A DNA stretch of 64,000 bases from Piedraia hortae CBS 480.64 (taxonomy: Eukaryota), in contig MU005987.1 in the NCBI GenBank assembly GCA_010093745.1, positions 1 through 64,000 on the forward strand. Direction: 5' to 3'. A program made the position numbers and the translations under genes. The notes below the pieces were generated by a model that saw only the letters and a list, made by a program, of their open reading frames with translations, searched no databases and was not told the origin of the DNA. This document shows, piece by piece, positions 1 to 64,000 of this stretch. The first letter of the stretch is position 1. Every line of letters begins with the position of its first letter.

Positions 1-60
1 GTCAACTAGTTTTCCGTAGAGATTTGTATGCAGGTACACATCTGCTCACAATTATAATAG
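1..60 (+). repeat. Dispersed repeat copy (inverted relative to 54499-54558), truncated by the window edge
   Basis: Bases 1-60 (gtcaactagt...attataatag) are the exact reverse complement of 54499-54558. Confidence 0.9.
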
Positions 61-979
61 TTATCAGCCAATCAATAAACAAGGCCCCTAGCGTGGCGGT
101 TACCAGCCAATCATGGCGCAAGGCGAGCACCAAGCCCCGCTTCAGCCGGCTTCTGGTCTTTGACGTGCGGACACGTCGTTACATCAACATCTGATAGCTT
201 CTGTTTGATCTATAAAGATGGAGTGTACCGTTTTTTTTTTTTTTGACCGGAAATGAACGCTCAAATGTCATAGGAGTTTGAGGAGGTGGATCGCAGTCAC
301 AGATAGATGTTGTGAAGTCGAGCGCCTGATAGGCAGGTTTTACAGATCAATGTGATACTACTAATGAGATTTGCACAACGTTTCGCATACATACCTTGCC
401 GCTGGGATTCAAAGAGGGGGAAGACACGGTCTGTGATCGGTTCTTGGCGGCGGGAATAGTGCAACCCCCAAGGAATGCTAATTGAAAATGGGTAGCCTGA
501 TGGATTGATGTCGACTCGAGCACGTACGATTCTGGTGATTCTGTATCATGTAGGCTGGAGCGCCGAAATCTCTGAGTGAATAGAAGAGAAACAAAATTGA
601 GAAAAGTCGATTGGACTACTTTGGGTTTAGTGTCTCGAATATCTGGGCCCACGTCCTGCCCTTGATTGACTCCTTCCTAAAATTCAAAGTGTGCGAGTCT
701 CTACATATAGAGCACGTGACCCCTAAACGTCTGAAGCCAAAAGCCGCCAAAAAATATACTCCATCATTTTACTTCCACACAGCACCATGGCCATTACAAC
801 CATGCACCGATCATTCGAAATAATCAAACAAACCCACCGCATGCTGCGTGCTCAAGCTCCACGGTGTATCAGCAATGGAGCATTCTGGAGTCTTTCAGCC
901 TAGGCAAGGTCCCTGAACGAGTTCAAACAGGCTACCAATCGCTTCGATGCGCAACGCTTCGCATTGCACCGATTTAATG

Positions 980-2305
980 ATGGGACTGAAGGTCGAGTGG
1001 AAGCTTGTTCCGGATGACGTGAGATTGGAAGAGGAAACACGGCCAGATTATGACCCTGAACAGTGGTATCCAGTTTGCGTTGGCGCCATGCTCGGAACTC
1101 GATACCAAGTTGCTGCGAAGCTTTGATGGAGCGCGCAGTCATTTGTTTGGCTGTGCCGCGATTCACTGTATGGTCAGTTCGAAAATGTTATGGTGCATTG
1201 TTAATCTGAAATAGGGAGGAGCGTTGGGTGGCATTGAAGTTCTTCTAGTCCGAGCTCAAAATGGAACGCGAGTTAAGCGCATCGGAAAAGATTCGGGTCA
1301 AGAGCATTCCTGGTAAAGAAACTCTTTCGACTGTGTTGAATCAGTTCGACATAATTCATCGCGACAAGTTCCACAGGTGCCTTGTTTTTCATCCTCTTGG
1401 GTTGGATTTGATAACTCAAGAGTTATTCTACGAAAGAGGTTAGGAAAATTGAGAATTTCTCGCAAGAGCAATTGTTGAAGTACTGCGCGGGGTGGATGCT
1501 ATGCATCCAGCTGGTATTGTACACACAGGGTCGTGCGAGAGCTCTGCTGTTTGTTTTGTGCTAGCCTGTTTGGAAGCTTTGTATCCAGATAATGACCGAC
1601 TTGCTACCTCAGACTCAGATGAATTTGCGTTCATCGCGAGGAAACAGTTCTGGAATCCACTACCACGGAAGTTTTTGAAGGATCGAATTATGTGCTCGAC
1701 CTCGCATTACATATTCCCTCATGGCATACCGCTTGTTTGCAATTTTGGTCATGCATGATCAGGTTTCCGGAGGCAGAGGTTCTACGGAGACCTCACAAAC
1801 CGTCGTTTTCGGGCACCGGAAATCATCTTAGGCATGGAGTGGGATTACAAGGTTGGTATGTGGTCAATGGGTGAAATGGTAAGCCTGAAATTATCGTAGA
1901 TTGTGTCGCATTAATGCATCCAGGTCTTGAGCCTGTTTGGATTTTCTCCGTACGACTTTAGGGAGTCAGACAAGGAGCATTGGAGCGACAAAAAACATCT
2001 CCACCGCTGGAATCACATTTTTGGTCCGCCTCCCAAAGCAGTCCTCGAACGCAGCGAGTGCAAGAAGTAATGGAACAGTAAAGGTAGATGCGACTTTTTC
2101 GATGGAATGTACTTAACACTAATATTTCGACAGGGGTATGGATAGCGACAGCCAAAGTTTGGTGTTTGGAGAGCAAGGAATTCATGGGTCAAAGAGTGAA
2201 GGGATGTAACAAGATTCTGTTCATTAACATGATGCGCAAGATTATACGATGGCTACCAGAAGGGAGGCTTGATGAAGCTGAGCTGATGAGTGATGACTTT
2301 CTGTC
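980..2305 (+). pseudogene. SRPK-like (CMGC) serine/threonine protein kinase pseudogene
   Basis: Collinear fragments in different frames with stops: WKLVPDDVRLEEETRPDYDPEQWYPV, YQVAAKL*WSAQSFVWLCRD, HRCLVFHPLG, MHPAGIVHT, FRAPEIILGMEWDYKVGMWSMG, FINMMRKIIRWLPEGR..AELMSDDFL. Confidence 0.75.
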
Positions 2306-2489
2306 ACGACGCAAGTGCGAAGGTGTTGAGATAAAGCCAATACAATTCGCGGGGTTTGTTGTATAGATCTAGATCAGACTGTAAAAGTCTGCCGAGGCCT
2401 ATGCAATCTACCGGTAGCAGCCATGTCCGGAAAAGGCAAATGGTGGATCTTCCGTCGAAGCAAGCATGGTTGTTGGTTACGGATATGGT

Positions 2490-3310
2490 TCTTGTTTGGC
2501 CGAAGAGTCTCCTCAATGGGAAACTTCTGGTTGTTTGCAGAGGCACTGCCGGTACAATATAGAGGTCGTTCCTGTCTACTCCTCGTTTCGAGAAAGTGTA
2601 CAGGGAGGGTGGGTGTGTTTGGGTACTCAACTTGTTAGGCGAGACCCGAACAAGGGTTCATCCATCAATTTGTCAATTCACATCCACCAGACATTTGTGT
2701 AAGTGGAACGTCTTCCAAGTTTTCGGGCACCGTACCAAGCTTAGTCATCGGGATTTTCCAACTTGCGTGGCATGATGTAATTCTTGGCGGGGACAACAAC
2801 CGCGTGTGAACACCACCCAAACCACATTACAACTCAATCCAACTCACCTTCATCTTCAGTTCATTAGCCAAGGGTCATGTGGATGACCTAACGGACAAAT
2901 TCGATACGTCTAATAAAAGAAGGCAACTAGAAGAAGAACACGACCAGCGTGGCGGACCGAAACACCGACATTCCACAGGTGCAAGTAAATGGAAGACATA
3001 CTCGAGTGGTCAAGGGCTAAAGCTGTTGATTTGTTTGACTCTCTACGCTTGAACGGGCTTCTAGCGTCAACACGAAATCCTTCTTCACGCTTCCGTCTCG
3101 CCCATCATGCGCCCGTGATCAACCAACTCAGCGCAGCGGTCGCACGCAGCCTCCACTCGGGCAGACGCTTCATATACTTTGGCAAGAGAATGCCGGCCAG
3201 CCCGTCAGAGGGATACCGGTGTGGCGTACAGTTGGCATTAAGCCAATTCAAGGACCTGCAAGTACTGATGCTCATACAGAACCCACTGGGCTTTCGGGCA
3301 GAGATGCAAG
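2490..3310 (+). repeat. Degenerate dispersed repeat / decayed gene-family copy A (homologous to ~62890-63740)
   Basis: Shared blocks such as gcttagtcatcg, gtggcatgatgtaattcttggcggg, tcaatccaactcacc, gacatactcgagtg, gagggataccggtgtg and cagttggcattaagcca occur in the same order in both copies. Boundaries are approximate. Confidence 0.8.
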
Positions 3311-4376
3311 TGACTCAAGACAAACATTTTCCTCTTTCCACGTCGTCATGAACTTGGCTAAGAGCTTTGAATAGCTTGCCCTCTCACAAGTTCAAGACAG
3401 AGCCGTGGGAGAGATTGGTCAGTGTGCGGTTCATTCTCTGCGGGGAGGGCCTGGCGTCCATCCATGCCTGTGATGACTGCCGGTTCGAGGCCGCCCAGAG
3501 AAGGCTGGCATCGCGGAGTTGCTCAAGACTGGCCGGCTCGGATACCGGGAGGAGGAGAGAGCCGAGGCCCTTAGGCGTCAGGCGCGTCGCAAAACCCTCC
3601 TAAAGGTCTTGAAGAGGTGCGAAGAGGCACTCAAGAGCGGCAAGGCGGCCAAGAAGGCAGTCCAGGCAGACAATTCGATAGGTGTGCAGATACAAGGTGA
3701 TGGAAGAGGTTTCGCATGAAGATGCGGAAAAGAGGAAGAAGGCGCTGGAAACTGCTCTCGACCAAGCGTATGGGCGGTATCTGTGGTTCCGTCTTCGCCT
3801 TCCCCACTCCCAAACCAAGCATAGTAACGACGTAGGTGGACTGTTGCGTAAAATATGTGATTTAGAGTGGAAGAAAATCGTATTCGTAACTCACACACTG
3901 CGGTTGCTTTTCACTTGCAAACCACCTTTTGCTCGTTGTAACTCATGGCGATTAGGGTGGATATGTATAGACGTGAAACGAAGATGGCGATGGGGGTTGG
4001 CGGAAAATGCCTTGCCCAGGTTGGATGCCTTTTTGTTGCATGTGGAACTCATGATCGTCTGCATGGGTGCAATGCAGAAGTATCGCATTCAAGAACCGAG
4101 GCTTTGCAACTATCCATTGGTACTGCAAGTATGTTTGAGAATCCCACCAAACGTAAACACCCACCAGCAAAGCCATCAAGAATCGCATCCAGTTGGCATA
4201 GAACAAAACAAGTCATGACAATAACGACCCACCAAAAAACTTCTACGAGCGTCCATCCATCCTCAACCCCCAAGAAAACCCCACCAACATGTATCCCACG
4301 GAAAAACATAAAATATACAAACCCAGAAAAACATCACCTCCAAGCATCAACCCCAACCTTTCGCCCTGTCACCCCA

Positions 4377-4386
4377 NNNNNNNNNN

Positions 4387-4416
<30 letters not shown>
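4377..4416. other. Assembly gap (10 N) followed by a poly(A) tract
   Basis: A run of n followed by about 30 A. Confidence 0.95.
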
Positions 4417-4417
<1 letters not shown>

Positions 4418-4465
4418 CCCCAGAATAATCCCCAGTTTCAACGCACGAAGCATCCCTCACGCTGT

Positions 4466-6922
4466 CTACTCCAACCCCCTCCCAACGCTCTCAACCCTCC
4501 CCCTCACCCTCTCCACCTCTTTCATCGCCTCTTCCCACTCCCCTTTATCCACCCTCTCCCTAACACTCCCAAAAACCCCCCTAAAAGAACCCTCCACCTC
4601 GCCCGTAAGCCCCTCTCTCCCAAAGACCACATGCCGCCCGCCAGGGTGGACCAAACCCTTCTCAAACCCCGCAACAGTCTTACTCCCCCCCTTCATTCTC
4701 CCCCTTTCATAAAACGTGTTAACCCTCCTTTCCAACACACCCACCTCCTCCTTTAGCTGCTTTAGCGTAAAATTCGTCGCGCGCTCCACATCCCCCGGCG
4801 AGGCAGTTGGCAATCTTTCCAACCTCGCGAACGTCGCTGACGTCTCACGCTCCAAAACCGTGATCCATTCGGAGAGTTGCTCCGCATACGCTTTCAAATC
4901 CAGGGGCACTTCCATCCCCGCGGAAAACTCCACGACCAGCAGCGCGATGACTTGTGTCAAGTGTTTGTGGAGGGCATAATCAGGATCGACGAACGTCGCA
5001 AGCGACTCGATTGTATCGTGACATGAGTGGCGTGGGAGGGCGGAGGAGGGGGAGGTATGTTTCTGCGTGAAACCCACTGAGAGGGTTGATACCCCTGCCA
5101 GGGTGAGGAAGGGGAGGGTGTCGGTTAACACCGTTGGGGGGTGGAGGGGGGTGCCCGTGGAGCGCCAGGAGGAGAGGAGGGTGGATACTTCGTCGTCGGT
5201 ATCGCTGCCTTCGGCTTCGGAGAGGGAGGAGGGGGAGTCAGAGTCGGAGGGCGAGGTATTCCCATCCACCCGCGCGAGGACATGTTCAAGGACCCTCCTC
5301 CAGCTCGGCGGAGCAGCCGCATGGAACGTCGGGCCGGCCACACCCTCGATGTTGATGAACGCCACCGCTTCCTCCTTCAGCAAAGACAGGTTCTCTTCGA
5401 CGAATTCGGTGCTACCCGCGAGGTTATACTCCGCCGCATCGAAACTCACAAACTCGATCGTGCGAAGCGGTCTCCACCCTCGATCTCTGAGCACGCTGAA
5501 GATATGTACGACTTCCAGTAGGATTGCGGTCCCGCTTCCCCCGTCTATCGCGCCGTAACACCACGAGTCACGGTGTGCACCGATTACGACCCGCTCGTTG
5601 GGGAACTCGCTCCCGCGGATCGCGCCGTGCACGTTCCAGATTTCTTGGGTTAGGTTTCCTTCGTTGAGGGATTTGAGGTGGACGAGGGAGTTGGTGGTGA
5701 CATTGCCGGACCACCATTGTTTCAGTTCGAAGGATTTGGGGCCGTGGATCCAGCCCCCCGGGAGCTTGAGGCCGGTGTTTTTGAGGGAGAGGAGGAGGAT
5801 GCGCGCGTCGCGCCAGGAGAGGGGAAGGGACGGGATCTTGGGGAGGTCGGCGTCGGTGGGGGAGAGACGCTTCGCGTTCAACGTCGAGGAATGGCCGGGT
5901 GTGAGGGGGTCGCCGAGGGTTAGACTCACGTCGTCGCGTTGGATCATGTCGTCTGGAGGCCGCCAGGCGCTATCGGGGGGAACGTCGGATGGGTCGGAGT
6001 AGATCATGACGCCCACGCAGCCGGCGTCTTGGGCGGCCTGGACTTTGAGGCCTGGACTCGGCTGCGTGCCGCCGGATTTTACGAGGGCGATCGACCCGTT
6101 GGTGACGATTCCGTTTTCGTGGAGACGAGCAAAGTCGTTGGCGCTGCCGCCGTTGGCGTAGATTAGATGGCCTTCGGCTTCGCCGCTTTTGCTACGTGCG
6201 TGCCAGGCGAGGGTTTGTTCCCGGTCTTTGTAGATGCTGTCTTCCTCGAACGAGGCCGACCAGGCGGGCGAGCCTTCGCGCTTGAGAGTGAGGCTCCGCT
6301 CGCCGGGGTAGTCGAGGTAGACGTAGTACGATTTCGTCTCGAGAGAGTCTAGTTTGCCGAGTTCTTTCCAGCTGTCTTTCACCCACTTGGCGAGGTAGAA
6401 GTCCCCCTCGGTGCCGGCTACGTGGTCGAATTTGGTGAGATGCATGAGGAAATAGTGGACGTTCTCGCCGCTCGCCCTGCCCTGAACCGCCGCCCGGACG
6501 GTTTCTATAGGGAAGTAGGTGTCCCCGTCGACGTCGCCGGCGCCGGGAAAGACTTCGAGCACGAAGAGGACATAGGTCAGAGTGGCAAGCAGAAAGAGCC
6601 CGGCAAGTCGCGCCGCTGTCGGGCCGGACATGCGATACTCCTGCGGAATGTACAGACGACGGAAGAACCGACGCACTTGGTCTAGCCATGGCGAGGGAAG
6701 AGACAGCGACGACAGCTTTGCGCCGAGCTGCTGGGCCCATTTGCCGCCGCGTAACCGCGCCCGATGGTACAGTCTGGACGAAGGCTCCGGCGCTTCCAGG
6801 TAGTCGAGCTCTTCGATGTGTCGGTCGTCGTTGCTGTCGTCACTGTGCGGCGACTCTGGTCGGAGCAGGCCGGTTGTGGCCTCTTCATACGTTGGAATGG
6901 GGACGTGGGAGTGGTCTGCCAT
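4466..6922 (-). CDS. Glutamate carboxypeptidase II / transferrin-receptor-like M28 peptidase (Tre1/Tre2/Vps70 family), type II membrane protein
   Basis: N-terminal IPTYEEA motif, one TM helix, PA domain (YANGGS..DF, GDPLTPG, PKIPSLPLSW) and M28 motifs GAHRDSW, GAIDGGSGTA, RTIEFVSFDAAEYNLAGSTE. Likely ATG at 6922. Confidence 0.85.
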   Translation of the reverse strand: MADHSHVPIPTYEEATTGLLRPESPHSDDSNDDRHIEELDYLEAPEPSSRLYHRARLRGGKWAQQLGAKLSSLSLPSPWLDQVRRFFRRLYIPQEYRMSGPTAARLAGLFLLATLTYVLFVLEVFPGAGDVDGDTYFPIETVRAAVQGRASGENVHYFLMHLTKFDHVAGTEGDFYLAKWVKDSWKELGKLDSLETKSYYVYLDYPGERSLTLKREGSPAWSASFEEDSIYKDREQTLAWHARSKSGEAEGHLIYANGGSANDFARLHENGIVTNGSIALVKSGGTQPSPGLKVQAAQDAGCVGVMIYSDPSDVPPDSAWRPPDDMIQRDDVSLTLGDPLTPGHSSTLNAKRLSPTDADLPKIPSLPLSWRDARILLLSLKNTGLKLPGGWIHGPKSFELKQWWSGNVTTNSLVHLKSLNEGNLTQEIWNVHGAIRGSEFPNERVVIGAHRDSWCYGAIDGGSGTAILLEVVHIFSVLRDRGWRPLRTIEFVSFDAAEYNLAGSTEFVEENLSLLKEEAVAFINIEGVAGPTFHAAAPPSWRRVLEHVLARVDGNTSPSDSDSPSSLSEAEGSDTDDEVSTLLSSWRSTGTPLHPPTVLTDTLPFLTLAGVSTLSVGFTQKHTSPSSALPRHSCHDTIESLATFVDPDYALHKHLTQVIALLVVEFSAGMEVPLDLKAYAEQLSEWITVLERETSATFARLERLPTASPGDVERATNFTLKQLKEEVGVLERRVNTFYERGRMKGGSKTVAGFEKGLVHPGGRHVVFGREGLTGEVEGSFRGVFGSVRERVDKGEWEEAMKEVERVRGRVESVGRGLE

Positions 6923-6962
6923 TGTAGCAGAGTCAGCTGCAGACGTCAAGCTGTCAGTGTCG

Positions 6963-7002
6963 GGTCGGGTCAGGTCAGGTCTGGTCAGGTCAGATCAGGT
7001 CC
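6963..7002. repeat. Pentanucleotide tandem repeat (GGTCA-like, about 8 units) in a divergent intergenic region
   Basis: ggtcg ggtca ggtca ggtct ggtca ggtca gatca ggtcc. Confidence 0.8.
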
Positions 7003-7064
7003 GAGTCAACAGTCAAAGAGTCAAATAGTCAGGATAGTAAAGACTCCAGAACCGTTACGACACC

Positions 7065-8706
7065 ATGAAAAAAGAACTGCTCTTCCTCGTCGTCGGCAGC
7101 ACCGCCCAGGGGTTGAAGGCGCAGCTGCAGGCGGCGTGTCCAGCCTACCACCTATATGCCAAGTTCCCGCAGTGAGTAGATGGCAAGGAGAAGGGATGTC
7201 TAGCTAACAGACAGCCAACCGCTGAGCAATGGACCGATGCAGCTGCCGTTCCAGCGGCCGGCCAAGGTGTGTCGGACGTTTGAATCCGAGTCGGTCGAAC
7301 AGGTCATCCGAGACCTGAACGCTTCCCTGGTCGACCGGGACCTGGCGAGGCTGTTTGAGAACGCCTTTCCCAACACGCTGGACACAACCGTCCGGTGGCA
7401 CGTCGACGGCTCGGAAAGAGTGGCCAAGAGGGCCCAGCAGCCGTTTCTCTCCGACGGCGAATGGAAGGGCGCCCAGAGCTTCATCGTCACCGGCGATATC
7501 AACGCCGAATGGATCAGAGACAGCACCAACCAGCTGGCCCAGTACCAGCGGCTGGCCAAGCAAGACCCTGCCGTCCGGAACCTCATCCTGGGAGCCATCA
7601 ACACCCAGGCAGAGTACGTTATCGAGTCTCCCTACTGCAACGCCTTCCAGCCGCCGCCCCCGAGCAATCTAGATGCAGCCAACAACGGGCAGCCGGACAA
7701 AGTGCATCCGGCGTACGAGCCGAGCCAGGTGTTTGAGTGCAAGTACGAGCTGGACTCTCTCGCCCATTTCCTCCGTCTCGGTAACGAATTCTACTCTCAC
7801 ACAAAGTCTACAGCATTCGTAACCGAACGCTGGATTCTCGCCTTGGAGGAGCTGCTCAACGTTCTAGACGAGCAGTCTGAGCCTACCTTTGACCCCAAAA
7901 CGGGCGCATTCGAGAAGCAAAACTACCGCTTCCAGCGCATGACCGACACCGGCACCGAGACGCTGAACCTCGCCGGCGTTGGCAACCCCCTTAATCACGG
8001 CACAGGACTCGTCCGTTCCGCCTTCCGTCCCAGTGACGATGCCACTGTCCTGGGCTTCCTCGTCCCAGCCAATGCCATGATGGCCACGGAGCTGAAGCGC
8101 GCAGCAGACGTCCTTGTCGCCGCTGGCAAGCCGATGATGGGCGAGGGTCTGCGGGTGCGTGGCGAGAGGCTGGAGAAGAGCGTATGGGAACACGGCACGG
8201 TTCAGCACGGCAAATGGGGACGGGTATTTGCCTTCGAAGTCGACGGCTACGGGTCCTCCATCCTCATGGACGATGCAAATGTGCCGTCTCTGCTGGCATT
8301 GCCATACCTTGGCTTTGTCAAGGCTGCAGACGAGACTTATCAAAACACCAGACGCATGATCCTCAGCAAGGCGGGCAATCCTTACTTCCTTACCGGACAG
8401 CAGTTTTCAGGCATTGGAGGGCCGCACATCGGGCTGCAGAACGCGTGGCCTATGAGTCTGCTGGTTCAGGCCATGACGAGCGACGATGACAAGGAGATTG
8501 AATCGCTGCTGGACAGGGTCAAGATTGCCTCGCCGCTGGGACTGATCCACGAGAGCGTTCACGTCGACCGCGTCAGACTCTACACTCGAAGCTGGTTTGC
8601 CTGGGCGAATTCCGTCTTTGCTCAGACCATCTTGGACATCGCAGAGCGCAAACCGCATCTGCTGTTTGGGCCGGGAGCGAAGCCTTACATTGTGGGTAAA
8701 AAGTAG
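7065..8706 (+). CDS. Glycoside hydrolase family 125 protein (alpha-1,6-mannosidase-like; DUF1237/Mug157-like), probably secreted
   Basis: ATG at 7065 with a signal-like N-terminus; intron 7172-7214 (gtgagt..ctaac..ag); motifs LFENAFPNTLDTT, TGDINAEWIRDS, ECKYELDSL, FRPSDD, MDDANVPSLL, YTRSWFAWAN. Confidence 0.9.
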
Positions 8707-8712
8707 TTGTTC

Positions 8713-9556
8713 CTAGAAAATAACATCCTCTTCGTCTTGGTCTCCTAGAACGTTTGTCGTCTCTGCGTTTTCCTTGTTTTCCTTGTTTTCCTTGCTCTCT
8801 GCCTCTTCTGCTGCTCTCGCTCTCTCCTTGACTCCCTTTACCTTTTTCAGACGAAAGAATTCTTCACGGTCGAGCTCGTCTAGTTCGGAGTTGATGTATT
8901 TGATGGTGTTTTCCGTCCGGGGGATGATGACATATTCGCTGTGCTGTTAGCAACCCCTTGCAAGCAGCTAGCAGAACGTACATGGCATTCACTCGCCGAT
9001 TGACAACTTTGATAACCTCGTCGAGGATGACAAACGCCGTCTGCAGGGAGGCCAGCTCAACTAGCGTCTCCACCGCACGCGTATAAGTCTCTCGACATCT
9101 CTGCACCTGGTGGCCACCACGTCCAAGACCGGTCATGCCGAATTCGTTGCCGACGCCTTCTTTCTGAAAGCTCTCAAACTGCGGCAAAAAGACACCGCTG
9201 ACGTTCTCCTGCTTCGTCTTGACCCGCAGCTTCGCCTGACGCGCCGACTCGGCGATCTGAAATCCGATCTGCGAGTTGCCTACCGCATACGTAACTTCGG
9301 CGAGGGAGAAGGCAGCAATCTGCATGACGCGGCCCATCTTGCGCTTTGCATCGTCGATGCGTCGGGTAATCTCCCGGAAGCGCTTCGTCAGGGCTTCAGA
9401 CTTGCGCTTCAGAAGATCATGGCCAGTCTGAGCTCCCTTGAGCTTCGACTTCATAGCCCCAAGGGACTGTCGCGTCGGGAAGACGGGCTCCCTATCCTAG
9501 ATTCATAAGATTTGATTAAAATTGACTAGAAATTGACTTACGGCCTGGCCAGACAT
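8713..9556 (-). CDS. VMA8: V-type H+-ATPase subunit D
   Basis: Spliced product [41 protein letters not shown]...[11 protein letters not shown]...VNAI|EYVIIP...[14 protein letters not shown]...DEEDVIF*; two GT-AG introns (~9498-9541, ~8938-8981). Confidence 0.95.
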
Positions 9557-9687
9557 GTCGCGTGTTTTTGGTTGTAGGGAGTCGGCAAATGCCGGGGTCC
9601 GCAGTCAATCAAGTGCAGCGTTCCGGTCCGTACGTGCCGCCCCGCCTCCGCCCCCGCCTCCCCGCCTTTTCGATGCAGGGCCAAACG

Positions 9688-9735
9688 ACGTCCGCACGTC
9701 CGCACGTCCACACGTCCACACGTCCACACGTCCAC
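9688..9735. repeat. Octamer tandem repeat (ACGTCCRC)x6 between the divergent VMA8 and SYF1 starts
   Basis: acgtccgc x2 followed by acgtccac x4. Confidence 0.9.
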
Positions 9736-9827
9736 ATCTAATGAGCGCCGCTGCTCAGCTGCTCCGGAGTGTCACGCCGCCATTCAAGATTCCTCTAGGC
9801 CTCGGACGGTCTCAGCGCGGCGATCCC

Positions 9828-12188
9828 ATGAGTCTTCATCTCATTTCGCGCAACGATGAAATCTACGAAGATGCCATTCTGAGACAGCCGGACAAGGTGC
9901 AGCCATGGCTAGACTATGCGCAGTTTAAGCGGCAGCATGGGACAATCTTGGAGCAGGTGTTTGTGTTAGAGCGCGCCGCCGTCGCTCTGCCGCGCAGCTA
10001 CAAACTGTGGAAGATGTACCTGGACCTGCGCGTTGGCCATTTAAAAGGCCGCAATCCCGCACGCAACAAGGCTGAATTTCACAAGGTCAATGCTCTCTTT
10101 GAACGGGCGCTGATTCTGCTCAACAAGATGCCACGCATATGGGAAATGTATCTTACGTTCTTGTGCCAGCAGCCGCTCGTCACGTTTACAAGGCGCGCCT
10201 TTGATCGCGCACTCAGAGCGCTGCCGCTGACCCAGCACCGACGCATCTGGTCTCTTTATAGACCGTTTGCCAATTCAGTGGGCGGGGAATCGGCGGTGCG
10301 GGTGTGGCGACGCTACGTCGGAGTGCATCCAGAACACATGGAGGCGTACATTGAGCTGCTTGTGCGGGAGCAGAAATACGTCGAGGCTGTGCAACGATAC
10401 GTGGAAATGCTTAACAATCCGCGCTTTGTGTCCAAAGAAGCCAAGGGTCCGTTTGAAAACTGGGCCGATATGCTGGAAATCATCATCGACAATGCCAGGG
10501 TGGTTCCTAATCCGATACCGTTACCGAATGGGGGCACTTTGAATGTAGAGACGCTTGTGCGGTCAGGGTTGAAGCAGTTTCCGGACCAGAGCGGGATCCT
10601 CTGGGTCGGCCTGGCAAGATACTACATCAACCTGGGCTCGTATGAGAAAGCGCGCGACGTTTTCGAGGAGGGCATCACCACCGTGTTGACTGTCCGCGAC
10701 TTCTCCGTCGTCTTCGACACCTATGCCGAGGCAGAGGAAGCCCTGATCGGGATCAAACTAGAAGAATCCGCCGCAAGGCAGGAAAATAACACCGTAGACA
10801 GCGCCGCCGACGTCGACTTGGACGTGCGGATGATGCGTTTCGAGCAACTCATGGACCGACGACCCTTCCTCGTCAACGACGTTTTGCTCCGTCAAAACCC
10901 CAACAACGTATCCGAATGGCTCAAACGGGTCGCCCTCTGGGGCACCAACCAAAAAATGGCAATCCAAACCTACACCGACGCCATCGCGACCATCAACCCA
11001 AAGGCCGCAATCGGTCGTTTCTGCGACCTCTGGGAATCCTACGCTCAATTTTACGAATCCCACAACGACCTCCCCTCCGCGCGCATCATCTTAAACAAAG
11101 CAATCAAAGTCCCTTACAAATCCATCACCGAGCTCGCGGACATCTATATTTCGTGGGCGGAACTGGAACTCCGCGCTGGATCTCTCTCCGGCGCGACAAC
11201 CCTCCTCGCGTCAGCGACCAAGTCCCCCCGGCGAAGCACGGTCTCCTACTTCGACGACTCCCTCCCCCCCCAAATCCGAATCCACAAATCCTGGAAACTC
11301 TGGTCCTATTACATCGACCTCGTCGAATCCACCTCTCCCCTGGCGTCCATACGCCCCCTCTACGAGAAAGTCTTTTCCCTGGGAATCGCAACCCCCCAAA
11401 CAGTGGTCAACTACGCCCTCCTCCTCGAATCAAACGGATACCACGAATCCTCCTTCAAAATTTACGAGCGGGGGTTAGCGCTATTCACCTATCCCACCGC
11501 CTTCGAACTCTGGAACCTCTACCTCTCAAAAGCAATCGACCGCAAAATCTCAATCGAACGGCTTCGCGACTTGTTCGAACAGGCGCTGGATTCCTGTCCT
11601 CCGAAGTTCGCGAAGCCGCTTTACCTCATGTACGGCGCGCTGGAGGAGGAACGGGGCCTAGCGAGGCATGCAATGCGCATCTACGAGCGCGCGACGAGGA
11701 GCGTTGCGCCCGAGGACGCAGCGGAGATGTTTGAATACTATATCACCAAGTCGGCGAGTAATTTTGGGTTGACGGCTTCAAGGCCCGTGTACGAGAAGGC
11801 GATTGCCACACTGCCGGACAAAGAGGCGGTTAAGCTGTGTGTGAAGTTTGCGGATATGGAACGACGGTTAGGGGAAGTGGACAGAGCGAGGGGGATTTAT
11901 AGACATGCTGCGCAGATGGTTGATCCACGGGCTGATGAGGGGGGTTTTTGGAATAGGTGGGAGGAGTTTGAAGTGAGGCATGGGAATGAGGATACGTATA
12001 GGGATATGTTGAGGGTTAAGAGGGCTGTGATTGGGAGATTCGGGTGCGATGTGCATTTTGTGGCGAGGACAGCGGTTGAGAGGGTGAAAATGAGGGGGCA
12101 GGTGGGTTTCGTGAAGGCGCAGGAGGGTGAGGGGGGGAAGGAGAATGTCAAGGGGAATGAGGATGAGGTTGAGTTGGAGGAGTTGTAG
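9828..12188 (+). CDS. SYF1: Pre-mRNA splicing factor Syf1 (HAT repeats)
   Basis: LPRSYKLWKMYL, RFEQLMDRRPFLVNDVLLRQNPNNV, RIHKSWKLWSYYIDLVES, FEVRHGNEDTYRDMLRVKR. Start is ATG 9828 or 9741. Confidence 0.93.
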   Translation: MSLHLISRNDEIYEDAILRQPDKVQPWLDYAQFKRQHGTILEQVFVLERAAVALPRSYKLWKMYLDLRVGHLKGRNPARNKAEFHKVNALFERALILLNKMPRIWEMYLTFLCQQPLVTFTRRAFDRALRALPLTQHRRIWSLYRPFANSVGGESAVRVWRRYVGVHPEHMEAYIELLVREQKYVEAVQRYVEMLNNPRFVSKEAKGPFENWADMLEIIIDNARVVPNPIPLPNGGTLNVETLVRSGLKQFPDQSGILWVGLARYYINLGSYEKARDVFEEGITTVLTVRDFSVVFDTYAEAEEALIGIKLEESAARQENNTVDSAADVDLDVRMMRFEQLMDRRPFLVNDVLLRQNPNNVSEWLKRVALWGTNQKMAIQTYTDAIATINPKAAIGRFCDLWESYAQFYESHNDLPSARIILNKAIKVPYKSITELADIYISWAELELRAGSLSGATTLLASATKSPRRSTVSYFDDSLPPQIRIHKSWKLWSYYIDLVESTSPLASIRPLYEKVFSLGIATPQTVVNYALLLESNGYHESSFKIYERGLALFTYPTAFELWNLYLSKAIDRKISIERLRDLFEQALDSCPPKFAKPLYLMYGALEEERGLARHAMRIYERATRSVAPEDAAEMFEYYITKSASNFGLTASRPVYEKAIATLPDKEAVKLCVKFADMERRLGEVDRARGIYRHAAQMVDPRADEGGFWNRWEEFEVRHGNEDTYRDMLRVKRAVIGRFGCDVHFVARTAVERVKMRGQVGFVKAQEGEGGKENVKGNEDEVELEEL

Positions 12189-12434
12189 ACTACTTCGTTG
12201 TAAGTGGGGATGGAGGGGGGGTGTATATTAGGTTTATAGATGTTGTGGATGTGCATTCTTTGGGTGGGACTGTTATCCCCTCAAATCAACTTCTGATTTG
12301 ACATCATCGTGGGACAGTTTAAAAAAAAACCCCCTAACAGCGAACAAGACTGGGAATAAATCATGATCTCATAAAAACTTTCATTCCAAAAAGAAAAAAA
12401 AAAAAAAAAACGGGTTCTCGGGTATCACCTTTTC

Positions 12435-15400
12435 TCATGTAGAATTGGCCTGATGATCCTGTTCTGCCAATTCCGCTCTTTCGCGTTCAAGCTCATCCGC
12501 ACGATCAATCGCTCCTTTGATGACTTGTTTGTCTTCCTCTTTCAGACTGTTGATCAATGAGTTGTAGAGCTGGGAGTCTTGGAGGGAGAGTGCTATTATT
12601 TGTCAGTAAACCACACAGCAGGGGATTACCTAAACTCACCATGCAAAGCAGACTTAAACAGTCCGTAAACTTCGACTTTGTCAAGGGGCGAGTCGAGGAG
12701 ATCTTCTTCGAGAGCGTCATCCTCATCATCATCGTCATCTTCAAGGTTGTTGGCCTGTCGACCTAGGAAATCTAGGTACACCTCCCTTTCGCCGCGGACA
12801 TCACCGTCATCTTCGTTTTCCCATTCGCCATCGGCTGCGAAATCTTCTATGACGTCGCCGGCCGTGGGGCCGAGGTCTTCTTCTTGTCGAGCTTCGTTGC
12901 GGGTTTGCTCAGCTTGCGGCAGGGCACGGAAGAGGGCGACTAGACCATCCATCAGCCGTGGCCAGCCTGGTCGCACGCTCGCGGGAATTTCCTCAGTTCG
13001 TAGTCCCAGCAGGGAACTAATCCCGACGATACACAGCTTTTTATCATTAAATCGTGTGAACATCTCCATGTGCGCGAACCAGATGCCAAAGAACCTATCA
13101 GTCCATCCGCCGCCTTCAAGCACGCGCATGGCGAGCCGTGGGTTGTAGTACACAGCATTGATAACCATCTCCATCAGATGGACCCGATAGCTCTTACTCT
13201 TGTAGCCCTCGCGGAGTAGTTCTCCCATGGCGATGGCGATTAATTCTGGTATATAGTGATCAATACCGCCCCGGAGGTTCAGCATCATGATTTCTGCCAG
13301 TCTGCAGCCGCAGATTTTGTCTCCGCCGCCTCCCCTGGTATCGACGAAGATGGTGCGTGTCATGTCCATGACGGCGTCCAGGAACGGCGGGTTCTGCAGC
13401 AGGGCCGAGCCGCCGTATGTCACAAAGTTCTCCAGCGCAGGCAGCATGTCCTCCAGATACAGCTCCGCCCCGGCTTTGTATGTCTGGTGCATGAGGCTAA
13501 ATGCCGTCCACATGTAGGGCGAAATCGCCTTGGAGCTGAACGTGCACGAATCGATAATCTCAAAGATTTCGTTGTACAAATCATACAGCTTGTGCTGTAG
13601 GGTGACGGTAATGAGCGGTAGGAGGATTTCTTCCAAATGGGAAACAACCGACGGTTTGCTCTCCAACGTCAGGATCAGAGTGCCGATAGTCTGCAACACG
13701 CCGAGCGCTGTGATGCTCTTGTCGTCCATGTAATCCGCCACTTCCTCGTCCTTCTCCTGGTTCCGAGCAATCATCTCGCCCACGATTCTGAGATAAGTGT
13801 CTTTAAGCTGTACAGTCAACGCCACGGCAAACGGTGCGAGTTCCTCGGCAAATACTCCAACAAACTCCTCCATCACGTTGGCCAATGCATCTACGTCAAC
13901 CTCGTTGGTCAGCTTAAGCAGCTGCTGCATGACCTGCGGAATGTTCTGCTGCATCAAGGCCTTGATGGGCTCATGGCGGATGAGCGACTGCAGAGCCAAA
14001 GCAGCCGCGACACGAACAGGGAGACATTCGTCTGCCATGCTTTCCAGGATGTTCCTGTAGACAACGACGAGGTTGTTCCCATCAGCAAAGTTGAGCTTCT
14101 CAAACCGCTCCAAAGTAGTGCAGGCTCTCGCACGTAGGAATCCATGCGGACTTCTAAACTCTGGAAAGACGTGACGCACAAAGAAATACTCAACCTGGTC
14201 CGCAATCGGGCTCTTGGGACCCAGGATGGTATCGGCAAGAGTACCAATCATCCGCAACGCGCCCTCCTTTTCCCGCGCATTCTTCGACTCTTCTGGAGCC
14301 GCCTCATACGCATTAACGATGTTGTTGACAAAGCTCAGCACCTCAAACACCTGCTTCCGCCGGTGCTTGGCCAGGACCGTTAAGAAGCTCTGGGCCGACA
14401 TGTCTGGCGAATACGTCTCTTCGAAGAAATTGAGCTTCCGGTGGAGATATTCTGCCGGATCGTCGTCAAACTGCTCCAGATCTTCATTCGACTGACACAT
14501 GACGGGGAAGATGAGGTGGGAGATCAGAACCTTCATGTGTGGACGGAGATGATCCCACGTAGCCTTCGGCCGGACGCATTCCTCCATAAAGGCCAGCGTC
14601 GACGCTAGACAGTGCTTGCTGAGCCATTGCTTTCTCTGCACCCATTTCTCAATCTCTGCAAAGTAGCTTTTGAGTATCTCTGGCGCAAAGTTTGTGATGA
14701 ACGACTCGGCCACCTTGATATACTCATCACCGCTGCTCTTGCCAAGACTGACGGGGTTTCCATAGCGTATGAACAGTCGATTTAGGTTGCCGTAGGCCGC
14801 TTTCTTCGCCTTCCACCAGTGATTTAGCTCCCGCTCTGCTATATCGTCCATCATCGAGCATTCCGGCGGCTCCTTGGCAACGACCTGCAGAAACAGCGTG
14901 CACCAGTTGACCATGGCATCATGCGGCCGCAACGGAGCCGGCAGCTCGAAATAAATCGCCTGTCTATACGCCTTGAGCGTAATCCTTAGCATCTCCCCGG
15001 CCTCCATACTGTTCTCAGCGACCAAACTCGTCGCAATCTGGTGCATCTGCGGAAACGTCGCCGCAACAATCTGATCAAACTCTGCCCTCGAATCGCCCAT
15101 CTTAAGTCGATAAACGCGACAGATGCCCAACAAACACTGCAGACCCGCAAAAACCGACGACACATCTCTTGTATTCAACAACCCAAGCGTCAGATCCACA
15201 AACTGAGGCCACTGTTTCGGAAAATCACAGTTCAACACTTTCTGCAACGCAACAACCAGCTGCGCCCGTGTGTTCGCCGGCGCCCTCGCCAACGCCGGCA
15301 CAAGTCTCGGCCTCACAACCGCCTTCTCCTGCTCGGTGATCGCATTTCCGCCCCCATACATCAACCAACCCCTGTTAATCCTATTCTTAAAGTAAACTAC

Positions 15401-15571
15401 GCACGCGACGCGGACGGCATTATCCTGTTCCGTCTCGAGCACGTCCAGCAGCGCATTCAAAAACCCAGTCTGCTTCTCCGCCGCCTGGAGCTGCGCCTCG
15501 GCATGTTGTCGCACTTCAGCATTCCCATCAAGCGTTGCCTGGATGCCGCTTCGAAGCTGCGAAGCGTCCAT
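12435..15571 (-). CDS. Importin-beta family karyopherin (importin-7/8, Nmd5/Sxm1-like)
   Basis: IBN_N start (QATLDGNAEVRQHAEAQL..VYFKNRI), HWWKAKK, EKEGAL, VRHVFPEF..PHGFLRARAC and an acidic C-terminal loop. One intron near 12594-12639; the last exon ends in TGA at 12435. Confidence 0.9.
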
Positions 15572-15879
15572 GGCCGGATCGCGCAACCTTTCTTTCTCCG
15601 CCCCTCTATTCCCCCCCGGTCCGTGTGGCGTTAAAACCGCTACAGATGATAAAAAATTCCTCGAAACGCAAATTCGATCCCGCGGCGGAAAGATCAAATA
15701 ACCTTCCGCTCGATGATATGCCTTTAGCGATGCCGTTGCCTCTACACGGAGTGTCACGACTGCGTTGACATTTGGTGCCCAGATTAGTCACGTCGAGGGT
15801 CTCTCGTTAGGGTTAGGACTTTTGACAAATCCCTTGGTGAGGTAAGCAATCGCGGGGTATACTCCCAAAGTTCCTATTC

Positions 15880-16862
15880 CTACAGAAGACATTCATACTG
15901 GTTAGAGGCTAGCCACAGACACATCAGCGTCAGATCCTCGTGCAGTCTGCTCCGGTCTTGCTCTTGCAGTCTGACTTTTCCTTCTCTTGCTAAGCGCGGT
16001 AAGATCTCTGTCCCACCGTTAACTCGGAGAAATAATTTTTTTTTGAAGAAATATATATTGACATACCGAATAGTCTGATCAGATATGCGCATCTGTATAC
16101 TTGGATAGGAAAGACGTTCAGATGGGCCTGCTTGTATCCTATCCACATTTCCTTTTCGACAGAGGTGTAGAGCATTTCGGTTTCAAAGTGAATGTAGAAG
16201 ACTTGTTCAACAATGGATATTGCCCTTTCGATCCGTGCCAGTTTGCAGGGTGGCTGGATTGCGGCCATGTGGGCCCGGAAGGCAGCGAGGAAGGCGGAAA
16301 CTGTCACCCTGCCTCCACCGTAGTTTTCCGGTAGGTAGCGTTGCAGGGTGGGCGGAAGAATGGGCCAGATGTCGATTTCGAATGGTGGGGCGCGTGCATT
16401 ATTAGCTAGAGCCATTTTGAAAAGTGTTGTTGGGTGTTGTGCTTTTGATTTTGGTGAAGATGATACTGTATGTGTATGTGGCACGCCAAGCGTTTTGGCA
16501 GTGTTGACCACAGCTCTGTGTTTTCGGAAAGAGCCAGGTGCTTTGCTTTGCTGACAATCTTTTGCTGTGTCATGCGGCGGGGGGTGTTCCAATCCTGACG
16601 TGTCATATCCAGGTGCATCGGTCATGACAATGTCAGTGGCCTGTTCTGTCTGGCTAGGAGCCTCATTGGGCCGCGTCTTACTCCGTTTGCGAGATCTTGT
16701 TGTTACTGTTTCAAGTGACCTCTTTCGCTCGGATAAGCCATGAAATATGTTGAATGTGAAGTCATCTCTACACTCGACAAGTTTTGCGGATGGTCTTCGG
16801 ACACGTGTAGAACGTCGCGACGAGGAGTTGTAACTTCTTTGCTCGAGTCCCGCCGTTCGCAT
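15880..16862 (-). CDS. Divergent MRG-domain protein (Eaf3/MRG15-like C-terminal domain, no chromodomain)
   Basis: Splicing intron 16008-16066 (gtatgt..ttaac..cag) gives FYIHFETEMLY..EK...PIQVYRCAYLIRLF|EILPRLA...LHEDLTLMCLWLASN, matching the MRG core pattern. The N-terminus is basic and low-complexity. Confidence 0.6.
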
Positions 16863-17121
16863 GTCACCGGATCCAACTTTGAAGTTTGGGCTGACTTGGG
16901 GTGTTGTGAAAAGTTTGTTAGTCAGGCGGCAGCGTTCGCCACTGCCCCTGCAGCCAATTACCCACCTTTCTCTCGTATAAAATTTGGACGTTTGTCCGAC
17001 AGATAATAATTGGTTGGGTTAGTATAACAGTAGCTATCATCACACATCACATCTATGCGCACATCTAATGTGTATCATGCCATAACACAACGCTCAAACG
17101 CTATCATAACACCACTGCTGC

Positions 17122-18843
17122 TCACCGCATTGCATGCCAGAAATGGTTCGGCCAAACAGCTTGATACTCCTTCTTCTCCATGGTGACGAGATCTCTCCAC
17201 TGTGCAAACGTCATCCGCAATGGAGCAGGCACCGTCGACAAAAGGCCAAAATAAGGCTCAAGTAAAGGCCGCATCTTAAGAGGCCAATTTGGGCAGTCTC
17301 CGTCAAACCCAATCCAGTCCATGAGTTCCTGCAGCCACAATTCCATAGCACGGTTACCTGCCGCGCCTAGGTAATGTGCAAGCACGCGCAGATACGTTTT
17401 TGTCTTATCACACGGCACACCGTCATCCGGAAACAGCAGTTGGACAAATTTATCGCGCGCGTGTTGATATGGAAGAACAATCTCTTCCTCATCGTCGCCA
17501 TCGTACCATCGCCAGTCCAGGAACTTCACGCCTCTCAGCTCCCCGCAGACAAGGTCTGTGAATGCATTTGTGGAAAAAGACTCTTCGCTCAGCCATTCTA
17601 CTGCAAACGCCCTTCTAGCGACCTCTGCAACTTCTTCAACCGTGCAATGGGCCAGCCGACCTTTTAGACCCATGAGCATATCACCCTCCAGAGCCTCGAC
17701 CCAGACGCATTCGGCAAACTCAGACATCGGCATTTCCGGATGGAGCAAACGCACCGACGCGTAACCAAGGAAAAGCAAAATCGTAGACTGAACAAGCGTA
17801 TTCCAAGGGTGTCCGTACGCTGTACCAACATGTTTCCTCAGAAACAGTCCATCATCACGGAAGATTTTTGTATTCACCAGTCCCTCATATACAAAATCAA
17901 AGTATGCATCATACGTCTTCTCTGTCCCCTCGAAAATCTGCTCGCGAAGCATATTAATTGCAACCCGCACCATCCACGGATTGATACTCGAATCAAAATC
18001 CCGAACTTTGAAATGCAGAAACCTGTCATAACGCGCGAACCTCTTCCAGATCTTCTCAGATCCCCCACTAAGCATCCCCCTTCTCACCGCAATCGGAAAC
18101 TCGCCACCAGCGTAAGCGTCCATAACCCTCCTCGCCGTAATCGCAGTAAGCCTCAAATCCCGATAACTAGGCGTAAACTCCAACCTCCCCACGGCAGGAA
18201 CCGCCATCTTCGCATCCAAACTCCCCCTCTCCACCACAGCTCCCCTCCCCCCCAACCTCGCATACTCAATCTCAACCCTCTGACCCTCCATCAACCTCCC
18301 AAAAACCTCCTCCGCCTCCATAACCGCAACCTCCATCCCCTTCTGAACCTTCATATCCTTCCGAAGACACACCACACCCGCAAAACCCTCCTTAACCCCA
18401 ACCCCCTCCAGCTCCCCTCGTCCCGGAAAGGGCACCAAACGATCCAGTTTCATCAAATCAGCAGTATAATAAACCGCATCCCCTAGTCCGCCCAGATACC
18501 TCTCCCCGGGCAAATAACCCGGATGATCAAACCTTCCCAAAATCGCCATTTGAATGGGCGTGCAACTCTCCACAAACTTGTAGTCGTTGACGTTAAAAAA
18601 CGGAATCGGCGGCGCGCTGATTGAGGCGAATGTGTGGATTATTGGATCCGGAGGGGAAAAGGTTATGCATGTGGAGGCGGATTTAAGTTTGCAGGTATTG
18701 TCGACTTGCTCGATGGTGATGTGTTGGAATTGGCGGCGGAGGTGAGTGAGGGCGTTGAATTGTTCTTGGACACGGCTGAGAGGAGGTGGTTTGGGGTCGT
18801 GCGGGGCCGTGGAGGGGTTGGGCTTGCGTTTTAACGTGCCCAT
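17122..18843 (-). CDS. Endogenous viral element: RdRp-like protein of dsRNA mycovirus type (Durnavirales; unirnavirus/Curvulaviridae-like) with degenerate catalytic motifs
   Basis: Uninterrupted, intronless 573-aa ORF with RLGGRG, GRL..SYRDL, FPIAV, KVRDFDSSINPWMV (motif A), RDDG..KHVGTAYGHPWNTLVQS (motif B), EALEGDMLMG (motif C), KFL (motif E) and HYLGAAGN. Confidence 0.8.
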   Translation of the reverse strand: MGTLKRKPNPSTAPHDPKPPPLSRVQEQFNALTHLRRQFQHITIEQVDNTCKLKSASTCITFSPPDPIIHTFASISAPPIPFFNVNDYKFVESCTPIQMAILGRFDHPGYLPGERYLGGLGDAVYYTADLMKLDRLVPFPGRGELEGVGVKEGFAGVVCLRKDMKVQKGMEVAVMEAEEVFGRLMEGQRVEIEYARLGGRGAVVERGSLDAKMAVPAVGRLEFTPSYRDLRLTAITARRVMDAYAGGEFPIAVRRGMLSGGSEKIWKRFARYDRFLHFKVRDFDSSINPWMVRVAINMLREQIFEGTEKTYDAYFDFVYEGLVNTKIFRDDGLFLRKHVGTAYGHPWNTLVQSTILLFLGYASVRLLHPEMPMSEFAECVWVEALEGDMLMGLKGRLAHCTVEEVAEVARRAFAVEWLSEESFSTNAFTDLVCGELRGVKFLDWRWYDGDDEEEIVLPYQHARDKFVQLLFPDDGVPCDKTKTYLRVLAHYLGAAGNRAMELWLQELMDWIGFDGDCPNWPLKMRPLLEPYFGLLSTVPAPLRMTFAQWRDLVTMEKKEYQAVWPNHFWHAMR

Positions 18844-20919
18844 TCAATAATTGTCGTTTTGGTGGTTTTTACATGCAGAAGGCGGGTTGACGTTTAGGTG
18901 CGGGTCGGGCCGCGCCGGCGGGCGAGGTTCAAATTTGGGTTCGGTGGTTTTTTGTAAAGTGCAGCTCCCGTTAGATGTGCCGGCTTTTGGGTGTTAGAGT
19001 TCAATTCGGGGGTCTGGGTGGTATGGAGAAAAAAATTTTCCCTCCACATAGGGATTGCATCTCCATGATGTTGATCTGTAAACATATAGGATGAAACCCC
19101 ATAACCAAAGGTGGCTTCACAGGTTGAATGATCGACAATATGCTTCTTTGCACTGCCGTTGTGATTTGGTCTGGCCTGGTCATCGACTGGTCTAGAACTT
19201 CGTCGTTCGTGATGATGACAAATGGGAAGATGCGGTAACGAGGACAATCACTAGGAAAACAGATTCGAATGTCTCTATGGCAACCATCCTTTCTATAGCA
19301 AATGATATATGACGTTATGCCATAGGTTAGCCCAGATGCAGAAGGAGGGATTCTTTACGTTGGTCTGCCGGCACGTGATTGCCAAGACATTCTTCCCCAC
19401 CTCACGCTCACCTTTTTTTCTCAACCTTCTTTTACCATGTCAAAGAATAAACCTGCACCTTTCCCATAGTCATGTTCTCCGCACCCGCCGATCAAGTTCC
19501 AGTCACCCTGCCACTTTGGCAGATAACGGCTGGCCTCGTGAACATCACCGTTTCTGCAAGCCTCGTCAACAGAAAACCGCCTGACTGTGTCGGCCGTTGC
19601 GACAATGATGGAAGTTTCCAATGACCCTCCGCTCGCCCAGTACATCCAGGCGAAAAAAAGGTAGTTTTACAATGTTGACTGCGAAATCACTGTGCTGACT
19701 GGCCCGTAGGGATATGCCTCAAATCAGCAGGTCCGAATGAGGGCTCCACACATCTGTTCTCCCATGCCATGGTAGTCAGGCAAGAAGTTGCTGGCCGCGT
19801 GCTGTCGGTGTCTGCGAATTTCCAGGACAGACCGATGACAGTACAGGTGCCACTTAAGTATATCTGCGCAGGCTATTGGCTCTCTCCGCCGGAGCGAACA
19901 AACCGGGAACCTCATTCGCCCGTGTTGGGGCAGCCGCTCACAGCTGGGGTCAAAGGCTGAGTGGCTTGCATTTGACAGGTTCTGCAAAAGGTTCTCTGCC
20001 GTGTCAATCCGCAGTTAAGGTATATTCACAATGTTGGCTCCAGAATCATTGTGCTGACTGGCTCGTAGAGATACCAGCAGATCAGAATTCAAGTTACGTG
20101 CGACAACCGCTTTACAAACAGATGACTAACTACAGACGGATGACCGGCGAGTGTGCGGAGGTTCCAAGTTATTAGGGATTAAATTTGCCAGCAAATATGG
20201 CAAAATTGCACGACGATGCTAAGTACTAGTGCAAACCTCGATGATTATAGTACGCCGTCGACCTCAATTTGAAGCTACAGTAGTACCTAAGATTATAATT
20301 AGCTAAGTCATGGAACCTGCAAGGGGTAGTGGCCGAGATTGTCTGGCCCAGAGAACGAGCACTTCGAGTATCCCAGTGTTTTGTTCTTCTACCATCTATA
20401 TTGAGTCTCAGTCTTCGCTGCGTTCACAATGAGATTCGTGTGAGACAACATCCAAGACACCCAGTGAAGCGCATACCCTGGCAGAATATGTATATCCAAA
20501 GCTCTACGTCTGCTCAGCATCACCACGATGTCCATATGGCCGCGCGCTCAAATGTGACAAACAACTGGACAATGTTGAGTTTTGGGTAGACGGCTACGTT
20601 AGCGTAGGATGACAATCCGTGACAGCACCGCGTCGAGCTAATTCACACAGCATCAATCCTCAAAATCGCCGGATTCGCCGCGTAACAGGCCCGTGATGAC
20701 AGCATATCAAGCTGATTCACACGGCAGGAATCCTCAGCATCGCCCGATCCGCCGCGGGGCAGGTCCGTGCCAAGGCCCCTGGACTGCACCGAAGTATCAG
20801 ACATGCCAACACAATCGTTTTCCAATCCCCTCTCCAAGCAAACACCGAAAACTTATCAAGACTCCAACAACTTTCAAGCGGACGCAGTGCTTCTCCGCGT
20901 TCAGAGCCTTTGTGCCTTC

Positions 20920-22239
20920 CTACTCCAACTCATCGGCCCTCTTCCTCTTCCTGTCCTTGCAAGCGGACTGGTTAACCACCTTGGCGGGAGGTGGGAAGAT
21001 GAGCGCACCACCTTGAAGACCAACATAACGAAGAGCAGGAGCGTGGGTCCTGATAATGACACCGATGCGCTGCTGGTTCTCCCTTGACATACTCGTGTCG
21101 TTTCCAAGTCTAGGACCCTCGAGCAATAGGTGGCTGAGTTTCGGGAACAATGGCCCTTTTTCGTTCTCCAAGAGTTGGACGTCAAAGTGCCCGGAGAGTC
21201 TGAGCGCAGAAAGTCCACGACAGACCTTTCCTAGTCCGATGAGGGCATTTGTGGTGAGATTATTAGGTACTTGGAAGTTTAAAATCTTCAGATGCTGCAT
21301 GCCTGAGATCATGCTGATCAGATCTTTGTCCTGAATCTGCACATTCGCAGCAGCGCCGACGATGACAAAACTCAGCTTCTGCAGGTTCTTCAAATAAGAG
21401 ACGCTTTGCAGTGCTGCGGGACTGATGCCAAAGCCCGAGGAGCCCTTCGAAATAATGCGCAAACTCCGCAACTCCACACAAAGAAAGTCCGCAAATTTTG
21501 CTGGGATTGTATCCGTAAACTGCACTTTGAATTCAGTACAGTGGCTCACGACCTTGAACGGCCACGGGAACTTTCGCCGCGTTAAATCCGCGCACACCCA
21601 TGCGAGCTGCGAAGCGTTTAAAAGGAGACGGCGGAAGCTGTCTTGCTTGACCAAACATTCGATAAGCAGGTCCAAGTCTTTGACTTGCATGTAAAGAACG
21701 TGACTAATATCCAGCATTTCAAGTTTCTCAAGCCGCTCCAAATTCTGGACGAGAAAGAACCACTTGGTAAACCTCCCCGTAATGGTCAGACGCTCGATAT
21801 TACTCGGCAGACTTGGCAGAACACTTATCTGCAGCGGATCATCCCATCTAATCGGTCCAGGGGGGCCAACATCAATCTGCACACTCGAAAGTCGCTCAAA
21901 TGATGATAGGTTGGCGAGGGTGCTCGTCCCGCTGGTCATACACAGCACATTGGCTGGAATATTAAGATGTCGGATGTGGCGGACGTACACCGCCTTTCGT
22001 TCTTCACTAAGGGCTTCGACACAGACGAGATCAACGCGCCGCCAGAGAACATCCCTAGCCCAGTCGGCCCATCTGGGATGGACCCGGAGGAGTTGGGTGA
22101 GAGCATGATTGTCGCCGCTTAGGGCTTGGCAGATCATGTAGACGACGTCGGAGCAGAAGATAATTGGTAGCCTCATCTTCCTGCACATTTTGGGAGATGG
22201 AAGCTCCGGCGCTGGTTTGTGCACTGTTATGGATGCCAT
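20920..22239 (-). CDS. F-box-like / leucine-rich-repeat (RNI-like) protein
   Basis: 439-aa ORF; N-terminal F-box-like segment (DVVYMICQAL....LTQLLRVHPRWADWARDVLWRRV) followed by LxxLxI repeats (LEKLEMLDI, LRSLRI, LKNLQKLSF, MQHLKILNF, FPKLSHLLL). Confidence 0.65.
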   Translation of the reverse strand: MASITVHKPAPELPSPKMCRKMRLPIIFCSDVVYMICQALSGDNHALTQLLRVHPRWADWARDVLWRRVDLVCVEALSEERKAVYVRHIRHLNIPANVLCMTSGTSTLANLSSFERLSSVQIDVGPPGPIRWDDPLQISVLPSLPSNIERLTITGRFTKWFFLVQNLERLEKLEMLDISHVLYMQVKDLDLLIECLVKQDSFRRLLLNASQLAWVCADLTRRKFPWPFKVVSHCTEFKVQFTDTIPAKFADFLCVELRSLRIISKGSSGFGISPAALQSVSYLKNLQKLSFVIVGAAANVQIQDKDLISMISGMQHLKILNFQVPNNLTTNALIGLGKVCRGLSALRLSGHFDVQLLENEKGPLFPKLSHLLLEGPRLGNDTSMSRENQQRIGVIIRTHAPALRYVGLQGGALIFPPPAKVVNQSACKDRKRKRADELE

Positions 22240-23633
22240 GGTGATAGACTACAGTGTGGCTTACGGTGGGGAGCTTTAGAGCATGCTTGGAAATTTGTGG
22301 GGAGAGAGCGTGTCTTGGTACATTGGAATTTGATGACTGATTTCGTCATAGGCTTCAATGGCCATAGTACGTCATTGATACTGGAAATGACAGGTTTGGA
22401 CGCGAAGGGACGATGACATGTTTGATGTCGGCAGCACCATTGTTGTTAGATGAAATTTTGGACTTCGAGGCGGCGAGGTTTCAGGTATGGTTGGTGATTG
22501 ACGAAGTTCTTGGCGCGCTTTGAAAAACCCCAGATGACTAAGATGCCGAATCCAAGAGAAGTCATCAAGTCCACGACAATCAGATAATATTGATCCGCTT
22601 CATGACTATGAATCTGTTGCTTAGCCAGGAATGCATAGCTGGCGTTAAAGTTAAGCTGCCCTCGGACTGCAAAGCTAGATTTTGACAATTTGTGCTTTGG
22701 TAAACTGTGGAAACGGAATTCTTCCTTCCACGAGATAAGGCCAACGAAAAAAGGAGAATAGTCTTAACGGCATGAGTTTCTTCCCTTTGCTATTAATCTA
22801 CCTATCCCTCCCGCTTTCCCTTTCTTATAAAACAAGCTCCCACCTCTGTGGAGCTCTGATCACGGTCAACAAAACGCCCAGGACGAGAAAAGCAGAGAAT
22901 ACCCCGGTTATGTCTATAAAGCCTTTCTGTTGGGAGTTGTCGAGTAAAAGGCCCAGTGGGTCCGGGGGAGCTTAGCTAGGCAACGTGCAACCCAGCCGTA
23001 GAAATCAAGTTAAACACGACAATACGTACTCACTTCATCATTACATACTCTGAGCTGTACGCTACATTCCTCGTGGATTGCGAATGACAAAGCGTCTCTT
23101 GCGAGATTAACTAATGCACTCGTAGCTCACGACGACTGTTTGAGAGACGAGTTATTTTAGATACTCTGTGCTTGATATCTAACTACCAGAGTCAGATGGT
23201 CCTGTATTCTTCAGTTTCTGTAGCTTCTCCCGCCGTGGGACCAAGCCTAATCCAGAGGTATCCCGTGACGCTCGCTACTCGACATGTTCTCTCTTCTGAT
23301 CGCACTGAGGAAGCAAATTGGATGGAAACATTCCTGTTATACAGCCCTGAAAAGTGCCTTTCAGTATCTAGGTATCCGATCACCGTTGCTGCAAATTTCA
23401 GAAAAACGCTCGAACAGCACTTTACGGGCGCGCTCCAGCTGATTGGCCTGTGTTACAAGCATATCGCTCTAGACAAGACCAGGGTCCCAACTTCAGCCAA
23501 CCCTGAAACGCAGCTGCACTTCTTCGACCCAGCCAACATATTCAAGGCGATTTTGTTCTCTGAAGAAATCAAAGGATCAAAACGTTTACCATGAGAACCC
23601 ACAGGTCTCAGGCGACCGAAGTGGTGTGAATTG

Positions 23634-24370
23634 CGGCAGATGGCGAGCCACTGAACATCCTGTTGATACTCCGCGGACAGGGTAACGTGTCCGAGGAAGA
23701 AAGAGCGCAGTACGACTCGGACGTTATCGTGTGCTTCAATCATAAGGCATGATACAATAGCCAGTTGGTCGTGCAACAGCTGCATGAAGACATTGCCCCC
23801 AAGATTGCACCGCGGGACACGCGTTCTACTTCTTCAACATACAGTACAATCGCTGGCAGTTCATCCAGCGATGCACTGATGATAGCGAAAATCGTGAGAA
23901 GTCTCGTTGTCCTAGGGGGCTTCATCCGTGTTCAAGCTTCCTCCGGTTCCAGTTTAGTCGCTCCGCGTGGCAGCTTGCCGTCGAGTTGAAACACCACAAG
24001 CAACCAGAGCACAAGGACACCTATTTGTCTGCGCAATGCTCTGCCTTCATTTAGCAAAACGTGGCTCAACAATTTTCTTCGGCAATCCTAAAGAGTTTGG
24101 TGAATTTGGGGATCCGACAGCATCAGCCCAGACGCATTGTATGGACAACGCAAAGTTCCACAGACCTAAGGCGTTTAAAGCCGCGACAAGGGCTACCAAT
24201 GCGATGGGATGCACACCTTGCTGCCAGACACTAGACGTCAGCACCAACAAGCCGATGATAAGCATGGTGGCTTTCCAAGAGAAATCTTATAACGATGACT
24301 ACGAGTACACATCGTCAGATCGTCGAATAATATTCACCAAGGCCGTGGGACATGCTGTACGACAGTCGAG
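23634..24370 (+). mobile_element. Decayed pogo/Tc1-superfamily (DDE_1) transposase remnant
   Basis: ADGEPLNILLILRGQG....E...YDSDVIVCFNHKA*YN, then MDNAKFH, GCTPCCQTLDVSTNKPM (cf. QPLDVxxNKPFK) and DRRIIFTKAVGHA. Contains stops and frameshifts. Confidence 0.65.
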
Positions 24371-24519
24371 GAAAGATTGTGGTCGCCCTATCGTTTCAGT
24401 GCAGGGGCATCTCAGTTTCCCCCTCTGGCGACGAGTACCACGAAATTTCAATCAAAAACGCCCCAGATTACCATCACAAGGCAGCGTTCGTGACCCCAAT
24501 CGGGTTATATAAGTAGATC

Positions 24520-25020
24520 ATCATGCCCTTGGGGCTGGCCAATTCTTCTTTATCACTCCATTTGGGCTTTTTGAGTGGCTTGTGATGCCCTTTGGCCTTA
24601 CGAACTCCCCTGCAACATCTCAAGCGCTCGAGGTGCTTGCGCCAACGTAGAATTTGCTGCGACTACCGTAACCTCGGCCGCATCACGCGGAAAGACGCGC
24701 ACCCACTACCCAACATTGGCGACGAGATCCAAAGGGCAAGGGGGCCCGTACGCCTTCCCCGACTTAAAGGATGGCTTCTGGCACATTCCCCTAGCCGAGG
24801 AAAACCGCCACAAGGCAGCCTTCATAACGCCCATCGGCCTATGCGAATGGGTCGTGATATCCTTCGGACTCACCAACTCGCCAGCGACATTTCAAGCGCT
24901 GTGTGTGCTCTGCTGTTGCTGTGCGAACGGTCATGTACGCAAGGTTACCCAACGGCCTGCTGCGCGGTGGTGCACCGCCTATATGGATGATATCCTCGAG
25001 TTCAGCGATATCGCGTCCTT
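24520..25020 (+). mobile_element. Ty3/Gypsy LTR-retrotransposon reverse transcriptase remnant
   Basis: CCDYRNLGRITRKDAHPLPNI, DLKDGFWHIPL....RHKAAFITPIGLCEWVVISFGLTNSPATFQ and AYMDDIL; frameshifted. Confidence 0.85.
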
Positions 25021-25667
25021 ATTCGCCGGTCTGCAATCCTAAAGCTAAATGACGGTGTTGGGACGGTTTGGAAGGCTGAAGTGGAGGAATATTGTGGAGG
25101 AGAGGTCTGATCTGGCGGTATGTTTCGGCGTGGTTACAAGCCACCTGAGTCAGATTTCTTGTTGTGTCTCACCACCAGTGGTGGTGCAATAGCCTAGCTG
25201 CTGCGCAGGTATTTTGTCTTTTATACAGCTTCAATCTTTTATCGATTATAAGTTTGATTGGTTTCTCTTTCATTGCCTTGGGGCACATCGCTCCTGGTCC
25301 AATTTTAATGAGTTTGAATGGCGGCCTCATGGAGTGGGAGAGAGACCACAACGATCGAGCAATTGATTGAAAGTGAGGTGTTTGTCTAGCTAAGAGTATA
25401 TTGGCCGTGAGAGTAGACTCGTGGTCTATCCTGTGCGGAAGATATGATAAGGCCACAGTTTCTCTACCGTCCAAAAGACAAAATTGTTCAGCAATAGGTA
25501 TACCTACCTCCCAAATTTATTGTATCATGAAAGGCGCACCATCCCACGCGCAGCACGCAGAACCTCAAACAGCAGTCTGCATCACAACCAGGAAAGAGTA
25601 CATAAAAAGCAATACACCCTCCCCTTTCCCAACCCCCACTACAACACACAAATCAATGATACAAAAA

Positions 25668-27509
25668 TCAATCAGTAACCGCCCACCCCACCGCTTTCGC
25701 CAGCTGTCTATATTCCAACAACAACCCCTCAATTTCATCTAATCTCAACTCCCCCGCATTCCTCACCTCTAGGAACCTCTTACTAGGTGGTTTAACCCTC
25801 CTCTTCAGCTCCGCGAGCGTTTCCTTGGCATTCATTTCCTCTGTTGGGTCAATCTCGATCCTAGACTGCGCTTGCGTTTCAATCTTAGGTGGTTCTGTCC
25901 TAGATGACTCCGTTTTAGCCTGTCCTCCCCGTGATTCAGAGAACCGCTTCTCCTGAGTGATGGTTAATGAAGGCGTCCCACTCACACTCGGCCTCCCGAA
26001 CCGTCCAAACGGCATTGAGATTTTATTTAAGGGGTTGATTGATTGAAAAATCGTTGGGGGTTGGTTATGTGCCGGTTCGGTCAGGGATCTGCTCAATCGT
26101 CGTTTTGATTTTGTGGAATGGAAGGCTGGATCGGGGGTGTTTCGTCCACTTTCGTTCCCGTCTGCGCTTGATAAGTCGTCTTTGTCGAGGTGAGAGGAGA
26201 TGAATCGTTGTGCTTCTTCGAGGGTTCGGGGAAGGGGTTCATGTACGTCTTTGAAACGGCCAAAGACGAATTGGAAGCTGTTTTCTAACGTCCCATTGAT
26301 GCTGTCATAGACTTTGTCGGCGGTTTTTAAGATTTCGTCGCGGCCGGCTTCGAGACGGTCGGCGGCTTGGGCGAGAGAGGAGAGACGGCGAACTGTGAGG
26401 TTGGGGCGGGAGGGGGAGATTGAGGTTGTGGCTCGTGGGCGCTCGGTAGGGGAGAGGTGGCTTCGTCTTGTGGGAGGGCTGAATTGATCTGACTCGTCGG
26501 TCGTACGGAGAGGGTGGTCCATTTTTGACGAGGATCGTCTTTGTTTTATGGGGCCTGTGGGGAGCTCATCTGCTCTGAGAGATGACAGGTCGACGGTTTC
26601 GAGGAAGGATATGGCTGCCTCGAGATTGACGAGACAGTAAGCTGCTTCGCCGTCAAAGCGGGAGTTGGCACGAAATCGCTGGATGAAATGTAGGTTGCTT
26701 ATCACGTACGTGTCTCCGGGGGTGGATGTGATTAAAGTGTAGATCAATGTGGGCAGGACTTCGTCAGCAGAGGACGAGGAGGGAAACAGTTCAGTCAGGG
26801 TATTGACAATGCACTTATGGGCATCGCACAGGTGGCGCAATTTGGCAGCCGGATAGCGCTCATCGTTCATTCTATAGATGGCCTCTCGCGCAGACGCCAG
26901 AGATTGGTTAATTTCCTCCTCCTTTTCTTCGGCAATCTGGCGGACATTATCTTTTGTCGGGTCACTGTCCATATGGAGCTCCTTGAGGCCAATGCCAACA
27001 ACGCGCAGGGATGCAATTTTGGAGCGCAACTTGGCGTCACGAGCTTCATCGTCAGAAGTTTTGTGCTGGTAGAGTTTGTCATAGACGCGTTCGCAAACTG
27101 TGCGCTCCACAGCCTCCTCTAGAGCGAGTTGTTTGCGATCAAGAAGTTTACGGGCTTTGCGGAGAGTGGACACCTGGACTGGAGTGAGCATTTCATTGCT
27201 CTCTCCGGCTGCGATAGGCTGGGTGGCAGCCAAGTGGGAAGCTATAGACGCGGCAGTTGTATCATAAAAGTCTTGAAAGAGGGACGAAAGAGTGTCTGTT
27301 GTTACAGGTTTGTTGTGCACCTTTGCACCGAGACTGTTTAGAAACCGTTTAGTGAGAGTTTTGATCTCTGCTGGCAGTTCATCAAATCCAGTTGCATTGG
27401 GAACTTTGATCTCTGGAGGATCTTCCTCATCGTCCCGTTCAAAGACGTCACGTTTGGGGCTCAAATGCTTTGCATCTGGCACGGTGGTGATTCCATCTCG
27501 ATGGGCCAT
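25668..27509 (-). CDS. VPS9-domain Rab5 guanine nucleotide exchange factor (Muk1-like)
   Basis: SSSSADEVLPTLIYTLI, SNLHFIQRFR, GEAAYCLVNLEAAISFLE, C-terminal ELRLDEIEGLLLEYRQLA. Likely ATG at 27509. Confidence 0.85.
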   Translation of the reverse strand: MAHRDGITTVPDAKHLSPKRDVFERDDEEDPPEIKVPNATGFDELPAEIKTLTKRFLNSLGAKVHNKPVTTDTLSSLFQDFYDTTAASIASHLAATQPIAAGESNEMLTPVQVSTLRKARKLLDRKQLALEEAVERTVCERVYDKLYQHKTSDDEARDAKLRSKIASLRVVGIGLKELHMDSDPTKDNVRQIAEEKEEEINQSLASAREAIYRMNDERYPAAKLRHLCDAHKCIVNTLTELFPSSSSADEVLPTLIYTLITSTPGDTYVISNLHFIQRFRANSRFDGEAAYCLVNLEAAISFLETVDLSSLRADELPTGPIKQRRSSSKMDHPLRTTDESDQFSPPTRRSHLSPTERPRATTSISPSRPNLTVRRLSSLAQAADRLEAGRDEILKTADKVYDSINGTLENSFQFVFGRFKDVHEPLPRTLEEAQRFISSHLDKDDLSSADGNESGRNTPDPAFHSTKSKRRLSRSLTEPAHNQPPTIFQSINPLNKISMPFGRFGRPSVSGTPSLTITQEKRFSESRGGQAKTESSRTEPPKIETQAQSRIEIDPTEEMNAKETLAELKRRVKPPSKRFLEVRNAGELRLDEIEGLLLEYRQLAKAVGWAVTD

Positions 27510-27715
27510 GGAGAGTCTACTATATCCCGGGTGACTGCGTGATGTTGAAGGTGGGGTTGACGGTGGGTTGGCGCGGGGCAGTTGTGGCGCGGTTATCGCT
27601 CGAGTGGCGCAATTGTGGCGTGGCTGCGTGACGTTGGAGTTCATGCGGGGTGTGACATGTGACAATTCACATTGATGACTTCAACCTCGGATGGACTCTG
27701 GATGACGGGGCCAAG

Positions 27716-29341
27716 ATGAAGACTCTACCACTGGCAATTGCGCTCCTTGTGCGCTGCAGCTGTGCGGCATTGTTTGGAGATGTTCCGTCCGCTGCCGACG
27801 CCAAGGAATTCACTCTCCGCCACATCTACCACCATGGAAGCCACATATATCCCAACCTCCACCGCTACATCGACGTCGGACCGGAGGTGAAGCTGTATGC
27901 AAAGTCTACACCGCTAACCATCCAGCGGCTCTCTCGACGCGGGGCTGATGACATTGACCGCCTCCTTGCTGGCCACGACCATGAGCTCGCGACATGGAGC
28001 TTCGACGACATTTCCGCGCCGAACCACACAGATCGCGGCACGGTGCTGACTATGGCGCGGATGGCGTCAAATGCATACGTTCAAGACCACCTAAGTAGCG
28101 ATTGGAAGGACGTCAAGGGCGGCTTCAACTACACATCCGACTTTGGCTGGGCATCAGACGGACTTCGTGGCCACATCTTCGCCGACCAGAAGAACAAGAC
28201 GCTAGTAATCGGGCTCAAAGGCACTTCTCCGGCCGTATTTGATGGCGCAGACACGACGGGCAACGACAAGCTCAACGACAACCTATTTGGCTCCTGCTGC
28301 TGCGGCCAGGGCGGGCAGTATCTGTGGAAGACGGTGTGCGACTGCATGACATCGGCCTACACCTGCAACAACACGTGTCTGACGCAGTCGTTGAGGGACA
28401 AGAGCCACTACTACCGCGCCGTGCGGGAGCTATACCACAACGTGACCGAACGCTACCCCGAGGTCGACGACGTCTGGCTATCAGGCCACAGCCTAGGCGG
28501 TGTTGTAGCCGCACTGTTGGGCCAGACATATGGCCTACCAACCTTCACCTTTGAAGCCTTTCCAGACGCCATGGCAGCCAAGCGTCTCGGCCTCCCGACA
28601 CCACCTGGTTACAAAATCGGCAGCGTGAGCCGCGAGGCGACCAAGGGAATCTTCCATTACGGCCACACGGCCGACCCAATTTACATGGGGACCTGCAACA
28701 GCGCCACCTCGTTCTGCACCATTGCCGGCTACGCCTTCCAAGGCACCTGTCACACGGGCCAGACATGCACCTACGACACCGTCGGGGATCTCGGCTGGCG
28801 GGTTGCAATCGGCACACACAAAATCGACAATGTCATCAGAGACGTCCTAGAAGTGTACGAAACTGTGCCGCAATGCGAAACCGATACAGAGTGTGTAGAC
28901 TGCTTCAATTGGAAGTTTTACGAAAGTAACGGCACGGAGCCGATCACCAGTTCGTCTTCAAGTAGCACCATGAGGACCTCGACCCGCACTCGCACAGAAA
29001 CATGTAAGACGCCGGGGTGGTGGGGATGTCTGGATGAGAGTACGACGGGGACGACGTCAACAACGACGGAGTCTTCCTCGTCTACGAAGTGTCATACGCC
29101 TGGTTGGTTTGGGTGTAAAGATCCCACTACTACGACAACGACAACGACGACTACTAGTACGGTGACGAGTACGGCGACGAGTACTACGTGCAAGACGCCC
29201 GGTTGGTTCGGTTGTCGTGATTCTACTACGACTGTTGCTTCGACGGAGGCTTCGCCGGGCTCAGCAAAAGGCGTGGCGACGGCTACGACTACTGCTGCTT
29301 GCTTGAATTCGTCTTACGAGGAGTGGAAGGGCGACTTGTGA
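27716..29341 (+). CDS. ATG15: Autophagy-related lipase Atg15
   Basis: FTLRHIYHHG, FGWASDGLRGHIF, DKLNDNLFGSCCC, lipase motif GHSLGG, and a Thr-rich tail with CxTPGWxGC repeats. Confidence 0.93.
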   Translation: MKTLPLAIALLVRCSCAALFGDVPSAADAKEFTLRHIYHHGSHIYPNLHRYIDVGPEVKLYAKSTPLTIQRLSRRGADDIDRLLAGHDHELATWSFDDISAPNHTDRGTVLTMARMASNAYVQDHLSSDWKDVKGGFNYTSDFGWASDGLRGHIFADQKNKTLVIGLKGTSPAVFDGADTTGNDKLNDNLFGSCCCGQGGQYLWKTVCDCMTSAYTCNNTCLTQSLRDKSHYYRAVRELYHNVTERYPEVDDVWLSGHSLGGVVAALLGQTYGLPTFTFEAFPDAMAAKRLGLPTPPGYKIGSVSREATKGIFHYGHTADPIYMGTCNSATSFCTIAGYAFQGTCHTGQTCTYDTVGDLGWRVAIGTHKIDNVIRDVLEVYETVPQCETDTECVDCFNWKFYESNGTEPITSSSSSSTMRTSTRTRTETCKTPGWWGCLDESTTGTTSTTTESSSSTKCHTPGWFGCKDPTTTTTTTTTTSTVTSTATSTTCKTPGWFGCRDSTTTVASTEASPGSAKGVATATTTAACLNSSYEEWKGDL

Positions 29342-29680
29342 AATGTATTCATGGATTTGGGAGTTGCGGTAGGGGTGTGGGGGCGGAATTGCATTTACAT
29401 GGTCATCTAGCTTTTTGGTTGAAGGTGTTTATGTTTGGGTAAACAGATACATGATGACGGGGAGAGCCGTCTGTCGACGGAGAAAGAAGTCTGATTGCAT
29501 GCATGCAGTATTTGGCTCGTGTTCCCCACGATTATGCACAGACTATCTTGGCAAACTCTATGGAATTGTCAACGACATGTCAATCATCATACAACTCGTC
29601 ATTCATCATCGTCATAATCTACAGCTAATCTACAGCTAGTCACGCCATAATACAGTTGATCGTATACGCCAGTATTCCCC

Positions 29681-30405
29681 TCATGAAGATGCAGCTGATG
29701 ACGAGACGGTCGCTTCCGCTGCTTGGACGACGGCTCTGTTCAGCTGCGCTGTTCCACCCTTCCTCTTTCCTCTGACATTGACAGCTTGAACGATGGGCAA
29801 GATTTCCGTCTTCAGCTCCCTGTTCTTCTTCGGCTTTGGCTCCGGCGCCTTATTGTTCTCTTGAACATAAAACTTGCGCAGCAGCATAATGGCTTCCTCC
29901 CTGAACAAGCCGCCGTAAACGGGGTATGGAGGGTCGACGGCCTTGTCTGAGTGGACAGTCATGACACCGCCGCAGCCACCGAAACGATCGTTTAGGCAGC
30001 CAAAGTAGACCGCCCTGATGCCATATTGGCGTAATGCAGAAGCGCACATGATGCACGGCTCGACCGTGACGTAGAGATCGGATTCTTGGAGAATATTCTG
30101 TGGATGCTTCGCCATGACTTCTGCCAGCGCGACGAACTCTGCGTGCCGTGTTCCCTGCAGTTGCGGTTAGTAGGATCGTTTTTATGAGGCGGGGGAATAC
30201 TTGCGTTCAGTGAAGCGTTGGTGCCGTTGATGCCCCGGCCGATGATCTGTCCGTCGTGTACAAAGACGCAGCCAACTGGTGTCTCGTCGGACGCGAGGGC
30301 AAGTTCGGCCATCTCAATGGCTTTGCGCATAAACCCTTGATGGTATTCGCGGTTGGGAATGGGAGCAAATACGGAGACATTGGGGGTTTTGGTAGCGGAA
30401 TTCAT
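29681..30405 (-). CDS. TAD2: tRNA-specific adenosine-34 deaminase catalytic subunit
   Basis: ETPVGCVFV, TNASLN|GTRHAEF, LYVTVEPCIMCASAL, NDRFGGCG, EAIMLLRKFY. The exons join in frame via GC-AG intron 30155-30204. Confidence 0.9.
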
Positions 30406-30563
30406 GGTACGGAGGATGTGAATGAGGAAGAAGATTCAGGTGACATGTTGCGTCTTTTATCCCATCATGTCGTTGTGTGATCTGCGTTAGCGTGTTGTTA
30501 TTCTTTTCAATAAAAAAAAAAAATGAAATTTTCAGCCGCAACCACCACCTACGACACCCCATT

Positions 30564-31974
30564 ATGGCCAAGAACATCGGTATCAAGGCTATTGAGCTGT
30601 ACTTTCCCAGCCAGGTGAGTCCAACGTGGCATCCGTCAATTGCCCCGCGTTGACTTGCTGCAGTGTGTTGATCAGGCTGCACTGGAAAAGTTCGATGGCG
30701 TCGCACAAGGCAAGTACACCATTGGCCTGGGGCAGACGCAGATGTCCTTCTGCGATGACCGCGAGGACATTTACTCGCTCGCACTGACCACGGTTGCGTC
30801 GCTGTTCCGCAAGTACAACATCGACCCGGCCAACATCGGCCGCATGGAGGTCGGCACAGAGACGCTGCTGGACAAGAGCAAGTCGGTCAAGACGGTGCTG
30901 ATGCAGCTGTTTGAGAAGAGCGGCAATTTTAACGTGGAGGGCGTCGACAACGTCAACGCCTGCTACGGAGGCACCAACGCGCTCTTCAACGCCGTCAATT
31001 GGGTCGAGTCGTCGGCCTGGGACGGACGGGATGCCGTCGTCGTTGCGGGCGACATTGCGCTGTACAAGAAGGGCAACGCGCGGCCGACGGGTGGCGCGGG
31101 CTGCGTGGCCATGCTGGTCGGCCCAGATGCGCCGCTGGTGTTTGAGCCTGGCCTCCGCGGTACTTATGTCAAGCACGCCTACGACTTCTACAAGCCCGAC
31201 CTTACGTCTGAATACCCTTTTGTCGACGGCCAGTATTCCATTCGCTGCTACACAGAGGCCGTGGACAACTGCTACAAGGCTTACAATGCACGCGAGAAGA
31301 AGCTGAAGCAGACCAACGGTGCCAACGGCGTAGGCAGCGAGGAGACGCCGCTAGACCGGTTCGACTACATGTGTTTCCACTCGCCAACTTGCAAGTTGGT
31401 CAGCAAATCGTACGCGCGGCTCCTCTACAACGATTACCTCGCCAACCCGTCCAGCGAGCTCTTCAAAGACGTGCCTTCTGAGCTCAAAGACGTTCCGTAC
31501 GAGCAATCTATTACGGATAAGAACGTTGAGAAGACGTTTGTGGCCCTCGCCAAGAAGCGGTTCGGCCAGCGCGTCGAGCCTTCAATACAGGTGCCGACCA
31601 TGTGCGGAAACATGTACTGCGGCTCCGTATATAGTTCCTTGGTGTCTCTGCTCTCCAACGTAGCATCGGATGAGATGCAGGGCAAGCGCATTGGCGTCTT
31701 CTCCTACGGCTCTGGCCTTGCATCGTCCATGTTTTCGCTGCGCGTCCGAGGCAGCCTGGAAGACATCAAGACCAAGATCGATCTGCAGAAGCGTCTGACA
31801 AGCAGACGTCAAGTTGAGCCGCAGACGTACGATGATATGTGCAACCTGCGGGAGAAGGCGCATCTGAAAAAGAACTACAAGCCCGAGGGGAGCGTCGACA
31901 CTCTGTTCCCGGGCACCTATTACCTCGTCGAGGTTGATGACATGTTTCAACGAAAGTACGGCGTTAAAGAGTAA
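30564..31974 (+). CDS. ERG13: Hydroxymethylglutaryl-CoA synthase
   Basis: MAKNIGIKAIELYFPSQ|CVDQ (intron 30615-30663), GKYTIGLGQ, EVGTETLLDKSKS, NACYGGT, FHSPTCKLV, FSYGSG. Confidence 0.97.
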
Positions 31975-32247
31975 ATACCTAATACTGCTGTAAAGTGCTA
32001 GACCTACATTCTGTAGCCGCTTCCTAGGCTCATAATTGGTTTCCAGTCGCTTTCTGGGCTGTGCAAGTTTGTCGAGCAGTAGAATCTTTCAGCAACTATA
32101 CGTGTGACGTTATGATCAGTGTGGCGCGCGGCATCTGCCGTCCTCCACTTCCAACCAACCGCCCGACCATCTTATCGCCCATCCAGCTGCTTGTGAACAT
32201 CCATCTGTTAACCATTGGGGGTCGCAGGTTCACCATTTGCGGCCGCC

Positions 32248-34013
32248 ATGGCTCCCTCCGACAACGCTCCCACCCACGACGCTCTGGCTGACGTGTTCGG
32301 CGACGAATATGCCTCCGACGCATCCGACGACTTTGACGAGAACCACGTTGCCGATGGCTACCGACCGCCGACCGCCGCGCGACAGTCCAGTCCCCGGGGC
32401 TCGATACGAAAGATGCCGCCGACGCAGCCATCGCTGAACAATCCCTTTGCTAGTCCCGAGGATGACAGCGACTATGGAAGGCGAACGGGAGCCGCGGGAC
32501 CGAGCCATCCGTATGGATCCTACACCCAGGGGACGGATAGCTTGCAAGGCGCCGATTTTGATGAGTCAGTGGACGATATTCAACTGCAGATGCGAAGTCC
32601 GCGGAGAGCGGCCGACGAGGCTGAAATCATGCCCGTCGACGGCAGCGGCCACACAGAACAGCTGCCACCCTACTCGCGATATCCAGAGGAGGCACCCGAG
32701 AAGTTGCCGCTGCTCGTTGCGCCGCCGACCCTCCACTCCCGCGCCCCCGTCGCTGGCTCCGACCCGGGCATGCCGCTGATGCACACGCCTCTCCTCCCAC
32801 CTCGGCAGGTGCAGGAGGGAGGGAGGACGCCTGAGTCATCGCCAGCATCGCCAGCGCGAGAACGGACGCCGCCGCCGCCGCCGCCGCCGGCCTCAGAGAA
32901 GAACTGGCGAGACAAGAAGTGGAGGGACAAGACGTGGAAGGAGAAGCGTAAGACAAAGTTCTGCGGCATACCGCTCTGGTGGATTTTACTTTCGGTTGGC
33001 GTGTTCTTGTTCATCGTGATCGTCCTGGGAAGCGTCATCGGACCGTTTGAAGCTAACGAGCACGAACAGGCGAGCGAGTAAGTGACTGAGCTTGAGCCCC
33101 GATCAAACTAATAGTGTAACTCAGTTTTCAAAAGGGCTCATCGACTCTGTGGGATGCGAGCTCAATCTCTCCGCCGTCGACCATCGTTTTGGCCACGGGA
33201 ACCTATCTTCTAACCCTCTCCACGCCCCAGGAGGCTCAGTCGGGCTGTCTGACCGAGGCAGGGCAGCAATGTGCGTGGGACTGTAACATTGCCACGCCAG
33301 CTAACCAGACAAGTCCTCCCAGTCTAGGTATCTGGGTAGGGACCGGTCCTGATGGGGAGCTTGGCGCACAAATCAATACCCTCCCCAGGGTGGCGTTGAA
33401 AAACAACCTAACCTTCTATGGCACCCAGGTCCTCCAGATGTCAACTAGTTTCTCCAGACTGACCACAGTCAAAGACTTGGATGACTCCTCCAAAGGCACG
33501 GCCTACTACTGGTCCGCCTTTTGGGACAAGATCGTCACCGTGTCCGAGGCCGACTTTGATCCGTCCTCGATGAAACTAAACCGTCGCCAGGACCCGTCGG
33601 AGGCGGCGCCGGGCTCCAAGCCCTGGATATGCATCTGGAACAATACCTTTGTCGAGGGCTTCATCTATGCCGAACGGCCCATCTCGAATCTTCCCCCTAT
33701 GGCCACTTCCACGGGTCACCGCGCCCTCTTCAACGACCGCCATGTCGCCCAGCCGACGGCCATCTATCCCTATATAGTCAAAATCGAGGAGAAGCGTCTC
33801 TCGGGAAACACCGTCTCGCCGTACTGTCAGCAGTATCAGGTGCTGAACGATGGTAGGATAAACCCCGTTGGCGGACGCTACGGCAAGTCTGTCATTGTCA
33901 AGCTTGATGAGTACGATCCTGACCCGTATGCAAACCGGAGACAGAAGAGGTCAAAGTCGAAAGCCGACCCTGCGCTTTCATGTCATTGTCAGTGGACGTC
34001 TGGCTTGGGTTGA
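32248..34013 (+). CDS. Fungal single-pass membrane protein of unknown function (PPY motif in the N-terminal part, Cys-containing C-terminal domain)
   Basis: Two exons joined in frame by intron 33078-33124 (gtaagt..ctaat..ag); EQLPPYSRYPE, TM segment WWILLSVGVFLFIVIVLGSVIG, then KPWICIWNNTFVEGFIY, YPYIVKIEEKR and CHCQW. Confidence 0.75.
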
Positions 34014-34075
34014 TTTTTTATGTTTGATATCATGTTCTTACGACTATCGGTTTTTTTGCAGGTTTCTAGTAATGC

Positions 34076-35472
34076 TTAGGCATAGAAATTGACGGTATCC
34101 TTCTTCTTCGCCTGCACCTCGGCGATGGCATCAACGTAGTGTTCGTGGCTGATTTTGGTCCGGCCGCTGCGCAGCGCAATCATGCCGGCCTCAACGCACA
34201 CGGCTTTGAGCTGAGCGCCGCCAAACTCGTCTGTGCTGCGTGCCAGTTCCTCCCAGTTGACGCCGGCGTCGACCGTCATCTTGCGGCTGTGAATGCGAAG
34301 AATCTGAGCCCGCGCCTCTTCGTTGGGTAGCGGAAACTCGATCTTGCGGTCCAGACGACCTGAACGCAACAGGGCTGGGTCCAGCACGTCAACGCGATTC
34401 GTCGCAGCGAGGACCTTGATCCGCTCGTCGCTGGCGAATCCGTCTAGCTGATTCAGCAGCTCCAGCATCGTGCGCTGCACTTCGCGGTCACCGCTCTTCT
34501 CGCTATCAAATCGCTTGGTACCGATCGCGTCCAGCTCGTCAATGAAGATAATAGACGGCGCCTTCTCCTTGGCCAGAGCGAAGCAATCGCGCACCAGTTT
34601 CGCTCCGTCACCAATGAACATCTGCACCAGCTGCGGCCCCGCCAACTTCAGAAACGTCGCTTCCGTCTGTGCCGCGCACGCCCTCGCCAACAGCGTCTTG
34701 CCCGTTCCCGGCGGACCGAACATGAGTGCACCTTAAAACGTCAGCATTCAACCCTCCCAAAGTCCGCATTGATGAACCAACCCTTCGGCGCCTTGATCCC
34801 AATCTTCGTGAACCGCTCCGCCTCCTTCATAGGCCACACAATCGCCTCCACCAGCTCCTCAATCTGCTTATCCAGCCCCCCAACATCCGTATACTTCTCC
34901 GTCGGCTTCTCATCCACCTCCATAGCCTTAACGCGACTATCATACTCCGCCGGCAAGGTATCGAGAATCAAATACGAATCCTTATTAACCCCAATCAAAT
35001 CCCCCGGTTTCAGCTTCTCGTGATCCACAAGCCCAATCAACGGCAAAAAAATCGTTTGTCGTGTACTCGTCTTGACCACCGCACTCTTACCCACCCTCGT
35101 CGCATCAAGGTCTATATTCGCCCCCTCCTCTGCTGCTTCAGCCGCGACATCCAAGTCTAACATCTCAACTACATTACCCACGAGGTAGGGCAGTTGTCTG
35201 TTATTATCGATTTTCTCTTCGTTGTCTTTGATTTTGTCGAGCATTGTTTGTTTCTCGTGGGTTAGACGTTGGAATTCGCTTTTCATGATTCGGAGGTCGT
35301 TTTCGAGGAGGCGGCGGCGCGCGGTTATGTCGCGGGTGCTGGAGGTGAGGATTTCGGCATCGAGGGCCTCGTCGTCGGATGCATCTTTCATTTCGGCATC
35401 GGGTTTGGGTTGGGATTCGGAGGGGTTGGAGCCCTCTCGCGCCATGTCGTCGAGGTCTTCGAGCGTGGACAT
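34076..35472 (-). CDS. RPT5: 26S proteasome regulatory AAA-ATPase subunit 6A
   Basis: MSTLEDL..., [13 protein letters not shown], Walker [38 protein letters not shown]; intron 34732-34781. Confidence 0.97.
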
Positions 35473-36759
35473 TGCGTATGGAGTGGTGGGTGGAAGTTGA
35501 CAAATATTGGGCTTGATGGTGGAGGGTGAGGTGAGGTCTTGCGGGTCGGGCCGTGGCATTTGGGTGGTTTGGGTTAGTGGATGGAACCCTATCCCCACCA
35601 CTGCGGGCTCTGAAGTTTAAATGGCACACACAAAGTGATAAACGTACTTTTTGGGAATGCGCATTGAGAATCCATACGATGTATTTTCATGCTTTTCGCA
35701 TAAAGAGCCAGGTTGCTGTTTGTTCCAAATGTGTTGGGGTCCCACGAAGTCCCGTTTCACCTCGCAGCCTAAAGATACCGCAAGTGGGCTGGGCTGTTAC
35801 GCTTGGTCAGTCTGATAGCCATTCAGCTCGAAAACCACTGTCCGTACTTCGTGAATTGGGGGGCTCAGACAACGTGCTTTGGATGATCTGATGAAATGCG
35901 TACAAGTAAGTGCTCATCATCTTCTTTTAAAAATCAAAGTGTGCTTTCGTTCCGGTATTTGGGAGTGAGAGCAGTTTGGCACGCAATGTCTGAGCCTACG
36001 GAGCATAGACTTTCGATAGTCCTGTAAGGAGATCGGGGAGGGGCTCATTCGAAACTTACTGATTGTCTTCGAGGGAAGACATTGCGCTAAAGGGCTGTAC
36101 GCCATTGTTTTCTGTGAAGGGTTTTCAGGAGTGAGCGATGTTGAATGGGATACTGAGGTCTACTTAAGAAACAAGCAAAAAGTACAGGAACGATGGTGAA
36201 TGACGTCCACTAAAAACGAGAAGTGTGGGGTATTCCGCTGTGCCAAGACTGCCCCACCTCTTGTGGGGGCACGCTCCTGCCATTTTGCATTCACAAATTT
36301 CTTTGCTCTCCTTGGACATTAATCACAAAACCACAACTGCCTGATCCTTAATGATAAAACCCACATCACTAAGAGGACTTCATGGGGCCCGACAGAGACG
36401 TCATGTCTATGCAATGCAAGCGCGTGCCGGAACCTGATGCGTCCGCATGCAGTCAAGTCGATCCTCCGAGGAAACTTGGCACCCGGAGTGCCTCTATAAT
36501 GGACCGCGCTTCAATATTGCCTTATCTGCATACAGGCTTTCGAGAAAACGGAAGACATTCGGGCCTTTCGTGTGGATCAAGCGCCCGAAAAGCATGCCAA
36601 AAGCGGTGAATGCCACGTCCCTAATGTGGCAAAACACTCTTAAACTTATTTTACGATACCGCTGACACGCCCGCAAATCCTGAGATTTGTAAGGGCACAT
36701 ATGAAGTTGGATTCGTAATTTGGTTTCGTGATGTGGGTGTCATGATCACAGCGACCCAG

Positions 36760-37260
36760 CTGGCAGACGTCTTCCTCTGCGAAGAGCAGTGCCGCGTGCT
36801 CGAACTCGTGGTCAAGGAGAGGAAAAACGTCTTCTTCACCGGCGGTGCGATAACCCGTTTGGCGGGATAGCTAGTGCTCGCCGGCGACTTCCTTCAGCCC
36901 CCTCCCATCGCGGAGAAGGAAATGGTCGCCAAGTTCGCCTTTAAGGCGGCCACGTGGGGTGCCGCTATCCAGCGCGCCGTCGTCCTGCGCAAGGTCCTTA
37001 GGCAGACTGGCCAGGGTCTCGCGATCATGCTGAACGTGGTCCGCGAGGCAAACACGTCTCCGGAGACGAAGAAGGCGCTCCGCGGGCTCTCGCGCGGCGT
37101 CGACTGCGGAGATGGACCGGAACCGACCCTGCTGTTTCCGACGCGCGACGTGGTCGATTGGGTGAACGGCAAATGCATGAACGCGTTGCCCAGCAACACC
37201 GTTTCGTACGAGACGTAGGACGGCGGCAGTATTGATAGCAATAGGCGGCCCAAGATGCTC
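36760..37260 (+). pseudogene. Pif1-family DNA helicase fragment with an internal deletion
   Basis: VFLCEEQCRVLELVVKERKNVFFTGGA runs directly into PFGGI*LVLAGDFLQPPPI..FAFKAATW...LRKVLRQ...LNVVR...PTLLFPTRDVVDWVN. The Walker A GKS and motif II are missing. Confidence 0.75.
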
Positions 37261-38152
37261 GGAGATTGAGTGATGTACGACAAGTTGTCATCAGCATTTG
37301 CTATACAGAATTTTCCTTGTAAAGTCTTTATCTTCGGGCCGAGGAATGGCACCGATACTTCTCATCAACATGGGGCTCGCCCCCGCAGCAAAAAAAGACT
37401 ATCGTAGAGGCTGGCAAATAAGAAATGTTAATTTGCATGTAAATTTGGATCTGGGGGTGCAACATTGCGAAAATTCGCAGGAAATTTGCATGATGATGCT
37501 TAACACTATCATAGCGCAAAACTTGATGTTGTTAGGATGCCATCGATCTCAAGTGTAAGCTACAGTAGTACCTGCGAAGGAGCCTCTAATGATGATGAAC
37601 AAGTACGTGGCTTGGGTACTTTTTCCCTCTGGCTACCCATTGGAGTCGAACATCATGGAGCCGCTCTTGAACTTTCTATTCAACTTCGCTCCACCGCAGC
37701 AACTTTTGCTCGAGCAACAGTCTCGTTACACTGATGCTCGTGGTGTTGCCCCACGCTACCATTTTAGCGAGCGTCGACTGTAGCAATTCTCAAAACCTAT
37801 TGCATGCAAGATGAGACCACTCTGTGCATGACCCAAAGTCAGCTTGTCGGAGGGGTAAACTTCCGAGGACTAAAGCGGAACGTATATCAACGACAAATGT
37901 GTGCACTCAATTTTGACCAAAAGGTGAATGTAGATGTCTATCTCTATGTGAGATGAGGTTCGAAACCTTCTCCACACTACCTCCGTCTAACCGCATTCGC
38001 CAGGACAACGTCAGCGAACCATGCCCTTAAGCATGAACGAGACAATTACCCGTCTGAGGGAAAACTTCCTCTATAGAGGTAAAAACCCTGAGAAATTCGA
38101 CTTCCATCTAAGGTTCTGGTCATGGTGGGTGCCATATCCTTCTGATACAGCT

Positions 38153-39900
38153 TTAAAACTTCCTCCAAACAAGCTTAATGCCAGATGAAACCGCCCGGTA
38201 CCCGGCCCAAACCCAACTTTCAGAATTCCTCCACACAGGCGCAATGTGATTAGTAGCCACCCAGTGCCCGACGAACATCACAAAGGCAATCAAGCTGCTA
38301 CACGTGATGATAAATTTACCGATTTTGAAAGGTCTTAATGTAGGGATTGGTGCAGCCATTACAATGGCGCAACTGAAGATAATGCCATAATAAGTGAGCC
38401 AGGGCTGGAGGGGAGCCGTATATAAGCGACATGGTGTATTGATCTCGCAGGGCGGGTGAAGTTGGCGAAATTTGAGGCATGATAGGCCTATACATACCCT
38501 GATCGTGTTAGTAAAGACAAAGCATGGGGTGTGATACGCTTACCAACATACGAGCGTTGCCACGCTGGTGAGGCCTTGTAAAAATACTGATGCATAAGTT
38601 AGCCCGCCGTGAATCAAGAGGCCCATGGTTGAACCAATCCCAACGAATACGGTCACGAGTCCAGCGGTATGTGAGGCGTTTCATTTCGAAAATTGTGCGG
38701 GCCTCATCAATAAAAAGTCGTTTAACCAAGTTGAATGCGCATTCGCCGTTTGAAAATCCGATCAGTATTCTTATAGCGCTGTAAAAGCTTGAGTTAGCAG
38801 CTGAGACGATGACATAGAACACGAGAACGCTTGCTGTATAGGGAAGCACGGCGGCGTCGAAAAAGACTGAGAAATTCGTGCTTTGAAGAACGTCATTGTC
38901 GTAGGGAACCAAAATCCCCAACAGGAACACAGTGCCCACAAAGATGACAAAGATGACAGGATGACAAAGATGACAAAGATGACAAAGATGACAAAGATGA
39001 AAAAGATGACAAAGATGACAAAGATGACAAAGATGACAAAGATGATAAAGATGACAAAGATGACAAAGATGACAAAGATAACAAAGAGGATCTTTCTGGT
39101 CGTTGAAGGGATCAGTTTGTAAGGAAGGTCATTAGCTTTGCCCATTGCGATTGCTTCCAAATCAGTTCCCTGGAAAGGAAAGGCAGTGATTCCCAAAGCA
39201 TTAAGAAATCCATAGAACTTTTCGGAAACAAGATCTTCGTTATCTTCCATATATGGGGCAAAGGCACCAGGATCCACCCAAGTGCGAAAACTCGTCTTCC
39301 CATCAGGTCCTGTGCCGGCGCGATACAAATTGTGTAAATCAAAAGACCAAGGAGAATGAAAAGACAGATAGTATGTACGAGTGAGAACGATGGATGGAGA
39401 GTAGAGGTGTGTTTATGAGTGAATACAAGTATATCTACGATGGAACATCAGAGAATATATCCTGGGCTGGAAGGCCCGTGCGTAGCCTTGTATGAAGAGT
39501 CATCGATTGTATGACCGTAAGCAAGTGGTTATACATGCAGTAAGACTGTCAGCATGCAGTCTTACTCCATGACTCACCTCAAACAGTAGCAGGGCGCATT
39601 CACCATGTCGCATGCGACATGACCCTGAGGGAAACCTCGGTGAGGACAAAATCTAAGGTGCAGCTGCTGGTGTAAAAGGTGTTGCGCAGCGGCATCGTAC
39701 ACTAATAGCAACGAGACTTCATGCCAACAGAGAATCACGACCTTCAGGCCAGTAAACAGAACCTCAAGCAGGCCGAAGACAGACACCTGGAACAGTCCGA
39801 CCACGAAGCAGACCAGTGCGGAGACAACAGCCGGTAAGACTTTTCAGGAACGTTGGCTATATAGCATCCAGTAGCCGGCTACCACGCCTGCCGTGGAACG
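38153..39900 (-). pseudogene. Amino-acid permease (APC/YAT family) pseudogene
   Basis: Fragments FGLLEVLFTGLKVV, SFRTWVDPGAF, AFPFQGTDL..IAMG, LGILVPYDND.L, VSAANSSFYSA.RIL, YTAPLQPW and GYRAV; several frameshifts and stops. Confidence 0.75.
38940..39082. repeat. 9-bp tandem repeat (AAAGATGAC) x16
   Basis: Sixteen near-perfect units; one unit (38958-38965) is only 8 bp. Confidence 0.95.
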
Positions 39901-42367
39901 TTCAACAAAAAAGGTTACAGCCTAAGAAAGATACTAGATCCAGCTCACTGAGAATCCGAGAGACAGGCCAGCGAATTCGGTCGCATAAACCGTCAATGTG
40001 TCGGGGTGTGCTTGTAAGCAACAATCCCGCCTACCACAACTTTCATGGCTTATGCCAGTATTCTGACAAATGCGTAAGCGATAAAGGCACTTGCGGGACC
40101 AGTGGCAGCTAACACTTGGCCGGTGGTATAAAAGCGCCCAGTCCCGACTGCACCTCCAAGCGCAATCACTTGCTTATGTCGCGAGATTAACCCTTTTTGG
40201 AGTCTCGATCGTTCCCTCGCTAGCCTGGCCTTGCCGCTCAGTGTCGGCTTAATGCCGATTTAGCATTAAATAGCTAGAGAACAAGATCAGGCCCAGCTCG
40301 GCTTAGATATAGAGTGGCTGAGGCTAAATGCATGTTGCATGGAAATTAGAGACTGCAGCTCCTCAATCGCAATTCCGGACTGTCCATTCGATAATTGCGC
40401 AGTGTGGCTAACAATTTTTAAATCGCATCTCGCTTAGTGAAAGCCATCAGAGCCACAACCGTTTGATGGGAAAAGAATTAGAACGGGCAAATGACTTGGT
40501 GGATGAGCATGTATCGTTGTCCCTAGCTTAACCATACCGCAGGGGTATGGCTGTCATTTGAAGGTTCTCGACTTTCTCTGTTGTTGGACTACGAATTCAA
40601 ACCGGTTCAGTTGGACCTTTCCTGAGTCTCATCTACAGCACGTGGGTACAGTTTCGTACAGACTCCAATCGAATGGAAGCCCGAAGAATAGAGATGATGG
40701 TCCACGCAATCAAAGACTATTCAGGAGAGAAAAAACCTTCCCATTTGGATGAATAGCCAACATGAGGTTGTGTAACACGGGTAACTATGCGGGGCAGCAT
40801 GTGATTGAACGATTACCACTCTTGGTGTAGGTAAACACGTATGGATTCCGCAAGCTTTATGTATCTGGAAGCCCCCTCCGACATCCAAATGAATCACCAC
40901 AACATCATACTGCTCACACTACACATGTACAATCACTTGTTCCAGCTGTGTACATGACTGTATGATAGCTTTTGCTAATTTCCACACCTACTCAAGATGA
41001 TGATGATGATGATGATATAGAAAAACATGGGTCAAAGCGAAGTTTTCGAAGCCTCTAGCTCTGGCCTGGAGTGGAATTTTACTCGTGGCATCGTAGTCAT
41101 GTGAGTGCTCATTGAGGGATCCATATAGCACAGTAATTGATTTAATATTATTAATTTCCACACACAGACCGTAGGCTGAATGTAACGGTCCGCTGTAGAA
41201 CCATTCCCTGGCACCACCATGGCTCTCTGGCGGACTATAACCAATAGCCGCCAGTCTCAACCCTACGCATTGTGCAAGTCGGCCCCATCTGCCTTGCTAT
41301 GCAGCTAGTGCCAATCATATATGATTTATTCTCACAATTTGATTCAAATATTCAACCCGAAAGAAAAAGCCAGACGTGAGAAAGTGAATTGGGAAGCCAA
41401 GACTTTCTCGGAAACACCAGCAAGGGAGTCCCTGTCTCTTGCACGTGACCACACCTTGCTCTGACACAAACTCCTAAGACGCGAAGTCTGGGTCAAAAGG
41501 CGTGTGTGAGTGTTTACGTCTCTACGTGCTGAGAGCTAACGCAAAGTCCTCCACAAGCCCACAGTTGGTCAGACCGCACTTGTTGAGACCACGCAACGAC
41601 GTGACCTTGTTGCAGGGGAAAACTTCTCTATGAGGCAGAAAACCCTGCGAAGCCTCGGGCGTTCTAACTACCACCGATCTACCTCATCTGACACAGAGCT
41701 CATCGTGCTATCTACCACAGATCACTTATGACTTATTTTCCACACCCACTCACCCTTGGTATCGATGTTATCCACTTCTTCACTACGGCGGCATCAATAT
41801 CACTTACATCCCGAACCCATGCCCAGAAGCCGAACTGACTAGCTCGGCACAAATAGGCTGCCAATAACCCCTTAACATAGAATAAGCCACCAAGTCCAAT
41901 CAATTCCCGTCCTACTCCATATCATTCATCCTCCAATCGACGTAGACGATTCGAACCGACTACACCAGTTATCAGAAAAAAGAGAGCCTAAATATCCCGC
42001 ACACCCGATTCAAACCCCCTTACTCTCGATATCGTAGCCATCCTTATTCACCCTATTCATCACACTCCCCCATATCACAACATCACCCCTTCTCCCACTA
42101 ACTCACACACACAGACATTCCAAACAATCTACCCACCCCCAAGGGAAACCAAAAAACAATCATTCATCACACACGACCTCCAGTCAATCACCATGAAACT
42201 AATACCCTACTTTCGATGCACATGCCCCACAAAAAAAAAAAAAAAAGAAAAAGAAAAAGAAAAAGAAACATATCCGCATAACAAACAATATCCCATGCCC
42301 CGCCGCATTTTGCTCATTCCAACCCCATCAAACAAAAAATTCCCCCCGAATCAAACGTACTACAGAA

Positions 42368-44697
42368 TCAAACATCTTCCACCCCATGTTCTCTCTGCAA
42401 CGGCGTCGGTAAATTGCTATAATTCTGATACGTGTTTCCAGCCTGCCAACCCTCCTGGAGGGTTCGATCCTCGAGCACTTTGATGACGTTTCGGTCGCTG
42501 TTTCCGACGCGGGTGGCGCGCGACATTCGCCTCCGGCCTCCAATGTTTCCGATTTCGGATGTTTCGCCGGATTGGGGCGGGGGGTAGTATGCCGGTGAGG
42601 GCTGGAGGCGGATGGGAGCGTTGGGGTCGAGGTGACTTACGACTCTTTGGAGGGCGGGGGGAATGCCGTTGGAGACGCCGTTAGCGTCGAGCGTGTTGGC
42701 TCTTTGCCGCCCGCTGCTGCTGGAGCCGAGAGTGTTGGGTGCGGGGTTGGCGTATAAGTTCGGGAATGGGACTGGTGGTTGAACCATGGGGAGGGCCTGG
42801 CCGTAGGGGGACTGGTACATTGATGAGGGCCCTGCGGAGGGGACGGGCGTGTACATGTTTGGTGTGTAGGGCAAGTTGTTGGGCTGGTAGGCTTGGGATT
42901 GTTGATGCTCGCGTTGACGGGAGAGGGCCTCGGCTTGCTGTTGCTGCTGCACACCAGGCGCAGGAGACCGCGATGTGGGTGTTTTGAGTCCCATTTGCGG
43001 CTGGAAAGGTCCATTGTATTTTTGCTGGGTTATGAATGGGTGAGTGCGCGCCTGTTGCGGAGACCATCGCTCAAGCGGGTTCAGATTGAGTAGGCCGTGC
43101 ACAAAGTCTATGAAGGCTTCTCGGTTGGCCATTTCTACATCATTGTCAGTTGGCTTCTCTGAAATGCAGTCAGACGCTCACCTCTATCCATCTCGCTCTG
43201 CTTCATGCCTTTGCGGGGCATCGGGTAGGTTCTGATAATATCTGGCAGACGTGAGGCTTGAAAATACTTCTTGCTGGGCTGCTCCTTGGTGTTATGCTCC
43301 CGGGCATACTGTTCCATCGACTTGAGTCTGAACGTTCTACGTCCGAATTCGTCTAGTGTTTTCTCATAAAAATCGGCTGACTGTTTGCCCATCTCCAACA
43401 TCCAGCGAGGCGGCAGGCCTAGCATTTCGTTTATGCGCGACACCTGGTTATATTCCGACGAGCCCGGAAATAGGGGCAGGCCGAGAAAGAGCTCAACAAC
43501 GATGCAGCCTAGTGACCACATATCGATTGCGGCGGAGTACGGAAGACCCAAAAGGACTTCAGGAGAGCGATAGAAGCGTGACTGAATGTAAGTATAAACA
43601 GTCTGCCGCTCGTCACACGCCGAGCCAAAGTCGATAATCTTTATAATTGGGCTCTCAAGATTCTTCAGCAAAATGTTCTCGGGCTTCAGGTCACAGTGGA
43701 TGAGACGAGCCTTGCTAAGCAGACACAGCCCGTTAAGCAGCTGCTGGGCAAAGACGCGCACCAGAGTTGTGCTGAGGCCACGGAACTGGTTCTGCTTGAC
43801 AAGCTCATACAGGTTCACGCTGAGCAGCTCAAAGACGAGGCACAGATGCTGTTTATGGATAAAAGTGTCCTTGAGACGCAGGATGTGGTGGTCGTCGTTT
43901 TTGTCCATGCGCGTGTTGAGCAAATCAAGCACAGAAACCTCCATCATACTCTGGTTAAAGTAGGCTGTCTTGTTCTTGACCACCTTGACCGCCACCACCT
44001 CGCCCGTCTTGAGATTCTGGCACTTTACCACCTGCCCAAACGTGCCCTGACCCAGCACGTCGAGGATGAGGTAGCGATTTTTGTGGTTGGTCTCCTCAGA
44101 ACCCAGGATATCGTTAACGTACAGAATGTAATCACTGTCCTCGTTGTCGTAGCCATCGTTGCGGACACCCTTGCTGGGCTTTGTCAGGACACGTCGCGGG
44201 TTGCGCGACGAAAGGTACTGAAACTGCGGGTTGCAAATGCGGTACGTCGCTGCCAGCTGCGTCGTGAGGCCCTGCAATGGGCCGACGAAGCCGCCCTCTG
44301 GATTGAGTCTGCGGAAAGCCGGCTGTGGGTTGATCGTTGGTTGGAGCTCCGCCACTGCATGGCAGCGGGAAAATCGCGGCACTCCGCTCCGCTCGCTCGG
44401 CGTCGTCCCTGATCGCGGCAGCTGCGGGAACGGCTGAACGGGCGAGATGGTCGTCTGGAGCGGTGACAGCGGAGCAAGGCCCGCACGAGACGGCGTTGCA
44501 GGGTAGTAGCGTGGCGGCCGGGACTGCTGCGGCGGAGGCGGCGCGTATGCCGTGTAGCCCGCGGCCGACGGCGGCTTGGAATGGTAGGGCGTGGTTGGGG
44601 AGGCCATCATGGGCGAATACCGCGCGGCCGCGCGCGAGGACACGTCGTCGTGTCGCGGCGCCTGGCGTTGGCGCGCTGAAGGGTCGGAGTCGTCCAT
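42368..44697 (-). CDS. YAK1: DYRK-family protein kinase Yak1
   Basis: NPRRVLTKPS...DNEDSDYILYVND, LGQGTFGQVVKC, HCDLKPEN, IDFGSAC..TVYTYIQSRFYRSPE; intron ~43135-43181. A branch/acceptor signal just upstream of the ATG suggests a further 5' exon. Confidence 0.93.
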
Positions 44698-44985
44698 GGC
44701 GCCGCTAAGGGACTGTCAGCGTCGCGTCCACGGCCTCGCGGGCCTAATCGAGGGGTCGTAAATGGCTCTGGGCGTGGTGGTCGACGTCGACGACTCTGCC
44801 TTAGGCATCTGAAATTTTCCGGGGTCGGCGAACGACGTGCCTGAGGCATTCTGGAGTTGCGTGAAGAGTTTCGTGACACGCGCCGGAGTGAACATGAAAC
44901 GTCATCTGTGGCACCCACCACAGAAGGCAATCATTATACCCACTCCACATTATAGGCCAATCTATAAGCCATTATAGGACAAGCA

Positions 44986-47900
44986 TTACTTACGAAACAC
45001 TTCCACTCCCAACGCCGGCGTCTCTACCAGACAAATGCTGGGCACTCCCTCGTGTCTCCTTCGCTCCAAAAAGATTGCACACTCCCCAAGTACAACCCCC
45101 CACTCCGCAAGAGCCCTTCCGCAGTATCGTGCATTAACTCTAACCCTTCCTTGCGGCTCCGTAGCTCCGAGCTCTGCGTCGCCATTGCTCCTCTGCACAG
45201 CCAGCGCCTGCGGTGGCAGCTTTGGCGGAGAGAGCCTCAAGCCCCCCATCATCCCCTTGCCTGGTGGGCACTCAAGGCTGAATTTAAAGTATGATTGCCT
45301 TGGAGGCCTTGTTCGCTTTTCACCGTGGTTAGGCGTGGTCGGCAAGGCCGACTTTTTTGGCGAATGCACCATCTTCCGTATAAAGCTCCCGATGCCTGCC
45401 CCGATTCCTCCGCCGCCATCATCCTCTTCATCGTCGTCATCATCTACTTCAAAGTCTCTACGGGGCTGTTCTTGCTGCACCGTGGGCGGCGGTCGAGCTA
45501 GAGAGTCGAGTGAGAGGAGCGTCCGCCCCATAGTGGGCTGGCAGTCTGTACGGACAATCAGCAGCCGTCTGCTCGGTGCAGGGTTACAAGGGGCGGTGGT
45601 TGGTGGCAAAAGGTGATTTAATTCAGCTTGATGCCGCAGCCACAGATAATGCCCCCATTGTTCGTTCAGCCGCTCTTGCAAAACGTTTAGAATCATTACT
45701 TCGTCAGGACCACAGTTCAACTCCGGGCGACCCAGTCGCCAGCACAAAAGCCGCATGAAGTACGCCCTCACCATCGGGCACCAGTGATTGAATCGACTGT
45801 CAAACACTTCCTCGTCCAGCAGGAAGCCGAGACACATGTCCCGTTTGCGGTCTGCTGACGACACGTATGTCGGCCAGACAGTGTATAAGAAAGAGTAGAG
45901 ACGGATCTCCGTCATGGTATTGTGACTTTCAATCATGCGTCGAAACACAACGAGCCAAAAGGCAGAATCAATCACTCGAGGCATATCAGGCCGCAATTCG
46001 AACCGCACCAGTATGAGTAGTGCTTCCTCCAAAAAGTCCAGCAGAGTTTGACAAGCTGACTGGTCGTAAACCGTCGTCCCCTTGGCGGCAGCTTCGAGCA
46101 GTCCAGCGAAAGCAGATGCGAACCATATCCGCGCCTCCAGCCGCTCAGATGTCCCTTCAGATAGAAAGTCGCGGATAAGCATAATCAGCCGATTCTCAGC
46201 CATGAGACGGATGGCGTTGGTCTGAGGCAGCGGAAGCGGGGCCACCACCGCGTCTGGATTTGCCAAGACGCCTTCGACGGCGGATGAAGACGTCTGATCA
46301 TGCATGGGTCTCCCGCTGGCACGATGGATCGTGGCATCTAGGTTAGCGAGTATCTGAGCGTGCACCAGCAACACACCGGGGGCACACACTCTCTCCACCG
46401 CATTTGCGTCTGGTGCCAAGTAATCCGACACAAGCAAATGAAAGTGGCGCACGAAGACGTAGAAGAGATCGCTCTCACGTCCAGTCCACCTCTCCCGCCA
46501 GCGTCCCCACCACTGGACGTTGGCCGTCCCTGGAGGAAGCAGCGGCGGTGTGCGCAGCTTGCGTAGGTACGACGCAAGGGACGCAAACTCCAAGCCTTGC
46601 AGCGCAGGTGGAAAGCCAGCCGCCACATCGGCCGCCACCGCTCCCACGTCATCGAAACGGCCCACGCCATTTTGCGCCAGGACACGCCGCAGCGGTTCCG
46701 GCGGCAGGTCCCACAGCCGCACGAGCACCTCAGCCATGCCAGGCACAAAGAGAAAGGCGTAGGCGCATGCTTTGCCGCAAAATGACACCAGACTGGCCGA
46801 AGCATGGCGTTGGGACATTTTGTCGACAATAAAAGCCATTTGCGCGCACAGTTTCTGGATGAAAATGGCCCGGACGTGCTGCTGCACCGACTCTGTTACA
46901 GAGTCTGACGCTCCAGAGCTGGTGGACGCAGCCGATGATGACGACGCCGTGGCCGTCCGCCAGCAGTGCGGGCTCAATGGTGATGGGGGCAGACGCCACT
47001 CCGGCCGATCCATGATCCCCGAGATGCCGTCCAGGATAGCAGGGCGATCGGTGCCGGAGATGGACTGATTGTTACGCCCATGTAGCATCTCTATCAAGCC
47101 CGTCCACCACCGATTGAGGATCATAGCCCGGCGATCCAGATCTTCGGCACGTAGCGTGAAGTTCGACGCATGATTGGCATATGTGCGCAAAAAGGGCAGT
47201 AAGTTCGTCCTCACCACGTTGGTTTTGAGCGCGACAGATTTGGATGCAAACTTGGCGTAGTCGCCGTCTAACGTGCGGAAAACGTTCCACAACTCATCCT
47301 TCTTCTTGGCTGGCGGGGCACGAGGTAGAGGCGCTGCGACCGGTATATCAACCGACTGTGGTGTCTGCGGGCGAAGGTTGGGTAGCCGGTCGGTAGAGAA
47401 TGACTTGGGCATCATAGTGATACGAGCCACAGCCCGTACAGCTCGTGCGTCTGCTCCGGCAACTGATAGTGCGTGTTTGCGGGCCTGCACCATTGGATTG
47501 GGTAGAGCGCTAACAAGAGACGTCTCCCGGGATGAGCTGGGGCTCTTCTGGTGCCTGCGCAGGCCGCGCCGCCCGAAGAGCGCTTTGGACGCGCTTCGTG
47601 CGGGAGATTCGTTGACAGACTCTGCCTTGGGCGGAGATGGAGAGCGCGAAGGAGTGGAAGGGAGTGACGCAGCGACGCTGGGGGCTGCAAAACTGGCCGG
47701 ACGCCATCCAACTGTTCCGCTATCCGTCCGCCTTTGTGTCCCAGATCCTATTCTTCCACTGTCCACTGCTTCTCTTGGCCCGCTGTTCATAGTAGTTGCT
47801 CGTGTAGCAGCAGAGAACTCGATGCTGCTACTCCGCCGTGCCGTATCTATACTGCTCCGGTCTTCGTCGGCGTCAACAAATGGGGACGTCTCACGGGATC

Positions 47901-48087
47901 CATGCCCCTCGTCTGGTGTTGCCCATCCCTCCTCTTCATCTTCCTCGTCGCCCTGGGCCGCGAGGCAGCCAGGGAAAGCCGATGGCAAGTAAGTGTACGA
48001 GGCCGAGCGCGGCAGTTCGGTGTCGAATGGCGGCGGCTCATGGTCCAGCTGTGGACGCACCATCATTGTCATCCCCCCGCCGACCAT
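44986..48087 (-). CDS. DUF1765-like fungal protein
   Basis: 1033-aa ORF with KKKDELWNVFRTLD, ILNRWWTGL, FCGKACAYAF, FNHWCPMVRAYFMRLLCWRLGR and Y.GRALAEW..V..EC..F..RR..EGVP....VETP.LGVE. Confidence 0.75.
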   Translation of the reverse strand: MVGGGMTMMVRPQLDHEPPPFDTELPRSASYTYLPSAFPGCLAAQGDEEDEEEGWATPDEGHGSRETSPFVDADEDRSSIDTARRSSSIEFSAATRATTMNSGPREAVDSGRIGSGTQRRTDSGTVGWRPASFAAPSVAASLPSTPSRSPSPPKAESVNESPARSASKALFGRRGLRRHQKSPSSSRETSLVSALPNPMVQARKHALSVAGADARAVRAVARITMMPKSFSTDRLPNLRPQTPQSVDIPVAAPLPRAPPAKKKDELWNVFRTLDGDYAKFASKSVALKTNVVRTNLLPFLRTYANHASNFTLRAEDLDRRAMILNRWWTGLIEMLHGRNNQSISGTDRPAILDGISGIMDRPEWRLPPSPLSPHCWRTATASSSSAASTSSGASDSVTESVQQHVRAIFIQKLCAQMAFIVDKMSQRHASASLVSFCGKACAYAFLFVPGMAEVLVRLWDLPPEPLRRVLAQNGVGRFDDVGAVAADVAAGFPPALQGLEFASLASYLRKLRTPPLLPPGTANVQWWGRWRERWTGRESDLFYVFVRHFHLLVSDYLAPDANAVERVCAPGVLLVHAQILANLDATIHRASGRPMHDQTSSSAVEGVLANPDAVVAPLPLPQTNAIRLMAENRLIMLIRDFLSEGTSERLEARIWFASAFAGLLEAAAKGTTVYDQSACQTLLDFLEEALLILVRFELRPDMPRVIDSAFWLVVFRRMIESHNTMTEIRLYSFLYTVWPTYVSSADRKRDMCLGFLLDEEVFDSRFNHWCPMVRAYFMRLLCWRLGRPELNCGPDEVMILNVLQERLNEQWGHYLWLRHQAELNHLLPPTTAPCNPAPSRRLLIVRTDCQPTMGRTLLSLDSLARPPPTVQQEQPRRDFEVDDDDDEEDDGGGGIGAGIGSFIRKMVHSPKKSALPTTPNHGEKRTRPPRQSYFKFSLECPPGKGMMGGLRLSPPKLPPQALAVQRSNGDAELGATEPQGRVRVNARYCGRALAEWGVVLGECAIFLERRRHEGVPSICLVETPALGVEVFRK

Positions 48088-49288
48088 AACGCGGCCACCA
48101 CCCGCTTCCTGTCACAGTTGTAGCGACGCGAGTGGCCGGGGTAGGCCCTAGAGGTCCATGCCTACAGCGACAATGAGCGGCAGCGGTTGAGACAAGGGCA
48201 GGTCCCAGGGCGAAGGGAGCGAATAGGGGCAGAGGTGGGAGTGCGGAGGTCTTGGTTGCAGAGGGACTCACGGAGGTGGTCGAGGGCCGAGGAGCGCTAG
48301 CCGCCCGCCAGACCGGGGTGCATTGCCTCGCCGCGAGCTAGGGATATTGGGCCCGCCGTTCATTACATTCCCGACACCGCCATTGCTGCTCGAAATTTGC
48401 CTCCAACACTCTGCTGTCGAACCCTTGCCATTGCTGCCCGTGACACGTGGATCCCAGGCTGTCACGTCAAACTACCCATGACTACCAGCTTGCGCCTCAT
48501 TGGCTTTCCCAAACGCGCGCCTCGTGAACGCCAAGCATTTGCCGCTTGCCACGGTCTGTGCACGTCATTCCATGTCGGTCCGTTCCGTTCCGGTTGATCT
48601 TCGCCACCTGCGCCTTGTTTCACTTGATGGCGTTCAGATTAGCTCTCTATGTGAGATCTGAACCACCATGGCTCATCATGCAAAGAAGCGGGCTGAATCG
48701 ACAAAATCCACCACTTTTTCCAACGAATATGTCTATCTAAAACATGCAAGCCCACATGTATCATGCTATTGGGCCCTCTTCCTCTCGAAAATGACAACAA
48801 CAGCTTCAACAAGTCCATATCAAAGATTGTAGATAGAGCGACTATTCAAGCATGGGCATCAACTGCAAGACTCCTATAGTATACTCGATGTATTCCAAGC
48901 CGGTATCTACATACGCATGGAACGGGCCATTTCACATAGGTACACGCAGGTTCTTTACGCTGTGATTAGTTTTCCTCATCATAGCATCTAACAAAGGCCT
49001 TGTTCACCACTCCACACTACTTATAGAGGAACACAGAAGCCAGTACATATCAGAACTCGATTATGCTTGCATTACATGGTCTGCGGAGACCTTAAGCTAT
49101 GCTCAAAGTCTATTGCCTTCCACCCGTCCAAGAACTCCGAGCAAGATAAACATTGCATACTCCCAAACCATTCATTCGGTAAAAAGTTGGAGACTCTCTT
49201 TCAGCATGAATGCAAGATGCTGCATCGTAACGGGGCCTTGCAGCCGCATTTGCTCCGTAAAGTCGTCGTCGTCGTCGTGGATTTGCCT

Positions 49289-51112
49289 TTAAATGCGCTC
49301 CGCGGCAGGGGCAGGCGCTTCAGGACTGTTAGTACGCTTCATAGCCACAGAATTATCATGTGATTTTTTAGAATCGTCACCAGCTGCCGTCTCAGACTTT
49401 CCAGCCAAAGACGGCGGCGCATAGGCAGTAGCACCCACACTAAGCGGGCTGCGACCAGTGACCGTGCGTGGAACGAAAGCCGCCAAGCGTTGTCCAACAA
49501 TCGTCGTGGGTGCCGTCGTGTTCAAATATTGATCGAATTCCCCCAAGCCATCCTGGCCACTCGAGAGCGAAAGACCCCCTTGACGCAAGGCCTGGGTAGC
49601 ATACTCATACTCAGCAGAGCGAAACTGTCTGGCGGCCTGGGTCTGTTGCTTGAGAGTTTTCTGCTCCTGGGTGTCTGCGAAGCGAATTTGAATCTGCAAT
49701 TCTTCGTCGCCAGACTGTAGGGTATGATTTCCGAATTTTTTAATGACTTCGTCACAAACATCTCGCGATTCGAAACTGTTAAGCGATGTTAGCACTCGCA
49801 GCGTCTAATGATGTCGACTAACCGCGCGAATCCAACACCTCGTCCATGGCCATTTTTGTCGCGTAGGATGCGGGTGGATGCAACCTTGTGAGGCGCGAAA
49901 AGCTGAGCAAGCTCATGCTCGTTCATAGTCTTTGGTAAATTCGAGATGTAAAGGTTGGTATTGTTTTCATCAGCGAAAGTCTTGAGTTTGGAATAGAAAG
50001 ATTCCTAAGCTTGGTTAGCCAAGTTCAGATAACCCACAAAATAGAGTGACTGACCCTCGCAAAGCTCACTTCGTATCCAAGATAGTGGAAGCCACGGATG
50101 CAATTCTCAGCGTCCGTGTAATTGAAATATTTTACGAAGCCGAACCTTGTGGTTGTTAGTTTTGACCCTGGTCACCGCCATCCAGCTCTTACCCTTTGCA
50201 AAGGCCAGTGTTAAGGTCAATGATGGACTTGGAGCTATTGATTTCGCCAAATCGCCCAGCCCAGGCGGCTAGCATTTCGTCGGTTGTTTCCGGCAATAAG
50301 CCACGAATGTACACATTTGTTTCGCCGCGCTGGTTCTCCAATGCGCGGTCCAAAGGTTTCAAAGGCGACGAAGGAGCTGGAATAGCGCGCGGAATAGCAG
50401 GGTCCCTCGCAACAAGCATTTTGATATGCGGCGACACTTCGCTCTGTTCCGGCTGTTTCGCAGTTCCAAACCCGAAGGGAGTCATCATCGATGTGGGTGA
50501 TGGCGTTCCATGGGCAAAAAGGCCACTGGGCGAGCGATTGAAGTTTGCAGGCACAAAGCCCGGATAGTTGGCATAAGATGGGGTGGTCGGTTGATCGTTC
50601 TCGTTAGAAGACACGGAGTCCCGACGTGGTGTAATAAGAGTGGGCACCTCGCCATTGTTTACCGTTGTAGGCGTCCAGTGATTACTGGAGAGAGGACTGA
50701 TATCTTGGGCCACATAAGGGGGATAGCCCATTGGGGCAACAAATTGAGAAACGGGCGGTGCGAATAATCCAGGATGTTGCGTCCCACCAACACCATGCGG
50801 AGCGGTATATTGCCCTCCATCGCCGTAAGCTCCTGGGACTAAATAGTGATTTGCTCCAGGGTACAGTCCAGGGAACCCCCCATTGGCAGGAACAACCATA
50901 GCGTTCTTCGAAGCGAATGGAGCAGGGTGAACATTCATCCCTTGGAATCCCTGAGCCAATGCGGCCACATCAGCTGGCATGGCATGACCAAGACCCCCAT
51001 AGAAAGGACCGCGAGGGCCGTACGGGTACATGGATTCCTGCTGCGTCGGACCGTAAATGAGGTTGTGACCCGTGCTTGCAGAGCGAGAGAACGTATTCTT
51101 GAGTTCTGACAT
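49289..51112 (-). CDS. Two-RRM RNA-binding protein (MSSP/RBMS-like)
   Basis: TNVYIRGL..ETTDEML, KSIIDLNTGLCKG|FGFVKY, TNLYISNLP, GVGFAR|FESRDVC, QIRFADT; three introns at about 50147-50192, 50005-50055 and 49777-49822. Start codon uncertain. Confidence 0.85.
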
Positions 51113-53551
51113 GAGAAACAAGCAATGCCTGGAAAGCCTTTAGCACAGTGGGATCAAGGAGCCAAGGAGGAGCGTACGCTGGACGAGCGGATTCTGATGG
51201 AGCGTACGAAGAGGTAATGACAAGTGTTGAGGAAAGACTGTGATGGGGAGGTAGAAGCGGAGTGATGGAGTTGGAAGTTGATGAAGCAAAGAAGGAATAA
51301 GAACTGTCAATTTATGTGATCGAAGGACGCTAGTGCCAGTGATCGAAAGGCAGTCGAGCTCGACGAAGGTGGGTGTTGCCGCGCCTACTCTTTTCAGCCC
51401 AGCTCCCGGTGAGGGGCAATCCGAGCTCACCTTCTTCGTTTGCGGCCGCTGTGTGAATGCTCTACGTCATGTGATTTTGGTAGAAACGCTGGGAGAGCGC
51501 GGCGACAAAGGCCCCGCACGTCTTTTGGTATTTAACCCATGGTCGTACGCGGGCGGATACGGTGGATGTCACAGCTGCAAGCCAATCCGCCTTTGTCGCC
51601 GCCGTGGTTTGCCGTAGCCGGGCACCGACACATTATCAAGCGTGACGGCGGCACAGGGACGAGCTGCGCGGTCGCCGGCCCAAGCTGGTAACTAGAGAGC
51701 TGCCCGCAGCTGCTACTCAACCCCATCTCGGTCACGCAACCGCTGTGCCTCCACTGCTGCGTCCTGCCGTTCACGTGATGCACGCTCTTTTGTGGCCCGA
51801 CTCGATTGGTTTGCGGCCATAAATGCCCATGCTAACGCTGCACAGTCTAGGGCTGTCTCATCGGCCTTTGGGCTTGAGCACCGCCATCTCTGTCGACCCC
51901 GGACAAGTTGAGTTAATTGGGTGCTTCTCCAGTGCGGTTGGGAGCCGCGGGTTGGTCTTCAATGTGGTGAGGCTGCTTTGCCGGCCTGCAAGAATCCCTG
52001 CTCTCAGTTAAAGTACTGCTGCACGGTTCACCAGCTCTGTTAACCTAAGCAATGTTTCGTGAATCCTGACTTTTGAGGCAAAGCGTGGCCCATGGTGACG
52101 TTTGACAGCACTGGCGCAGTACCTGCGCCCGAGGGCAACGCGTCAGGTCACAGGAAGCTTGGAACGGAGCTGCTTTGTGTCGGCGTTCTCGACTGTGTTT
52201 CATGCAGCTATTCCCGAAACCGCAATGGCTCCCTAAGTTCTGGTCCTGGCCTAACCGGTGGGTCTTTCCCATTGGCTTGAGGCATGCGAACACATGGATG
52301 GCCGGCAACTCCCACTTACACGCTGCAGGCCACAGCCATGGATTCTGATTTTCGCGCGGTGGGAGCGCGAGCTTTCTGCACGCTGACGGATGGAGGCCGT
52401 TGAGAATGTAAGCCGCGCCACTCAAAGGGTGGGGTTGGCCAATCTCGTCCACTTACTCGTCGTACAACTTCCCTTAGGCTGTCCTTGTACATGCGACAGT
52501 GTACGGCCATGTTGTTGTTCTTTTGCGACGCCACAACGCGGGCCTCGAGGATCTTGCGCTAGAGCAAGAACTTGGCTGATCACTGCTTTCAAATGGCACA
52601 TGGCATCAATGCAGTCCATGTCATTCAATGGATGGCTGCCGACTATACTAAACCTGCCAACTGTGCTGTACAAATTGCAGTTATGTGCTGATTGACCGTG
52701 GAATCATGGACAATGAAGAGATTCTTCTTCGAAGGCTGGACAAAACTTTTGGACCTCTGGCATGGTCACAAACCTCATAATGAAGGTGACTGGCATGCCT
52801 CAAACACAATCATACGCTTCGAGGCAAATTTATTCCTTGATCGACAATCGGCTAAGATCTCATATACTCACGTTCGAGACTGTCTTGGAGTTAAAACAGG
52901 TCTCTTCCGTCTCCTTTGTTTTTGTTACTGGGTAGCAAAGAACCGCTTCCGCCGACCCACCATGGCAGCATGTCGGGATACTCAATACCCTACATAAACC
53001 CCCTGGACAAGCTAACCTCTTTCAAAAAGATGGTTTCATCTGTTCATCTTTACTCTGGGTGTTTCATCGTCCAGTCTGAGATTCATGGGCTGATAGCGAG
53101 ATCATTTCCTAGAGACATTTCCAACTATCAAACTTACGTGCTGTCAACCTACTGATGTTTGATGTACTCTTCCGTATTAGCAGGTATATTCATCGTGCAC
53201 GAGGCGCAATCTGCCCAAGTCCAAAACTACAAGAAGGAAATTCGTTAAATTCTTCGCCTTGCTGCGTCTTACCACATGCATCGTAGCTCTAGATGGCTAA
53301 CAGCTTGCGTCCTGGGAGTTGCTGGACCGCAAGATTTGATGATACAATGTTGCAAAAGTCTTCCATTAGAGTTCGGGTCTGCCAGTCGCAATCTCCTACA
53401 TTGGTCACGCCTAATTGGTTCAGGCCTGCGTGGAAGGCAGGTCTTTACCGATTTGTCAACTCAACAGAAAAGACATAGGTTGATTCGTCTTCCTTTGTCA
53501 AGCATCCGGGTATGACTGACATCTACAACCCTTTGGTCCTCTAGCCAACTC

Positions 53552-53880
53552 TCACCGCCCCCAAGCCTCATCACCCTCGCATGTGATAGTCTCGATGAGC
53601 GGACAATAAATCTCCCCCAATTCTTCCTCGGGAATGCGATGATCTGCGACATCGACTTGAGCCTTGCTGATCTCCTCACTCGAGATCGTTTTCTTGAATC
53701 TATATACGTTGAGGCGTAGAAACATGTTCGCTGAGACGAGTGCCGTGCGTTTGTTCCCGTTGAAGCAAGCGTGATTGAGAATCAACTTCGAAGCCAGAAT
53801 CGCAACGAGCATATGCAATCGCGTTTCACTGCCGTAGTGGGCTGCGTTTTCCCGGTGCACTGGCTGCTGATTCGAGGAGG
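53552..53880 (-). pseudogene. Fic/Doc (death-on-curing) family protein, probably frameshifted
   Basis: NHACFNGNKRTALVSANMFLRLN matches the Doc motif HxFx[D/N]GNKR. The upstream LLESAASAP segment lies in another frame. Confidence 0.65.
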
Positions 53881-54498
53881 GAGTCTTAACCTACTTCATG
53901 CGTTGGAAGCATGGTGCGGTATATGTGTTTGGTTGCTGGCGGATAGATGAATTAGAGTGGTTTGATGAGGGGGTGCATCGTGAGGAGGCGTTGAGGCCGA
54001 GTGGGACGAAATTCAGAGGGCGAAGACAAGGCAGATGTAGCCAAACTCTTTCTGTTTAGGGGTCACAGAACTGATCAATCAGCTGGTCTGTGAGGAAGGT
54101 TCCGGCGGCGCTAAACTATAAGGGACTGGCGTACGTTGCCTACTTTTGTAAAAAGTTTTGAGGTGACAGTCAGCAAGTGCGATGTCTGATTGATCACCGG
54201 AGCTCCAAGTGGTCAACTGTGCTCCAAGAAAGATTGGCACAGAGACAAATAGTATAAGTTGTTGCCCTTCTCAAGAATGCACCGCACGTCGAAACAATTG
54301 TACAATCGAAACGGTTGTGTTGTGGAGGATCCACTGACAAGGATCGAAATTGATAACAGGTTAAGTTTGCTTGTGCAAGAAGTGGTTGCTTAACGTGGAA
54401 TGCAGACTAGTGGCAGAGACGATAGAAGCTAGCAGCTTTCTCGAAGTGTACAGTTCGTGGGCCGTATTCTCGAGTGGAGCTTTAGGCTAGGTAACTAT

Positions 54499-54558
54499 CT
54501 ATTATAATTGTGAGCAGATGTGTACCTGCATACAAATCTCTACGGAAAACTAGTTGAC
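54499..54558 (-). repeat. Dispersed repeat copy (possible solo-LTR or MITE fragment), inverted relative to 1-60
   Basis: Exact 60-bp reverse-complement match to the window start. Confidence 0.85.
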
Positions 54559-55518
54559 GCGTGAAGTCGAGAGCCGAGCGACGGTTACTAATAATGCGCG
54601 TAATATACCGCATATTCACAACACTATCATACAGCGCACCTGCCTAACGTAGCAAACCCTAAGCCAGTTTGAGTTTAGCGGATGTGGCTAGTGAGCCTGT
54701 CCTGTCGGAAGTCGCTTATTTATTCGGTTGGTCCGGCTAGAAGCAGGAACCACGAGTCTGTGTCGCAAGAGATGGTGCTGGAGATGCTCGGTCGACCAGG
54801 GTCCAGAATCTGTTGTGTTTCGTCTGCAGGTTGCGCGTTCCAACCAAACGGTACCTTCAGGAAGGGGGACTTGCATGTATACACGTGACGGTCTTCGTTT
54901 CTAGATCATTGTCTTCTCGATGTTAGGAGTTGCTTCTGCATGAAGCAGTCCCTGCTCATTTGTAGTGATAAGCGTACATATTGGACTTTCAGGCGATCCC
55001 TTACTGTACAGTAAGCGCATACACAATCGGCAGACAAAAGAACCGAGTCCACAGATGGCAGGAGTCTTGTGGCAGGCAACCATGAGCTCTCCATGCCCTT
55101 AGCTGAGACTATACAAGCTGTGCCCAGCCTCAGAGAAATGTCGACCTTGGTGCTACATTGGCATTGGGGCTCGAGTTCTTGAGGTGACACTTGGTATTTG
55201 CAAACTATTGCTGCACATTGATCTTTGTGTATCGATGATGACGGTAGAGAACGACCACATACAGGTACTGGGCATCTTGAGTGCTTCCAACTTTCTCCTC
55301 CGAAGAACTCTGCATCATGAAGATCAACTGAACTTTTGTGTAGTACATGACGAACAACTGAGGGAACCGAGCAACGTGGGAACAGTGGGCCACAAGCACG
55401 ATGGGGATGTCAAATCCTGGGCCCAATGAGAAAACATTTATGGAAGGTAGAAGCCTGGCTGACCTTGGTTTAGACGCCAGGGTCTTGGGTGCATGTTGGT
55501 GATATGTTGTACTCATAT

Positions 55519-56250
55519 TTACTTCGTCCTTACTTGCTTCAGAGGTTTGGGGCTGTGCAAAAACTGGGCAGAATATGACTTGGGAGTGATTTTGCGCTCG
55601 TTGGGCTCCTGCACAAAGTACTCGTAGCCCTGTTTGTTGGCGAATTCAATGGCTTCTTCCTTGCTGCGGAAGTTGAGATGGGTACCCTGCATGAAATCTG
55701 CCGACGACTGCCATCCCATCAGGGGGTTCTCCCATCGGTGGCCCTTGGAAAGGACATCCCAGTCCATTCGCCAGTGGTGGCCGTGCCAGTCCCCTGATTG
55801 CGTTGCCGTCTTTGCTGGGCGGTAGATACTAGAGCCGGCGGTGAGCGCGTATGGGAAAGCATGTAAGAATGAACATACCGAACAGTGCGTGCTTGGAGGT
55901 CAAGGGGCGCACCAGAGAGGACGGCAGCCGGGGTAGTGAGGCCAGGCTCACTGCCATCCATGACACGCTTGGGGACGGGCGAGAATGCCCTGGGATGAGC
56001 GTTAGTCTCTTTCTCTTTTCTGTGCTGCTTCCTGTGGGCTTCCTTACGATGTCCGGTACTCATTATGAGCATTGTAGTCGGGTGCATCCTCGCGCATGGC
56101 CTTGTTAATCACGTCGGACTGTGTTACAACATTGTCAGTCTGGGCTGGGGTCTTTGTAGAGGTCGTCGAGTTGTGTCGTAGGACGGCCGGAGATCTCTTG
56201 AAGAGAGCAGGGCGCAATGAGGTCCGTAAGGAGTGCAGTGGATGAGACAT
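55519..56250 (-). CDS. NDUFS4: NADH:ubiquinone oxidoreductase NDUFS4-type accessory subunit, mitochondrial
   Basis: Mitochondrial presequence-like start; introns 55990-56047 and 55829-55878; RTVRIYRPAKTATQSG, RWENPLMGWQSSAD, F.SKEEAIEFANKQGY. Confidence 0.92.
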
Positions 56251-56378
56251 TGCGTGGCAGAGGTGGAGCTACTGCTGACTGCTTTCACCGAGTGTCGGCG
56301 ACGTCGGGTGTGCACGGACCACGTCGACTTCGCCAACGCGACTCCCTTTGCCCTTTGCACGCCGTCCACAGCACAATC

Positions 56379-56910
56379 ATGGTGTCCTCGATTATCCCCC
56401 CCAAGGTGCGACTGAGCCCATAAACTCCTTCAAGACTAATGCTGACTCTGAACTAGGTCGCGTCACCAAATGTATTAAACCCTCGGCCCTTCTCCGCGGC
56501 GCATTCCGCTTGCGCCCAAGTTGTTCTCGAACACACGGAAGCTGACAATGATCGCATAGGCAATCGGCGCCGCTGCCGATGCGACTCGTATGCAACGTGT
56601 CGTGTCGTTCTACGAAAAGCTCCCTCGCGGGCCTGCGCCGCAGCCCAAGCCTCGCAACCTTCTGCACCGCTACCAGCTTCGCTACATGACAGGGCGCAAC
56701 GCATCTGCCATGCGTATGTCAAATCCTACGTACTCTTCTAGTCGGTTCATGCTGACGGATCACCAAAGCTCTGGTGCATGTTATCGGCACACTGATGGTC
56801 TTGGGATACGCGCAAAACTACTATTTCCACCTGAGTAAGTGGAGACTACAAGTGCGACAGGCTGGAAACTGACACTTTGGTTAGGACATCACAAGAACAA
56901 TGCCCACTAA
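56379..56910 (+). CDS. ATP17: Mitochondrial ATP synthase subunit f
   Basis: MVSSIIPPK|VASPN|AIGAAADATRMQRVVSFYEKLPRGPAP...RYQLRY..G.NASAM|..LGYAQNYYFHL|.HHKNNAH*; four GT-AG introns. Confidence 0.92.
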
Positions 56911-59900
56911 ATGTTTCGCGGATTCGGAAGAGCTTGTCTCGTGTACATGTACGTACGGCATCCGTCTCAATAGTTTGTCAACATACTTTTACATTTTCTC
57001 CGTCAACTCTCCCAAATTGATGCCTCAATGAACAGGCAACTAGTTGATGCAGTTGAATACCATTGTCCATACGCTCAGCTGATAGTCTGACTCGCTCTCG
57101 GACACTATCATAATGGTTTCATTGCAATTCCGCCCGTTGAACACTACTGTACAGTCTAGGCCTGCCTTGATGGTCATGTCATGCTCGGCGCTCTCTATCT
57201 TGCTTTTACATGTCACACCAGCACGTACCATTGCTGGCCCTTTAGTTTGGGCTTGGTCAAGCCCGATGGTCTCTACTGGCCCGACTACTGACGCACACGC
57301 GCCGACTGCCCCCAATAACAGCACAAAATCTTCTCCCAAGCCCTACCCTACGCCAAAGCGTCCGTCGCAAACCGATGTGGGGGCCTCTGACCCAAAGGCG
57401 CCTGTTCTTCCGGTTTATCCCAAAGCAATCAGAAAGCCTACCAAAACTCCGAAGAAGAACCTTAACCGAAGAGATTTTTACTGAAGTTCACCTGTCGCCC
57501 AGATGGCCAAGGATTCCATGTCACTTCCTATGCCATGAACAGGAAGACGCACACCTTGTAGCTTAGGAGCGACAAGGGCGTCTGATGAAGAATCTGCTGC
57601 GATGGTGCCAAGATTGAAAATTAGACCCGACGGGTTAGGTCTGGTGGATCATGAATGGAAGTTTCTAGGTACAGGTCAACAGGAAGACGTTTAAACTTTT
57701 GCCGAGGGAGAATAAGAATGTAGGTGCATTGTTTTGTGCCTTGGGTGGAGAGGGGTGGGGGAATTCATTTTCCCGGCTGCGACTCTCACAGACAACATCA
57801 ATGCGCAAAAATCGCTGTGGTATGACATCCGGAGGCATGCCGCAACCTCCAGGTCGACAAACTGGCGGACACGCTATGCAAGCTCCTCTCGAAAGATCCG
57901 GAAGATTTAACGAAAAGCGAGACGCTCAACGCGCTGTTTTATACTGATGAATATTTACTCGCATGCACGCCAATTCTGCTCAGATTGGATCAAATTCGGC
58001 AAATTAACAATCACAATGCAATAATATGTACATGCGCAATCAGAGCACTGGTCCTGCTTGATGGATCTGCAATGGAGTTAACCAGAAGATGAGTCTGCCA
58101 AAGAGGTTGAAGCTGTGCTTCAGGAGCAATCAAACGTACCGGGCGAAGTCAGTCTGGTTTTGCTACAGCTTGGTCCGGATTTTTTCGTCAAATGCTGACT
58201 ACTCGCACATAGCTGGCAGCTATCCAGGACCGAATGATGTGCCCAATTTAGCCATAATTCCAGCTTATTGGTGAACTTAAAAATCTTCCGACCATCAACA
58301 GTGATGTTCTTTTCAGCTTCCGCCTCAAGTTCTTTTTGCTTCTTCACCAGTTCCTCGTGCGCCTATGTTTGCTCAGCGAGTTTCTTCGAACGCAATTTTT
58401 CACACTATATTTTGATTGTAGTATTCAACGGCAATGCAACCGTTCGTCCAGCTAAATGGGGTTTTCTCATTGTCCTGTCGTCTGTCACTGCCGCCAGATG
58501 GCGATATTCGCACTCGCCTTGTTGTGAGCTATTGCACCTATGCCCGAACTCTTTTGTAGCTCAACCATAGGCTTCTCAATAGCTAACATCCTGCATCGTA
58601 CACGGAAAAAAATGCTACAAGATTTCTGGATGTCGCGCATCCAAACAATGACGAGATTTTGATTTCCAATTTAGCATTTTTAGCTTCTGCAGATAGCAAA
58701 CTTCGTCCCCGTTTGTCGCTCGTTTTACCAAAAAGAAATGTGCAGTCTCATATGGCTGCACTAAGATGATCACATCAAGGTTTGAGAGTTTTTAGCGTTT
58801 GCAGAAAGCTGTTTGCGTATTGTACCAGCAATCGATTGACCTACAAAGATCGTAGAGATTTGTACACTCATCAGTATATATCGGGGAAGCTTCGTCGCTA
58901 TGCTTCACAGTTCCTCCGCGATGCGCAGAGATGAGATCAGCAAGGCTTCGCTTTGCCAAGGCATTCTCGCGTGATTGATATATAATGCCCACCCCATCTT
59001 CCTGCTGGACCCGATATCACCAACAACAACGCACCGGGCTCCAGGAGCAAATATTTTGCGCTTGCGGCTGAATATCACCATGCGGCGTAATAGGATTATC
59101 ACGGCCACAACTCATATCACTTTAATAGGAGATGGATGAAGTGATGCGTTTAAGTATAGCTAGGAAAACTCCTATGCAAAACGGGAAGTTGATTAGTATA
59201 CTCCGGGGTCTTCGCTTGCCATGCCTGCCTCGCCTGAAGTCACTGCATTCTCCTACACCAAAGCAGAAGCTGTATGACAGCCAATCTCCTTTCTCCTCAA
59301 CCATCAAGCTGTTGAGCCGATACCGGAAGCGTTTACTCACGGTAAGTTGAAGGATGTGTCACGTGACCATGAACAACGTACCCTCTTGTATGCAGTATAT
59401 ACCACTATACAATTATTCATGTCTTAGTGTACTCACACTATCAGTTCGTCCCCTTTAACTCGACAATAGCAACATTTTGAAGCCAAGCGAGATTCAGCAA
59501 TCTGTCGCTGTGATGCTCTGGCCTACGATACAATTGGCATCTTGCATGCATGTACGGCTGGCCAAAATTGATATTGCAAAGGACAACCGGAGTACACGTA
59601 CTGGACATTCTCTCTGGGGAACGGAAATCTCCCACCACCTTCGGGTTTGCGATGCGACATGTTCTATCTAGTTACAACTGGTTGGTATGCGCCAACCTGT
59701 GCTACGAACTTCAAAAACTTTGCCGCTTGATGGGCTACCTTGGAGTTCTCGCCCTGTGAAACTCTGCCTCTGGCAAGCTCTTCGCCTTGCTTTGACTCAC
59801 ATTGAGGACTCAAATTTGACGAGAAGCGAGAAAGCCTGCCTGGATGGCCAGCACGCGATCGAGATACCCTGTGCGGAGTGTATACTCCGGCACACAGACA

Positions 59901-62889
59901 GCGGCGTCACAAGATCATCACGACAGGTGGCTGGTTGCGCTTATGCTTTTGATTGCACCATCTTTCATTACCCTCCGCCAACGCGAACAAACTCGCCGCA
60001 CAACGCATTATATATCGCCATGGCCGCAAGTATTGTCTCACCCTGCTTCGTTGTTCCGAGTCAAACTCTCATTAACCCGAAATATGTTTTTTTGAACTGA
60101 TGAATCGACCCGATATGAGGAGATACCGAGGAGTGTTGTCGGACATCTAAGGGCTGCATCAAACATTGGTTCAGCTTTGTCGAGCAGAACTGTCACAAAT
60201 ACGCGGAGTCGCAAAAGGTCAAGGCCGGCAAGTCTATTTTGACCCTCCACATGCGAATCTCTGTAGATGAGAATGACCAGGACAAAGTCGTCCTTAGCCT
60301 TTTTGTGTGCGGGGAAGCTGCCTGCGACACGGTACAAGGGGGGAAAAAGTCGGATCCAGTCCACTCCTTGATCTCAACATGTTTGACCGGGTAGCTGGGT
60401 ATACCATTGAAGAGATATTTACGTCTGGCCAGAAACTCAATTCAGTCGCGGGCGATGCAAAAGCCAATTCTATCGCCACTATCTGGTATAGACCTCGGTC
60501 GCTCAAAGTCTCCGTATGGGCTCTGGCCATGCAGAAGACTATGAAGAGATGTTGTGGACTTCCGAATGCAATGATCACTAGATGATGGTATTGAAGGTGA
60601 GACGAACTTTAATTTCTTGGGCAGACGAAGATAAACTAGAATACACGATATCGATTCCAAGCTCGACCAAGTTGGCATCTCATATCGTAGCATGGTCTGG
60701 AATAGCGATCTGGTCGAAATGCTTGGAATTAGCGATGATCGGGCGAAGAACTCGGTTTTCAAGCCAGTGAAGATTTTTGCATACAGTACTTGCGAAGAAG
60801 CTTCTTCCACCAAAGGCAAAGCTTCTGACTCCCAGCAGCCTGGGTATCTTGCATTACAAACACGACATCTCAGGTGTCAAACTATGACCCTCAACTCTCA
60901 CACCACAAACAAATTGTGTCCCACAGAAGAAGCCAAGCTAGAGTCTCCGACGCAACTAGCCTCCAACACAATGTGTTCAAAATATATGCTTCACGACGGT
61001 ATTTCCAACCAAGGTTGTATCGTATATTTGCGGCTGCATTGTTTCGAGACCATAAGAGCTCGGAAGACTTTTTCCTCTTTTGCGAAAGGGGAGTCGACAG
61101 CCTCGTGTATGCGCAGGAAGAAGCGGAAGAAGTGTGAGCTTCGTGCAGGATAGCGAGCTCGACGAGGCCATCCCGCTCCGTCCTCTTCTAATTCAGCTAC
61201 CGCAGCGCATACCGACTGCCGCATGGAACAGAAACATAATATTCTTCTTGAACTCCACTTTAGCCGCAACGTCAAGCTTTATCATCCACCATCATGAGGT
61301 TTACGAGCAGCCTTGCGTTCGTTCTATGCCTGGCCAACTTCGCACATGGTACGCATTGCCTTTAAATTTTTGATGAACAATCTAACGAAATTCAGTCCAT
61401 GTTGTCCGCGGAGCGAGCTCGGGACATGTCGTCATCACGGCCACCGACGATCTGCGTGATTGATATGACAGCGATTCCACAGTCTCGAAGGCGAAGTTTC
61501 TGCTACGTCCCGTCAACTAAGGCCATGTCAACGAGCTAACGAGAACGAGTTGCAGACCAGCCAGCGTAAGGCAGACGAAGAGTCGGAAGGTGTTTCCTGA
61601 AGTTGTGGGCTTCCAAGCCAAATTACCCAGCCACTCCGGCTTCCCCTGAGACATCCGAGAAACATATAAATCCTGGGTCCAAGAGTTCAATTAGGATCAT
61701 CCGTCGCCCGAATGGCGAAAGACTCGGCCCTTCCGTCTTCCACCCACCAGCGGTGAGACCAGTCGCATCCAGCTATCAGTGGTTGGGATGCACCTTTCTT
61801 AACGACACCTACGATCCTGCCAGTGCGAAGAGTCACCTTGACGTTTCCTATATCCGGAACCCTATACTCACTCAAATAACACCGTCTTGAGCGTCAGCTA
61901 TTTCGTATTCCTGCCGACGAAGATACTGTGGGACAGCAAGCCTTCAACGTATGGCTCACGATAAATACGATCCACACCGGTGTTTCGCCAGCAGATATTC
62001 TTTCGGGGATTTGCGTCCGCATTCCTATAGGACTCTGGAAGTCAATATCTCTACAACGGCCGTTTTACCCACCCGAGAAGAACAAAACGCAAGCATGCAG
62101 CAGAAAAACAGAAGGAGAAGTATGCTCCAGTGCAAGAACGCAAGATTGATGTTAATAACGCGTGCTGTCCCCTGCTAGGCCAGCTAACACCGCATACACA
62201 TCGACTTCCAAAGCAAGGCAGTGGACAAGCCTTCTCAAGTCCATCCACTGGCAGGAAGGAAAGAGAGCCACAGTCACTTCTTACATATAAAGCGTCGAAA
62301 GAGTCGTCCTAGAGCAAGAGTACGTCTCTTTTGAGCATTCTAGCTTCCCCTAAGACAGCCTCGAAGCAGAACATTGCACCGAACGGATACTTTCTCAAGG
62401 TCACCCGTCGACTAGACGGCAAGAGATACGGCGAGTGCCTATATCCTGCGAACAAACGACCCAAGTACCTGACGTCAGAAACATCTATTCGCCCTCTCCC
62501 TAGCAGTGAACCAGCTACAATTGAGATACTAATGACACCTAAAAGGAAGACATTACACCATGTGGCCTTGGCGTTTCTCCTACGTAGTTATTGTTTCTTT
62601 TCCTGGTTTCCTGGCTGTCCTCGAGGATTGAATCGTTATGAGAGGTATGCGCATGACAACCCTGTGTGGGGTTTAAACCTCAACAAACGAAGTCCGGCAG
62701 CAGCATCTCCATGCACAATAAGTCGATGTTGCACTCTCGAGGAATAAGTTGTCAATGGAGAAAGGCTATGCTTGCCTGAACGTATGGCAGGCGCTTGACA
62801 AGCCTGTTCACCAACACGGGACGTGGCAAAAAGACTGCTAAGAACGGTTATTACGTATGGTATTGGGGTTGAGAGGAGGCCATTGCTAT

Positions 62890-63740
62890 CTTGTCGCGCA
62901 GCCTGCTAAATCATGAGATCTTGTTGTCTGGGATTGGTTATAAATATTTAGCGCGAGATTGTGGGTGCACACAGGGGCAGGCGGTTGTTGGATATCTAGC
63001 TCGTCAGAACAAAGATTTGTTCATCTTATTGTCCTATCCTGTTAATTCACCTTCATCAGCCTGTTGTAGCATCCTTAGAGCTCTTCAGGCGACGCATTGA
63101 GCTTAGTCATCGAATTCACCGATTTGTGTGGCATGATGTAATTCTTGGCGGGAAAACAACTGCATGTGAACATCACTCAAGTCTCATTACATTCAATCCA
63201 ACTCACCCTCATCTTCTGGTCGTTAGCCAGTGGACGATCTGAGGGACAAAGTCGGTACGCCCAACAAAAGAAGGTAAACTACAAGAAGATAAAGAACGAT
63301 ACAGGCATGCATGCCTCACGGGGCCGCAATACCGACCCTTCACAAGTGCAAGCAAATATTGAGTTGCTCAAGGACATACTCGAGTGTTCAAGCGAGGGTT
63401 GCTGATTTGATATGCAAGGTGCATTTGACCTTCCACGCCTTGAAGATCTTGTTGCCCCGAAAAGGATGTTTCATTTCGTCCCGCTCTCTCCCGGGAAACA
63501 TCGTGTCTCTCAACATGAACACGCTCAGAGCTGCAATCGCCCACAGCATCCCCTCGCACAGACGCTCAATTTAATTCGGCAAAAGAACGCCGGCCGACTT
63601 GCCGGAGGGATACCGGTGTGATGTGCAGTTGGCATTAAGCCAGTTCAAGGATCTGATAAGTTCGTCGAGGACATAGTTAGGTGCAGTAATTTGTACTGAT
63701 GTTCATGCAGGACAGATCAAGCCTTCCGGCAGAGATGTAC
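62890..63740 (+). repeat. Degenerate dispersed repeat / decayed gene-family copy B (homologous to ~2490-3310)
   Basis: Same ordered blocks as copy A, in direct orientation about 60 kb away. Confidence 0.8.
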
Positions 63741-64000
63741 TCAAAGAATGTGTCCACCACAAGTAGTCATATCCCTCCTATCATGTTGTGGTGAACTTGA
63801 CTGGTAGGTTTTGGATAGCTCCAATCGAACAAGTCCAAGAAAGAGCCGGGAAAGAGAGTGGTTGGCGTGCGGTTCTTCCTCCGCAAGTAGCACGCGGCAT
63901 CCATCCATGCCAACGATGACTGCCGGTTTAAGGCCGCGCACGAGAAGACTGTCCTCGCGGTGCAGCATGGTCCACAAAGCGGAGGTTCTCACGCGCAAAA

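What the first reader, a model, noticed from the sequence alone, without database searches (positions are those of the whole stretch)
17122..18843. Intact but apparently catalytically dead mycovirus RdRp gene in a fungal chromosome: candidate domesticated viral protein
Seen: a stop-free, intronless 573-codon ORF between ordinary nuclear genes, with viral RdRp palm motifs in the correct order, whereas the other foreign elements in the window (DDE, RT, Pif1, Doc) are broken. Established: RdRps of Durnavirales mycoviruses (unirnavirus, Curvulaviridae and partitivirus relatives) have motif A DxxxFD, motif B (T/S)SGxxxT and motif C GDD. Here motif A reads KVRDFD (~17994-18011, first Asp lost), motif B reads TAYGHPWNT (~17797-17823) and motif C reads LEGD (~17680-17691, one Asp lost), while scaffold blocks (FDSSINPWMV, RDDG, NTLVQS, HYLGAAGN) are kept. 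Inference: loss of catalytic residues combined with an open full-length frame suggests selection for a non-polymerase role, such as a dominant-negative or decoy antiviral factor, an RNA-binding protein, or a source of antiviral small RNAs. No capsid or ORF1-like partner was recognised nearby.
Basis: partly seen in the sequence, partly recalled or inferred. Interest (0 to 1): 0.88.

Follow-up and report, generated by a model that had tools for sequence, protein, structure and literature searches.

The report
Polymerase-dead mycovirus RdRp gene, transcribed
A fungal chromosome carries an intact, transcribed copy of a double-stranded-RNA mycovirus polymerase gene whose catalytic residues are destroyed but whose protein core is kept, so it is a good but unproven candidate for a viral gene the host has taken into use.

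Summary
Window 17122-18843 (minus strand) is a stop-free, intronless 573-codon ORF. It matches Pfam RdRP_1 above the curated cutoff and aligns end to end (35% identity) with ~600-aa RdRps that sit alone on ~1.9-2.0-kb contigs. The closest named structures are curvulavirus-like or unassigned bipartite dsRNA mycovirus RdRps.

It lies between ordinary nuclear genes. One DNA-run contig bridges both junctions.

P0001 is changed at 9 of 19 motif columns, including 6 that are invariant in 24 of 24 full-length relatives (K202, D279, G386, D387, K421, G443).

A second run of the same organism, shown to be RNA by its spliced contigs, holds a discrete 1842-nt contig on 17012-18853, with no cover in the upstream spacer.

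P0001 differs at 28 of 71 family-conserved columns, against a mean of 7% for relatives. It still keeps the hydrophobic pattern as well as functional relatives do. Neutral decay of that size would leave the frame open in about 0.1-3% of simulations.

The best reading is a selectively kept, expressed pseudo-polymerase, perhaps an antiviral decoy. The role is inferred. No close relative genome exists, so dN/dS could not be tested. It is a new member of a known kind: fungal genes derived from non-retroviral RNA viruses.

The parts
17122..18843 (-). Intact intronless ORF of 573 codons plus stop: endogenous copy of a dsRNA-mycovirus RdRp (P0001)
   Evidence: ORF; Pfam RdRP_1 E 5.9e-9; 35% identity, aa 22-564 aligned to aa 40-589 of P0003; AF2 model, pLDDT 91.1; RdRp fold matches
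17012..18853 (.). Footprint of a discrete 1842-nt contig in run X2, which behaves as RNA. It is 100% identical to the window. The transcript strand and true ends are unknown.
   Evidence: table 8, record 6. X2 contigs skip introns at 12592/12640 and 15997/16073 and give no cover in the bins 19274-20207.
18238..18258 (-). RLGGRGA (aa 196-202), a motif-F-like block (label recalled). The Lys that is invariant in 24 of 24 full-length relatives is Ala here (K202A).
17992..18009 (-). Motif A, KVRDFD (aa 279-284). The first Asp is replaced by Lys; the second Asp (D284) is kept.
   Evidence: D in 24 of 24 full-length relatives and in 45 of 47 of all relatives that cover the column
17797..17823 (-). 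Motif B, TAYGHPWNT (aa 341-349). The family's T-S-G reads A-Y-G here; G344 and N348 are kept.
   Evidence: S or T in 24 of 24 full-length relatives at the column of Y343
17680..17691 (-). Motif C, LEGD (aa 385-388), in place of LGDD: G386E and D387G, with D388 kept.
   Evidence: G in 48 of 48 and D in 46 of 49 relatives at these two columns
17569..17595 (-). WLSEESFST (aa 417-425), a motif-D-like block (label recalled). The invariant Lys is Glu (K421E) and G419 is Ser.
   Evidence: K in 24 of 24 full-length relatives
17512..17523 (-). FLDW (aa 441-444), a motif-E-like block (label recalled). The family's FLGK has become FLDW (G443D, K444W).
   Evidence: G in 24 of 24 and K in 22 of 24 full-length relatives
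17122..18207 (-). The shorter 361-aa gene model found in the protein databases (P0002, from Met213). It would lack most of the fingers region.

Best explanation
The ORF is a non-retroviral endogenous viral element. It is a DNA copy of nearly the whole coding region of the ~2-kb RdRp segment of a curvulavirus-like (bipartite or unassigned dsRNA) mycovirus. It sits as a single gene between ordinary nuclear genes of a dothideomycete fungus; labels an identical neighbour protein as from Piedraia hortae CBS 480.64.

Shown: the viral origin, the chromosomal context, the loss of residues needed for nucleotidyl transfer, and an RNA contig over the locus.

Inferred: the frame is kept open by selection, and the product is a folded pseudo-polymerase that keeps the right-hand RdRp core but cannot polymerise.

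The mechanism I think most likely is inference only. The dead polymerase would still recognise partners of related viruses, such as their plus-strand RNA or their capsid or partner protein, and would compete with the active viral RdRp. That would be a protein-level dominant-negative 'counterfeit' giving heritable interference with curvula-like viruses.
For: Viral origin:
- Pfam RdRP_1 is above its cutoff.
- The full-length alignment to P0003 has 196 of 553 identities, only 13 gap positions, and E 7e-116.
- There are 52 non-self relatives.
- In the tree, P0001 lies inside a 16-row clade with SH-aLRT 95.
- The AF2 model has pLDDT 91.1. Its best named matches are Sclerotium rolfsii unassigned dsRNA virus 1 RdRp (E 1.8e-44, TMq 0.88), Rhizoctonia solani dsRNA virus 1, Curvularia thermal tolerance virus and Curvularia virus 2.
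- Relatives sit alone on ~2-kb contigs: 1913 nt, 2127 nt, and 1978 and 1947 nt, each with one 579- or 589-aa ORF and intact motifs.

Integration:
- The neighbours are Syf1, importin-beta, VPS9 and V-ATPase D.
- One DNA-run contig of 16,224 nt covers 12420-23000.

Loss of catalysis:
- 9 of 19 motif columns are changed. Six of them are invariant in 24 of 24 full-length relatives.

Expression:
- Run X2 has spliced contigs and no cover in the spacer, and it holds a separate 1842-nt contig on 17012-18853.

Maintenance:
- P0001 differs at 9 of 27 invariant columns and at 28 of 71 columns that are >=90% conserved. Leave-one-out means for relatives are 3.9% and 7.0%.
- Neutral substitution to amino-acid divergence of 0.16, 0.28 or 0.35 leaves the frame open in 1.3%, 0.2% or 0.07% of simulations, with indels ignored.
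- Hydrophobic-class columns are kept at 94 of 102, against a mean of 0.946 for relatives. Neutral f=0.3 predicts 0.815 (P=0.002).
- Strictly polar or charged columns are kept at only 32 of 41, against 0.98 for relatives (Fisher P=0.027).
- There is no RIP signature.

Precedent:
- A yeast capsid-derived gene gives immunity to a related virus (PMC6166632; search listing and start of abstract only; also cited in a passage of PMC13756089).
Against: - There is no orthologue, so no dN/dS. Searches found nothing above 37% identity except the window's own gene model. The nearest genomes are only about 66% identical in importin.
- The size of the post-integration divergence is estimated indirectly. One relative with intact motifs, P0026, also shows 25-29% mismatches at conserved columns and a long branch. 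Part of P0001's mismatches may therefore predate integration.
- At the conservative end (f about 0.13-0.15), the open frame has P of about 0.02-0.03, and the hydrophobic test is not significant (P 0.13-0.22).
- The locus was picked because it is open, which is selection bias.
- Codon usage is poorly matched to the host: RSCU r is 0.25, against 0.38-0.81 for nine host genes.
- The transcript strand, its ends and its translation are unknown. The database gene model starts only at Met213.
- Several radical changes fall at conserved Gly and Pro positions (G163D, G254R, P192I, P461H), which could harm folding.
- The high AF2 confidence comes from the alignment of viral relatives. It does not show that this sequence folds.
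- No partner gene (capsid or segment-2 protein) was found, and no related virus is known in this host.
Confidence: 0.5

Rival explanations
1. Neutral relic. The copy is an unconstrained pseudogene-in-waiting that has not yet picked up a stop or frameshift and is transcribed incidentally. The motif losses are ordinary decay.
For: Most non-retroviral viral inserts are neutral (general statement in PMC12548735, passage seen). Mismatches are spread over the whole protein, not only the motifs. Codon usage is not host-like. No orthologue shows conservation. At the lowest plausible divergence the open frame is only mildly unlikely, P about 0.03-0.05. The locus was chosen because it is open.
Against: Five or more residues that are invariant in 24 of 24 relatives and sit in catalytic motifs are lost. 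That implies substantial non-polymerase evolution. At the point estimates (f about 0.3) an open 573-codon frame has P of about 0.001-0.002, even ignoring indels. The hydrophobic pattern is as well kept as in functional relatives, while polar invariants are lost. The alignment to P0003 has only 13 gap positions, all in frame. A discrete RNA contig matches the gene, whereas the flanking spacer has no cover.
Confidence: 0.25
2. Domesticated for a cellular role unrelated to viruses. The RdRp fold would be reused as an RNA-binding or scaffolding protein.
For: The same evidence for maintenance and expression applies as for the main reading. Fungal totivirus-derived genes have been argued to have non-viral functions (PMC2805616, passages seen).
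Against: Nothing in the sequence points to a particular cellular role. There is no added domain: Pfam finds only RdRP_1. The gene is apparently confined to one lineage.
Confidence: 0.13
3. RNA-level immunity. The locus matters as a transcribed template for antiviral small RNAs against related viruses, and the open frame is incidental.
For: The locus is transcribed. A spliced plus-strand transcript ends about 120 nt from its 3' side, so the two are convergent. EVE-derived small-RNA immunity is known in animals (start of abstract of PMC6166632).
Against: It does not explain the open 573-codon frame or the kept hydrophobic core. At about 35% protein identity to every known relative, nucleotide identity would be too low for small-RNA targeting unless a much closer virus exists. 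No overlapping antisense contig was seen.
Confidence: 0.07
4. Artefact or still-active enzyme. Either a contaminating viral sequence was misassembled into the chromosome, or this is a polymerase that works with non-canonical motifs.
For: The RNA contig (17012-18853) does not itself reach into the neighbouring genes. RdRps with unusual motif-C triads are on record (reference title seen).
Against: A contig from a DNA run spans both junctions at the same depth as the flanks, though that run may be the source of the assembly. A dsRNA virus would not appear in a DNA library. No relative with a full-length frame lacks the motif A first Asp (24 of 24 keep it), and here motifs A, B and C and three further motif-like blocks (my D, E and F labels are recalled) are hit together.
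Confidence: 0.03

Closest known systems
Totivirus-derived RdRp and capsid genes in yeast genomes (NIRVs or paleoviral genes; Taylor & Bruenn 2009, PMC2805616; STORM array, PMC13756089)
   Same: In both cases a non-retroviral dsRNA mycovirus gene is integrated in a fungal chromosome, keeps an uninterrupted ORF despite strong divergence, is transcribed, and has altered residues that matter for the viral activity. In those papers the altered residues are the capsid decapping residues. STORM also shows more amino-acid divergence than exogenous relatives (passages seen).
   Different: The donor here is a curvulavirus-like ~2-kb RdRp segment (Durnavirales), not a totivirus. The host is a filamentous or black-yeast-like dothideomycete, not a budding yeast. 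There is a single gene with no capsid copy beside it. Here it is the polymerase motifs themselves that are destroyed. Orthologues and Ka/Ks exist for the yeast cases and not here.
Curvulaviridae-related putative EVE RdRps of Mortierellaceae (Virus Evol 2025, PMC12548735, section 13 read)
   Same: Both are RdRp-only, ~600-650-aa proteins encoded in fungal DNA assemblies, with Curvularia thermal tolerance virus as the nearest classified virus.
   Different: Those are in Mucoromycota. They form a clade of 64 sequences that tracks the host phylogeny, and no loss of catalytic motifs is discussed in the section I read. A search for 'Piedraia' in that paper's two held supplementary files found nothing, so this locus does not seem to be listed there.
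Debaryomyces hansenii capsid paleogene that gives immunity to a related virus ('counterfeit viral protein', PMC6166632; listing and start of abstract only)
   Same: It is the working model I propose: a host-expressed, virus-derived protein interferes with a related exogenous virus at the protein level.
   Different: That case is a capsid protein and was tested experimentally. Here the protein is a polymerase and nothing has been tested.
Exogenous curvulavirus-like or unassigned bipartite dsRNA mycovirus RdRps (Sclerotium rolfsii unassigned dsRNA virus 1, Rhizoctonia solani dsRNA virus 1, Curvularia thermal tolerance virus; named through BFVD)
   Same: They share the fold (TMq 0.88 to the best match), the length, the motif order and most scaffold blocks.
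   Different: Those are replicating RNA segments with DxxxxD, SG and GDD intact. This copy is chromosomal DNA and has lost these residues.
Replicase-mediated resistance from mutated (GDD-altered) replicase transgenes in plants, and the intact L-polymerase EVE of Eptesicus bats
   Same: Both are precedents: a defective or endogenous polymerase gene can interfere with a virus, or can be kept intact by a host.
   Different: They are other kingdoms and virus groups. The plant effect was later largely attributed to RNA silencing. As I recall it, the bat gene keeps its catalytic motif.

Membership tests
Viral RNA-dependent RNA polymerase (Pfam RdRP_1, right-hand palm polymerases) | Significant profile match to the family model | tested here: met
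   PF00680, E 5.9e-9, 35.6 bits against a cutoff of 23.9, aa 249-374
Viral RNA-dependent RNA polymerase (Pfam RdRP_1, right-hand palm polymerases) | RdRp fold with motifs in the order (F)-A-B-C-(D)-(E) | tested here: met
   AF2 model with pLDDT 91.1 and pTM 0.91. Foldseek matches to viral RdRps in BFVD (E 1.8e-44) and in the PDB (norovirus, SARS-CoV-2 nsp12 and polymycovirus polymerases, E about 1e-15 to 1e-14). Motif blocks align column for column. The model leans on the alignment of relatives.
Viral RNA-dependent RNA polymerase (Pfam RdRP_1, right-hand palm polymerases) | Catalytic residues: motif A first Asp, motif B Ser-Gly, motif C Gly-Asp-Asp | tested here: not met
   K279 stands for D, Y343 for S/T, and E386-G387 for G-D. 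These columns are invariant, or S/T only, in 24 of 24 full-length relatives. It is therefore homologous to the family but is not a working member.
Curvulaviridae-like / unassigned bipartite dsRNA mycovirus RdRp lineage | Groups with RdRps of about 560-640 aa carried alone on ~2-kb segments | tested here: met
   P0001 lies inside a 16-row clade with SH-aLRT 95. Relatives' contigs are 1913, 2127, 1978 and 1947 nt with a single RdRp ORF.
Curvulaviridae-like / unassigned bipartite dsRNA mycovirus RdRp lineage | Exists as a replicating dsRNA with a second segment | tested here: not met
   The copy is chromosomal DNA bridged by a DNA-run contig. No second-segment or capsid-like ORF was recognised nearby by Pfam, though Pfam may hold no model for such proteins.
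Non-retroviral endogenous viral element (NIRV / EVE) | Virus-derived sequence contiguous with host genes in genomic DNA | tested here: met
   It is flanked by Syf1, importin, VPS9 and other genes. A DNA-run contig of 16,224 nt covers 12420-23000. Caveat: that run may be the source of the assembly.
Domesticated (co-opted) EVE gene | Intact full-length ORF and transcription | tested here: met
   The 573-codon ORF. An 1842-nt contig in a run with spliced contigs. Strand and translation were not shown.
Domesticated (co-opted) EVE gene | Purifying selection (dN/dS below 1 across orthologues or alleles) | not testable with these tools
   No orthologue above 37% identity. The nearest genomes are about 66% identical in importin. 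Indirect substitutes point the same way but depend on an estimated divergence: the open-frame probability and the hydrophobic-versus-polar retention.
Domesticated (co-opted) EVE gene | A demonstrated host benefit, such as virus interference | not testable with these tools
   This needs experiments.

The most novel reading that the evidence does not exclude
The host keeps a pseudo-polymerase as an immunity gene. It would be an RdRp-fold protein with every catalytic motif disabled that still binds the RNA or partner protein of curvula-like dsRNA viruses and poisons their replication complexes. That would be the first polymerase-derived, rather than capsid-derived, protein-level EVE immunity in fungi, kept open for a long time in a lineage with no sequenced close relatives.
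Probability: 0.25. Interest if true: 0.8.

Novelty: new member of a known kind. Interest (0 to 1): 0.52.

Why it matters
Genes captured from non-retroviral RNA viruses are known in fungi, but the few that have been studied are mostly totivirus capsid or capsid-polymerase genes of yeasts. This locus adds a different donor lineage (curvulavirus-like RdRp-only segments) and a different host class.

It also shows an unusually clean pattern for a pseudoenzyme. The catalytic and other polar invariant residues are lost, while the hydrophobic core, the length and the reading frame are kept, and RNA is made from it. If the protein proves to be made and to interfere with related viruses, it would show that hosts can turn a viral polymerase itself into a defence. 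It would also give a simple system for asking which polymerase surfaces are needed for assembly of replication complexes in small dsRNA viruses.

If it proves neutral, it is still a dated molecular fossil showing that this virus group infected the ancestors of a human-hair-colonising fungus.

Tried and rejected
- Whole-genome search for further copies: no genome is held for this window.
The lineage name therefore rests on BFVD fold matches.
- Viral contigs in IMG/VR: the 38-sequence alignment had no stretch conserved enough to search with. The single protein P0003 found no relative.
- PDB sequence search: only one chance-level hit, E 1.6.
- Protein Atlas: only generic viral RdRp clusters for P0001, and a weak MRG-domain lead (0.87) for the downstream ORF.
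- Earlier findings of this scan: nothing by place, by sequence or by words.
- Run search: the tool marked the RNA status of X2 as a guess, with no holder on record as RNA. I inferred RNA from the spliced contigs.
- Target-site duplications, LTRs or a poly(A) tail around the insert: only short, chance-level repeats, and no A-run after the stop. The integration route is therefore unknown.
- Rfam families in 15500-21000: none.
- RIP as a cause of the many changes: rejected. TpA/ApT is 0.52 and (CpA+TpG)/(ApC+GpT) is 1.30, like the host genes.
- Codon usage and GC3 as a clock: uninformative. The ORF's GC3 is 0.576, host genes range 0.48-0.77, and two related viral contigs give 0.44 and 0.61.
- Root-to-tip length as a sign of acceleration: P0001's terminal branch is long (1.36), but its path from the base of the clade is within the range of relatives, for example P0015. 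The signal lies in where the changes fall, not in how many there are.
- Literature: no paper in the library held all four of 'endogenous viral element', 'RdRp', 'GDD' and 'catalytically inactive'. 15 of the 45 papers that mention Piedraia hortae were listed, and I judged those by title and the start of the abstract only; none of the 15 concerns viruses or EVEs. bioRxiv supplements were not opened.
Full report
**1. Observation**

The ORF is real and lies at the stated coordinates. It runs 17122..18843 on the minus strand and encodes 573 aa plus a stop. A stop-to-stop listing gives the same limits, and an in-frame TGA directly precedes the ATG. My coordinates are motif A (aa 279-284) at 17992-18009, motif B (aa 341-349) at 17797-17823, and motif C (aa 385-388) at 17680-17691.

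**2. What it is**

Sequence evidence:
- Pfam RdRP_1 matches at E 5.9e-9, with 35.6 bits against a curated cutoff of 23.9.
- The 5.8-billion-cluster search scored 7998 candidates and returned two proteins. One is the window's own shorter gene model, P0002 (361 aa, from Met213). The other is P0003, a 597-aa protein on a 1913-nt contig.
- BLASTP of the ORF against P0003 aligns aa 22-564 to aa 40-589. It gives 196 of 553 identities, only 13 gap positions, and E 7e-116.
- The exhaustive HMMER search of 1.84 billion representatives gave 53 proteins at E<=0.001. One is P0002, and none of the rest exceeds 37% identity.
- A search among shorter proteins added only P0036 (141 aa, on a 2127-nt contig).
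- A metagenome scan gave two contigs, of 1978 and 1947 nt. Each has a single RdRp ORF, of 579 and 589 aa, with short untranslated ends and intact DxxxxD, SG and GDD.

Structure evidence:
- An AlphaFold2 model built on 38 aligned sequences has pLDDT 91.1 and pTM 0.91.
- Its best named matches in BFVD are the RdRps of Sclerotium rolfsii unassigned dsRNA virus 1 (E 1.8e-44, TMq 0.88), a Ceratobasidium mycovirus-like sequence, Rhizoctonia solani dsRNA virus 1, Curvularia thermal tolerance virus and Curvularia virus 2.
- PDB matches are viral RdRps only.

The donor was therefore a curvulavirus-like or unassigned bipartite dsRNA mycovirus whose ~2-kb first segment carries only the RdRp. The ORF copies nearly the whole coding region of such a segment.

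**3. Context**

- The neighbours are ordinary nuclear genes: V-ATPase subunit D, Syf1, an importin-beta (Nmd5-like) and a VPS9-domain gene. Further out are GH125, an M28 peptidase, HMG-CoA synthase, a kinase and others.
- The next best importins are only 66% identical at full (92-93%) coverage (Oleoguttula, Acidomyces, Meristemomyces, Hortaea, Baudoinia). The highest listed is a partial match at 70% over 80% of the query.
- So no close relative genome is in the databases. The lack of an orthologue says little about age, and dN/dS cannot be computed.

**4. Integration and transcription**

In the DNA run X1, which may be the source of the assembly, one contig of 16,224 nt covers 12420-23000 with one differing letter. 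It bridges both junctions.

Run X2 comes from the same coded organism, a different study and a later year. The tool only guessed that it is RNA, but its contigs behave as RNA:
- They skip 12593-12639, which reads CT..AC on the plus strand and is therefore a minus-strand intron of the importin gene.
- They skip 15998-16072.
- They give no cover in the bins 19274-20207 or from 21142 on.

X2 holds a separate 1842-nt contig lying exactly on 17012-18853 with no differences. Its word depth is 30.8, against 212-228 for the contigs of the neighbouring genes; depth is a poor measure of expression level. The locus is therefore transcribed as its own unit. Strand, true ends and translation are not shown. 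The contig does not reach into the neighbouring genes, so it is not independent proof of the junctions.

**5. Catalytic state**

I aligned P0001 with all 53 relatives and checked 19 motif columns. P0001 is changed at 9 of them.

| Change in P0001 | 24 full-length relatives | All relatives that cover the column |
|---|---|---|
| D279K (motif A, first Asp) | D in 24 of 24 | D in 45 of 47 |
| S343Y (motif B) | S or T in 24 of 24 | S or T in 46 of 48 |
| T342A (motif B) | T in 20 of 24 | T in 24 of 47 |
| G386E (motif C) | G in 24 of 24 | G in 48 of 48 |
| D387G (motif C) | D in 24 of 24 | D in 46 of 49 |
| K202A (RxGGRGK block) | K in 24 of 24 | K in 40 of 45 |
| K421E (GxKSF block) | K in 24 of 24 | K in 44 of 45 |
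| G443D (FLGK block) | G in 24 of 24 | G in 37 of 45 |
| K444W (FLGK block) | K in 22 of 24 | K in 35 of 45 |

D284, G340, G344, N348, D388, S422 and L442 are kept. My labels F, D and E for the last three blocks are recalled by analogy with picorna-like polymerases and come from no call.

It is established polymerase biochemistry, also recalled, that the motif A and motif C aspartates hold the two catalytic metal ions. With the motif A Asp and the first Asp of GDD gone, polymerase activity is not expected.

The only other sequences with damaged motifs are short or partial hits (P0037, P0041, P0044, and P0042 with GDN).

**6. Is the frame kept by selection?**

Orthologues are lacking, so I used three indirect tests.

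(a) Mismatches at conserved columns. I used the 24 full-length relatives.
- P0001 differs at 9 of 27 invariant columns and at 28 of 71 columns that are >=90% conserved.
- Leave-one-out values for the relatives average 3.9% and 7.0%.
- The one outlier, P0026, reaches 25% and 29%. It keeps 8 of the 9 motif residues that P0001 has lost.
- In the tree (quick IQ-TREE, LG+C20), P0001 lies inside a 16-row clade with SH-aLRT 95. Its end branch is 1.36, against 0.27-0.95 for 14 of the other 15 members.
- Its path from the base of the clade is not beyond that of P0015. What is unusual is where the changes fall, not their number.

(b) Open-frame simulation. If those changes reflect unconstrained evolution after the loss of polymerase function, the implied amino-acid divergence is about 0.3. 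The lower bound, after subtracting the baseline, is about 0.13.
- In simulations on the actual codons (kappa 2, substitutions only), the frame stays open in 5% of runs at amino-acid divergence 0.105.
- It stays open in 1.3% at 0.16, 0.7% at 0.20, 0.2% at 0.28 and 0.07% at 0.35.

(c) Hydrophobic against polar columns.
- Of 102 columns that are hydrophobic in >=90% of relatives, P0001 keeps a hydrophobic residue in 94 (0.922). The mean for relatives is 0.946.
- Neutral change at f=0.3 predicts 0.815 (P=0.002). At f=0.15 it predicts 0.880 (P=0.13, not significant).
- Strictly polar or charged columns are kept in class in only 32 of 41 (0.78), against 0.98 for relatives.
- The contrast of 9 of 41 against 3 of 54 class losses gives Fisher P=0.027.

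This is the pattern of a pseudoenzyme, with the fold kept and the chemistry lost. There is no RIP signature.

**7. Weaknesses**

- The divergence estimate assumes that the donor looked like its relatives. P0026 shows that a lineage with intact motifs can be nearly as aberrant.
- At the conservative end the tests are only suggestive.
- The locus was selected because it is open.
- Codon usage is poorly host-like: RSCU r is 0.25, against 0.38-0.81 for nine host genes. The low-scoring neighbour ORF gives 0.14.
- Several radical replacements hit conserved Gly and Pro positions.
- The confident model owes its confidence to the viral alignment.

**8. Mechanism**

I rate a selectively kept, expressed, polymerase-dead protein acting in virus interference at about 0.5. 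This figure takes the maintenance part and the role together, and most of the doubt lies in the role. The rivals are:
- a neutral relic (0.25);
- domestication for a non-viral role (0.13);
- an RNA-level small-RNA role (0.07);
- an artefact or a still-active enzyme (0.03).

The interference model has one experimental precedent in fungi, for a capsid-derived gene (PMC6166632; listing and start of abstract only; also cited in a passage of PMC13756089 seen).

**9. Comparison with what is known**

- Fungal genes from non-retroviral RNA viruses have been described since 2009. They have open frames despite divergence, transcripts, Ka/Ks below 1, and altered viral active-site residues in the capsid copies (PMC2805616, passages).
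- A 2026 study describes a domesticated totivirus-like array with accelerated amino-acid divergence (PMC13756089, passages).
- A 2025 survey reports 64 Curvulaviridae-related putative EVE RdRps, with a mean length of 646 aa, in Mortierellaceae (PMC12548735, section 13 read in full). 'Piedraia' does not occur in its two held supplementary files.
- No paper in the library combined 'endogenous viral element', 'RdRp', 'GDD' and 'catalytically inactive'.
- 15 of the 45 papers that mention the species name were listed. Judged by title and the start of the abstract only, none of those 15 concerns viruses.

The locus is thus a new member of a known kind. Three things set it apart: the donor lineage, the host class, and the fact that the polymerase motifs themselves are ablated while the core is kept.

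**10. Verdict**

The viral origin, the integration and the catalytic death are well supported. Transcription is supported. Maintenance by selection is likely but not proven. The function is inferred.

Noticed in passing
window 15998-16072, with the X2 contig over 12420-16891: The RNA contig that covers the importin gene and the next ORF carries two splices of opposite orientation. The splice at 12593-12639 reads CT..AC on the plus strand (a minus-strand intron). The splice at 15998-16072 reads GTAAGA..ATAG on the plus strand (a plus-strand intron), and it lies over the 3' end of the minus-strand ORF 15990-17018. A spliced plus-strand, possibly antisense, transcript may therefore cross that ORF. 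It ends about 120 nt from the 3' side of the RdRp transcript.
   Followed up: partly
window 15990-17018 (-): This ORF, 342 codons stop to stop (290 aa from the ATG), lies directly downstream of the RdRp gene. It has no Pfam family and only a weak Atlas lead to MRG-domain chromatin proteins (0.87). Its codon usage fits the host poorly (RSCU r 0.14) and its GC3 is low (0.48). Whether it is a real host gene is open.
   Followed up: partly
window 24575-25039 (+), within the ORF-poor stretch 22300-25600: A broken reverse-transcriptase fragment (Pfam RVT_1, E 1.3e-11, in a 155-aa ORF) lies about 5.7 kb from the RdRp gene. Other short plus-strand ORFs sit around it, which suggests a decayed retroelement. 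Such an element is the kind of source of reverse transcriptase that an RNA-virus integration needs, but there is no direct link to this insert.
   Followed up: no
window 53555-53890 (-): A weak Fic/DOC match (E 4.7e-4, below the curated cutoff) in a 112-aa ORF. No DDE transposase or Pif1 helicase match was seen among the 137 small ORFs scanned. The 25 ORFs lying in 1-4215 were not scanned.
   Followed up: no
relatives P0026, P0037, P0041, P0044, P0016, P0042 (protein ids): Some relatives also look aberrant. P0026 has a long branch (1.43) and 25-29% mismatches at conserved columns, with intact motifs. P0037 (GYD), P0041 and P0044 (motif A first Asp replaced), P0016 (GDE) and P0042 (GDN) have altered motifs. 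These may be further endogenous or decaying copies in other genomes.
   Followed up: no
window 17668-18486 (+): A 272-codon open frame lies antisense to the RdRp ORF. It has no Pfam match and its translation is proline-rich and of low complexity. It is probably a by-product of the sense strand's codon bias.
   Followed up: partly
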